Shown piece after piece: positions 1 to 32,000 of a stretch of DNA of 32,000 nucleotides; within the stretch, counting starts at the first letter, position 1, and every line of letters starts with the position of its first letter. This DNA is from Kineococcus radiotolerans SRS30216 = ATCC BAA-149 (lineage in GTDB: Bacteria; Actinomycetota; Actinomycetes; Actinomycetales; Kineococcaceae): positions 2,010,001 through 2,042,000 of the forward strand of contig NC_009664.2 of assembly GCF_000017305.1 (NCBI RefSeq), given 5' to 3'. A program made the position numbers and the translations under genes. The notes beneath the pieces are model-generated. The model did not search any database. It was not told where the DNA came from and worked only from the letters and a program-made list of their open reading frames with translations.

Positions 1-198
1 GTGGATCTGCACGAGACCGGCCTCCTGGGCGTCCGCCAGCAGCCGGGCGACCTTGAAGCGGCTGACCCCGAGCTGGCGGGCGATCTCGACCTTGGTGAGG
101 CCCTCGACGTAGAAGCGCCGGGCCGCGGCCGCCGCGAGCGCGAGGGCGCTCGTGGACAGTCGTCGCGACACCGCACCACGGGCTGGCGTCCTCGCCAT
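1..198 (-). CDS. SorC-family (sugar-binding, DeoR-like HTH) transcriptional regulator, N-terminal 66 codons only; gene runs off the left edge
   Basis: Own translation of the minus strand from ATG (complement of 196-198): MARTPARGAVSRRLSTSALALAAAAARRFYVEGLTKVEIARQLGVSRFKVARLLADAQEAGLVQIH. The RRFYVEG-T-VEIA-QLGVSR-KV-RLL pattern is the typical SorC/CggR-type N-terminal HTH. It is divergent from a polyol uptake operon. It is not in the ORF track; the listed + ORF 1-255 is its Arg/Gly-rich antisense shadow. Confidence 0.75.
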   Translation of the reverse strand, partial: MARTPARGAVSRRLSTSALALAAAAARRFYVEGLTKVEIARQLGVSRFKVARLLADAQEAGLVQIH

Positions 199-298
199 GG
201 CACCTCCTGGACTGGCGGCCCGACCGGGCGGACCTGGGACCGACGAACGAGTTGACAGCCGCCTGCTACGGCGTCACGATCGGCACAGCTGAGAGTAG

Positions 299-314
299 CC
301 CGCTCAAATGAGCG
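299..314. promoter_or_regulatory. Perfect 7-2-7 palindrome CCGCTCA-AA-TGAGCGG in the regulator/polyol-operon divergent intergenic region (candidate operator)
   Basis: Read directly: ccgctcaaatgagcgg; the arms are exact reverse complements. It lies about 85 nt upstream of the binding-protein start and downstream of a TTGACA hexamer at 252-257. Function is not demonstrated. Confidence 0.3.
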
Positions 315-400
315 GTTGCAACGGCCGGACCACGGCGCCGCGGACGGCGCCCGGCCCGGTCCGGCGCGCACCTCGTCGACGAAGACACTGGAGGGGAACG

Positions 401-1837
401 ATGGCTGAACGTCAGGGCCCGCGGACCGGCACGACCACGCACGGCACCTTCGCCTCGCCGCTGAGCCGGCGGGCGGCCCTGGGCGGGGCGGCCGGCGTCG
501 GCGCCACCGCCGCGCTCAGCGCCTGCGCCGGCGCCGGTGGTGGCGGCGGCACCGGCAGCGGCGGCGGCGAGGGCGGCGGGGACGACAAGACGCTCAACGT
601 CATCATGGTGAACAACCCGCAGATGGTGGACCTGCAGAAGCTCACCGCGGACAACTTCACCAAGGACACCGGCATCACCGTGAAGTACACGGTCCTGCCC
701 GAGAACGACGTCCGCGACAAGATCAGCCAGGAGTTCTCCAGCCAGGCCGGTCAGTACGACGTCGCGTCGATCTCGAACTACGAGGTCCCGTTCTACTCGA
801 AGAACGGCTGGCTCGCGCCGCTGGACGAGTTCATCTCCGCCGACTCCGCCTTCGGCCAGGACGACATCCTCAAGCCGCTGGCCACCGCGCTGACCGGCGA
901 GGACGGCAAGGTCTACGCCGAGCCGTTCTACGGCGAGTCCTCCTTCCTCATGTACCGCAAGGACGTGTTCGAGGCCAAGGGCCTGACCATGCCCGAGAAG
1001 CCGACGTGGCAGGAGGTCGCGGACTTCGCCGCCCAGCTCGACGGCGCCCAGCCCGGCATGAAGGGCATCGCCCTGCGCGGCCAGCCCGGCTGGGGGCAGG
1101 TCTTCGCCCCCCTCACCACCGTCGTCAACACCTTCGGCGGCACCTGGTTCGACGAGGACTGGACCGCGCAGGTCAACGCGCCGGAGTTCGTCGCGGCGAC
1201 GAAGTTCTACGTCGACCTCGTCCGGGCCCACGGCGAGAACGGCGCCCCGCAGGCCGGGTTCACCGAGTGCCTCAACGGCATGACCCAGTCGCAGGTCGCC
1301 ATGTGGTACGACGCGACCTCGGCCGCCGGTTCGCTGGACGCCGCGGACTCCCCCGTCGCCGGGAAGATCGGCTACGTCGCCGCCCCCGTCGACCAGACCG
1401 AGTCCTCCGGCTGGCTCTACACCTGGGCGTGGGGCGTGCAGAAGGCCTCCAAGCGCCAGGAGAACGCCTGGAAGTTCATCTCCTGGGCCTCCAGCAAGGA
1501 GTACGAGGAGCTCGTCGGGGCGCAGGTTGGCTGGGCCAGCGTCCCCGCCGGCAAGCGCAACTCCACCTACGAGAACGCCGACTACCAGGCCTCGGCCGGC
1601 CCGTTCTACAAGGCCACCCAGGACGCCATCAACGCCGCGAACCCGGCCGACCCCGGCGTCCAGCCGCGCCCCGCGCCCGGCATCCAGTTCGTCGCGATCC
1701 CCGAGTTCGCCGACCTCGGCACCCAGGTCTCGCAGTTCGTCTCCTCGGCCATCGCCGGTCAGATGAGCGTCGAGGACGCCCTGGACCAGGGTCAGGACCT
1801 CGCGACGAAGCTGGTCAGCGACAAGTACAAGAAGTGA
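401..1837 (+). CDS. Polyol (sorbitol/mannitol-type, SmoE-like) ABC transporter substrate-binding lipoprotein
   Basis: This is the ORF 308-1837 frame. I prefer ATG 401, which is preceded by GGAGGGG. The N-terminus MAERQGPRTGTTTHGTFASPLSRRAALGGAAGVGATAALSAC has a twin-arginine-like signal plus a lipobox Cys. The mature part NVIMVNNPQMVDLQKLT..., VLPENDVRDKISQEFSSQAGQYDVASISNYEVPFYSKNGWLAPL matches my memory of SmoE-type polyol binding proteins. Confidence 0.8.
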   Translation: MAERQGPRTGTTTHGTFASPLSRRAALGGAAGVGATAALSACAGAGGGGGTGSGGGEGGGDDKTLNVIMVNNPQMVDLQKLTADNFTKDTGITVKYTVLPENDVRDKISQEFSSQAGQYDVASISNYEVPFYSKNGWLAPLDEFISADSAFGQDDILKPLATALTGEDGKVYAEPFYGESSFLMYRKDVFEAKGLTMPEKPTWQEVADFAAQLDGAQPGMKGIALRGQPGWGQVFAPLTTVVNTFGGTWFDEDWTAQVNAPEFVAATKFYVDLVRAHGENGAPQAGFTECLNGMTQSQVAMWYDATSAAGSLDAADSPVAGKIGYVAAPVDQTESSGWLYTWAWGVQKASKRQENAWKFISWASSKEYEELVGAQVGWASVPAGKRNSTYENADYQASAGPFYKATQDAINAANPADPGVQPRPAPGIQFVAIPEFADLGTQVSQFVSSAIAGQMSVEDALDQGQDLATKLVSDKYKK

Positions 1838-1843
1838 CACCCG

Positions 1844-1878
1844 CCGCGGCTGCCCACCGGACCGGTGGGCGGCCGCGG
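1844..1878 (+). other. GC-rich intercistronic stem-loop directly after the binding-protein stop codon
   Basis: CCGCGGCTGCCCACCGG (1844-1860) pairs with CCGGTGGGCGGCCGCGG (1862-1878). The arms are reverse complements with one mismatch. There is no T-tract. The position (after the SBP gene, before the permeases) is typical for mRNA-stabilising or attenuating hairpins in ABC operons. Confidence 0.5.
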
Positions 1879-1950
1879 TCTTCCCGGGTGACCGGGTAGT
1901 TCACCCAGAGCACGCCGGACCCACCGTCAGTCCTCGGAGGACGTCCTTCC

Positions 1951-2922
1951 ATGAGCACACCGAGCAGCACCGCTGCCAATCACACCAAGGTGGGGCCCGA
2001 CCGGCCCCAGCGCACCGCGGGCTCGGCACGCAAGGCCGCCGACTGGGCCCGACGCGCCCCCCTGCTGCCGGCGCTGCTGTTCACGATCGTCGTGACGCAG
2101 TTGCCGTTCGTGGCGACGATCGTCATCTCGTTCATGAACTGGAACTCCTACTACCCCCAGGACCGCGGGTTCGGCGGGGTCGACAACTACGTGTCGGTCT
2201 TCTCCAACGCCGCGCTGCGCTCGGCGGTGTGGAACACCGTCATCCTCACCGTCACCGTCGTGCTCGTCAGCCTCGTCCTGGGCCTGCTCATCGCGCTGCT
2301 GCTGGACCGGAAGTTCGCCGGCCGCGGCGCGGTCCGGACGATGATGATCGCGCCCTTCCTCGTGGTGCCCATCGCCGCCGCCCTGCTGTGGAAGCACGCC
2401 CTGTTCAACCCCAACTACGGCCTGCTCAACGGCACCCTCAACGCGATCTGGAAGCTGTTCGGCTCCGACGGCGCCCCCCAGATCGACTGGCTGTCCACCG
2501 CCCCGAAGATCGCCATCGAGATCTCGCTGATCTGGCAGTGGACCCCGTTCATGATGCTGATCCTGCTGGCCGGACTGCAGTCCAAGCCGGCCGACGCCGA
2601 GGAGGCCGCCCGCATGGACGGCGCCAGCTCCTTCCAGATCTTCCGCTACCTGACCTTCCCGCACCTGCGCCAGTACCTCGAGCTCGGCGGCCTGCTCGGC
2701 GCCATCTACATCGTGCAGAACTTCGACGCGGTCTTCACCATCACCGCGGGCGGTCTGGGCACGGCCAACCTGCCCTACACGATCTACCAGACCGTGTTCT
2801 CCGCCCACGACTACGGGCTGGCCTCGGCGATGGGTGTCGTCACCGTCGTCGCCACCATCATCGTCGCGACCTTCGCCCTGCGCGTGGTGTCGAGCATGTT
2901 CAAGCAGGAGGCCGGCCGATGA
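1951..2922 (+). CDS. ABC transporter permease (CUT1 family, SmoF-like)
   Basis: 323-aa ORF. GGAGGA lies 9 nt upstream of ATG 1951. It has multiple hydrophobic spans and the EAA-like loop region AEEAARMDGASSFQIFRYLTFP typical of MalF/UgpA-type permeases. Confidence 0.85.
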   Translation: MSTPSSTAANHTKVGPDRPQRTAGSARKAADWARRAPLLPALLFTIVVTQLPFVATIVISFMNWNSYYPQDRGFGGVDNYVSVFSNAALRSAVWNTVILTVTVVLVSLVLGLLIALLLDRKFAGRGAVRTMMIAPFLVVPIAAALLWKHALFNPNYGLLNGTLNAIWKLFGSDGAPQIDWLSTAPKIAIEISLIWQWTPFMMLILLAGLQSKPADAEEAARMDGASSFQIFRYLTFPHLRQYLELGGLLGAIYIVQNFDAVFTITAGGLGTANLPYTIYQTVFSAHDYGLASAMGVVTVVATIIVATFALRVVSSMFKQEAGR

Positions 2923-3803
2923 GCACCGCCACCCCCACCGCCGTCGCGCACCCCCACGTGCCGACGTCGAAGAAGGAGCAGCGCGCCCGGGAGATGAACC
3001 GCAGCAAGCCCGTGTGGGGCCTGCTGGCCTGGGTCGTCGGGATCCTCTTCGTCCTGCCCGTGCTGTGGATGGTGCTGACCTCCCTGCACTCCGAGACCGA
3101 CGCGGCCACCAACCCGCCCTCGATCGCCGCCGCCCTCACCCTGGACGGCTACCGCGCGTTCTTCTCCGCCCAGCCCGCCGCCCCGCTGATCAACTCCGCG
3201 ATGGCCTCGGTCATCTCGACGATCATCGTGCTCTGCCTGGCGATCCCGGCCGCGTTCGCGCTCTCGATCCGCCCGGTCGAGAAGTGGACCGACGTCATGT
3301 TCTTCTTCCTCTCCACGAAGTTCATGCCGCTGGTCGCCGGTCTGCTGCCGCTGTACCTGTTCGCCACCGAGACCGGCACGCTGGACAACATCTGGCTCCT
3401 CATCGTGCTCTACACCTCGATGAACCTGCCGATCGCGGTGTGGATGATGCAGTCGTTCCTGGCCGAGGTCCCCGTCGAGATGCTGGAGGCCGCCCAGATC
3501 GACGGGGCCGGCCTGATCCGGATGCTGTGGTCGATCGTCCGTCCCGTCGCCATGCCCGGGGTCGCCGCGACCGCGCTCATCTGCTTCATCTTCAGCTGGA
3601 ACGAGCTGCTGCTGGCCCGCACCCTGACCGGCACGATCGCCGGCACCGCCCCGGTGTTCCTCACCGGCTTCGTCACCAGCCAGGGCCTGTTCCTCGCCCA
3701 GCTGTGCGCCGCGGCCACCGTGATCTCGCTGCCCGTGCTCGTCGCCGGCTTCGCCGCCCAGGACAAGCTCGTGCAGGGTCTGTCCATGGGCGCGGTCAAG
3801 TGA
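2919..3803 (+). CDS. ABC transporter permease (CUT1 family, SmoG-like)
   Basis: Start ATG 2919 overlaps the upstream stop (ATGA at 2919-2922). The translation is MSTATPTAVAHPHVPTSKKEQ...VWGLLAWVVGILFVLPVLWMVLTSL. The EAA loop LEAAQIDGAGLIRMLWSIVRPVAMPG is typical of MalG/UgpE-type permeases. Confidence 0.85.
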   Translation: MSTATPTAVAHPHVPTSKKEQRAREMNRSKPVWGLLAWVVGILFVLPVLWMVLTSLHSETDAATNPPSIAAALTLDGYRAFFSAQPAAPLINSAMASVISTIIVLCLAIPAAFALSIRPVEKWTDVMFFFLSTKFMPLVAGLLPLYLFATETGTLDNIWLLIVLYTSMNLPIAVWMMQSFLAEVPVEMLEAAQIDGAGLIRMLWSIVRPVAMPGVAATALICFIFSWNELLLARTLTGTIAGTAPVFLTGFVTSQGLFLAQLCAAATVISLPVLVAGFAAQDKLVQGLSMGAVK

Positions 3804-3853
3804 CCGACGGCCCCCCCTCCCCCGCAGACCCCGACCGCACCGGAGCCCCACCC

Positions 3854-5347
3854 GTGACGTCCACCACCACCGCCCTCCCCCTCAGCGCCCGCAGCCTCGT
3901 CGCCATCGGGGAGCGGGTGCCGGTCCCCTCCTACGACCGCAGCCGGGTGACGCCGGGGATCGTGCACCTGGGCGTCGGCGGGTTCCACCGCGCCCACCAG
4001 GCGATGTACCTGGACCGGCTGATGGAGGCCGGGGAGGCGCTGGACTGGGGCATCCGCGGCATCGGCGTGCTCCCCCACGACGCGCGGATGAAGGAGGTCA
4101 TGGACGCCCAGGACGGGCTCTACACCCTCGTCCTCAAGCACGCGGACGGCAGCCGCGAACCGCGCGTCGTCGGCTCCGTGCTCGACTTCCTCTTCGCCCC
4201 CGACGACCCCGACGCCGCGGTCGAGGCGATGGCCGACCCGCGCATCCGCATCGTGTCCCTCACCATCACCGAGGGCGGGTACAACATCGACGCCGTCACC
4301 GGGGAGTTCATCCTCGACGAGCACGGCGTCGCCGCCGACCTCCTCGACGGGGGCGTGCAGCGCACCGCCTTCGGGCTCGTCGTCGAGGCGCTGCGCCGCC
4401 GGCGCGAGCGGGGCGTCCCCCCGTTCACCGTGATGTCGTGCGACAACCTCCCCGGCAACGGGCACGTGGCCCACCACGCCTTCGTCGCCTTCGCCACCGC
4501 GAAGGACGCCGAGCTCGGCGCGTGGATCGACGAGCACGTCTCCTTCCCCAACTCCATGGTCGACCGCATCACCCCGGGCACCACCGACGACGACCGCGCC
4601 GAGGTCCGCGAGCGGTTCGGGATCGAGGACGCCTGGCCGGTGGTCTGCGAGCCGTTCACCCAGTGGGTGCTGGAGGACCGCTTCGTCCTGGGCCGCCCGC
4701 CCCTGGAGGACGCCGGCGTCCAGGTCGTCGAGGACGTCGAGCCGTACGAGCTCATGAAGCTGCGGCTGCTCAACGCCAGCCACCAGGCCCTGTGCTACTT
4801 CGGGTACCTGGCCGGGTACCGGCTGGTCCACGACGTGGTGCAGGACCCCCTGTTCGCCCGCTTCCTGCTCGCCTACATGGAGCGCGAGGGCACCCCCTCG
4901 CTGCCACCGGTGCCCGGCATGGACCTCGACGCCTACCGCCGCGAGCTCATCGGCCGCTTCTCCAACGGCGAGGTGCGCGACACGGTCGCCCGCCTGTGCA
5001 ACGAGAGCTCCGACCGCATCCCCAAGTGGCTGCTGCCGGTGGTCCGCCACCAGCTCGCCACCGGCGGGGAGTTCTTCCGCGCCGCGGCCGTCGTGGCGAG
5101 CTGGGCCCGCTACGCCGAGGGCGTCGACGAGCAGGGCGAGCCGATCGAGGTGGCCGACCGCATCGCGGCGCGCGTCACCGCCGCGGCCCGGCGCAACCGC
5201 GAGGAGCCCACCGCCTTCATCGCCGACCGCTCGCTGTTCGGGGACCTGGTCGACGACGAGCGCTTCGTCGCCGAGTACACCGCGACGCTGGCCTCGCTGC
5301 ACGAGAACGGCGCCCGCGCGACCCTCGAGGCGCTCGTCGCCCGCTGA
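3854..5347 (+). CDS. mtlK: Long-chain mannitol 2-dehydrogenase family polyol dehydrogenase
   Basis: This is the C-terminal part of the ORF 2834-5347 frame, with GTG 3854 as the first plausible start. The signature GIVHLGVGGFHRAHQAMYLD (Rossmann/N-terminal motif of the mannitol dehydrogenase family) is present, together with SCDNLPGNG and FPNSMVDRITP. It lies downstream of SmoEFG-like transporter genes. The exact substrate (mannitol, arabinitol or sorbitol) cannot be decided from sequence alone, and the start codon is uncertain by a few codons. Confidence 0.8.
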   Translation: MTSTTTALPLSARSLVAIGERVPVPSYDRSRVTPGIVHLGVGGFHRAHQAMYLDRLMEAGEALDWGIRGIGVLPHDARMKEVMDAQDGLYTLVLKHADGSREPRVVGSVLDFLFAPDDPDAAVEAMADPRIRIVSLTITEGGYNIDAVTGEFILDEHGVAADLLDGGVQRTAFGLVVEALRRRRERGVPPFTVMSCDNLPGNGHVAHHAFVAFATAKDAELGAWIDEHVSFPNSMVDRITPGTTDDDRAEVRERFGIEDAWPVVCEPFTQWVLEDRFVLGRPPLEDAGVQVVEDVEPYELMKLRLLNASHQALCYFGYLAGYRLVHDVVQDPLFARFLLAYMEREGTPSLPPVPGMDLDAYRRELIGRFSNGEVRDTVARLCNESSDRIPKWLLPVVRHQLATGGEFFRAAAVVASWARYAEGVDEQGEPIEVADRIAARVTAAARRNREEPTAFIADRSLFGDLVDDERFVAEYTATLASLHENGARATLEALVAR

Positions 5348-5394
5348 ACGCTCCCGCCGCCGGCCCCGGAGGGGGACGGCGGCGGGAGCCTACG

Positions 5395-6681
5395 ATGGGG
5401 CCCATGGCAGCGAAGGTGGTCCCCGCGCGGGGCATGCGTGACGTCCTCCCCGTCGACAAGGCACGCCGGGAGCACGCGCTGCACGTCATCCGCGAGGTCT
5501 ACCGCTCCTTCGGCTTCGACGAGGTCGAGACCCCGGCGCTGGAGGAACTGTCCCGCCTGGAGTCCGGTCAGGGCGGCGAGAACGAGAAGATGCTCTTCAA
5601 GGTCCTGCGCCGCGGGCTGCCCGCCGACGAGGCGCTCCTGCCGGGCGAGGCCGCCGACCTCGGGCTGCGCTTCGACCTGACCGTGCCGCTGACGCGCTAC
5701 GTCGCCTCGAACGCCGCGGCGCTGCGGATGCCGTTCAAGGCCCTGCAGATCGGGCCGGTGTGGCGGGCGGAACGTCCGCAGAAGGGGCGCTACCGCCAGT
5801 TCGTGCAGTGCGACATCGACATCGTCGGCGAACCGGGCAGCCTCGCCGAGGTCGAGCTCGTCACCGCCACGCACACCGCCCTGACCCGGCTCGGGCTCAC
5901 CGGGACGACGCTGCGCCTCAACGACCGCGGGGTGCTGACGGGTCTGCTCACCGGGTGCGGTTTCGCCGCGGACGAGCACGGCAGCGTCCTCATCACCGTC
6001 GACAAGGCCGACAAGGTCGGGCTGGACGGGGTCCTGGCCGAGCTGCGCGCGAAGGGCTTCGCCGAGGAGCACGTGGCGGCGCTGGAGGCGTCGCTGACCG
6101 CGCTGCTGCCGCTGCGCGACGTCCGCACCCCCGGGGTGCTGGAGGCGGCGCTGCCCGCGGCGGTCCCGGCGGAGGTCGTGGCGCGGCTGCGGGAGATCGC
6201 GGACGCGCTGGCGGTGTCGGCCCCCGACCTCGAGGTGGCCTTCGACGTGACGCTGGTCCGCGGGATGGGCTACTACACCGGCCCCATCTTCGAGATGTCC
6301 CTGCCGGGCAGCTCCTCCTCCATCGCCGGCGGCGGCCGCTACGACAACATGGTCGGCCGCTTCAGCGGGCGCGACCTGCCCGCCGCGGGGTTCTCCATCG
6401 GGTTCGAGCGCATCGTCGACGAGATCGCCCCCCGCGACGAGGGGGTGTCCGCGATCGCCCTGGTGCACCCGGCGGGCGCGGACGCCGGGACGCTGCTGCG
6501 CAAGCAGCAGGAGCTCGTCGCCGGCGGGGCCCGGGTCGCGCTGGTGAAGCAGGCCAAGCGCATGCAGCCGCTGTTCGACGCGCTGGTCGCGGAGGGCTAC
6601 TCCCGGGTCGTGCGGGCGCGCGTGGCCGAGGACGGCTCCCTGGAGTTCTCCGACCCCGCCCCCCTGGGCGCCTCGGCCTGA
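5395..6681 (+). CDS. hisS: Histidine--tRNA ligase (class II aaRS) with eukaryote/archaea-like motif 2
   Basis: MGPMAAKVVPARGMRDVLP... (G-x-RD motif). Motif 2 is WRAERPQKGRYRQFVQCDIDIVGE and motif 3 is GGGRYDNMVGRFSGRDLPAAGFSIGFERI. A C-terminal anticodon-binding-like domain follows (AIALVHPAG...VALVKQAKRMQPLFD). The ATG at 5404 is an alternative start. Confidence 0.85.
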   Translation: MGPMAAKVVPARGMRDVLPVDKARREHALHVIREVYRSFGFDEVETPALEELSRLESGQGGENEKMLFKVLRRGLPADEALLPGEAADLGLRFDLTVPLTRYVASNAAALRMPFKALQIGPVWRAERPQKGRYRQFVQCDIDIVGEPGSLAEVELVTATHTALTRLGLTGTTLRLNDRGVLTGLLTGCGFAADEHGSVLITVDKADKVGLDGVLAELRAKGFAEEHVAALEASLTALLPLRDVRTPGVLEAALPAAVPAEVVARLREIADALAVSAPDLEVAFDVTLVRGMGYYTGPIFEMSLPGSSSSIAGGGRYDNMVGRFSGRDLPAAGFSIGFERIVDEIAPRDEGVSAIALVHPAGADAGTLLRKQQELVAGGARVALVKQAKRMQPLFDALVAEGYSRVVRARVAEDGSLEFSDPAPLGASA

Positions 6682-6712
6682 GCCGGAGGGCGACCGGCCG
6701 GACGGCGACCCG

Positions 6713-7639
6713 TCAGACGGCGACGAGGCGCCGGGCGGCGCGACCCTGCCGGGCGGCGGCGAGGGTCAGGTCGCGGCGCTCCTCCAGCACGCCGTCCTGC
6801 GCGCTGCGGACCTCCCACGCCTCGAGGAACCCCCGCAGCCGGCCGGGTTCGTCGGTGATGATCCCGTCGACGCGGTGGCGCAGCAGGTCGTGCCAGATGC
6901 GCGGTTCGTCCACGGTGTAGGGGTAGGTCGCCACCCCGGCCCCGTGGTACTCCGCGATGACGTGCGGGCTGGCGACGAGGCTGGCCACGTAGGGGTTGAC
7001 CGCCACCACGCCGAGCTCGGCGACGGCCCGCTCGGCCTGCTCGCGGGCCACGCCCGCGGGGGTGCACAGCGCCGTGAACGGGTCCTGGGCCAGGTGCCGG
7101 AACGCGCGCTCGAGCTCGTCGGTGCCCATCGGCGGCCCCGGGTGCAGGACGAGCAGCGCCCGCCGGACGTCGGGGGCCACGTCGCGCAGGGCCGCGACCG
7201 TGGAGCGGTCGAAGCTCTGCACGACGCTGCGGGCGGCGACACCGCCCGGGCGCAGCGACCCCACCGCCGCGGAGGCGGCCGCCCGGCTCCACGCGCCCTT
7301 GAACTCCACGAGGAGACCGGCGTCGGGGAAGCGCGCCACGACCCCGGCGACTTCCTTCAGCGTCGGCACCCGCTGGCCGGCGAACGCCGGGGCGAACCAC
7401 GCCCCGGCGTCCGCGCCCCGCACGACCGTGCTGGGCGAGTCCCCGACCGCACCACGGGTGTCCGTGGTGCGGTCGAGGGTGTCGTCGTGCACCACGACCG
7501 GCACCCCGTCGGCGTCCAGGTGGACGTCGAGCTCCAGCAGGTCGGCCCCGGCCCGCAGGGCCGCCTCGAAGGCGGCGAGGGTGTTCTCCGGCGCCACCGC
7601 GGAGTAGCCGCGGTGGGCGATGACCAGCGGGCGCGTCAC
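6713..7639 (-). CDS. ugpQ: Cytosolic glycerophosphodiester phosphodiesterase (GDPD family, UgpQ-like)
   Basis: MTRPLVIAHRGYSAVAPENTLAAFEAALRAGADLLELDVHLDADGVPVVVHDDTLDRTTD contains the HRG and E-x-D-x-H GDPD catalytic motifs. There is no signal peptide. It is the last gene of the Ugp-like operon, 4 nt after the binding-protein stop. Confidence 0.85.
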   Translation of the reverse strand: MTRPLVIAHRGYSAVAPENTLAAFEAALRAGADLLELDVHLDADGVPVVVHDDTLDRTTDTRGAVGDSPSTVVRGADAGAWFAPAFAGQRVPTLKEVAGVVARFPDAGLLVEFKGAWSRAAASAAVGSLRPGGVAARSVVQSFDRSTVAALRDVAPDVRRALLVLHPGPPMGTDELERAFRHLAQDPFTALCTPAGVAREQAERAVAELGVVAVNPYVASLVASPHVIAEYHGAGVATYPYTVDEPRIWHDLLRHRVDGIITDEPGRLRGFLEAWEVRSAQDGVLEERRDLTLAAARQGRAARRLVAV

Positions 7640-7643
7640 GGTC

Positions 7644-9005
7644 TCAGGCCTTCACGAGGGGCGCGACGTCGGTCTCGTAGGACCGCTGGATCTCGTCCTG
7701 CGCGGTCCCCCAGGCCTCGGCCGACGGGGCCCCCTGCAGCATGACCTTCTCCCAGGCGGTGACCGTGGACTGGTCGCCGCCGGGGACGAAGACCCGGGCG
7801 TTGTCCTGCTTGCGCACGTTCGCGAGCTGGTCCACGGCCGTCTTGAACAGCGGGGTCTGCGCGTAGACCTCCTGCATGGGGCCGGAGTCCACCGCCCCGG
7901 TGGTGACGGGCATGTAGCCGGTGTTCTGGGAGAAGTAGGCGGTGTTGTCGTCCTCGGCGAGGAACTTCAGGAAGGTCGCCGCGGCGAGCTGCTGCTCCGG
8001 GGACCGCTTGGTCGGGACCGCGAAGCCGGCGCCGCCGGTGGGGGTGAACCGGCCCGCGGGCCCGCCGGGCAGGAACGCGTTGCCGACGTCGAAGGCCGCG
8101 CCGGCGAGGATGCCGGACAGCGACCCGGTGGACCCGATGACCGACGAGTACAGCCCCGCGCCGAAGTCCGAGGCCTGGTCGGAGGAGGACACCGCGGCCC
8201 ACCCCCGGGTGATGAAGGAGCGCAGGTAGTCGCTGGCCTCCAGCACCTCCGGGCTGTCGACGGTCATCGTCCAGTCCTCGCTCAGCGCACCGCCCCGGCC
8301 CCAGATCAGGTTCTGGTGGATCCAGCTGGCGTTGCCGGTGCCCTTGCCGAGGCCGTACGGGGCCTGCGCCCCGGTGCCCGCGGCCTGCAGCTTCGGCAGC
8401 CACTGCTCGAACTCCGACCAGGTCTCCGGGCCGCGGTCGGGCAGCCCGGCGGCGGCCCAGTGAGCCTTGTTGTAGTAGAACACCGGCGTGGAGCGGCAGT
8501 AGGGCACCGCCCACTGCTGGTCGTCGTACTGGTAGTCGGCGAGGAGACCCGGCTGGTAGTTGCCGACGTCGACCCCCGCCGCGGGCAGCAGGTCGCCCAG
8601 CGGGGCGAGCTGGCCGTTGAGGGCGTAGCGGAACCACCAGACGTCGCTGAGCAGGACCAGGTCGGGCAGGTCCGACCCGGTGAGGGCGGCCTGGAACTTC
8701 TGCGAGATCTCGTCGTAGTTCGCGCCGGCGGTGACGAACTCGACCGTGATGTCGGGGTTGGTCTTCGCGAACCGGGCGAGGAACTCCTCCTCGACGGCCT
8801 GGGACTTGCCCGGGTGGTTCGTCCACACCGTGACGGTGTCGGCCGGGGTGACCCCGCTCCAGTCGGTCTTCGCCTGCTCCGCACCGCCGGTCTCGCCGGC
8901 GGTGGTCGAGGGGCCCGAGCAGGCGGCGAGGCCGAGGCCGACCGCTCCGGCTCCGGCCAGGGCGAGGACACCGCGCCGGGGCAGCGGGGAGGACGAGGTG
9001 ATCAC
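7644..9005 (-). CDS. ABC transporter substrate-binding lipoprotein (CUT1 family, UgpB-like by context)
   Basis: This frame belongs to ORF 7644-9776, but the real start is GTG at 9005, preceded by GGAGAAACC. The N-terminus VITSSSPLPRRGVLALAGAGAVGLGLAACSG has a signal peptide plus lipobox. The glycerophosphodiester assignment rests on operon linkage to the GDPD gene. Confidence 0.75.
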   Translation of the reverse strand: MITSSSPLPRRGVLALAGAGAVGLGLAACSGPSTTAGETGGAEQAKTDWSGVTPADTVTVWTNHPGKSQAVEEEFLARFAKTNPDITVEFVTAGANYDEISQKFQAALTGSDLPDLVLLSDVWWFRYALNGQLAPLGDLLPAAGVDVGNYQPGLLADYQYDDQQWAVPYCRSTPVFYYNKAHWAAAGLPDRGPETWSEFEQWLPKLQAAGTGAQAPYGLGKGTGNASWIHQNLIWGRGGALSEDWTMTVDSPEVLEASDYLRSFITRGWAAVSSSDQASDFGAGLYSSVIGSTGSLSGILAGAAFDVGNAFLPGGPAGRFTPTGGAGFAVPTKRSPEQQLAAATFLKFLAEDDNTAYFSQNTGYMPVTTGAVDSGPMQEVYAQTPLFKTAVDQLANVRKQDNARVFVPGGDQSTVTAWEKVMLQGAPSAEAWGTAQDEIQRSYETDVAPLVKA

Positions 9006-9028
9006 GGTTTCTCCTGGGTGGTCGGGGA

Positions 9029-9934
9029 TCAGTTCGCGAGCGCGCCCGCGGCCAGACCGGCCACGAGGCGACGCTGGAAGAAGACGAAGACGAGCAGGAT
9101 CGGGAGCATGACGAGCACGGTGCCGGCCATGAGGACGCCCCAGTTGGTGATGCCGTCGTTGTTCTGCAGCAGGGTGAGGCCCACCGGCAGGGTCATCATG
9201 TCCGCGTCGTCGGTCACCAGCAGCGGCCACAGGTACTGGTTCCACTCGCTGACGACCGAGACGAGCGCCACGGCCGAGACGGTCGGCGCGGACAGCGGCA
9301 CGACGAACTGCCAGAGCCGCCGCCAGTGGCCGGCGCCGTCCAGCGTGGCGGCCTCCAGGACGGAGACGGGGAAGGTCAGGAAGTGCTGCCGGAACAGGAA
9401 CGTCCCCAGCGAGCTGGCCAGGCCGGGCAGGATGATCCCCTGGTAGGAGTTCAGCCAGCCCAGCTGCGCGGTGAGGGTGTAGTTGGGGATGAGCGTGACC
9501 TGCGGCGGCACCATGAGCGCGGCGAGCACGAGGAGGAACACGAACCGCTTGCCGGGGAACTCCACGAACACCAGGGCGTAGGCGCACATGAGGCCCAGCA
9601 CGACCTTGAAGCCCGCGCCCAGCACCGTGGTGACGAGGCTGTTGAGCAGGAAGTGCGCGAAGGGGACGGTCGCGAAGACGTCGGCGTAGTTCGGCCAGTG
9701 CAGCGCCTCGGGCAGCCACCGCGTCGGGATCGTGTAGATCTCGTCGCGCTGCTTGAACGAGGCCAGCAGCATCCACAGCAGGGGCACGACCATGACGAGG
9801 CCGGCCACGACGAGGCAGGCGTACCCGACGACGTCGACGCGGCGGCGGGGCTCTCCCGCCGGGGGTCGCGCGCCGCGCGGGGCGGGGACGCGGCCCGCAC
9901 CGCCGGGGGCCTTGCGGGGGGCGTCGACGCTCAC
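9029..9934 (-). CDS. ABC transporter permease (UgpE/MalG-like)
   Basis: This is the C-terminal 301 codons of the ORF 9029-10453 frame. GTG 9934 overlaps the upstream stop (GTGA). The translation runs VVGYACLVVAGLVMVVPLLWMLLASFK...LEAATLDGAGHWRRLWQFVVPLSAP (EAA loop). Confidence 0.85.
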   Translation of the reverse strand: MSVDAPRKAPGGAGRVPAPRGARPPAGEPRRRVDVVGYACLVVAGLVMVVPLLWMLLASFKQRDEIYTIPTRWLPEALHWPNYADVFATVPFAHFLLNSLVTTVLGAGFKVVLGLMCAYALVFVEFPGKRFVFLLVLAALMVPPQVTLIPNYTLTAQLGWLNSYQGIILPGLASSLGTFLFRQHFLTFPVSVLEAATLDGAGHWRRLWQFVVPLSAPTVSAVALVSVVSEWNQYLWPLLVTDDADMMTLPVGLTLLQNNDGITNWGVLMAGTVLVMLPILLVFVFFQRRLVAGLAAGALAN

Positions 9935-10851
9935 CGGTAGTGCACCTTCCGCTCGATGAACACCATCTGGACCAGGGTGACCGCCAGCAGCCCGAGGAAC
10001 AGCAGGGTGGCGATGGCGGAGGCGTAGCCGGCGGAACCGTCGACGAACGCCTCCTGGTAGACCTGGTAGACCATCGTGGTGGTGCCCTCCAGCGGGCCGC
10101 CCTTGGTCATCGCGCGGATGATGTCGAAGGACCCGCCCGAGTTCGACTCGATGAACACCGTGACGCTGAGGAACAGCGTGGTGGGCGACAGCAGCGGGAA
10201 CACGATGGACCAGAAGGTGCGCAGCGGGGAGGCCCCGTCGATCTGCGCGGCCTCCAGGAGGTCGCCGGGGACGGACTGGAGCGCGGCGAGGTAGATGATC
10301 GCGACGTACCCGACGTACTTCCAGAGGTACACGATGCAGACCATGGCCAGGGCCCAGTCCGGGTCGTTGTACCAGTTGGGCGAGGTGAGGCCGAGACCGC
10401 GCAGCAGGCCCGAGACCAGCCCGTACTGCGGGTCGAAGACGAAGAGCCAGCACATGCCGACCGCGACCCCGGAGAGCACGTAGGGCGCGAACACCGCGGC
10501 CCGCACGAACGTCCGGCCGCGCAGCTCCCGGTCCAGCAGCCGGGCCAGGGCCAGGCCGATGGCCATGCAGCCCCCCACGGTGACGACGGCGAAGACGAGC
10601 GTCGTCAGCAGCACGGCGGGGGTCTTGGGGTCGCTGAAGTAGTTCCGGTAGTTCTCCAGGCCGATGGCCGTCGCCGTGTCCGACCCGAGGTTCCAGTGCA
10701 GCAGCGAGTACTGCACGTTCTGGATCAGCGGCTTGTAGACGAACAGGACCAGGAGCGCGACGTTGGGCCCGGCGAGGAGCAGGAAGGTCCCCCAGGAGCG
10801 CCAGGGCGTGGTGCGCGGGCGCGCGGCGGGGACCCGGTGGAGGGTCGTCAA
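9931..10851 (-). CDS. ABC transporter permease (UgpA/MalF-like)
   Basis: This is the ORF 9931-10944 frame. I prefer the TTG at 10851 because GAGGAGG lies 5 nt upstream. The translation is LTTLHRVPAARPRTTPWRSWGTFLLLAGPNVALLVLFVYKPL...LLEAAQIDGASPLRTFWSIVFPLLSP. Confidence 0.8.
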   Translation of the reverse strand: MTTLHRVPAARPRTTPWRSWGTFLLLAGPNVALLVLFVYKPLIQNVQYSLLHWNLGSDTATAIGLENYRNYFSDPKTPAVLLTTLVFAVVTVGGCMAIGLALARLLDRELRGRTFVRAAVFAPYVLSGVAVGMCWLFVFDPQYGLVSGLLRGLGLTSPNWYNDPDWALAMVCIVYLWKYVGYVAIIYLAALQSVPGDLLEAAQIDGASPLRTFWSIVFPLLSPTTLFLSVTVFIESNSGGSFDIIRAMTKGGPLEGTTTMVYQVYQEAFVDGSAGYASAIATLLFLGLLAVTLVQMVFIERKVHYR

Positions 10852-10945
10852 GGCGACCTCCTCGCAGGAAGGAGTGAGCTGGACGTCAGGAACAGTAGTT
10901 CGCCGTCCGGCCCCTCCCAGGCCCTCGCGCCCGCCCGGGGGCAAC

Positions 10946-11009
10946 GGTCACCGAGTGTTCACCCGGTGACGCCCGGGGGCTCGCCCAGGTCACCCGGAGT
11001 TCACCGCTG
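10946..11009 (+). promoter_or_regulatory. Two pairs of tandem 11-nt direct repeats matching the PhoP PHO-box unit G(G/T)TCAYYYR(G/C)G, upstream of the Ugp-like operon
   Basis: Read directly: GGTCACCGAGT (10946-10956), GTTCACCCGGT (10957-10967), a 20-nt spacer, GGTCACCCGGA (10988-10998), GTTCACCGCTG (10999-11009). They match the consensus at 9, 10, 10 and 8 of 11 positions by my count. The pair-to-pair offset is 42 nt, about four helical turns. They sit 95-158 nt upstream of the operon start at 10851, and the last unit overlaps the nei stop codon. Confidence 0.55.
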
Positions 11010-11822
11010 GCAGTGCGGGCACCACCAGGTGCGGCGCTGCTCGGGGTCGCCGGGCACCTCGGCCCGGACGAGGATCGTCGTCCCGCACCGCCGGCACGGC
11101 TGCCCCGCGCGCCCCGACACCCAGTGCTGGTGACCCGGGCGGGTGTCCCCCGTGGTCACCTGCATCGCCCCGGACGGGCTCACCGAGAACGCCAGGAGCT
11201 TCACGGCCAGGCGGACGAGGGGTTCCAGCGGCACCTGCCCCACCGGGGTCCAGGGGTCGTGGCCGCGCAGGTAGCACAGCTCGTCGGCCCACAGGTTGCC
11301 CAGGCCGGCGAGGTTCCGCTGGTCCAGCAGCGCCGCCTTGAGCCCGCGCTCGGGGCGGCGGCGGAGGTTCGCCACCGCGGCGCGCACGCGCTCGTCCACG
11401 GGGGTGGTGGCGTCGAGGAGGTCCGGGCCCAGGTGCCCCACCACCGTCGCCTCCTCCGCGGTGGGGACGACCTCCACCACCGGCATCCGCAGGGCGACCG
11501 CGGTGGGGCCGTCGGTGCGCAGCAGCACCCGCACGTCGGGTTCGAGGTGGCGCGGCAGCCGCTTGCCGGGCGCGAGGACGGACCACTGCCCGTCCATCCG
11601 CAGGTGGGTGTGCAGGGTCGCGGGGCCCGGCAGCGAACTGCCCTCGACGTCGAGGCGGGTCAGCAGGTGCTTGCCCCGCGAGACCGTCTCGCGCACCCGC
11701 GCCCCGGAGAGGTCCAGCGTCGCGAACCGCGGCACCCGCAGGTCGGCCGCGCGCAGCACCCGACCGGACAGGCCGGCGTCGAGCCTGCGCGCCAGCCGGT
11801 ACACGGTGTCTCCCTCGGGCAC
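11001..11822 (-). CDS. nei: Fpg/Nei-family DNA glycosylase/AP lyase (endonuclease VIII-like)
   Basis: Within ORF 11001-12032. The start is GTG 11822, giving (M)PEGDTVYRLARRL, the obligatory N-terminal Pro-Glu of the family. An H2TH region DQRNLAGLGNLWADELCY is present. The C-terminal zinc finger is CRRCGTTILVRAEVPGDPEQRRTWWCPHCQR. Confidence 0.85.
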   Translation of the reverse strand: MPEGDTVYRLARRLDAGLSGRVLRAADLRVPRFATLDLSGARVRETVSRGKHLLTRLDVEGSSLPGPATLHTHLRMDGQWSVLAPGKRLPRHLEPDVRVLLRTDGPTAVALRMPVVEVVPTAEEATVVGHLGPDLLDATTPVDERVRAAVANLRRRPERGLKAALLDQRNLAGLGNLWADELCYLRGHDPWTPVGQVPLEPLVRLAVKLLAFSVSPSGAMQVTTGDTRPGHQHWVSGRAGQPCRRCGTTILVRAEVPGDPEQRRTWWCPHCQR

Positions 11823-11932
11823 CCGCCCACCCTGCCCCCCGCCGCCGGTGCGCGCGCGGCGGGGCGATCGTCCCCGAGGGTTCGCCGGACGTTCCCCGGC
11901 CCGTCGCCCACCGCCGCCTAGCGTCGGGCCCC

Positions 11933-12979
11933 GTGAGAAGAACCCTGGCCTCCGCCGTCGTCCTCGCCGCCGCCTGCACCCTCGCCGCGTCCGGGGTCGC
12001 CGCGAGCGCCGCCCCCGCCGGCACCGCCTCACCGGCGACCGCCCGCTGCAGCGGCGCCGTCGCGCTGACGGGCTTCTCCGACCACCTCGACGAGACGGTC
12101 TTCGAGGGCCGGGCCGTGGCGAACCTGTCCGCGCTGGCCCCGCGGGCGGACGGTTCCCTGCTGGCGCTCTCGGACCGGTCGGAGCTGTTCACCCTGGACC
12201 GCGAGCGGGAACCGGCGGCCGCGGTGACCCTGCGGGACGAGGCCGGCGCCGAGCTCGACAGCGAGGGGCTGGTGGTCGACCGCGACGGGACCGTCTGGGT
12301 GTCCTCCGAGCTCGACCCCTCGGTCCGGCACCACGGCACCGACGGGGCGCTGCTGGGTTCCCTGCCCCTGCCCGACGCCCTGCGGACCGCTCCGGCGGGA
12401 CGCGCCCGGGAGAACCTGTCGCTGGAGGGGCTGACCCTCTCCGCCGACGGCCTGACGCTGTTCTCGAACGTCGAGGAGGAACTGCTCGGGGACGCCGACG
12501 GGGTCCTGCGGATCCAGACCTGGCAGCGCCCCGACCCGTCCTCGCCCTTCGCGCTCGGGGTCCAGCACGCCTACCGGGCCGACCCCGGCCTCGGGGTCCC
12601 CGAGCTGCTCGCCACCCCCGACGGGCGCCTCCTCGTCGTGGAACGCGGGTTCACCGCCCAGGTCGGCAACACCGTGCGGCTGTACGTGGCCGACCCGGCG
12701 GCGGGGTCCGACGTCGGGGCCGTGGAGCACCTGGCGGAGGACGCCCCGGTGCTGCCCAAGACGCTGCTGGCCGACCTGGTGACCTGTCCGACGCTGGGCG
12801 CGGTGGCCGAGCAGGCGCAGCTGAACCCGCTGCTCGACAACGTCGAGGGCGCGGCGGTGCTGTCGGCGCAGGGGGACCGGCGGCTGCGGGTGCTGCTGGT
12901 GAGCGACGACAACGAGCGCCCGACCCAGACCACGCGGTTCTACGACCTGGACGTGACGCTGCCGGTGCGGGGGACCTGA
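11933..12979 (+). CDS. Secreted phytase-like esterase family protein (beta-propeller-like)
   Basis: GTG 11933. The signal peptide is MRRTLASAVVLAAACTLAASGVAASA. Segments such as ENLSLEGLTLSADGLTLFSNVEEEL, LLVVERGF and DNVEGAAVL...LLVSDDN resemble the esterase-like activity of phytase family as I remember it. The assignment is by motif recall only. Confidence 0.6.
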   Translation: MRRTLASAVVLAAACTLAASGVAASAAPAGTASPATARCSGAVALTGFSDHLDETVFEGRAVANLSALAPRADGSLLALSDRSELFTLDREREPAAAVTLRDEAGAELDSEGLVVDRDGTVWVSSELDPSVRHHGTDGALLGSLPLPDALRTAPAGRARENLSLEGLTLSADGLTLFSNVEEELLGDADGVLRIQTWQRPDPSSPFALGVQHAYRADPGLGVPELLATPDGRLLVVERGFTAQVGNTVRLYVADPAAGSDVGAVEHLAEDAPVLPKTLLADLVTCPTLGAVAEQAQLNPLLDNVEGAAVLSAQGDRRLRVLLVSDDNERPTQTTRFYDLDVTLPVRGT

Positions 12980-13056
12980 CCCACCGCGACGCCCCGCCCC
13001 GAGGCCCCGCCGCGACGCCCCGCCGCCGGGGGAGGCGGACGTGCTGGACTGGGGCG

Positions 13057-14271
13057 GTGGAGCACTCGCACCAGCACGCCGCGGAACCCCCGGCCCCGCT
13101 GCCGCGCCGCACGCGCGACGTCCTGACCGCCGTCGTCCTCGCGGTGCTCGTGGTGGCCGCCGCGGGCATCGTCGCGACCTGGCCCCGCGACGTCCCCTCG
13201 GCCTCGACGGGGTACGTGGGCGCCCAGACCGTGCGCGGGGAGGTGACGGGGACGCGGATGCACACCTGCCGCGCGGAGCTCGCGGAGGAGCGGCTGCCGG
13301 ACGGCACGATGCCGGAGACGGTGCAGTGCCCGGACGCCACCGTCGCCGTCGACGGCGCGGGCATTGTCACCGTGCCCGTCCCGGCCGCGGTGTTCCACGG
13401 CGGCCTCGGCCCGGGCGACCGGGTCGCGCTGACCCGCTACCCCGCCGAGGCCGGGGCCGCGGAGGCCTACGTGTGGGAGGACTTCGACCGCCGCCTCCCG
13501 CTGGCGGTCGTCCTCGTCGTGTTCGTGCTGTTCACGGTGCTCGTCGGGCGGCGGCGGGGGGTGGCCGCCCTCGTCGGGCTCGGGCTGGGCGGGGCGGCCA
13601 TCGCGTTCCACGTCGTGCCGGCGCTGCTGACCGAGCAGAACGCGGTCGTCGTGGGGCTGAGCTCCTCGACGGCGGTGATGGGGGTGGTGATCTACCTGAC
13701 CCACGGGCTGTCCGCGCGCACGACGGTGGCCTACCTGGGGACGGTCGCGGGGTTGCTCGTCACCGCGGTCGCCGCCGTCCTCGCCGTGGACGGCAGCCAC
13801 CTGGCGGGGCTGGACGACGAGAGCTCCTACACGGTCACGGTCCTCACCGGCGCCGTGGACCTGCGCGGGGTCGTCCTGGCCGGGACCCTCGTCGCGGCCC
13901 TGGGCCTGCTGAACGACGTCACCATCACCCAGGCCGCGGCGGTGTGGGAGGTCCGCGCCGCGGCCCCGCACGCGGGGTTCCGCGACCTGTTCGCGGCGGG
14001 CATGCGGGTGGGGCGGGACCACCTGGCCTCGACCGTCTACACCGTGACGTTCGCCTACGCGGGAGCCGCGCTGCCGACGCTGCTGCTGGTGCGCCTCTAC
14101 GACCAGCCCGCGGGGCAGCTGCTGAACTCCTCCGCGATCGCGGAGGAGCTCGTCCGCTCCGCGGTGGGGGGGATCGCGCTGGCCGTCACGGTGCCGGTGA
14201 CGACGGCCCTGGCGGCCGCGCTGGTGGCCCGGTCCCCGGTGGCGCCGGGGGCGGGGGAGGTCACCCGGTGA
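13057..14271 (+). CDS. YibE/F-family integral membrane protein
   Basis: This is the C-terminal part of the artefactual 991-aa ORF 11296-14271. GTG 13057 is the first plausible start. The architecture is one TM (VLTAVVLAVLVVAAAGIVATW), an extracytoplasmic segment of about 100 aa, then about 6 TM spans containing LNDVTITQAAAVWE and DHLASTVYTVTFAYAGAALP, as in YibE/F proteins. The start is uncertain. Confidence 0.65.
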   Translation: MEHSHQHAAEPPAPLPRRTRDVLTAVVLAVLVVAAAGIVATWPRDVPSASTGYVGAQTVRGEVTGTRMHTCRAELAEERLPDGTMPETVQCPDATVAVDGAGIVTVPVPAAVFHGGLGPGDRVALTRYPAEAGAAEAYVWEDFDRRLPLAVVLVVFVLFTVLVGRRRGVAALVGLGLGGAAIAFHVVPALLTEQNAVVVGLSSSTAVMGVVIYLTHGLSARTTVAYLGTVAGLLVTAVAAVLAVDGSHLAGLDDESSYTVTVLTGAVDLRGVVLAGTLVAALGLLNDVTITQAAAVWEVRAAAPHAGFRDLFAAGMRVGRDHLASTVYTVTFAYAGAALPTLLLVRLYDQPAGQLLNSSAIAEELVRSAVGGIALAVTVPVTTALAAALVARSPVAPGAGEVTR

Positions 14272-15496
14272 GGGGGCGGGCCGGCCGCCGCGAGGCCAGC
14301 GCCAGGCCGGCCGCGGAGGCCAGCAGCAGCGCCGTCAGCAGCAGCCACGGCAGCCCCGCGCCGGGTTCCAGCAGCGCCCCCACCGCGGTGGAGCCCAGCA
14401 GGACGGCCAGCCCGCCGCCGGAGGCCAGCGCCCCGTAGTGGGCCCCGACGTACCGCTCCCCCGCCAGCGGCGGGACGAGGTCGCGGGCCACCGGGCCGGC
14501 CAGCGCCGAGCCCAGGTGCAGCACCACGACGAAGGCCGCCGCGGGAGCGAGCGCCGGCACCCACCCGGGGGCCGGCGCGAAGGTGGCCGCCGCGACGAGG
14601 CCGAAGGCCAGCGCGGACACCGCGAACCCCAGGGGCAGGGCCGTGGCGGCGCCGCGGCGCCGGGCCCAGCGCGCCAGCGGGACCTGCGCGGTGACGGTGA
14701 CGACCGCGGCGAGGACGAACATCAGCCCGAGGGCGTCCTGGGAACCGGTGGCCCGTTCCAGTTCCACCGGCAGGGCCAGGTACATCTGGTTGTAGGCCAG
14801 CAGCAGCGTCGAGTACAGGGCCGCGAAGAGCAGGAACCGCCGGTTGCGCAGGACGGCGGACCACCCCGCGCTCACCGACGTCTCCCGCACCGTGCCGTGG
14901 TCGCGCGGGGCCCACCGCGCGTTGAGCACGAGGACGAGCCCGAAGATCCCCGCGGCGACGAGGCACGTCGTGCGGAACTCCACCGCCAGCAGGACCGCGC
15001 CCAGGACGGGGCCGACCAGGGAGCCCACCTTGCCGACGACGTCGTCGAGGGCGAACAGCTCCGCGCGGGTGATGCCGCCGCCGTCCTCGAGCCGCCGCCC
15101 CTCGTGGGCGAGGCCGGTCTCGACCGCGGGGGAGAACAGGGCCGCGGCGAAACCCGTGAGGACGGTCCCGGCCAGCACCCCCGGCAGCGACGTCGTTGCG
15201 GCCAGGGTGCAGAACCCGGCGATGCGGACCAGGCAGCCGGTGAGCAGGACGGGCCGGACGCCGAACCGGTCGGTGAGCGCCCCCCCGACGAGGAACAGGC
15301 CCTGCTGGCTGAACGTCCGGACCCCCAGGACGATCCCCACGACCCAGCCCGCCAGCCCGAGGCCGGAGGACAGGTGCGCGGCGAGGAAGGGCACGACGAG
15401 GTAGAACCCGACGTTGAACGCCAGCTGGCTCAGCAGGAACAACCGGACGGGCGGTGGCAGGGTGCGCACCGCGCGGAGCTTCGGGCGGGTGGGCAC
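14261..15496 (-). CDS. MFS transporter (12-TMS type), last gene of the metal operon
   Basis: This is the C-terminal 411 codons of ORF 14261-17161. GTG 15496 lies 11 nt after the ATPase stop. The translation is VPTRPKLRAVRTLPPPVRLFLLSQLAFNVGFYLVVPFLAAHL...GALTDRFGVRPVLL (MFS motif-A-like G-x-L-x-D-R-x-G-x-R). The substrate is unknown. The 3' end overlaps the convergent YibE/F gene by 11 nt. Confidence 0.8.
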   Translation of the reverse strand: MPTRPKLRAVRTLPPPVRLFLLSQLAFNVGFYLVVPFLAAHLSSGLGLAGWVVGIVLGVRTFSQQGLFLVGGALTDRFGVRPVLLTGCLVRIAGFCTLAATTSLPGVLAGTVLTGFAAALFSPAVETGLAHEGRRLEDGGGITRAELFALDDVVGKVGSLVGPVLGAVLLAVEFRTTCLVAAGIFGLVLVLNARWAPRDHGTVRETSVSAGWSAVLRNRRFLLFAALYSTLLLAYNQMYLALPVELERATGSQDALGLMFVLAAVVTVTAQVPLARWARRRGAATALPLGFAVSALAFGLVAAATFAPAPGWVPALAPAAAFVVVLHLGSALAGPVARDLVPPLAGERYVGAHYGALASGGGLAVLLGSTAVGALLEPGAGLPWLLLTALLLASAAGLALASRRPARPLTG

Positions 15497-15507
15497 GGCG
15501 GGGAACC

Positions 15508-17712
15508 CTACGCGGCGCCGCCCCCGGCCGGGGACGGGCGGCGCTCGCGCGCCCGCGGGGGGATCCGGTAGCGGATCAGGCGGGCGGAGTTCACGGCGAC
15601 GAACACCGACGAGGCGTTGTGCGCGATCGCGGCCAGCACCGGCGACAGCGCCCCCGCCGCCCCCAGCGCGAGGCCGAAGCCGTTGACCGCGATGGACGCG
15701 CCGTAGTTCTGCTTGATGAGGCCGAGGGTCCGGTCGCCGAGGTCGCGCAGCTGCAGCAGGCGCCGCAGGTCGTCGCCGACGAGCGCGACGTCGGCGGTCT
15801 CCACCGCGACGTCGGTGCCCGACATCCCCATGGCGATGCCGAGGTCGGCCAGCGCCAGGGCGGGCGCGTCGTTGGTGCCGTCCCCGACGACCGCGACGGT
15901 GTACCCCTCGGCCTGCAGCAGCCGCACGACGTCCTGCTTGTCCTCGGGCATGACCTCGGAGCGGAACTCCTCGATGCCCAGTTCGGCGGCGACGGCCGCG
16001 GCGGTCCCGGGGTTGTCGCCGGTGAGCATGACGATCCGCTGGACCCCGCTGGCGCGCAACGCGTCCAGGACCTCCCGGGCCTCCGGGCGCACCTCGTCGC
16101 GCAGGCTGACCAGACCGGTCAGCACCCCGTCGACGGCCAGCAGCAGCGGCGTCTCGGCGGCCCGCTGCAGCTCCTCGACCCACCCGCGGGCGTGGTCGTC
16201 GACCGCCACCCCCTCGGCGTCCATGAGGGCGGCGCTGCCGACCAGCAGGACCCGGCCGTTGGCCTGGACCCGCATCCCCAGCCCCAGCAGGACCTCGCAC
16301 TCCTCGTGGGTGGGGATGAGCAGGCGGCGTTCCTCGGTGGAGCGGATGACGGCCTGGGCCAGCGGGTGCTTGGAGTGGACCTCGGAGTTCGCGGCCTCGG
16401 ACAGCACCTGCTCGGGGGTCCAGTCGTCGCGGAAGGACAGCACGTTCGTCACGACGGGACGGCCCACGGTGAGGGTCCCGGTCTTGTCGAAGACGAACGC
16501 GTCGACGCGCCCGGCGGCCTCCAGGTGCGAACCGCCCTTGACGAGGATGCCGCGCCGCGCGCCGTTGCCGATGGCGGCGCTGATGGCCGTGGGCGTGGCC
16601 AGGCCGACCGCGCAGGGGCAGGCGATGAGCAGCATCGTCATGGCCCGGCGCACGTCGCGGGTCAGCACGAGCGTCGCCAGCGCCAGCCCGAAGGAGGCGG
16701 GGACGAACTTGCGGCTGAACGCGTCGCCGACGGTCTGCACCGGCGCGCGGTCGGCCTGGGCGTCCTCGACGCGGGCGATGATCCGGCCCACCGCGGTGTC
16801 CTGGCCGGTGGCGGTGGCGCGCACCACGAGGCGGCCGCGCAGGTTCACGCTGCCGGCCAGCACGGGGTCGCCGGCGGTGCGCTGGACGGGGAGGTTCTCC
16901 CCCGTCAGCGCGGCCTGGTCCACGACGGCCTCGCCCTCGACGACCTCGCCGTCGACGGGGACGGTGGACTGCTCGAACACGACGACGAGGTCGCCGACGT
17001 GCAGCTCGGCGAGGTCGACCTGCTGCTCGACGACCGACCCGTCGGCGGCGGTGCGGCGGACCCAGGCGTGGGTCTCGCTGCCGGTGAGCAGGTCCGCGAT
17101 CGCGCGCCGGGTGCGGCGCAGGGTGAGGTCCTGCAGGTACTCCCCGATGTTCAGCAGCCACAGCACGGTGAGGGCGACGACGTTCTCGCGCAGCAGCAGG
17201 CTCGCCACCGTCGCGGCCGAGACCAGGGCGTCGGTGCCGGCGCTGCGGCGGCCGAGGAGCGAGCCGACCGCCCCCTTGAGGAAGGGGTAGCCGGAGAAGA
17301 TCGTGACGCCGGTGGCGATGAGGCGGGATGTCGGCCCGAGCAGCGGCGGGCGCCCGAAGGCGTAGCGGCGCAGCCCGAGCAGGGCCAGCGCGGCCCCGCC
17401 GACGGCGATGCGGGCGACCTCGCCGTTGCCGACGTCGGCCGAGCGCGGGGTGCGGGAGGGGGCGGCGTCGGCGGGGACGGCGGCGCTGGAGGCGACCGCC
17501 GCGGTGAGCTCCTCCACGCCGAGGGCGTCGGGGTCGAAGTGCACGACGACCCCGCCCGTCACCGGGTAGGCGCGGGCGAGGCGGACCCCGTCGAGGCGGT
17601 CCAGCGCCTCCTCCGCCGCGACCGCGCGCCCGGGGCTGCGGCGCAGCCAGTCCGCCTGGAAGCGGGCCCGCCCGGCGGTGACCGAGACGACGTTCAGCGG
17701 GGAGAGCAGCAC
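15508..17712 (-). CDS. Heavy-metal-translocating P1B-type ATPase, CtpC-like
   Basis: 734 aa with actuator LTGENLPV, TM CPC motif LLIACPCAVGLATP, phosphorylation site DKTGTLT, hinge GDGTNDAPAL and terminal TM motif HNASSVFVAVNSARL. The N-terminal ferredoxin-like HMA-type segment (VSVTAGRARFQADWLRRSPGRAVAAEEALDRLDGVRLARAYPVTGGVVVHFDP) has no CxxC. A DUF1490/PacL-like gene precedes it, as for mycobacterial CtpC/CtpG/CtpV. Metal specificity cannot be decided from sequence. Confidence 0.9.
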   Translation of the reverse strand: MLLSPLNVVSVTAGRARFQADWLRRSPGRAVAAEEALDRLDGVRLARAYPVTGGVVVHFDPDALGVEELTAAVASSAAVPADAAPSRTPRSADVGNGEVARIAVGGAALALLGLRRYAFGRPPLLGPTSRLIATGVTIFSGYPFLKGAVGSLLGRRSAGTDALVSAATVASLLLRENVVALTVLWLLNIGEYLQDLTLRRTRRAIADLLTGSETHAWVRRTAADGSVVEQQVDLAELHVGDLVVVFEQSTVPVDGEVVEGEAVVDQAALTGENLPVQRTAGDPVLAGSVNLRGRLVVRATATGQDTAVGRIIARVEDAQADRAPVQTVGDAFSRKFVPASFGLALATLVLTRDVRRAMTMLLIACPCAVGLATPTAISAAIGNGARRGILVKGGSHLEAAGRVDAFVFDKTGTLTVGRPVVTNVLSFRDDWTPEQVLSEAANSEVHSKHPLAQAVIRSTEERRLLIPTHEECEVLLGLGMRVQANGRVLLVGSAALMDAEGVAVDDHARGWVEELQRAAETPLLLAVDGVLTGLVSLRDEVRPEAREVLDALRASGVQRIVMLTGDNPGTAAAVAAELGIEEFRSEVMPEDKQDVVRLLQAEGYTVAVVGDGTNDAPALALADLGIAMGMSGTDVAVETADVALVGDDLRRLLQLRDLGDRTLGLIKQNYGASIAVNGFGLALGAAGALSPVLAAIAHNASSVFVAVNSARLIRYRIPPRARERRPSPAGGGAA

Positions 17713-17716
17713 GGGC

Positions 17717-18025
17717 TCAGTGCTCGTGGTCGTGCCCGGCCTGCGGGGTCGGCGGCACCGGCACCTGCTCGCCGAGCTCGTCGTAGGCCTGCGCGACGAT
17801 GTCGCCGGTGCCCAGCCGCAGCCGCTCGACGCCGGTCTCGGCGGCGCGGGAGGCCTTGATGCCGGCCTTGGCGCCGTTCACGGCGAGGCGGCGCAGGGCG
17901 TTGCCCCCGCGGCCGTCGCCGAGGGCCTTGACGATGCCGGCCGAGGCGACGGCGGTGAGGGCGAGGCGCCCGAGGGGGGCGGCGATGGGCAGCACGAGGG
18001 ACCTCCTGGTACGACGGGGGTTCAT
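17717..18025 (-). CDS. PacL/DUF1490-like small membrane protein (P-ATPase-associated metal chaperone-like), C-terminal His/Asp/Glu motif
   Basis: This is the ORF 17717-18076 frame. ATG 18025 overlaps the upstream stop (ATGA). The translation is MNPRRTRRSLVLPIAAPLGRLALTAVASAGIVKALG...GDIVAQAYDELGEQVPVPPTPQAGHDHEH-stop. It has one N-terminal hydrophobic helix, an Ala/Lys-rich helical middle and a terminal HDHEH. It ends 4 nt upstream of the P1B ATPase. Confidence 0.7.
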   Translation of the reverse strand: MNPRRTRRSLVLPIAAPLGRLALTAVASAGIVKALGDGRGGNALRRLAVNGAKAGIKASRAAETGVERLRLGTGDIVAQAYDELGEQVPVPPTPQAGHDHEH

Positions 18026-19116
18026 TCCACCACGAGGGGCGCGGCGGACGCGTGGCCGCTGCGCGGTCCCAGCCACGCCTCGAACCCGTCCTCCCCCGGG
18101 TCGCCGTGGCCGGCGGCCTCCTCGTCCGGGGTGGCGAGGACGTCGGCGAAGGCGCGGCGGACGCGTTCGCGCTCAGCGGGTTCGGTGCCGGTGACGACGA
18201 GGTGGGTGCTGCGCCCGCCCGGCGACCAGGGACCCGTCTCGCCGATGCTGAGCTGCCCGCCGGCGCCGTTCCACGCGCAGACGGTGCCCGGCCGGCTGGT
18301 GAGGCGGAAGGTGCCGCGGGCGCGCAGCCGCCCGGCCCCGAGGTCCTCGACGCGGTCCAGCAGCCGGTCCGGGTGCAGCGTGCCCCGGGAGGTCAGCTCG
18401 ATCGTCCAGACCCCGGAGGTGTCGGGGACCGGGGGGCGACGCACCGTCAGGAGGTCGGCGCGCGCCCCGGTGCACCGGCCCGCGCCGAGGGGGGCGAGCA
18501 CCTGCGCGCCGTCGGCGCCCTCCAGCTCCAGCACGGGGACCGCGGGCCCGCACAGGTGGGCCAGCAGGGTCCGGGCGCGGTCGTCGGCGGTCCCGGCGGC
18601 CAGGACGAGGTCGGCCTCGTCGAGCTGCCCGGCCAGGGCCTCGCCGACGGCGCGCTCGTCGTCGTCGTGGGTGGCGAGGCCGCGCTCGGAGAGCAGGGCG
18701 TCGCCGAGGAGGTCCTCGACGAGGGTGGCGGCGTCGACGACGGTGACGACGCCGCGCACGGCGACGGCCTCCCGCAGGTCCTCGTCCGCGCACAGGGCCG
18801 CCACCAGCGGGGTGGGGTCGCTCCCGACGGGCGGGACCAGCACGAGGGTGGACCAGCGCCCGCCGGCGGCGATGGCGGCCACGGTGGGCAGGACGTCCTC
18901 GCGCTGGGCGCAGCCGGCGCAGGCGTGCTCGAGGGGGACGACGACGTCCTCGACCACGCCGCCGAAGTCGCTGACGACGCGCCGCAGGCCGTCGGGGGTG
19001 AGGTCGTAGCGCAGGACGGCGGCGCCGGGGACGTCGCAGAACACCGTGCCGGTGGCCAGGTCGCGCTGGAGCGGGTGGACCGAGGTCAGGACGGTGATCG
19101 GCAGGACGGGGGACAC
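18022..19116 (-). CDS. COG0523 (CobW/G3E GTPase)-derived protein lacking a Walker A P-loop, with CobW_C-like C-terminal domain
   Basis: This is the C-terminal 364 codons of ORF 18022-19833. GTG 19116 lies 5 nt after GGAGG; in-frame GTGs at 19122 and 19128 are alternatives. It is colinear with the COG0523 layout. PITVLTSVHPLQRD replaces PVTVLTGFLGAGKTT. EHACAGCAQREDVLP replaces the GCICC-type metal motif. LVLVPPVGSDPTPL replaces IETTGLADP. VVTVVDAATL and QLDEADLVLAAG are conserved-like. The C-terminal VWTIELTSRGTLHPDRLLDRVEDLG...STHLVVTG is CobW_C-like. Confidence 0.65.
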   Translation of the reverse strand: MSPVLPITVLTSVHPLQRDLATGTVFCDVPGAAVLRYDLTPDGLRRVVSDFGGVVEDVVVPLEHACAGCAQREDVLPTVAAIAAGGRWSTLVLVPPVGSDPTPLVAALCADEDLREAVAVRGVVTVVDAATLVEDLLGDALLSERGLATHDDDERAVGEALAGQLDEADLVLAAGTADDRARTLLAHLCGPAVPVLELEGADGAQVLAPLGAGRCTGARADLLTVRRPPVPDTSGVWTIELTSRGTLHPDRLLDRVEDLGAGRLRARGTFRLTSRPGTVCAWNGAGGQLSIGETGPWSPGGRSTHLVVTGTEPAERERVRRAFADVLATPDEEAAGHGDPGEDGFEAWLGPRSGHASAAPLVVE

Positions 19117-19129
19117 GGACACCTCCACA

Positions 19130-19144
19130 TGAGAACGATTCTCG
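19130..19144. promoter_or_regulatory. Zur-box-like palindrome TGAGAACGATTCTCG (core GAGAA-CGA-TTCTC perfect) between the COG0523-like operon and the divergent orphan ORF
   Basis: Read directly. It lies 14 nt upstream of the GTG at 19116 and downstream of a minus-strand TAACGT -10-like hexamer. It is adjacent to a plus-strand TAGGGT -10-like hexamer (19147-19152). It matches 10 of 15 positions of the actinobacterial Zur core TGAAAATCATTTTCA as I remember it, and resembles the second box at 19818-19832. Confidence 0.5.
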
Positions 19145-19185
19145 TCTAGGGTGACGTTAGCAGTCCCCCGACCCCTGGAGGAGCC

Positions 19186-19563
19186 GTGCCCCGCCCCGCC
19201 CCCGCCCCGTCCCCGTCCCGGGGCTGGGTGCTCGTCCCCGCGAGCGAACCCGGTCTGCTGCACCGGGCGCGGCACGTCGTGCGCCGCTCGCGCGACCTCG
19301 TCCTCGTGGCGCTGGACCCCGGGGCGACGGCCCCCGCCCACGCCTGCCTGGGCGTCGGCGTGGAGTTCGCCCGGTCCGCCCCGCGGCCGGGGCGGCTGGT
19401 GTGGCTGCGCGACCTCACCGCCACCGAGACCGCCGCGGCGCTGGAGTGGATCGGCGGACCCCTGGCGGGTCTGGGCGACCCGCCCGCCGCGCTGCGCCAC
19501 CGGGTCGCGGCGACGCAGCCGGCGGGGGTCCACTCGCGAGCGGGGGGTCAGCCGCGCGCGTAG
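19186..19563 (+). CDS. Hypothetical protein (125 aa), no recognisable domain
   Basis: GTG 19186 follows GGAGGAG (19177-19183). Reading the codons myself, about 119 of 125 third positions are G/C, which is the coding signature of this genome, whereas the overlapping alternative frames are Arg/Pro-rich junk. The translation is [96 protein letters not shown]... The 3' end overlaps the convergent rpmE2 by 16 nt. Confidence 0.5.
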
Positions 19564-19802
19564 CGGCGCCGGAACTTCTCCACGCGCCCCTCGGTGTCCA
19601 GGACCCGGGCGTTGCCGGTCCAGAACGGGTGGCTGGCCGCCGAGACGTCGACGTCGAACACCGGGTAGGTGGCGCCGTCCTCCCACTCCAGGGTCGGCAG
19701 GTCGCGGCGCGCCGCGAGGGTCGAGTTGGACAGGAACGCGGTGCCCGCGGCCTTGTCGCGGAAGACGACGGGGCCGTAGGCGGGGTGCAGGTCCGGTTTC
19801 AC
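19548..19802 (-). CDS. rpmE2: 50S ribosomal protein L31 type B (cysteine-less, zinc-independent paralogue)
   Basis: [84 protein letters not shown]. This is the typical type-B L31 (KxxxHP...HPFxTG, no CxxC). GTG 19802 follows AGGAGGA. Confidence 0.92.
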
Positions 19803-19817
19803 GATTCCTCCTGTAGA

Positions 19818-19832
19818 TGAGATACGTTCTCA
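19818..19832. promoter_or_regulatory. Zur-box-like palindrome TGAGATACGTTCTCA (TGAGA-N5-TCTCA) in the 74-bp divergent rpmE2 / rpmB promoter region
   Basis: Read directly; the 5-nt arms are exact reverse complements. It lies 16 nt from the rpmE2 start and 45 nt from the L28 start. It is the only AT-enriched stretch in the region. It matches 10 of 15 positions of the remembered Zur core. C- ribosomal paralogue operons are classic Zur targets. Confidence 0.55.
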
Positions 19833-19876
19833 ATAGTACGACCCACCCGTCCGTCCGTCACGACCAGGGAGGACAC

Positions 19877-20113
19877 GTGTCCGCTCGCTGCCAGGTCACC
19901 GGGGCCGTCCCGGGCTTCGGCAAGTCCGTCTCGCACTCGCACCGGCGCACCAACCGCCGCTTCGACCCCAACGTCCAGCGCAAGAGGTGGTTCGTCCCCT
20001 CCCTGGGGCGCACCGTGACGCTGACCGTCTCCGCGCGCGGCATCAAGACCGTCGACGAGCGCGGCATCGAATCCGTGATCGCGGACCTGCGGGCCCGCGG
20101 GGAGAGGTTCTGA
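19877..20113 (+). CDS. rpmB: 50S ribosomal protein L28 (paralogue lacking the Cys zinc ribbon)
   Basis: GTG 19877 follows GGGAGGA. The translation is [78 protein letters not shown]. The L28 signature is present with only one Cys. Confidence 0.9.
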
Positions 20114-20280
20114 TGGCGAAGTCCCAGGACGTCCGCCCCGTCATCAAGCTCCGCTCCACCGGGGGCACCGGGTACACCTACGTCACCCGCAAGAACCGCC
20201 GCAACGACCCCGACCGCATGGTCGTCCGCAAGTACGACCCCGTGCTGCGCCGGCACGTCGACTTCCGAGAGGAGCGCTGA
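20113..20280 (+). CDS. rpmG: 50S ribosomal protein L33 (cysteine-less paralogue)
   Basis: ATG 20113 overlaps the L28 stop (TGATG). The translation is [55 protein letters not shown]. The L33 pattern is present with no Cys. Confidence 0.92.
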
Positions 20281-20283
20281 ACC

Positions 20284-20589
20284 GTGGCCAAGAAGAGCAA
20301 GATCGCCAAGAACGAGCAGCGCAAGGAGGTCGTCGCCCACCACGCCGCGCGCCGGGCGGAGCTCAAGCGCACCGCCGTGGCCGTCACCGCCGGCGAGGAG
20401 GAGCGCGCCGCCGCGCGCCTCGCCCTGCAGCGCCTCCCCCGCGACGCCAGCCCGACCCGCGTGCGCAACCGCGACGCCGCCGACGGCCGGCCCCGCGGGA
20501 CGCTGCGGAAGTTCGGCCTTTCCCGCATCCGGGTGCGCGAGATGGCCCACGCCGGGGAACTGCCCGGCGTCACGAAGTCGAGCTGGTGA
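20284..20589 (+). CDS. rpsN: 30S ribosomal protein S14 (long, cysteine-less form)
   Basis: [31 protein letters not shown]...[43 protein letters not shown]. This is the 101-aa long S14 with no CxxC. Confidence 0.92.
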
Positions 20590-20602
20590 GAGGAGGACCG
20601 CC

Positions 20603-20725
20603 GTGAAGGTCCGCGCGTCCCTGAAGAGCCTCAAGCAGAAGGAGGGCTCCATCGTCGTCCGCCGCCGCGGGAAGACGTACGTCCTCAACAAGCGCAACCC
20701 CCGCTGGAAGGCGCGCCAGGGCTGA
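20603..20725 (+). CDS. rpmJ: 50S ribosomal protein L36 type B (YkgO-like, cysteine-less); below the ORF-track size cut-off
   Basis: Own translation from GTG 20603, which follows GAGAGGAGGA: [40 protein letters not shown], stop TGA 20723-20725. This matches the MKV-x-SLKS...RRG...V-N-x-NPR-KARQG pattern of zinc-independent L36 paralogues. Confidence 0.85.
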
Positions 20726-20752
20726 CCCGCCGGGCGGGGTCGCGGAGGCCCC

Positions 20753-20780
20753 GTGCCCCGGCCCCGCCGGGCCGGGGCAC
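20753..20780 (+). terminator. Perfect 12-bp GC stem / 4-nt loop hairpin after the ribosomal paralogue operon (I-shaped, no T-tract)
   Basis: GTGCCCCGGCCC-cgcc-GGGCCGGGGCAC was read directly, 28 nt after the rpmJ stop. A second imperfect hairpin follows (about 20788-20820, core GGGGAC-tgga-GTCCCC). Confidence 0.6.
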
Positions 20781-20828
20781 CACCCGTCCGGGGGGTGGGG
20801 ACTGGAGTCCCCCGCCCCGGCTGCCGAT

Positions 20829-22004
20829 GTGGTGACGGTGGGACCACGGGGAGCAGGACGCGCACCGGCGCCGGCCGGCGGCCGCGCCGTCCCCGCGCCC
20901 GCCCCGGACCTGGCTTCGCTGCGGGCCAGCGAGGTGTTCACCGTCCTGTGCGCCCCCGGCCTGCTGCTCCTCGCGGTGGCCGTCGTGGTCCTGGTGCCGG
21001 AGTTCCTGCACCCCGGCACGACCGGTGTCGTCCTCGGCGGGGGCGTGCTCGCCCCCCCGGTCGCGGCGTTCGCGATCCTGCGGCAGCGGCGCACCGGGCG
21101 CGCCCAGGGCTGGTGGTCGGTGTGGGCCACCGGCGTCCTCTCCGTCCTCACCCTCACCATCGACGACTCCGCCTTCCGCCAGACGGCGGTGATGGCGCTC
21201 GTCGTGGGCCCCCTCTACGCCGCGATGTTCACCAGCACCCGCTCCATGCTGGGCCACCTGGCCCTCGCCGTGGCCGCCGGTTCCGCCCTCGTCGCCGGGA
21301 TCCCCGGCGACGGCGAGGAACGGGCGATGCGCGTCCTGGCCGTGCAGATGGTGCTGGTGCTCAGCGTCGTCGGGCTGTTCGTCCTGCGCCGCCGCCTCGA
21401 CACCGCGGTCGCGCTGCTGACCCTCGCGCGCGACCGGGCGGACGACCTCGCCGGGCACGACCCCCTCACGGGCCTGCTGAACCGCCGCGGGCTGCGCCTG
21501 GCCCTGGAGGCCGCCGCGGCCGGCGGGAGGGGACTCGGCCCCACCGGCGCGGTCCTCCTCGACGTCGACCACTTCAAGACGGTGAACGACACCCTCGGCC
21601 ACGACGCCGGCGACGCCGTGCTGATCCGGATCGCGGCCGTCCTCGCCGCCACCGCGCGACCCACCGACCTCGTCGCCCGCATCGGGGGCGAGGAGTTCCT
21701 CGTCGTCGCCACCGCCACCGAACCCGGGGACGTCGCCCGCCTCGGGGAACGGCTGCGGGCCGCCGTCGTGGCCGACGGCGGCCGGCCACCGGTCACCGTC
21801 AGCGCCGGCGTGGCCTCCTGCCCGCCGGAACCGGGGGTGCCGTGCCTCGTGGACGAGCTGCAGTCCCGCGCCGACCGGCTGCTCTACCGGGCCAAGAGCA
21901 CCGGCCGCAACCGCGTCTGCGTCGAGGAACCCGGGGAGGTGACCCCCGCGGACCCCGCCCGGGCGGGTGCACCGGCCCCCCGCCTCCCGGGCCGGTCCGG
22001 CTGA
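20829..22004 (+). CDS. Membrane-anchored diguanylate cyclase (GGDEF domain, GGEEF active site with RxxD I-site)
   Basis: The N-terminal half is hydrophobic (about 5-6 TM). The C-terminal part reads HDPLTGLLNRRGL...LLDVDHFKTVNDTLGHDAGDAVL...RPTDLVARIGGEEFLVV...LLYRAKSTGRNRV. RPTD lies 5 residues before GGEEF and forms the I-site. The start (GTG 20829, 20832 or 20838) is uncertain. Confidence 0.85.
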   Translation: MVTVGPRGAGRAPAPAGGRAVPAPAPDLASLRASEVFTVLCAPGLLLLAVAVVVLVPEFLHPGTTGVVLGGGVLAPPVAAFAILRQRRTGRAQGWWSVWATGVLSVLTLTIDDSAFRQTAVMALVVGPLYAAMFTSTRSMLGHLALAVAAGSALVAGIPGDGEERAMRVLAVQMVLVLSVVGLFVLRRRLDTAVALLTLARDRADDLAGHDPLTGLLNRRGLRLALEAAAAGGRGLGPTGAVLLDVDHFKTVNDTLGHDAGDAVLIRIAAVLAATARPTDLVARIGGEEFLVVATATEPGDVARLGERLRAAVVADGGRPPVTVSAGVASCPPEPGVPCLVDELQSRADRLLYRAKSTGRNRVCVEEPGEVTPADPARAGAPAPRLPGRSG

Positions 22005-22028
22005 AGCGGACGGCTCGGCCGGGGCGGC

Positions 22029-23102
22029 TCAGGCCACGCCGAAGCGGAACTCGGTGACCGTGCGGAACTCCTCACCGGGCAGCAGGACCGTCGAGGGGAA
22101 CTCCGGGTGGTTGGGGGCGTCGGGGAAACCCTGCGCCTCCAGCGCCAGCCCGTCCCGCGGACCGTAGGCCGCCCCGGCCTTGCCGACGAGGGTCCCCGCC
22201 AGCGATCCGCCGGTGAAGAACTGCACCCCGGGCTGGTCCGTCCAGACCTCCAGCGTCCGGCCCGAGACCGGCTCCTCCACCTGCGCGGCGCGCGTCACGT
22301 CCCGCCGCCCGCCGGGGACGTCGGCCAGGACGTAGCAGTGGTCGAACCCCTTCCCGCGCCGCAGCTGCTCGTCGTCGAGCTCGACGCGGTAGCCGACCGG
22401 GACGGGTTCGCGCAGGTCGAACGGCGTGCCCGCCACGGGACGGAACTCCCCCGTCGGCACTCCGCCCTCGTCCACGGGCAGGAACGCGTCGGCGAGGACC
22501 TGCACGAGGTGGGCGTCGACCGTCCCCGACCCCTCGCCGGCGAGGTTCCAGTAGGCGTGGTTCGTGAGGTTCACGACGGTCGTCGCGTCCGTCGTCGCGC
22601 TCGTGGTGACCGCCAGGATCCCGTCGTGCAGGGCGTAGGCGACGTGGACCGACAGGGCGCCGGGGAACCCGTTGTCCCCGTCGGGGCTCAGCAGGGAGAA
22701 CCGGACCCCGCACGCCCCCTCGACGGGGTGGGCGGTCCAGAGCTTCTCCGAGAACGGGTGCGGCCCGCCGTGGATCGCGTGGCCCCGGTCGGTCGGGGGG
22801 ACGGCGACCTCGAGACCGTCGAGGGGGAACGCGCCGCCGCGGATCCGGTTGGCGAACCGGCCGACGGTGGCGCCGAAGGAACGGCCCTTGCCCGCGTAGG
22901 GGGCCAGGTCGGCGAACCCGAGGACGACGTCGGCGCGGCGGCCGTCGCGGTCGGGGGCCAGCACCGACTGGACGCGGGCGCCGTGCTCGACGAGGGCGAC
23001 CTGCACGGTGCCGTCGTCCAGGACCCAGCGCCCGACCGGGCGCCCGTCCTCGAGCCGGCCCCAGTCCTCGTCGACGCTCACCGTTCCCGTCAGGTTCTCC
23101 AC
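22029..23102 (-). CDS. galM: Aldose 1-epimerase (galactose mutarotase family)
   Basis: 357 aa: VALVEHGARVQSVLAPDRDGRRADVVLGF...GATVGRFANRI...HAIHGG...NLTNHAYWNL...GFDHCYVL...LALEAQGFPDAPNHPEFPS. These are the canonical mutarotase motifs. Confidence 0.88.
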   Translation of the reverse strand: MENLTGTVSVDEDWGRLEDGRPVGRWVLDDGTVQVALVEHGARVQSVLAPDRDGRRADVVLGFADLAPYAGKGRSFGATVGRFANRIRGGAFPLDGLEVAVPPTDRGHAIHGGPHPFSEKLWTAHPVEGACGVRFSLLSPDGDNGFPGALSVHVAYALHDGILAVTTSATTDATTVVNLTNHAYWNLAGEGSGTVDAHLVQVLADAFLPVDEGGVPTGEFRPVAGTPFDLREPVPVGYRVELDDEQLRRGKGFDHCYVLADVPGGRRDVTRAAQVEEPVSGRTLEVWTDQPGVQFFTGGSLAGTLVGKAGAAYGPRDGLALEAQGFPDAPNHPEFPSTVLLPGEEFRTVTEFRFGVA

Positions 23103-23112
23103 GACGGGGACG

Positions 23113-23358
23113 CTACCGGGGAGGCCGCGACCCGGCCCGCCGACCGCCCACCGCCCCCACGACCGCCGTCGTCACGACGCCCAGGCCGGACAGCAGCAGG
23201 ACCCCGGCGGCGTACCAGCGCCAGTCCCAGCTGCGGTCGAGGACCTCGTGGGCGGCGACGGCGACGGCGACCGCCAGCAGGACGAGGCCGCCGAGGACGG
23301 CGCCGAGGTCGGGGGTGCGGGGCGGGCGGGGCTCGTCCTCGCGCGGGTGCTCGGTCAC
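23113..23358 (-). CDS. Small two-TM membrane protein, translationally coupled to the PspC/LiaF-like gene
   Basis: GTG 23358 overlaps the upstream stop (GTGA at 23355-23358). The translation is VTEHPREDEPRPPRTPDLGAVLGGLVLLAVAVAVAAHEVLDRSWDWRWYAAGVLLLSGLGVVTTAVVGAVGG. No domain is recognised. Confidence 0.55.
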   Translation of the reverse strand: MTEHPREDEPRPPRTPDLGAVLGGLVLLAVAVAVAAHEVLDRSWDWRWYAAGVLLLSGLGVVTTAVVGAVGGRRAGSRPPR

Positions 23359-24830
23359 GGTCCCTCCAGGGTGTCGGACCCGGCGGCACCGACGCGGACC
23401 TCACCGGTCCAGGCGACGGCGACGAGCTCGGGGGTGCCGGACGGCACGGTCCAGCCGTCGGGGTCCTCGCCGCGGACGACGACGGCCTCGGCGAGGGCGG
23501 CGGCGCCGGGACCCACGGCGAGGACCTGCGTGAGGTCGGTGCCGCCGAGGGTGGTGGCCCCGGCGCTGTCCTGGCCGGTGCCGCCGGGTTCGCCGCCGAT
23601 CCCGACGACCCCGTCGTCGCCCTGCCAGCGCAGCGACCCGGCGAGGACGCGCACCTCGACGAGGACGGTGGCGTCGTCGGGGACGAGGACGTCGAGGCGG
23701 CCGGCGGCGACGGTGGCGCGCGCCGGGCCGCCGTCGAGGGCGGAGGGGTCGACCTGCAACCGGCCCACGGCGGAGCTGCGGGCGTCGGCGCCGGTGGGCC
23801 GCCACGTCTGGTCGACCTGCCAGGTCCAGCCGGTGGCGGGGGGCAGCACGGCGGCGGCGACGGCGCAGAGCGCGGCCGGCCAGGCGAGACCCACGAGGGC
23901 GGTGCGGCGGGCCCGCAACCCGGCGACGACGGCGCCGGTCCCCATGACGGCGACGGCCGCGCACAGGGCCAGCGGCAGGGTCCGGCCCGGCAGGTCGAGG
24001 AGCACCCCGGCCAGGACGACGGCGCCGGCGGCGAGCAGGGCCAGGCCGAGGACGGCGGTGGTGAGCAGCGGGGAACCGGGGCGGCGGCGGGCGCGGGACG
24101 CCTCGGCCTTCGCGACCGCCCGCTGCCCCTTGAGGGCGGCGTCGCGGAGCTTGGCCTCCAGCTTCGCCTGGCGGGCGGCGGCGGCGCGTTCGGTGCTGGA
24201 GCCGAACCCGGCGACGGGTTCGCGCGGGGCCTCGACGCGCGGGGCCTTGACGAGCGAGACGCGGGGGGCGGCGGGGGCGGGCCCGGCCGCGGGAGCGCGT
24301 TCGGGGGCGGCGGGGGCGGGCCCGGCCGCGGGAGCGCGTTCGGGGGCGGCGGGGCGCGCGGGGGGCTCGGGGCGCGGGAACCGCTGGTCGCGCAGCAGCC
24401 ACCAGCACAGCAGCCCGACGAGGGTGGTGACGAGGAAGCCCCAGCCGGGCCCGTCCCACCCGCCGGTCCCGACCCCGATCAGGGCGCGCGGGACGGCGAG
24501 GTCGACGACGACGAGGGCGCCGGCCAGCCAGGCCGCTCCCGAGACGTCGCCGCGGGTGGCGGCCTCGACCTCGATGCGGCCGCCGTCGCCGGTGTCCCGG
24601 CGGGCGTCGGGCATCAGCAGCCACGCCAGGCCGTAGCAGGCCAGGCCCAGGCCGCCGACGACGGTGAGGGCGGCGACGATCCCCCGCACCAGCAGCGGGT
24701 CCAGGCCCGTGCGGGCCGCGACGCCGCCGCAGACCCCCGCGAACCAGCGGTCCTCGCCGCGGACGGCGCCCAGGGCGCGCACGGAGGTGAAGAACCCGGC
24801 CCGGCCGTCCGGCTGGACGCTGCTGCTCAC
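23355..24830 (-). CDS. PspC-domain membrane protein with Pro/Ala-rich repeat linker and LiaF-like C-terminal domain
   Basis: 491 aa. The N-terminus RGEDRWFAGVCGGVAARTGLDPLLVRGIVAALTVVGGLGLACYGLAWLLMPD is a PspC domain. Several TM spans follow, then the tandem PAAPERAPAAGPA x2. The C-terminal part GRLDVLVPDDATVLVEVRVLAGSLRWQGD resembles the beta-rich LiaF/DUF2154-type domain. Confidence 0.75.
   Translation of the reverse strand: MSSSVQPDGRAGFFTSVRALGAVRGEDRWFAGVCGGVAARTGLDPLLVRGIVAALTVVGGLGLACYGLAWLLMPDARRDTGDGGRIEVEAATRGDVSGAAWLAGALVVVDLAVPRALIGVGTGGWDGPGWGFLVTTLVGLLCWWLLRDQRFPRPEPPARPAAPERAPAAGPAPAAPERAPAAGPAPAAPRVSLVKAPRVEAPREPVAGFGSSTERAAAARQAKLEAKLRDAALKGQRAVAKAEASRARRRPGSPLLTTAVLGLALLAAGAVVLAGVLLDLPGRTLPLALCAAVAVMGTGAVVAGLRARRTALVGLAWPAALCAVAAAVLPPATGWTWQVDQTWRPTGADARSSAVGRLQVDPSALDGGPARATVAAGRLDVLVPDDATVLVEVRVLAGSLRWQGDDGVVGIGGEPGGTGQDSAGATTLGGTDLTQVLAVGPGAAALAEAVVVRGEDPDGWTVPSGTPELVAVAWTGEVRVGAAGSDTLEGP
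24264..24341. repeat. Exact 39-bp tandem duplication (2 full copies plus a partial third) inside the PspC/LiaF-like gene
   Basis: GGGGGCGGCGGGGGCGGGCCCGGCCGCGGGAGCGCGTTC at 24264-24302 is repeated exactly at 24303-24341, followed by GGGGGCGGCGGGGCG. It is in frame (13 aa, PAAPERAPAAGPA on the minus strand). Confidence 0.9.
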
Positions 24831-24842
24831 GGTTCGAGCCTG

Positions 24843-25253
24843 TCAGAAGACCCAGCCGAGGCCGAGCAGGCCCTGGCCGAGGATCAGGTCGAGGACGACG
24901 AGGCCGACGGCGACGGCGAGGGCGCCGGAGACGTCGCCGCGGTGCGCGGCCTGGGCCTCGATGCGGCCGGTCGCGTCGGGCAGCAGGGCCCACGCGAGGC
25001 CGTAGAGGCCCAGGCCGAGACCGCCGAACAGGCTGAGGACGACGAACGCGACGCGCACGGCGAGGGGGTCGACGCCCAGGCGCCGGGCGGTGCCGCCGGC
25101 GACCCCGGCGACCCAGCGGTCGGAGCTGCGGGTCGGGCCGGAGCGGCGGAGCGCGGCGAAGAACCGGTCGGCGGCGCTCGGCCGCACCGGCGTGGCCTCC
25201 AGGTGCGGTTCCTGGTGGGTCTGGGAGTGCTGGGTGTTCTCGGTGGATGTCAT
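24843..25253 (-). CDS. Small PspC-domain membrane protein (136 aa)
   Basis: This is the C-terminal part of the artefactual ORF 24843-26369, starting at ATG 25253. The translation is MTSTENTQHSQTHQEPHLE...SSDRWVAGVAGGTARRLGVDPLAVRVAFVVLSLFGGLGLGLYGLAWALLPD, followed by a second TM. It shares the segment IE-x-A-x-RGDVSGA with the 491-aa paralogue. Confidence 0.8.
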   Translation of the reverse strand: MTSTENTQHSQTHQEPHLEATPVRPSAADRFFAALRRSGPTRSSDRWVAGVAGGTARRLGVDPLAVRVAFVVLSLFGGLGLGLYGLAWALLPDATGRIEAQAAHRGDVSGALAVAVGLVVLDLILGQGLLGLGWVF

Positions 25254-25367
25254 GGTTCGAGACTGCTCCCCGGAGCACCCCCGGGGCATCGGGGGTTCCC
25301 CTGAGTCGACCCTGGTCCTCGGGCTCGGGGGATCCCCGGGGCGGGGTCCGCGTGCCACGATCGGCGG

Positions 25368-26609
25368 GTGAGCACACGGACGACGGAACTCCCGGACGCG
25401 CCCCCGGCGGCGCGGCCGCCGCTGGTGCGGGCGGTGGAGCACCGCCGCGTCGCCGGGGTGGCCGCGGGGGTCGCCGCCCACACCGGCATCCCGTTGTCGC
25501 GGGTGCGGGCGGTGCTCGTCGCCGGGGCGTTCCTCGGGGGGTTCGGCCTGGCCCTCTACGCGGCGTGGTGGCTGCTGCTGCCCGACGAGCGCCAGCTCGC
25601 GCTGCCGCCCGAGCAGCGCTCCGACCCCTCGGCGTGGGTCCTGGCCCACCGCAACGCCCTCGTCGGCGTCGCGCTGGTCGTGGGGTTCGGGCTGGTGCCC
25701 GCGATGAACCTGCTGGACGGCTCGGCCCGGATCACCGCGCCGGCGCTGGTGGCGGGGGCGGGGCTGGTGCTGGCCTGGAGCCAGCTCGACGCGACGCGGC
25801 GGCGGCGGTTCGTGGAGGACTCCACCGCGAGCCGGACCGCGGCGCTGCGGGTGGGCCTCGGGGTGACCCTCGTGGTGCTGGCGGTGCTGTTCCTCTTCAC
25901 CGTCGGGGACCCGGAGCAGTTCTGGCGCTCGGCCCTGGCGGGGCTGGGGATCCTCGCCGGGGCGGCGGTGGTGCTGGCGCCGTGGGCGGTGCGGTTGTGG
26001 CAGGACCTCGGCGAGGAGCGCGCGGCGCTGGCCCGGGAGCAGGAACGGGCCGAGTTCGCCGCCCACGTCCACGACTCGGTGCTGCAGACGCTGACCCTCA
26101 TCCAGAAGCGTTCCGGCGACGGGGGCGAGGTCGCCCGGCTGGCCCGGCGCCAGGAGCGCGAGCTGCGGCAGTGGCTGTACGGCGACCACGGGCAGACCGC
26201 GGGGACGCTGGGCGCGGCGCTGCGGGCGGCGGCGACGGAGGTGGAGGACGTGTCGGGGGCGGTCGTGGAGGTCGTCGTCGTGGGGGACCTCGACAACCGC
26301 CCCCTCGACAAGCCGCTGACGTCGCTGGCCCAGGCCGCGCGCGAGGCGCTGCTGAACGCGGGGCGGCACGCGGGGGGGACGGTGTCGGTGTTCGCCGAGC
26401 CGGCGGGTGCCCCGGGAGGGGGTGGGGTGGAGGTGTTCGTGCGCGACCGCGGTCCGGGCTTCGAGGTGGACGACGTCCCCGAGGACCGGCTGGGGGTGCG
26501 GGAGTCGATCATCGGCCGGATGCGGCGGGCCGGGGGTTCGGCCAGCGTCCGCCGTCCCGCCGACGGGGGCACCGAGGTCGCCCTGCGGCTGCCGGGGGGT
26601 GCGGCGTGA
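25368..26609 (+). CDS. Sensor histidine kinase with N-terminal PspC domain (HisKA_3 / NarX-LiaS type)
   Basis: GTG 25368. The PspC domain is VEHRRVAGVAAGVAAHTGIPLSRVRAVLVAGAFLGGFGLALYAAWWLLLPDE. Four TM spans follow. The H-box is ERAEFAAHVHDSVLQTLTLI, the N-box EALLNAGRHAG, and the G-box VRDRGPGF. Confidence 0.88.
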   Translation: MSTRTTELPDAPPAARPPLVRAVEHRRVAGVAAGVAAHTGIPLSRVRAVLVAGAFLGGFGLALYAAWWLLLPDERQLALPPEQRSDPSAWVLAHRNALVGVALVVGFGLVPAMNLLDGSARITAPALVAGAGLVLAWSQLDATRRRRFVEDSTASRTAALRVGLGVTLVVLAVLFLFTVGDPEQFWRSALAGLGILAGAAVVLAPWAVRLWQDLGEERAALAREQERAEFAAHVHDSVLQTLTLIQKRSGDGGEVARLARRQERELRQWLYGDHGQTAGTLGAALRAAATEVEDVSGAVVEVVVVGDLDNRPLDKPLTSLAQAAREALLNAGRHAGGTVSVFAEPAGAPGGGGVEVFVRDRGPGFEVDDVPEDRLGVRESIIGRMRRAGGSASVRRPADGGTEVALRLPGGAA

Positions 26610-27292
26610 TCCGCGTCCTCGTGGTCGACGACCACCGCATGGTCCGCTCGGGGGTCCGCGCGGAGCTGTCCGGCGCGCAGGACCTGGAGGTCGTGGGCGA
26701 GGCCGCGGACGTGGCGGGCGCGGTGGCGGCGGTGGAGCGGTTGCGGCCCGACGTCGTGCTGCTCGACGTGCACCTGCCCGCCGGGCCGGACGAGAACCCC
26801 GCCCCGGGCGCGGGGTCCGGCGGGGCGCAGGTGCTCGCGCGGTCGGCGGCGCTGCTGAGCGCCGACCCGCCGGTGCGGTTCCTGGCCCTGTCGGTCTCCG
26901 ACGCCGCCGACGACGTCATCGCCGTGATCCGCCGCGGCGCGCGCGGGTACGTGACGAAGGCGATCAGTGGCGACGACCTCGCCGCGGCGGTGCGCCGGGT
27001 CGCGGAGGGGGACGCGGTGTTCTCCCCGCGGCTGGCGGGGTTCGTGCTCGACGCGTTCGGCGCGGGGGCGGGTGAGGTCGCCGCGGCCGACGACGAGCTG
27101 GACCGGCTCTCGGCGCGCGAGCGGGAGGTGATGCGGCTCATCGCCCGCGGCTACGCCTACAAGGAGGTGGCGAAGGAGCTGTTCATCTCGGTGAAGACGG
27201 TGGAGACCCACGTGTCGGCGGTGCTGCGCAAGCTGCAGCTGTCCAACCGCAACGAGCTGACCCGCTGGGCCGCGGCCCGCCGCCTGCTCTAG
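26606..27292 (+). CDS. NarL/LuxR-family response regulator (REC + HTH_LuxR)
   Basis: GTG 26606 overlaps the kinase stop (GTGA). The translation is VIRVLVVDDHRMVRSGVRAEL...DVVLLDVHLP (phospho-acceptor Asp)...LSAREREVMRLIARGYAYKEVAKELFISVKTVETHVSAVLRKLQLSNRNEL. The receiver carries an unusual insertion of about 20 aa (AGPDENPAPGAGSGGAQVLARSAALL) after the acceptor Asp. Confidence 0.9.
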   Translation: MIRVLVVDDHRMVRSGVRAELSGAQDLEVVGEAADVAGAVAAVERLRPDVVLLDVHLPAGPDENPAPGAGSGGAQVLARSAALLSADPPVRFLALSVSDAADDVIAVIRRGARGYVTKAISGDDLAAAVRRVAEGDAVFSPRLAGFVLDAFGAGAGEVAAADDELDRLSAREREVMRLIARGYAYKEVAKELFISVKTVETHVSAVLRKLQLSNRNELTRWAAARRLL

Positions 27293-27341
27293 GGTTGGAC
27301 CGGTCCACCGCCGGACCGCACGCCCTCCCGGAAGGACACCG

Positions 27342-28358
27342 ATGTCCCAGCCCGTGCGCTTCGCGCTCATCGGCACCGGCCGCATCGGCCAGGTCCACGC
27401 CGCGAACGTCCACGCCAGTCCCGACGCCGTCCTGCAGGTCGTGTGCGACACCCTCCTCGCCGGTGCGGAGCGGACGACCGCCGCGTTCGGGGGCCGGGCG
27501 ACCTCGGACCCGCTGGCGGCGATCCGCGCCGACGACGTCGACGCGGTGGTCGTCGCCTCCCCCACGCCCACCCACGTCGACCTCGTCGCCGCCTGCCTGG
27601 ACGCGGGCGTCCCCGTGCTGTGCGAGAAGCCGATCGACCTCGACCTCGCCCGCGTCGACGCGATCCGCGACCGCGCGCGCGCCGCGACGTCGCCCGTCGT
27701 CCTCGGCTTCAACCGCCGCTTCGACCCGCACTTCGCCGAGCTGCGGCGCCGGGTGGCGGCCGGGGAGATCGGCCGCCTGGAGCACCTGGCCATCACCAGC
27801 CGCGACCCCGAACCCCCGCCCGCGGACTACGTGCCCCTCTCGGGCGGCATCTTCCGCGACATGGCCATCCACGACCTCGACACCGCCCGGTCCTTCGTCC
27901 CCGACGTCGTCGCGGTGACCGCCGTCGGGTTGCGGCAGTTCGACGCCGGGATCGCCGGGCACGGCGACTTCGACGCCGCCGTCACCACGCTCGTCGGGGC
28001 GGGCGGGGAGTCGATCGTCATCACGAACTCCCGGCACAGCGCCTACGGCTACGACCAGCGCCTGGAGGCGTTCGGGCCCGGGGGGATGCTGGAGGTCGGC
28101 AACGTGACCCCGACGCTCGTGCGCTCCTCCACCGGTTCCGCCAGCTCCACCGGGGAGCCGTACCGCCGGTTCTTCCTCGAGCGCTACCGCGAGGCCTACG
28201 AGCTGGAGCTCGCGGCGTTCGTCGCCACCGTCCGCGGCGAGGACACCACCGCGAGCCCGTCCCCGGGTTTCGAGGACGGGCGCGCGGCGCTCGTGCTGGC
28301 CGACGCCTGCGAGACGTCGGCGCGGGAGGGGCGGACGGTCGCGGTCGACCTCTCCTGA
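27342..28358 (+). CDS. Gfo/Idh/MocA-family NAD-dependent oxidoreductase (inositol 2-dehydrogenase-like)
   Basis: MSQPVRFALIGTGRIGQVHAANV (Rossmann GxGxxG)...VLCEKPIDL (EKP motif)...GFNRRFDPHF...GGIFRDMAIHDLD. This pattern is typical of IolG-like enzymes. The substrate is not determinable. Confidence 0.8.
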   Translation: MSQPVRFALIGTGRIGQVHAANVHASPDAVLQVVCDTLLAGAERTTAAFGGRATSDPLAAIRADDVDAVVVASPTPTHVDLVAACLDAGVPVLCEKPIDLDLARVDAIRDRARAATSPVVLGFNRRFDPHFAELRRRVAAGEIGRLEHLAITSRDPEPPPADYVPLSGGIFRDMAIHDLDTARSFVPDVVAVTAVGLRQFDAGIAGHGDFDAAVTTLVGAGGESIVITNSRHSAYGYDQRLEAFGPGGMLEVGNVTPTLVRSSTGSASSTGEPYRRFFLERYREAYELELAAFVATVRGEDTTASPSPGFEDGRAALVLADACETSAREGRTVAVDLS

Positions 28359-28362
28359 GGGG

Positions 28363-30595
<2,233 letters not shown>

Positions 30596-30604
<9 letters not shown>

Positions 30605-30631
30605 TCAGTGCAGACTTTGCGTCAAGTGCAG
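30596..30631. promoter_or_regulatory. Tandem 18-nt operator-like repeats ACTTTGCACTCAGTGCAG / ACTTTGCGTCAAGTGCAG; the first contains the perfect palindrome TGCACT-C-AGTGCA
   Basis: Read directly at 30596-30613 and 30614-30631. The palindrome at 30600-30612 overlaps the candidate TetR start codon. It is a likely autoregulatory TetR operator for the TetR-MFS unit. Confidence 0.5.
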
Positions 30632-30653
30632 GGGTGACCACCACCCGGTCGGC

Positions 30654-32000
30654 TCACGCCCCCGCCGCGCCGCCCTCCCCCGCGCCCGCGTCAACGTCGG
30701 CGTCGGCGTCGGCGTCCACGAGGGTCACCGCGGCGGCGAACCCCTGGGGGTTCTTCGTGATCTCGACGACGCGCTGCATGAGCGGCTCGATCGCGGTGAC
30801 CTTGTCCAGCGGCGCTGCCACGACGAGCTGGAACCCCAGCCCGCGCCAGGCGTTCACCCCGCGCGCGGTGAACTCCCCGTCCGACTTCACGAAACCCTCG
30901 TCGAGGAAGACGGGGGCGAAGGTGGGCAGGGCGTTGCGGCTCGTCCCCAGCTGGTAGCGCAGGGCCGCCCCGACGATGAAGGCGATGAGCTCCTGCACCT
31001 CCCCGCCGGACTTCCCGCCCAGGTGCTCGTAGACGCTCAGCGTCCGCCCCGTCGTCGCGTCGACCCGCAGGGCCCGCACCGAGGAGTGCTTGCGGACGTC
31101 GAGCAGCAGGTCGCGCTCGGACAGCGAGCGCGGGCCGCCGGGGCGGATGCGGTCGATGAACGCCCGCAGCGCCAGGAACCGCGCCTCGACCGCCGCCGGG
31201 TCGTCGGCGCGGGTCGTCCCCGACGCCAGTTCCCGCAGCTCCCGCTGGAAGACGGCGACCTCCGGGCTCACCTGGGGCTGGACCTCGATGTGCAGGCGGT
31301 CCCCGCCGGAACCGAAGGGCAGACCGGCGAGGATCTCGTTCACCGGCGCCAGCCGGTTCAGGATGTCCGCGCCCGCCTGCCGGAACTTCGACTGCAGGTT
31401 GAGCAGGTCGTCCCCGCTCCAGCTCACGACCTGGCGCCGGAAGGCGTCGGCGCGCTGGGCCAGCCCCTGGGCGGTGAGCTCGTCGAGGATCTCCCGGTAC
31501 CCCTCGTAGGAACCCACGCCGGAGCCGAGGTTCGGCTGCGGCCAGCGGCTCTGGAACGCCTTGAACGCCCGCTCCAGGCGCGCGGCGGCGTCGGACTCCC
31601 GCTGGACCGCCGCGGTCCGCCCCTCCCGGGTCGCGGCACGGACCTTCGGCACCAGCCGGCGGAACAGCAGCAGCGAGTCGTCGGTCTTGAGCTGCCCGTA
31701 GACGGCGTCGAGGTGGGCGCGCTGCTCCGGCGTGGGTTCCACCCCGCGCTCCTCCAGCGACGCCAGGCGGACGGCGACCCGGTCCTGCTGCTCGACCAGG
31801 TCCGCCCACGTCCGCTCCGTGGAGCGCACGGTGGTCCGCGCCAGCGCCTCGGTCTCCCGCGCCGCCTCCACCGCCTCGGCCAGCCGGTCCCGCTCGGCGC
31901 TGAGGACGACCACGAGGTCGTCGGCGCCCAGCAGCCGGTCGATCTCCGCCCGCTTGCCCGCCACCACCGCGGCCGTGCTCGCGGTGTCGACGTCCTCCCA
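30654..32000 (-). CDS. SMC/SbcC-like ATPase, C-terminal 449 codons (coiled coil + signature/Walker B head half, JetC/MksB-type); gene continues beyond the right edge
   Basis: The frame stays open to position 32000 (own translation of 31968-32000: WEDVDTASTAAV). There is a long Ala/Arg/Glu-rich helical region. It then reads LLLDVRKHSSVRALRVD...YEHLGGKSGGEVQELIAFIVGAALRYQLG...PTFAPVFLDEGFVKSDGEFTARGVNAWRGLGFQLVVAAPLDK, that is an ABC signature-like SGGE, a Walker B FLDEGF and a D-loop, as in the SbcC_Walker_B-type C-termini of JetC/MksB-like proteins. It ends in an acidic tail, VDADADADVDAGAGEGG. Confidence 0.65.
   Translation of the reverse strand, partial: WEDVDTASTAAVVAGKRAEIDRLLGADDLVVVLSAERDRLAEAVEAARETEALARTTVRSTERTWADLVEQQDRVAVRLASLEERGVEPTPEQRAHLDAVYGQLKTDDSLLLFRRLVPKVRAATREGRTAAVQRESDAAARLERAFKAFQSRWPQPNLGSGVGSYEGYREILDELTAQGLAQRADAFRRQVVSWSGDDLLNLQSKFRQAGADILNRLAPVNEILAGLPFGSGGDRLHIEVQPQVSPEVAVFQRELRELASGTTRADDPAAVEARFLALRAFIDRIRPGGPRSLSERDLLLDVRKHSSVRALRVDATTGRTLSVYEHLGGKSGGEVQELIAFIVGAALRYQLGTSRNALPTFAPVFLDEGFVKSDGEFTARGVNAWRGLGFQLVVAAPLDKVTAIEPLMQRVVEITKNPQGFAAAVTLVDADADADVDAGAGEGGAAGA

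Follow-up and report, generated by a model that had tools for sequence, protein, structure and literature searches.

The four minus-strand genes analysed here probably belong to a zinc-starvation (Zur) island in which two Zur units, mrf and pacL-ctpC, have been fused into one operon in a lineage-specific manner. The arrangement would be mostly ordinary and has precedents: two known zinc-controlled units joined in a few species, and not a new metal-handling machine. The window, a stretch of 32 kb of the Kineococcus radiotolerans chromosome, had been described before from its letters, and the ORFs and Pfam domains agreed with that sequence-only reading on the four genes, their coordinates and their domains (Table 1). 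The gaps of 4 nt (pacL/ATPase) and 11 nt (ATPase/MFS) given there were also correct. Crude scans tuned to E. coli-type signals predicted neither a terminator nor a sigma-70-type promoter within the operon, and the four tightly packed genes are very probably co-transcribed. Neither the Zur gene nor any metal-uptake gene was found within the window.

Table 1. Features of the candidate zinc-starvation island, in positions of the window
Feature	Position	Strand	Basis or location
mrf-like gene (COG0523 paralogue, 364 aa)	18022..19116	-	Pfam CobW_C and partial cobW
pacL (DUF1490, 92 aa from GTG 17995)	17717..17995	-	PF07371
ctpC-type (P1B-6-like) metal-exporting P-type ATPase, 734 aa	15508..17712	-	motifs, TIGR01525, identity
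MFS transporter, distantly MdtH-like	14261..15496	-	MFS_1
ORF125, hypothetical protein	19186..19563	+	Shine-Dalgarno, synteny
rpmE2 (type B L31, no cysteines)	19548..19802	-	NCBIfam
rpmB2-rpmG2-rpsN2 (cysteine-less L28, L33, S14 paralogues)	19877..20589	+	Pfam
Predicted Zur-type operator 1 TGAGAACGATTCTCG	19130..19144		69-bp divergent promoter region, ORF125 / mrf-like gene
Predicted Zur-type operator 2 TGAGATACGTTCTCA	19818..19832		divergent promoter region, rpmE2 / rpmB2-rpmG2-rpsN2
Probable relic of pacL's own Zur box TGAACCCCCGTCGTA	18010..18024	-	short alignment

The palindrome that had been taken as a Zur box upstream of the first gene is present, although its distance to GTG 19116 is 13 nt and not 14. 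Its sibling, said to lie some 700 bp away in the promoter of the alternative ribosomal proteins, was located at 688 bp, between rpmE2 and rpmB2 and flanked by cysteine-less ribosomal paralogues. Allowing up to two mismatches, these two operators were the sole matches to TGAGAANNNTTCTCA in the 32 kb (0.07 expected), and two or more matches appeared in none of 100 shuffles. Operator 1 agrees with TGANAANNNTTNTCA at nine of ten positions and has the same type and position as the box fronting the alternative ribosomal genes. By phylogenetic footprinting, 41 of 80 loci had an equivalent box no more than 160 nt upstream of the start of the mrf-like orthologue. With the distance extended to 700 nt, and boxes upstream of either the orthologue or its ribosomal-protein cluster counted, the number was 69 of the 80 genomes; the consensus is TGAGAAYSRTTCTCA. 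Since the same motif recurs upstream across genomes and is rare in the window, the palindrome very probably is a Zur operator, a prediction made from sequence conservation that bears out the original claim. The placement of a PacL/CtpC-type pump behind a starvation-type operator was likewise upheld, because the palindrome footprints as a Zur operator and no terminator or promoter consensus lies between the genes.

The L31, L28, L33 and S14 proteins of the window have no CxxC motif, and rpmE2 matched the NCBIfam model of type B L31 at 113.5 bits (cut-off 86). The ATG at 19817 falls within operator 2, and GTG 19877 is the likelier start of rpmB2. A conserved gene missing from the sequence-only reading, ORF125, is oriented divergently to the mrf-like gene, and the two have in common the 69-bp intergenic region that holds operator 1. 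It is preceded by a GGAGGAG Shine-Dalgarno sequence and is syntenic and 39-85% identical in loci L001-L003 and L087-L089. The search for homologues gave nine clusters, in which every named member was a Kineococcus species, and none of the nine had a Pfam match.

We have examined the identity of the first gene. Its protein matched CobW_C (3.6e-14) and, over profile positions 54-150 only, cobW. The best NCBIfam match was MRF (NF047431), the MPY recruitment factor of mycobacterial ribosome hibernation, with 101.8 bits, far under the equivalog cut-off of 375 bits, followed by ZigA with 73.3, and MRF was also the top match for 10 further family members (83-271 bits). In the family alignment the P-loop is absent throughout, HxCxxC is found where CxCC is expected, and the motif LEHxCxxCxxRE is invariant, so that the putative zinc site would be H64-x-C66-x-x-C69. 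Published Mrf has no G-domain and its zinc ligands include H62, C64 and C67 (PMC7431043); equivalents of the Mrf ligands H36, H41 and H81 are absent from the window protein. The AlphaFold2 model (pLDDT 88) had YjiA as best PDB match (1e-13). Genes for L28, L33, S14 or L31 were found within 2.5 kb of the mrf-like gene in 62 of 80 loci. As part of the same probable explanation, we read the first gene as an Mrf-type COG0523 paralogue without G-domain and not as a pump chaperone. The gene labelled "degenerate COG0523" before is more precisely Mrf-like.

PacL was recognised by DUF1490 (PF07371) at 45 bits, over a cut-off of 28.4. Its N-terminus is hydrophobic, and its C-terminus carries the metal-binding motif GHDHEH, which resembles DLHDHDH of PacL1 (PMC9374683). 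PacL had been described as a 102-aa protein starting at ATG 18025, with an ATGA overlap between its gene and the mrf-like gene. The DUF1490 assignment was confirmed and the four letters are there, but GTG 17995 is the better-supported start: an AGGAGG Shine-Dalgarno sequence precedes it by 7 nt, and its equivalent is the called start in Kineococcus sp. TBRC 1896. With this start the protein has 92 aa and the genes are therefore separated by a 26-nt spacer instead of overlapping. To judge from about 45 aligned bases, the spacer probably holds a decayed copy of pacL's own Zur box. The relic scores 5/10, begins with the stop codon of the mrf-like gene and aligns (alignment A4) with the intact TGAGAAGCGATCTCA fronting the stand-alone pacL of TBRC 1896. 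The box at this position is graded, the scores being 8/10 (K. vitellinus) and 7/10 (DK006).

The ATPase has E1-E2_ATPase and Hydrolase domains with a weak HMA_2 match in Pfam, the motifs CPC at residue 365, DKTGT at 409 and HNASS at 698, and no cysteine in the N-terminal domain. It scored 548 bits against TIGR01525 and is 69-91% identical to proteins named cation-transporting ATPase C. The MFS protein matched MFS_1 at 87 bits and the MdtH model at 143 bits (cut-off 469), and no Shine-Dalgarno sequence is visible before its start, GTG 15496. This gene follows ctpC solely in K. radiotolerans; it is absent from that place in L001, L002, L081 and L089, and an orthologue (82% identical) is located elsewhere in Kineococcus sp. 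DK025 (L003). It is probably a co-transcribed, species-specific passenger, and its inclusion in a functional module was not supported.

Among the roughly 85 loci inspected, the mrf-like gene was followed by pacL-ctpC in only three, the window, L001 and L002. This adjacency was absent at four other Kineococcus-type loci (L087, L088, L003 and L081). Actually, L087 is the closest relative (Mrf 88% identical), yet it has lost everything from pacL through Fpg. L081 shares the flanks of the window (aldose epimerase / pacL-ctpC / Fpg, ABC transporter, GDPD) without the block of alternative ribosomal protein genes and mrf; its pacL is preceded, at 13 nt, by a 9/10 box. In L089 and Motilibacter, pacL-ctpC adjoins the alternative ribosomal protein or mrf genes in other orientations, and the genomic context of the block differs in each Kineococcus species examined. 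The neighbourhood survey therefore showed the strict COG0523-DUF1490-CtpC adjacency to be sporadic, which goes against the sequence-only reading. On the other hand, more than 46 loci have pacL and ctpC as a unit of two genes. A Zur-like box was found in the pacL promoter window of 6 out of 46 other, independent loci (0.13 expected); the remaining 40 had none, so Zur control of pacL-ctpC is a minority state. In Modestobacter the pair is located between smtB-zur and two znuABC clusters. A looser link between Zur and pacL-ctpC, recurrent across loci, does exist.

We propose that operator 1 would serve ORF125 and a long minus-strand transcript covering the mrf-like gene, pacL, ctpC and the MFS gene, while operator 2 would serve rpmE2 on one side and rpmB2-rpmG2-rpsN2 on the other. 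In zinc-replete cells Zn-Zur would occupy these boxes, overlapping core promoter and 5' leader, and once zinc is exhausted all genes of the island would be derepressed together. By homology, the Mrf-like protein would be a zinc-sensing factor on alternative ribosomes that recruits a hibernation factor. pacL-ctpC would be a separate unit, found in other actinobacteria with its own Zur box or among znu/zur genes, which in the K. radiotolerans/DK006/vitellinus lineage appears to have been placed immediately after mrf, with loss of the box that it carried, hence the fusion of the operons, with the MFS gene as a later, species-specific passenger. More speculatively, under zinc limitation PacL-CtpC would most likely carry out low-rate outward metal transport, which might metallate exported proteins or expel competing Mn, Cd or Co that could enter via derepressed uptake systems. 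Bulk zinc detoxification seems less likely in zinc-limited cells.

The genes had been interpreted before as a dedicated metal-redistribution module of four genes, in which the COG0523-like scaffold passes metal to PacL and then to the ATPase and the MFS protein exports a metallophore. Tight packing with very probable co-transcription, the mrf-pacL junction kept in three Kineococcus species, the retained His/Cys site of the COG0523-like protein and the His-rich C-terminus of PacL would all agree with it. However, we consider such a module very unlikely. The adjacency is rare and missing from L087, all the GTPase motifs are lost, the best family match is MRF, and the family is constantly accompanied by alternative ribosomal protein genes rather than by pacL. 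Besides, the pacL-ctpC pair functions by itself in those many other loci and in mycobacteria (PMC9374683), and only K. radiotolerans has the MFS gene behind ctpC. Classical efflux, that is, a pacL-ctpC detoxification pump induced by metal excess via an internal promoter or by Zur repression in low zinc, we regard as unlikely. Such a promoter would lie inside the mrf-like gene, in its 3' end. Low-zinc-state repression of exporter genes by Zur is described in Corynebacterium glutamicum, and to our knowledge all characterised P1B ATPases pump outwards. The many boxless stand-alone loci also favour efflux, as does M. tuberculosis, where pacL1-ctpC is zinc-inducible, not starvation-induced, and required for zinc resistance (PMC9374683). 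Against it, the spacer before pacL is very short and its relic box decayed, no ArsR/SmtB, MerR or CsoR sensor gene was found in the window, and the operator matches that of the alternative ribosomal genes in type and position. Moreover, the M. smegmatis orthologues rise with TPEN and zur mutation (PMC7174638), and their deletion (MSMEG_6059-6058) left zinc resistance unchanged (PMC9374683).

That the juxtaposition is inconsequential, with Zur-controlled transcription failing to reach ctpC usefully and the pump silent or decaying, is in our opinion extremely improbable. The arrangement is evolutionarily unstable, as the loss in L087 and the changing context of the ribosomal protein-mrf block indicate, but both pacL and ctpC are intact, with 79-91% identity to the L001 and L002 orthologues, the junction with its Shine-Dalgarno sequence is conserved in K. 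radiotolerans and these two loci, ctpC has a GC3 of 0.98, typical of a live gene, and no terminator was predicted. The fusion of two Zur units is the explanation that we prefer.

Several known systems can be compared with this island. As in the M. tuberculosis PacL1-CtpC "effluxosome" (PMC9374683; PMC13043812), the DUF1490 gene is immediately upstream of a P1B-6-like ATPase; PacL shares with PacL1 the N-terminal hydrophobic segment and His-rich C-terminus, and the ATPase resembles CtpC in its CPC (TM4) and HN-x-S (TM6) motifs and in an N-terminal domain free of cysteine. The M. tuberculosis pair confers resistance to zinc excess, whereas the window operon is behind a starvation-type operator, and the PacL papers make no mention of Zur (PMC9374683; PMC13043812). 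Canonical COG0523 zinc metallochaperones (YjiA, ZigA, ZagA/YciC, ZNG1) have the two-domain G3E/CobW fold that is predicted by the model of the Mrf-like protein, which is also a predicted Zur-regulon member and has the switch I and switch II positions on either side of its putative Cys/His metal site. In contrast to these chaperones, it has only degenerate forms of the Walker A, CxCC, switch II and NKxD-type motifs and is therefore unlikely to transfer metal in a GTP-driven way. The resemblance extends to Mrf itself (MSMEG_6069 / Rv0106; PMC6094098, PMC7431043). That protein, too, is a COG0523 paralogue lacking the G-domain motifs; its H-x-C-x-x-C zinc site has the same position and spacing (putative in the window protein), and its gene lies in or beside the Zur-controlled C- ribosomal operon. 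Unlike closer MRF relatives, the window protein has no C-terminal-domain insertion. The sequence-only reading knew of no characterised example of the arrangement, but induction of M. smegmatis pacL-ctpC by TPEN and zur deletion was already published (PMC7174638). These orthologues, MSMEG_6059-6058, lie within the Zur cluster MSMEG_6045-6071, which also holds Mrf and alternative ribosomal proteins that are likewise induced by TPEN and zur deletion, and the orthologues were up 15-18-fold with TPEN and 9-13-fold in the zur mutant (PMC7174638). MSMEG_6059 itself has no predicted Zur box directly in front (PMC7174638), so Zur control there could be indirect. Unlike the window, the M. smegmatis island further includes znuABC and another COG0523 gene, which is ZigA-like, and its pacL-ctpC stands on its own, several genes from mrf, while in the window both are in one predicted transcription unit. 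Otherwise the two are alike, with cysteine-less ribosomal paralogues, a COG0523-type Mrf and pacL-ctpC in one island and Zur boxes of the TGAnAAnnnTTnTCA type (Goethe et al., 2020).

We read the locus as an operon fusion confined to one lineage, within a Zur island of a known kind. Its four minus-strand ORFs, coding for proteins with CobW_C, DUF1490, P1B ATPase and MFS domains, lie where the sequence-only reading had placed them, and the gaps that it gave between pacL and ctpC (4 nt) and between ctpC and the MFS gene (11 nt) were exact. That reading suggested that the unit may be a Zur-fronted metal relay; its observations stood, while the interpretation held only in part.

Coordinates of the genes and sites discussed, along the window
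Feature	Position	Strand	Description
MFS gene	14261-15496	-	fourth gene of the unit
ctpC	15508-17712	-	third gene
pacL (DUF1490)	ends at 17717	-	second gene
mrf-like gene	18022-19116	-	first gene
ABS01778.1, 'cobalamin synthesis CobW domain protein'	18022-19833	-	over-extended TTG ORF; ORF125 and rpmE2 in another frame
Operator 1, TGAGAACGATTCTCG	19130-19144		13 nt before GTG 19116 of the mrf-like gene
ORF125, 125 aa	19186-19563	+	divergent from the mrf-like gene, Zur-box intergenic region common to both
Operator 2	19818-19832		between rpmE2 and rpmB2-rpmG2-rpsN2
rpmB2 start	19817-19877	+	first ATG (19817) inside operator 2; likelier GTG 19877, after GGGAGG
GGDEF diguanylate cyclase gene	20829-22004	+	adjoins the alternative ribosomal protein cluster

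The palindrome before the first gene was confirmed, although at 13 nt from the start codon and not 14 nt as had been stated, and so was its sibling in the promoter of the alternative (cysteine-less) ribosomal protein genes. Both are of the 7-1-7 AT-rich type and agree with nine of the ten specified positions of the actinobacterial Zur consensus TGAnAAnnnTTnTCA. They are the only two Zur-like sites of the 32-kb window, where 0.07 were expected and none of 100 shuffles gave two (window G+C, 74.6%). Paralogues of L31 type B, L28, L33 and S14, all of them devoid of CxxC, adjoin both boxes. For footprinting we used 80 genomic loci encoding mrf-like relatives, drawn from 267 matching species genomes, and counted as a box any site with at least nine of the ten positions of TGANAANNNTTNTCA. 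In 41 of the 80 loci such a box is no more than 160 nt upstream of the mrf-like orthologue, and in 69 no more than 700 nt, the wider range taking in the loci where rpmE2 precedes the mrf-like gene in the same operon. The resulting consensus, TGAGAAYSRTTCTCA, agrees with the Zur-box sequences tabulated for Mycobacterium smegmatis (PMC7174638). By their consensus, their conservation and the hallmark genes beside them, both palindromes are very probably conserved Zur-type operators.

Some of the neighbouring genes deserve a comment. ORF125 has a good Shine-Dalgarno sequence, shares the 16 nt at its 3' end with rpmE2, and had no Pfam or NCBIfam match. Searches with it returned nine clusters, the four named ones all from Kineococcus, and it is syntenic in Kineococcus sp. 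SYSU DK006, K. vitellinus, DK025, K. rhizosphaerae, the closest relative found (L087) and a metagenomic Kineococcus-like contig (L089). It appears to be restricted to Kineococcus and is a candidate new member of the Zur regulon. When started at GTG 19877, rpmB2 codes for 78 aa, equal to the gene call in L087. A GGDEF gene also adjoins the alternative ribosomal protein cluster in L087 (region 1499-5453), and GGDEF matches were seen near that cluster in two other loci (L005 and L023); the GGDEF gene of the window has no Zur-like box in front of it.

The first gene had been described as coding for a degenerate COG0523 protein. CobW_C (PF07683) was matched at 52.8 bits, the cobW match covered profile positions 54-150 only, and both the G motifs and CxCC are absent from the window protein and from its family. 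The place of the P-loop (Walker A GxxGxGK[ST]) is occupied by VLTSVHPLQRDL, and a P-loop was found in no family member of the alignment, the loss of the G motifs being family-wide. Where CxCC would stand, the window protein has EHACAGCA and the family alignment an invariant LEHxCxxCxxRE (H-x-C-x-x-C). A search of the PDB with the single sequence gave no match, a profile search with the family gave YjiA alone (E=1e-3), and the AlphaFold2 model (pLDDT 88.4) had YjiA as top PDB match (E=1e-13), which means that the two-domain G3E fold has been kept. The GenBank model, a 603-aa ORF reaching TTG 19833, was rejected since it crosses the operator, ORF125 and rpmE2. It is also contradicted by RefSeq, whose later models are of 364-368 aa, and by all orthologues, with starts near 19116.

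The best NCBIfam match of the window protein is NF047431, 'ribosome hibernation factor-recruiting GTPase MRF', at 101.8 bits (ZigA, 73.3), well below the equivalog cut-off of 375 bits. MRF was likewise the best NCBIfam match of ten further family members, taken from 1.8 billion representatives by a profile search, and intermediates reach 250-271 bits, equally without P-loop and with HxCxxC. These scores served as a proxy for direct comparison with the mycobacterial Mrf (MSMEG_6069 / Rv0106), which was not among the top matches of the family searches nor in the PDB. Mrf is degraded by Clp when it is zinc-bound. It lacks the G-domain signature and has H62, C64 and C67 among its zinc ligands (PMC6094098, PMC7431043), together with H36, H41 and H81 (PMC7431043); its gene sits in the Zur-controlled C- ribosomal operon, and the protein brings the hibernation factor Mpy to 30S subunits (PMC6094098, PMC7431043). 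The window protein likewise lacks the GTP-hydrolysis domain signature, and its gene is beside the alternative ribosomal protein genes. Its H64, C66 and C69, invariant in the family, have a spacing identical to H62, C64 and C67. The family consensus His near position 37 is Tyr in the window protein and an equivalent of H81 is absent, in a comparison made by way of the family alignment. We call the protein Mrf-like because of its best match, the HxCxxC motif, the missing P-loop and the ribosomal neighbours, and a role at the ribosome is predicted by homology.

The constant partners of the mrf-like gene are the alternative ribosomal protein genes: paralogues of L28, L33, S14 or L31 were located within 2.5 kb in 62 of the 80 loci, as they are in the window. 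The P-loop-less family (motif WxG[AS]GGQLS[IV]) was detected in 267 species-level genomes, nearly always with these genes adjacent, in genera that include Kineococcus, Cellulomonas, Nocardioides, Actinotalea, Quadrisphaera, Motilibacter, Luteococcus, Aeromicrobium, Jonesia and Georgenia. As the pairing spans all of these, Mrf-type control may not be specific to mycobacteria. The pairing is also useful for annotating proteins now named 'GTP-binding protein' or 'CobW'.

The products of the next two genes could be assigned with more detail. PacL matches DUF1490 (PF07371) at 45 bits, against a Pfam gathering cut-off of 28.4. Its N-terminus has a hydrophobic stretch, LPIAAPLGRLALTAVASAGIV, read by eye as a putative membrane segment, and its C-terminus is a His-rich, putatively metal-binding GHDHEH (DLHDHDH in PacL1). 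The gene is directly upstream of ctpC, a pairing found in most ctpC loci whose upstream sequence was long enough. Identity of the ATPase is 69-91% to proteins named CtpC by their sources in Kineococcus, Quadrisphaera, Modestobacter, Nocardioides, Rhodococcus and Pseudonocardia. CPC at residue 365 (TM4) and HNASS at 698 (H-N-x-(S/T), TM6) form the signature of the 'P1B-6-like' CtpC class (PMC9374683, PMC13460109), to which these motifs assign it, with 20 residues counted between the VN and HN motifs against the published N-X18. Its N-terminal ~300 residues are cysteine-free and the HMA_2 match is weak (24.7 bits, cut-off 30). As for the MFS protein, MdtH (NF008650) scored 143 bits against an equivalog cut-off of 469, and general MFS_1 membership alone is supported.

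The proposal that the four genes form a module, in which a COG0523-like chaperone passes metal to PacL and then to the ATPase, found no comparative support. In the neighbourhood survey, pacL-ctpC directly followed the mrf-like gene only in the window, SYSU DK006 and K. vitellinus, three Kineococcus in all. In L087, whose Mrf-like protein is 88% identical, the next genes code for an ABC transporter that in the window lies beyond Fpg; in K. rhizosphaerae there is an amino-acid permease gene and in DK025 a convergent ilvD. Only K. radiotolerans has the MFS gene behind ctpC, and the DK025 orthologue of this gene (82% identical) is ~5 kb distant, beyond the ribosomal cluster. We rejected the MFS gene as a conserved partner, its position after ctpC being species-specific. 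In L087, pacL through Fpg are missing at 8095-10140 and the ABC permease genes that follow are broken up into short ORFs (128, 75 and 186 aa), either the possible scar of a deletion or a possible misassembly of the metagenomic contig.

How the two parts may have come together is seen in Kineococcus sp. TBRC 1896 (L081). There, a pacL-ctpC pair occupies the chromosomal neighbourhood of the window, with an aldose epimerase gene upstream and Fpg, ABC-transporter and GDPD genes downstream, and the whole GGDEF-ribosomal-ORF125-mrf block is missing. A separate 9/10 box, TGAGAAGCGATCTCA, stands in front of this pacL, 13 nt from its GTG start. In the junction alignment the conserved pacL start is also a GTG, at 17995 in the window and preceded by AGGAGG, so that the ATGA overlap reported between the mrf-like gene and pacL, correct in its coordinates, is more probably a spacer of 26 nt. 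Aligned with the TBRC 1896 box, this spacer reveals a graded decay, from 8/10 in K. vitellinus through 7/10 in DK006 to 5/10 in K. radiotolerans, and the mrf-like stop codon falls in the left arm of the relic box. This short alignment suggests that two independently Zur-controlled units were fused and that the redundant internal operator was then lost. An E. coli-type scan, a weak test in 75% GC DNA, predicted no terminator or promoter inside the four-gene unit on either strand.

The generality of the Zur link of pacL-ctpC was examined in 46 non-identical loci whose upstream sequence was long enough. Look-ups of named CtpC orthologues supplied five, both TBRC 1896 copies included, and the others were gathered by scanning metagenomes for a CtpC-specific TM5-TM6 motif. 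A 9-10/10 box was present in the pacL promoter window of six (0.13 expected, going by how often boxes occur within the coding sequence of the ATPase), and we rejected the idea that every pacL-ctpC carries one. Boxes no more than a few kb away were seen in about a dozen further loci. The pacL-ctpC pair of Modestobacter lacusdianchii is enclosed by an smtB-zur operon and two znuABC-type clusters, and that of L089 and Motilibacter deserti is beside the ribosomal-mrf cluster, in different orientations. Given these arrangements and the promoter and neighbouring boxes, the association is recurrent yet a minority state. In the M. lacusdianchii locus (1-14000) a second P-type ATPase follows pacL-ctpC, the surroundings also include a DUF1980/ArsP_1 permease pair, the two uptake clusters are of the ZnuA/ABC-3 kind, and Zur-like boxes are at 4845 and 11289. 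Unrelated metagenome ctpC contigs (L144, L153, L157, L138, L098 and L123) have 9-10/10 Zur-like boxes 2-6 kb downstream of ctpC, which suggests that ctpC often neighbours other Zur-controlled genes.

With these genes and operators, Zn-Zur, whose gene lies outside the window, would be predicted to bind and repress both divergent promoter regions, and zinc depletion would derepress together the alternative ribosomal proteins, ORF125, the Mrf-like factor, PacL-CtpC and the MFS protein. More speculatively, CtpC might slowly export metal from cells short of zinc, perhaps so that exported proteins are metallated or competing metals removed; a rate of about one ion per minute (Padilla-Benavides et al., 2013) is quoted in PMC9374683. 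A broader reading, which we consider rather unlikely, is that PacL-CtpC (P1B-6-like) modules are recurrent and possibly ancestral members of the Zur regulon across Actinomycetota, and that in free-living species they would mainly serve under zinc limitation, for instance by supplying exported proteins with metal or by expelling metals that compete. On this reading the zinc-inducible effluxosome of M. tuberculosis would be a derived rewiring, adapted to the host, and Mrf-type control would reach far beyond mycobacteria. In several actinobacterial lineages, a pump so far described solely as a defence against zinc poisoning appears wired to zinc starvation, and the job of an outward P1B ATPase when zinc is scarce is therefore testable in a non-pathogen.

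The arrangement had been thought uncharacterised, and there is a precedent. In M. smegmatis the pacL1-ctpC orthologues MSMEG_6059-6058 are inside the cluster MSMEG_6045-6071, which also holds znuABC, the genes for Mrf and a second CobW-like protein, and those for alternative ribosomal proteins (Goethe et al., 2020, PMC7174638). They are induced by TPEN 15.2- and 17.6-fold, and 13.4- and 9.2-fold in a zur mutant (PMC7174638), so a starvation-controlled efflux-type module beside COG0523 and alternative ribosomal protein genes was already on record. Deletion of msmeg_6059-6058 leaves zinc resistance unchanged (Boudehen et al., 2022, PMC9374683). Zur is not mentioned in the PacL/effluxosome papers, and a pump under starvation control, though on record, has not been taken up as a concept. 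The Kineococcus locus reveals no new machine; it adds comparative evidence to a point that went unremarked in one transcriptome table of M. smegmatis.

Follow-up and report, generated by a model that had tools for sequence, protein, structure and literature searches.

The gene at 18022..19116 of the window (the whole 32 kb stretch of Kineococcus radiotolerans DNA analysed here) raises the question of what function can be served by a COG0523-type protein whose GTP-binding machinery is missing. The gene lies upstream of genes for a PacL-like protein and a P1B-type ATPase, and a sequence-only reading of the locus had proposed that it encodes a pseudo-GTPase adaptor for a membrane metal pump, a new role for this family.

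Fold, GTPase motifs and metal site

The gene, termed here mrf-like, and the regions of its product that bear on this question are as follows.

18022..19116, minus strand: mrf-like gene, 364 aa, COG0523 fold, without P-loop
GTG 19122, minus strand: alternative start of the mrf-like gene, two codons earlier, the start used in database entry P0001
19060..19086, minus strand: Walker A position, T11-D19 (TSVHPLQRD) instead of GxxGxGKT, between strand 1 and helix 1
18910..18927, minus strand: H-x-C-x-x-C motif, H64-A-C66-A-G-C69, in place of CxCC
18808..18843, minus strand: Walker B/switch II position, residues 92-103 (LVLVPPVGSDPTP), versus IETTGLADP
18136..18405, minus strand: CobW_C domain, aa 238-327 (Pfam PF07683, E 3.6e-14)

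The open reading frame is genuine, with GC3 rising to 1.0 precisely at ~19113 and remaining at 1.0 over its whole length, and a GGAGG Shine-Dalgarno sequence lies 5 nt 5' of GTG 19116. An upstream in-frame start supplying a P-loop, for which the sequence-only reading had seen no evidence, could be ruled out. Neither G....GK[ST] nor GK[ST] occurs in the 603-aa stop-to-stop ORF of the gene, and GK[ST] is absent from all six frames of 18900-19900, so that no upstream start can bring back the P-loop; GC3 also places the start at ~19116.

The proposed COG0523 relationship was borne out by domain searches and by structure prediction. Besides the CobW_C match, Pfam cobW matches the protein at 1.1e-7, but only over aa 59-173, corresponding to profile positions 54-150, and the P-loop portion of the profile is thus left unmatched. 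The AlphaFold2 model (pLDDT 93.6, pTM 0.91) returned E. coli YjiA structures as the sole strong Foldseek matches in the PDB (4ixm, E 3.4e-14, 354 columns). A PDB sequence search with the single protein gave no match at E up to 1, the family profile retrieved YjiA alone (E 0.004), and no solved Mrf-type structure was found in the PDB searches. According to the predicted model, the protein is a two-domain COG0523/YjiA fold, made up of a G3E-type alpha/beta domain and CobW_C.

The motifs required of a COG0523 GTPase are missing from this fold, in agreement with the earlier description of the Walker A and switch regions. The LTGYLGAGKTS of a canonical actinobacterial COG0523 protein aligns with LTSVHPLQRDL, and its switch II sequence IEASGLADP aligns with LVPPVGSDP, where neither the acidic residue nor the glycine is kept and no ExxG is left. 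The alignment likewise identified no NKxD base-recognition motif, including after the QLDEAD helix. Among the features that define COG0523 membership the fold is hence present, and Walker A, Walker B/switch II, NKxD and CxCC are all absent. Since every GTPase motif is missing, the protein, as judged from its primary structure, cannot act as a conventional GTP-driven metallochaperone, as had been argued. The canonical zinc metallochaperone GTPases of COG0523, such as E. coli YjiA/YeiR, A. baumannii ZigA, B. subtilis ZagA and eukaryotic ZNG1, share with it the fold, CobW_C, Zur regulation and a metal site after strand 3, but it differs from them in lacking Walker A, Walker B, NKxD and the middle Cys of CxCC, and its sequence similarity to YjiA is only marginal.

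The metal site had been described as ACAGC, with two Cys at a spacing different from that of CxCC. The canonical motif is indeed lost, but the spacing is unchanged: the GGCLCC of the canonical COG0523 protein aligns with HACAGC, the two retained Cys are the first and last of CxCC, and the middle Cys alone is missing. The same residue has been lost in Rv0106, which reads CXSC (Haas 2009, PMC2770081). Residues H64/C66/C69 align with the zinc-binding H62/C64/C67 of Mrf. The zinc site of Mrf comprises C64xxC67 plus His residues, and each protomer can bind as many as three zinc ions (PMC7431043). In 131 sequences, Mrf included, C66 and C69 never vary and H64 shows at least 90% conservation; this check covered, among the four flanking His mutated in Mrf, only H62 (H64 here).

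Relationship to Mrf/Rv0106

The top NCBIfam match of the protein is MRF (NF047431), with 101.8 bits and aa 7-298 aligned to profile positions 4-316, versus 73 bits for ZigA, in an alignment starting only at aa 56. MRF also ranked first for 7 further family members. The score is nonetheless far under the NF047431 equivalog cutoff of 375 bits, with other family members scoring 91-140 bits and Rv0106 562, and the protein is filed as Mrf-like for this reason. The kinship with Rv0106-type proteins brought up in the sequence-only reading was recovered with hhalign, in which the family profile aligned with Rv0106 from N- to C-terminus (probability 99.8, E 1e-29, 336 columns), both the degenerate P-loop region and HxCxxC falling within the alignment; the same profile gave E 0.23 against a canonical COG0523 protein from Georgenia. 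In BLASTP, 142/142 cluster representatives match M. tuberculosis Mrf at ~29-127 bits, versus less than 30 bits for the canonical COG0523 protein. Identity between the Mrf-like protein and M. tuberculosis Mrf is only ~24%. Intermediate sequences were identified (P0373, P0382). These sequence comparisons indicate that the protein is a Kineococcus relative of Mrf/Rv0106 within a COG0523 branch devoid of P-loop.

The absence of the P-loop had been presented as special to this gene, a claim that does not stand. Walker A was detected in 0/363 relatives (0/119 family proteins, 0/120 Mrf proteins and 0/124 representatives), and CxxC is kept in 358 of them. The loss, as seen in these sequences, is common to the whole Rv0106/Mrf branch and may have occurred once or in parallel with Mrf; relationships were judged by profile scores, with one canonical COG0523 sequence compared. 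The GTPase-motif losses of Rv0106 were described in 2009 (Haas 2009, PMC2770081), and the missing P-loop is hence genuine but already known for Mrf/Rv0106.

Relatives of the protein were found in 389 species genomes and form 346 clusters at 50% identity (E <=1e-10), with 27 invariant columns in an alignment of 30 diverse sequences. The finding matters chiefly as a clarification, because this large actinobacterial family is annotated as "GTP-binding protein / G3E family GTPase" although no member has a P-loop. The family belongs with Mrf, generally presented as a mycobacterial protein, and Mrf-type zinc-controlled ribosome hibernation may hence be widespread in Actinomycetota.

Like Mrf (MSMEG_6069, Rv0106; NF047431), the K. 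radiotolerans protein combines a COG0523 two-domain fold lacking Walker A with H-x-C-x-x-C for CxCC and full-length profile homology, and its gene has a Zur box upstream and zinc-free ribosomal protein paralogues alongside. Unlike Mrf, it lacks a ~26-aa insertion in CobW_C, has the C-terminal motif DGFEPWLG where Mrf has DPFGDWHDDP, and belongs to a host in the Kineosporiales rather than the Mycobacteriales.

Zur boxes and neighbouring genes

The elements surrounding the mrf-like gene are the following.

19130..19144, no strand assigned: Zur-box-like 7-1-7 palindrome, CGAGAATCGTTCTCA on the minus strand
19818..19832, no strand assigned: second Zur-box-like palindrome, inside the 74-bp divergent L31/L28 promoter region
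19548..19802, minus strand: rpmE2, zinc-free (C-) L31 paralogue (Pfam Ribosomal_L31, E 2.5e-24)
19877..20725, plus strand: alternative ribosomal protein operon (L28, L33, S14, L36)
19877-20113, plus strand: L28 paralogue of this operon
20113-20280, plus strand: L33 paralogue of this operon
20284-20589, plus strand: S14 paralogue of this operon
20603-20725, plus strand: L36 paralogue of this operon
17717..17995, minus strand: PacL-like DUF1490 protein, 92 aa from GTG 17995 (Pfam DUF1490, E 1.7e-11)
15508..17712, minus strand: CtpC-type P1B ATPase, CPC in TM4, HN in TM6, DKTGT; 4 nt 3' of pacL
14261..15490, minus strand: MFS transporter gene, last of the same-strand gene string

A search of the whole 32 kb window with TGAGAATNATTCTCA, allowing up to 3 mismatches, returned only the two palindromes listed above, versus 0.03 matches expected, which substantiates the Zur-like box noted earlier upstream of the gene. 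This box precedes GTG 19116 by 14 nt and the GGAGG Shine-Dalgarno sequence by 3 nt. Scans for sigma-70 promoters and intrinsic terminators over 14000-20000 returned nothing and are uninformative at 75% GC. The genes for the L31, L28, L33, S14 and L36 paralogues are all within 1.7 kb of the mrf-like gene, and gene context was counted with tblastn over 83 related loci. A Zur box is present no more than 1.5 kb upstream of the mrf-like homologue in 66/83 of these, and a majority have genes for alternative ribosomal proteins at a distance of up to 3 kb (L28 in 55/83, S14 in 54/83, L31 in 49/83). In Nocardioides, the mrf-like gene is part of an L31-L32-L36-L28-L33-S14 operon, and most of the loci with no ribosomal paralogues nearby (about one quarter) keep the Zur box. 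The same motif also precedes znuA in Modestobacter. On this comparative evidence, the conserved partners of the family are the Zur box and the zinc-free ribosomal protein paralogues.

The PacL-like protein presents a hydrophobic N-terminal segment and a GHDHEH metal-binding motif at its C-terminus. An ATGA coupling between the mrf-like gene and pacL had been proposed, and the overlap itself does exist (ATG 18025-18023, TGA 18024-18022), with the in-frame ATG at 18025 as a possible pacL start. The most likely start, however, is GTG 17995, which is preceded by AGGAGG, and a 92-aa PacL with this type of start is called in five relatives, some of them with no abutting upstream gene. With this start the two genes are 26 nt apart and not ATGA-coupled. 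Homologues of the ATPase downstream carry the name "P-type ATPase C", and the P1B6-like ATPases have been defined elsewhere (PMC9374683). A homologue of the MFS transporter was detected in one related locus only, where it precedes the mrf-like gene by ~7 kb.

The sequence-only reading had asked whether the clade always neighbours PacL/ATPase genes; PacL/CtpC lie within 10 kb of the mrf-like gene in only 4/83 related loci, two of them convergent. Besides the window, three further Kineococcus genomes (L004, L005, L086) have the tight same-strand string mrf-like-pacL-ctpC, and the mrf-like/pacL junction sequence is conserved in L004 and L005, for which it was aligned. In the close relative K. rhizosphaerae (76% identity) the mrf-like gene is followed by an amino-acid permease gene instead, and CtpC orthologues with 84-89% identity occur with no adjoining mrf-like gene in K. 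sp. TBRC 1896, K. endophyticus, K. gynurae and K. terrestris. These unlinked Kineococcus pacL-ctpC pairs have their own Zur-like box, with pacL boxes in K. sp. TBRC 1896 and K. endophyticus, or directly follow L31. The pacL genes of Motilibacter (L045), K. gynurae (L085), Quadrisphaera (L089) and Modestobacter (L090) showed no Zur box upstream, so that Zur control of pacL-ctpC is lineage-specific. Judging from this distribution, the adjacency most plausibly reflects two Zur-regulon modules that have come to lie side by side.

Putative role in zinc starvation and alternative explanations

Taken as the whole explanation, Mrf-like identity together with an Mrf-type role in zinc starvation is the reading that we regard as probable. 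The Mrf-like branch retains both domains of the fold, as well as the His and the outer two Cys of the metal site; its Walker A, Walker B and NKxD motifs disappeared long ago. The Zur box overlapping the promoter of the mrf-like gene would lead to expression when zinc is scarce, and the same signal would govern the neighbouring zinc-free L31, L28, L33, S14 and L36 paralogues. By analogy with mycobacterial Mrf, the H64/C66/C69 site would report zinc occupancy: the zinc-bound protein would be cleared by the Clp system, and the zinc-free protein would build up, bind the remodelled ribosome at its 30S subunit and aid the loading of a hibernation factor (long HPF/Mpy) with no nucleotide hydrolysis. 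In mycobacteria, zinc-bound Mrf is degraded via ClpS/ClpP, and Mrf attaches to 30S and brings in Mpy, the hibernation factor, without ATP or GTP (PMC7431043), a GTP-independent ribosome role in zinc starvation that is already established (Li 2018/2020; PMC6094098, PMC7431043). The pacL-ctpC pair would be a separate zinc-homeostasis module, now in the same Zur-controlled transcription unit in this Kineococcus subclade, and a co-regulated neighbour of the mrf-like gene instead of a dedicated partner.

The protein might alternatively be a GTP-independent zinc buffer or chaperone, whose H-x-C-x-x-C motif holds zinc or passes it in zinc limitation to clients, for instance proteins still being synthesized or the remodelled ribosome, with no specific recruitment of a hibernation factor. 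The invariance of C66 and C69, the near invariance of H64 and the several zinc ions taken up by each Mrf protomer (PMC7431043) are in keeping with this possibility, as are a Zur box suited to zinc starvation, the zinc chaperones among COG0523 relatives and the idea of a ribosome-linked chaperone (PMC11672702). Known metal transfer by COG0523 proteins is, however, coupled to GTP through machinery that is absent here, and zinc bound to Mrf flags the protein for degradation, not for delivery (PMC7431043), which makes this alternative rather unlikely.

A pseudo-GTPase adaptor on PacL/CtpC, delivering or sensing metal for the membrane pump, is considerably more doubtful. It would fit the gene string and junction maintained in four Kineococcus genomes, the His-rich C-terminal metal motif of PacL facing a predicted zinc site in the Mrf-like protein, and the zinc responsiveness of both modules. 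Yet PacL/CtpC accompany the family far less often than ribosomal paralogues do (4/83 versus ~55/83 loci), each module occurs apart from the other within Kineococcus, and M. tuberculosis PacL-Ctp pairs function with no such protein (PMC9374683). The proposal of a new role is unsupported; common Zur regulation accounts for the adjacency. A narrower version, in which the protein was recruited in the K. radiotolerans subclade as a zinc-sensing PacL-CtpC partner, docking on PacL and gating or feeding the pump, has a similarly small chance of being correct, and the wider distribution implies that any such partnership is not an ancestral or general role. If true, a single P-loop-less zinc sensor would link ribosome shutdown with membrane metal transport. 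That the gene is merely the decaying remnant of a COG0523 GTPase and no longer functional, as the loss of every catalytic motif might suggest, is highly improbable and contradicted by the conservation observed across the family, given the sustained GC3, the invariant columns, the many species genomes with relatives, the confident predicted fold, the conserved Zur box and the demonstrated function of the mycobacterial member.

In M. tuberculosis, PacL-CtpC pumps are known to protect the cell from zinc poisoning. As in the M. tuberculosis PacL1-CtpC effluxosome, a DUF1490 protein that carries a His-rich motif at its C-terminus is paired in K. radiotolerans with a P1B6-like ATPase (CPC, HN), but the K. 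radiotolerans pair sits behind a Zur-type box, whereas zinc excess induces PacL1-CtpC, upstream of which there is no COG0523-like gene (Boudehen 2022, PMC9374683). Another parallel is the Zur-dependent MSMEG_6045-6071 region of M. smegmatis, encompassing alternative ribosomal proteins, MRF and the PacL1-CtpC orthologues MSMEG_6059/6058, which zinc starvation induces 15-17-fold (Goethe 2020, PMC7174638). The K. radiotolerans locus unites the same three modules, but those of M. smegmatis are separate transcription units spread over ~25 genes, znuABC included, whereas here the mrf-like gene and pacL-ctpC are arranged head to tail behind a single Zur box. The locus provides further comparative evidence that in several lineages PacL-CtpC pumps belong to the Zur (zinc-starvation) regulon, and the role of these pumps may hence exceed detoxification.

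Fold and loss of the GTPase motifs

The stretch has a GC content of about 75%, and the proteins encoded there share 73-91% identity with Kineococcus proteins. The features of the locus are listed below; all assignments of ribosomal proteins, PacL, ATPase and transporter are from Pfam/NCBIfam, and the L36 paralogue is shorter than the size limit of the ORF listing.

Features around the mrf-like gene
15508-17712, minus strand: P1B ATPase, downstream of the mrf-like gene
17717-17995, minus strand: DUF1490/PacL protein, downstream of the mrf-like gene
18022-19116, minus strand: mrf-like ORF, with GGAGG 5 nt 5' of its GTG and GC3 reaching 1.0 exactly at that start
19130-19144: Zur-box-like palindrome, 3 nt before the Shine-Dalgarno sequence of the mrf-like gene
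19186-19563, plus strand: ORF of 125 aa with coding-type GC3, between L31 and the mrf-like gene
19548-19802, minus strand: rpmE2, L31 paralogue, upstream of the mrf-like gene
19818-19832: Zur-box-like palindrome between L31 and L28
19877-20725, plus strand: L28-L33-S14-L36 operon, divergent from rpmE2
20603-20725, plus strand: L36 paralogue (40 aa) after S14
Downstream of the mrf-like gene, same strand: MFS transporter

Pfam searches with the mrf-like protein matched the CobW_C domain (E 3.6e-14) and the cobW nucleotide-binding domain (E 1.1e-7), the latter only from profile position 54 on, leaving the P-loop part of the profile unmatched. A confident AlphaFold2 model based on a 131-sequence alignment (pLDDT 93.6, pTM 0.91) strongly matched only the COG0523 protein YjiA among solved structures (E 3.4e-14), in agreement with the COG0523 relationship proposed in the sequence-only reading. 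Alignment with a canonical actinobacterial COG0523 protein placed the Walker A motif GYLGAGKTS against SVHPLQRDL, EASGLADP against VPPVGSDP and GCLCC against ACAGC, and revealed the absence of NKxD. The replacement of Walker A and of the switch-like motif noted in that reading was hence borne out, as was its conclusion that this cannot be a conventional GTPase chaperone. The metal motif is indeed replaced, but its spacing is not altered as had been claimed: the two cysteines are spaced like the outer pair of CxCC, of which the middle cysteine alone is lost. No upstream start restores a P-loop, as GK[ST] is absent from the entire 603-aa stop-to-stop ORF and G....GK[ST] from any frame upstream of the gene.

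Walker A is missing from each of the 119 close homologues with a length of 300 aa or more, and all of them contain CxxC, usually as LEHAC(L/V)SCA(L/V)RED. HMMER searches against 1.84 billion cluster representatives returned 765 relatives at E values up to 1e-3, 346 at 1e-10 and 124 at 1e-30. Walker A was found in none of the 124 full-length proteins from the best 150 relatives, and in none of the 363 proteins examined overall. The loss of the P-loop is ancient and common to the whole family. Public names for these proteins (P0004-P0120 and P0126-P0235) include "GTP-binding protein", "G3E family GTPase", "CobW family GTP-binding protein" and "...GTPase MRF", which are misleading given the absence of Walker A in all 363. 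When one genome per species was scanned, 389 species proved to contain relatives, and every one of the 80 loci kept belongs to the Actinomycetota (Kineococcus, Cellulomonas, Promicromonospora, Nocardioides, Actinotalea, Quadrisphaera and others).

Relationship to Mrf

The top NCBIfam model for the mrf-like protein was NF047431, "ribosome hibernation factor-recruiting GTPase MRF" (101.8 bits), aligned from profile position 4, while the ZigA model (73 bits) aligned only from residue 56; seven other family members presented the same pattern. The sequence used for Rv0106, the Mycobacterium tuberculosis Mrf, was validated by its score (562 bits on NF047431) and by its 99% identity to database proteins P0121 and P0122. 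In hhalign comparisons, the family profile matched Rv0106 end to end (probability 99.8, E 1e-29, 336 columns), against E 0.23 for a canonical COG0523 protein from Georgenia; in the PDB, it matched only YjiA (E 0.004). Every representative matched M. tuberculosis Mrf by BLASTP (approximately 29-127 bits), and none matched the canonical COG0523 protein at 30 bits or more. Intermediate sequences connect the family with Mrf. Across both, C66 and C69 never vary, and conservation of H64 is at least 90%.

Rv0106 was taken as an outgroup by Haas et al., who described the same motif losses in it (PMC2770081), and MSMEG_6069/Rv0106 were named Mrf by Li et al. 2018, who described co-regulation by Zur with C- ribosomal proteins and a requirement for Mpy binding (PMC6094098). 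Mrf binds zinc through its C64xxC67 motif and flanking histidines; ClpS recognises the zinc-bound form, which ClpP1P2 then degrades, and Mrf recruits Mpy without ATP or GTP (Li et al. 2020, PMC7431043). The P-loop loss is therefore an already published hallmark of the Mrf branch. The protein studied here has all the sequence and context features of this branch that could be tested. Nonetheless, it scores under the NCBI equivalog threshold for MRF, is only about 24% identical to Mrf, lacks the CobW_C insertion and has a different C-terminal motif, and for these reasons we call it Mrf-like rather than Mrf. Its most likely function would be that of a zinc-responsive, nucleotide-independent, ribosome-associated factor.

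Zur-type boxes and ribosomal paralogues

Scanning the window for the 7-1-7 palindrome TGAGAATNATTCTCA with up to three mismatches identified only the two listed instances, against 0.03 expected, confirming the Zur-like box previously noted upstream of the mrf-like gene. In 66 of 83 related loci, a match at 11 or more of 14 positions lies no more than 1.5 kb upstream of the homologue, and such sites account for the majority of the 116 matches over 1.54 Mb. In Modestobacter the motif precedes znuA and, as a weaker match (10/14), the smtB-zur operon, which validates the palindrome as a Zur box. The position of the box abutting the Shine-Dalgarno sequence of the mrf-like gene suggests repression.

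Paralogues of L28 (55/83), S14 (54/83), L31 (49/83), L36 (46/83) and L32 (31/83) are encoded within 3 kb of the homologue, which in Nocardioides exalbidus lies inside an operon (X in L31-X-L32-L36-L28-L33-S14). With an L36 paralogue found after S14, the alternative ribosomal protein operon of the window reads L28-L33-S14-L36. The 125-aa ORF, without Pfam or NCBIfam match, keeps its position in five Kineococcus loci (47-72% identity) and is a called gene in two.

Linkage to pacL and ctpC

The window ATPase carries CPC in TM4 and HN in TM6, the "P1B6-like" signature of CtpC (PMC9374683), and its database homologues are named P-type ATPase C. The sequence-only reading had envisaged the mrf-like protein as an adaptor for this pump, coupled to PacL through an ATGA overlap. 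The overlap of the mrf-like stop with an in-frame pacL ATG (17995-18025) exists. However, the most probable start of pacL is GTG 17995, within a conserved AGGAGG-N6-GTG; five relatives share this start, which is also used where no gene precedes pacL. The overlap is thus probably not the coupling point, and probably incidental. Furthermore, ATPase and PacL genes lie near the homologue in only four of 83 loci, two Kineococcus loci arranged head-to-tail as in the window and two, a Nakamurella MAG and Motilibacter, convergent. The gene order of the window recurs in K. sp. NBC_00420, but in K. rhizosphaerae (protein 76% identical) the downstream gene encodes an amino-acid permease, and other Kineococcus species encode CtpC orthologues (84-89% identity) away from the mrf-like gene. 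The proposed adaptor role is not supported.

Two of these species, K. sp. TBRC 1896 and K. endophyticus, have pacL-ctpC behind the aldose epimerase gene known from the flank of the cluster in the window; there a separate Zur-like box precedes the GTG of pacL by 13 nt (L084 4691-4705; L087 3691-3705), the sole match of at least 11/14 in each locus. In K. terrestris, pacL-ctpC comes directly after L31 of an alternative ribosomal protein cluster (L088 1636-4436). Including its position behind the mrf-like gene in the window clade (15508-17995), three routes link pacL-ctpC to Zur-type control in Kineococcus; neither an own box nor an L31-linked arrangement was found in K. gynurae. The M. smegmatis PacL1 and CtpC orthologues, MSMEG_6059/6058, lie in one cluster with MRF and alternative ribosomal proteins; their induction is 15-17-fold under zinc starvation and 9-13-fold when zur is mutated (PMC7174638). 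Together, the three architectures and this induction suggest that several actinobacteria use pumps of the CtpC type as zinc-starvation genes, the opposite of the zinc-poisoning picture in M. tuberculosis. Zur boxes of exporter genes have precedents for both signs of control (PMC5472717, PMC9827704). Most simply, pacL-ctpC and the mrf-like gene can be read as two modules of the Zur regulon, joined under a single operator in one Kineococcus subclade.

Beyond the aldose epimerase gene, 23113-27292 encodes three PspC-domain proteins, a PspC-domain histidine kinase and a LuxR-type response regulator. In K. sp. TBRC 1896 and K. endophyticus, pacL-ctpC is flanked by this block too, and the synteny shows that in the window lineage aldose epimerase and pacL are separated by the alternative ribosomal protein/mrf-like/GGDEF block. 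In the window, ctpC adjoins a gene for a YibE/F-family membrane protein (approximately 13500-14271, plus strand), as in three other Kineococcus loci (L084, L087, L088), and in Cellulomonas two such genes adjoin the operon of alternative ribosomal proteins (L002 4299-6828); this gene may be a further member of the zinc-starvation neighbourhood. A zinc supercluster in Modestobacter lacusdianchii (L090 1-10214) combines znu-type ABC genes, an ArsR/SmtB gene, a FUR-family gene that is probably zur, ArsP_1/DUF1980 genes, pacL-ctpC, a second P-type ATPase and znuA-znuC-znuB, with a 12/14 Zur box before znuA.
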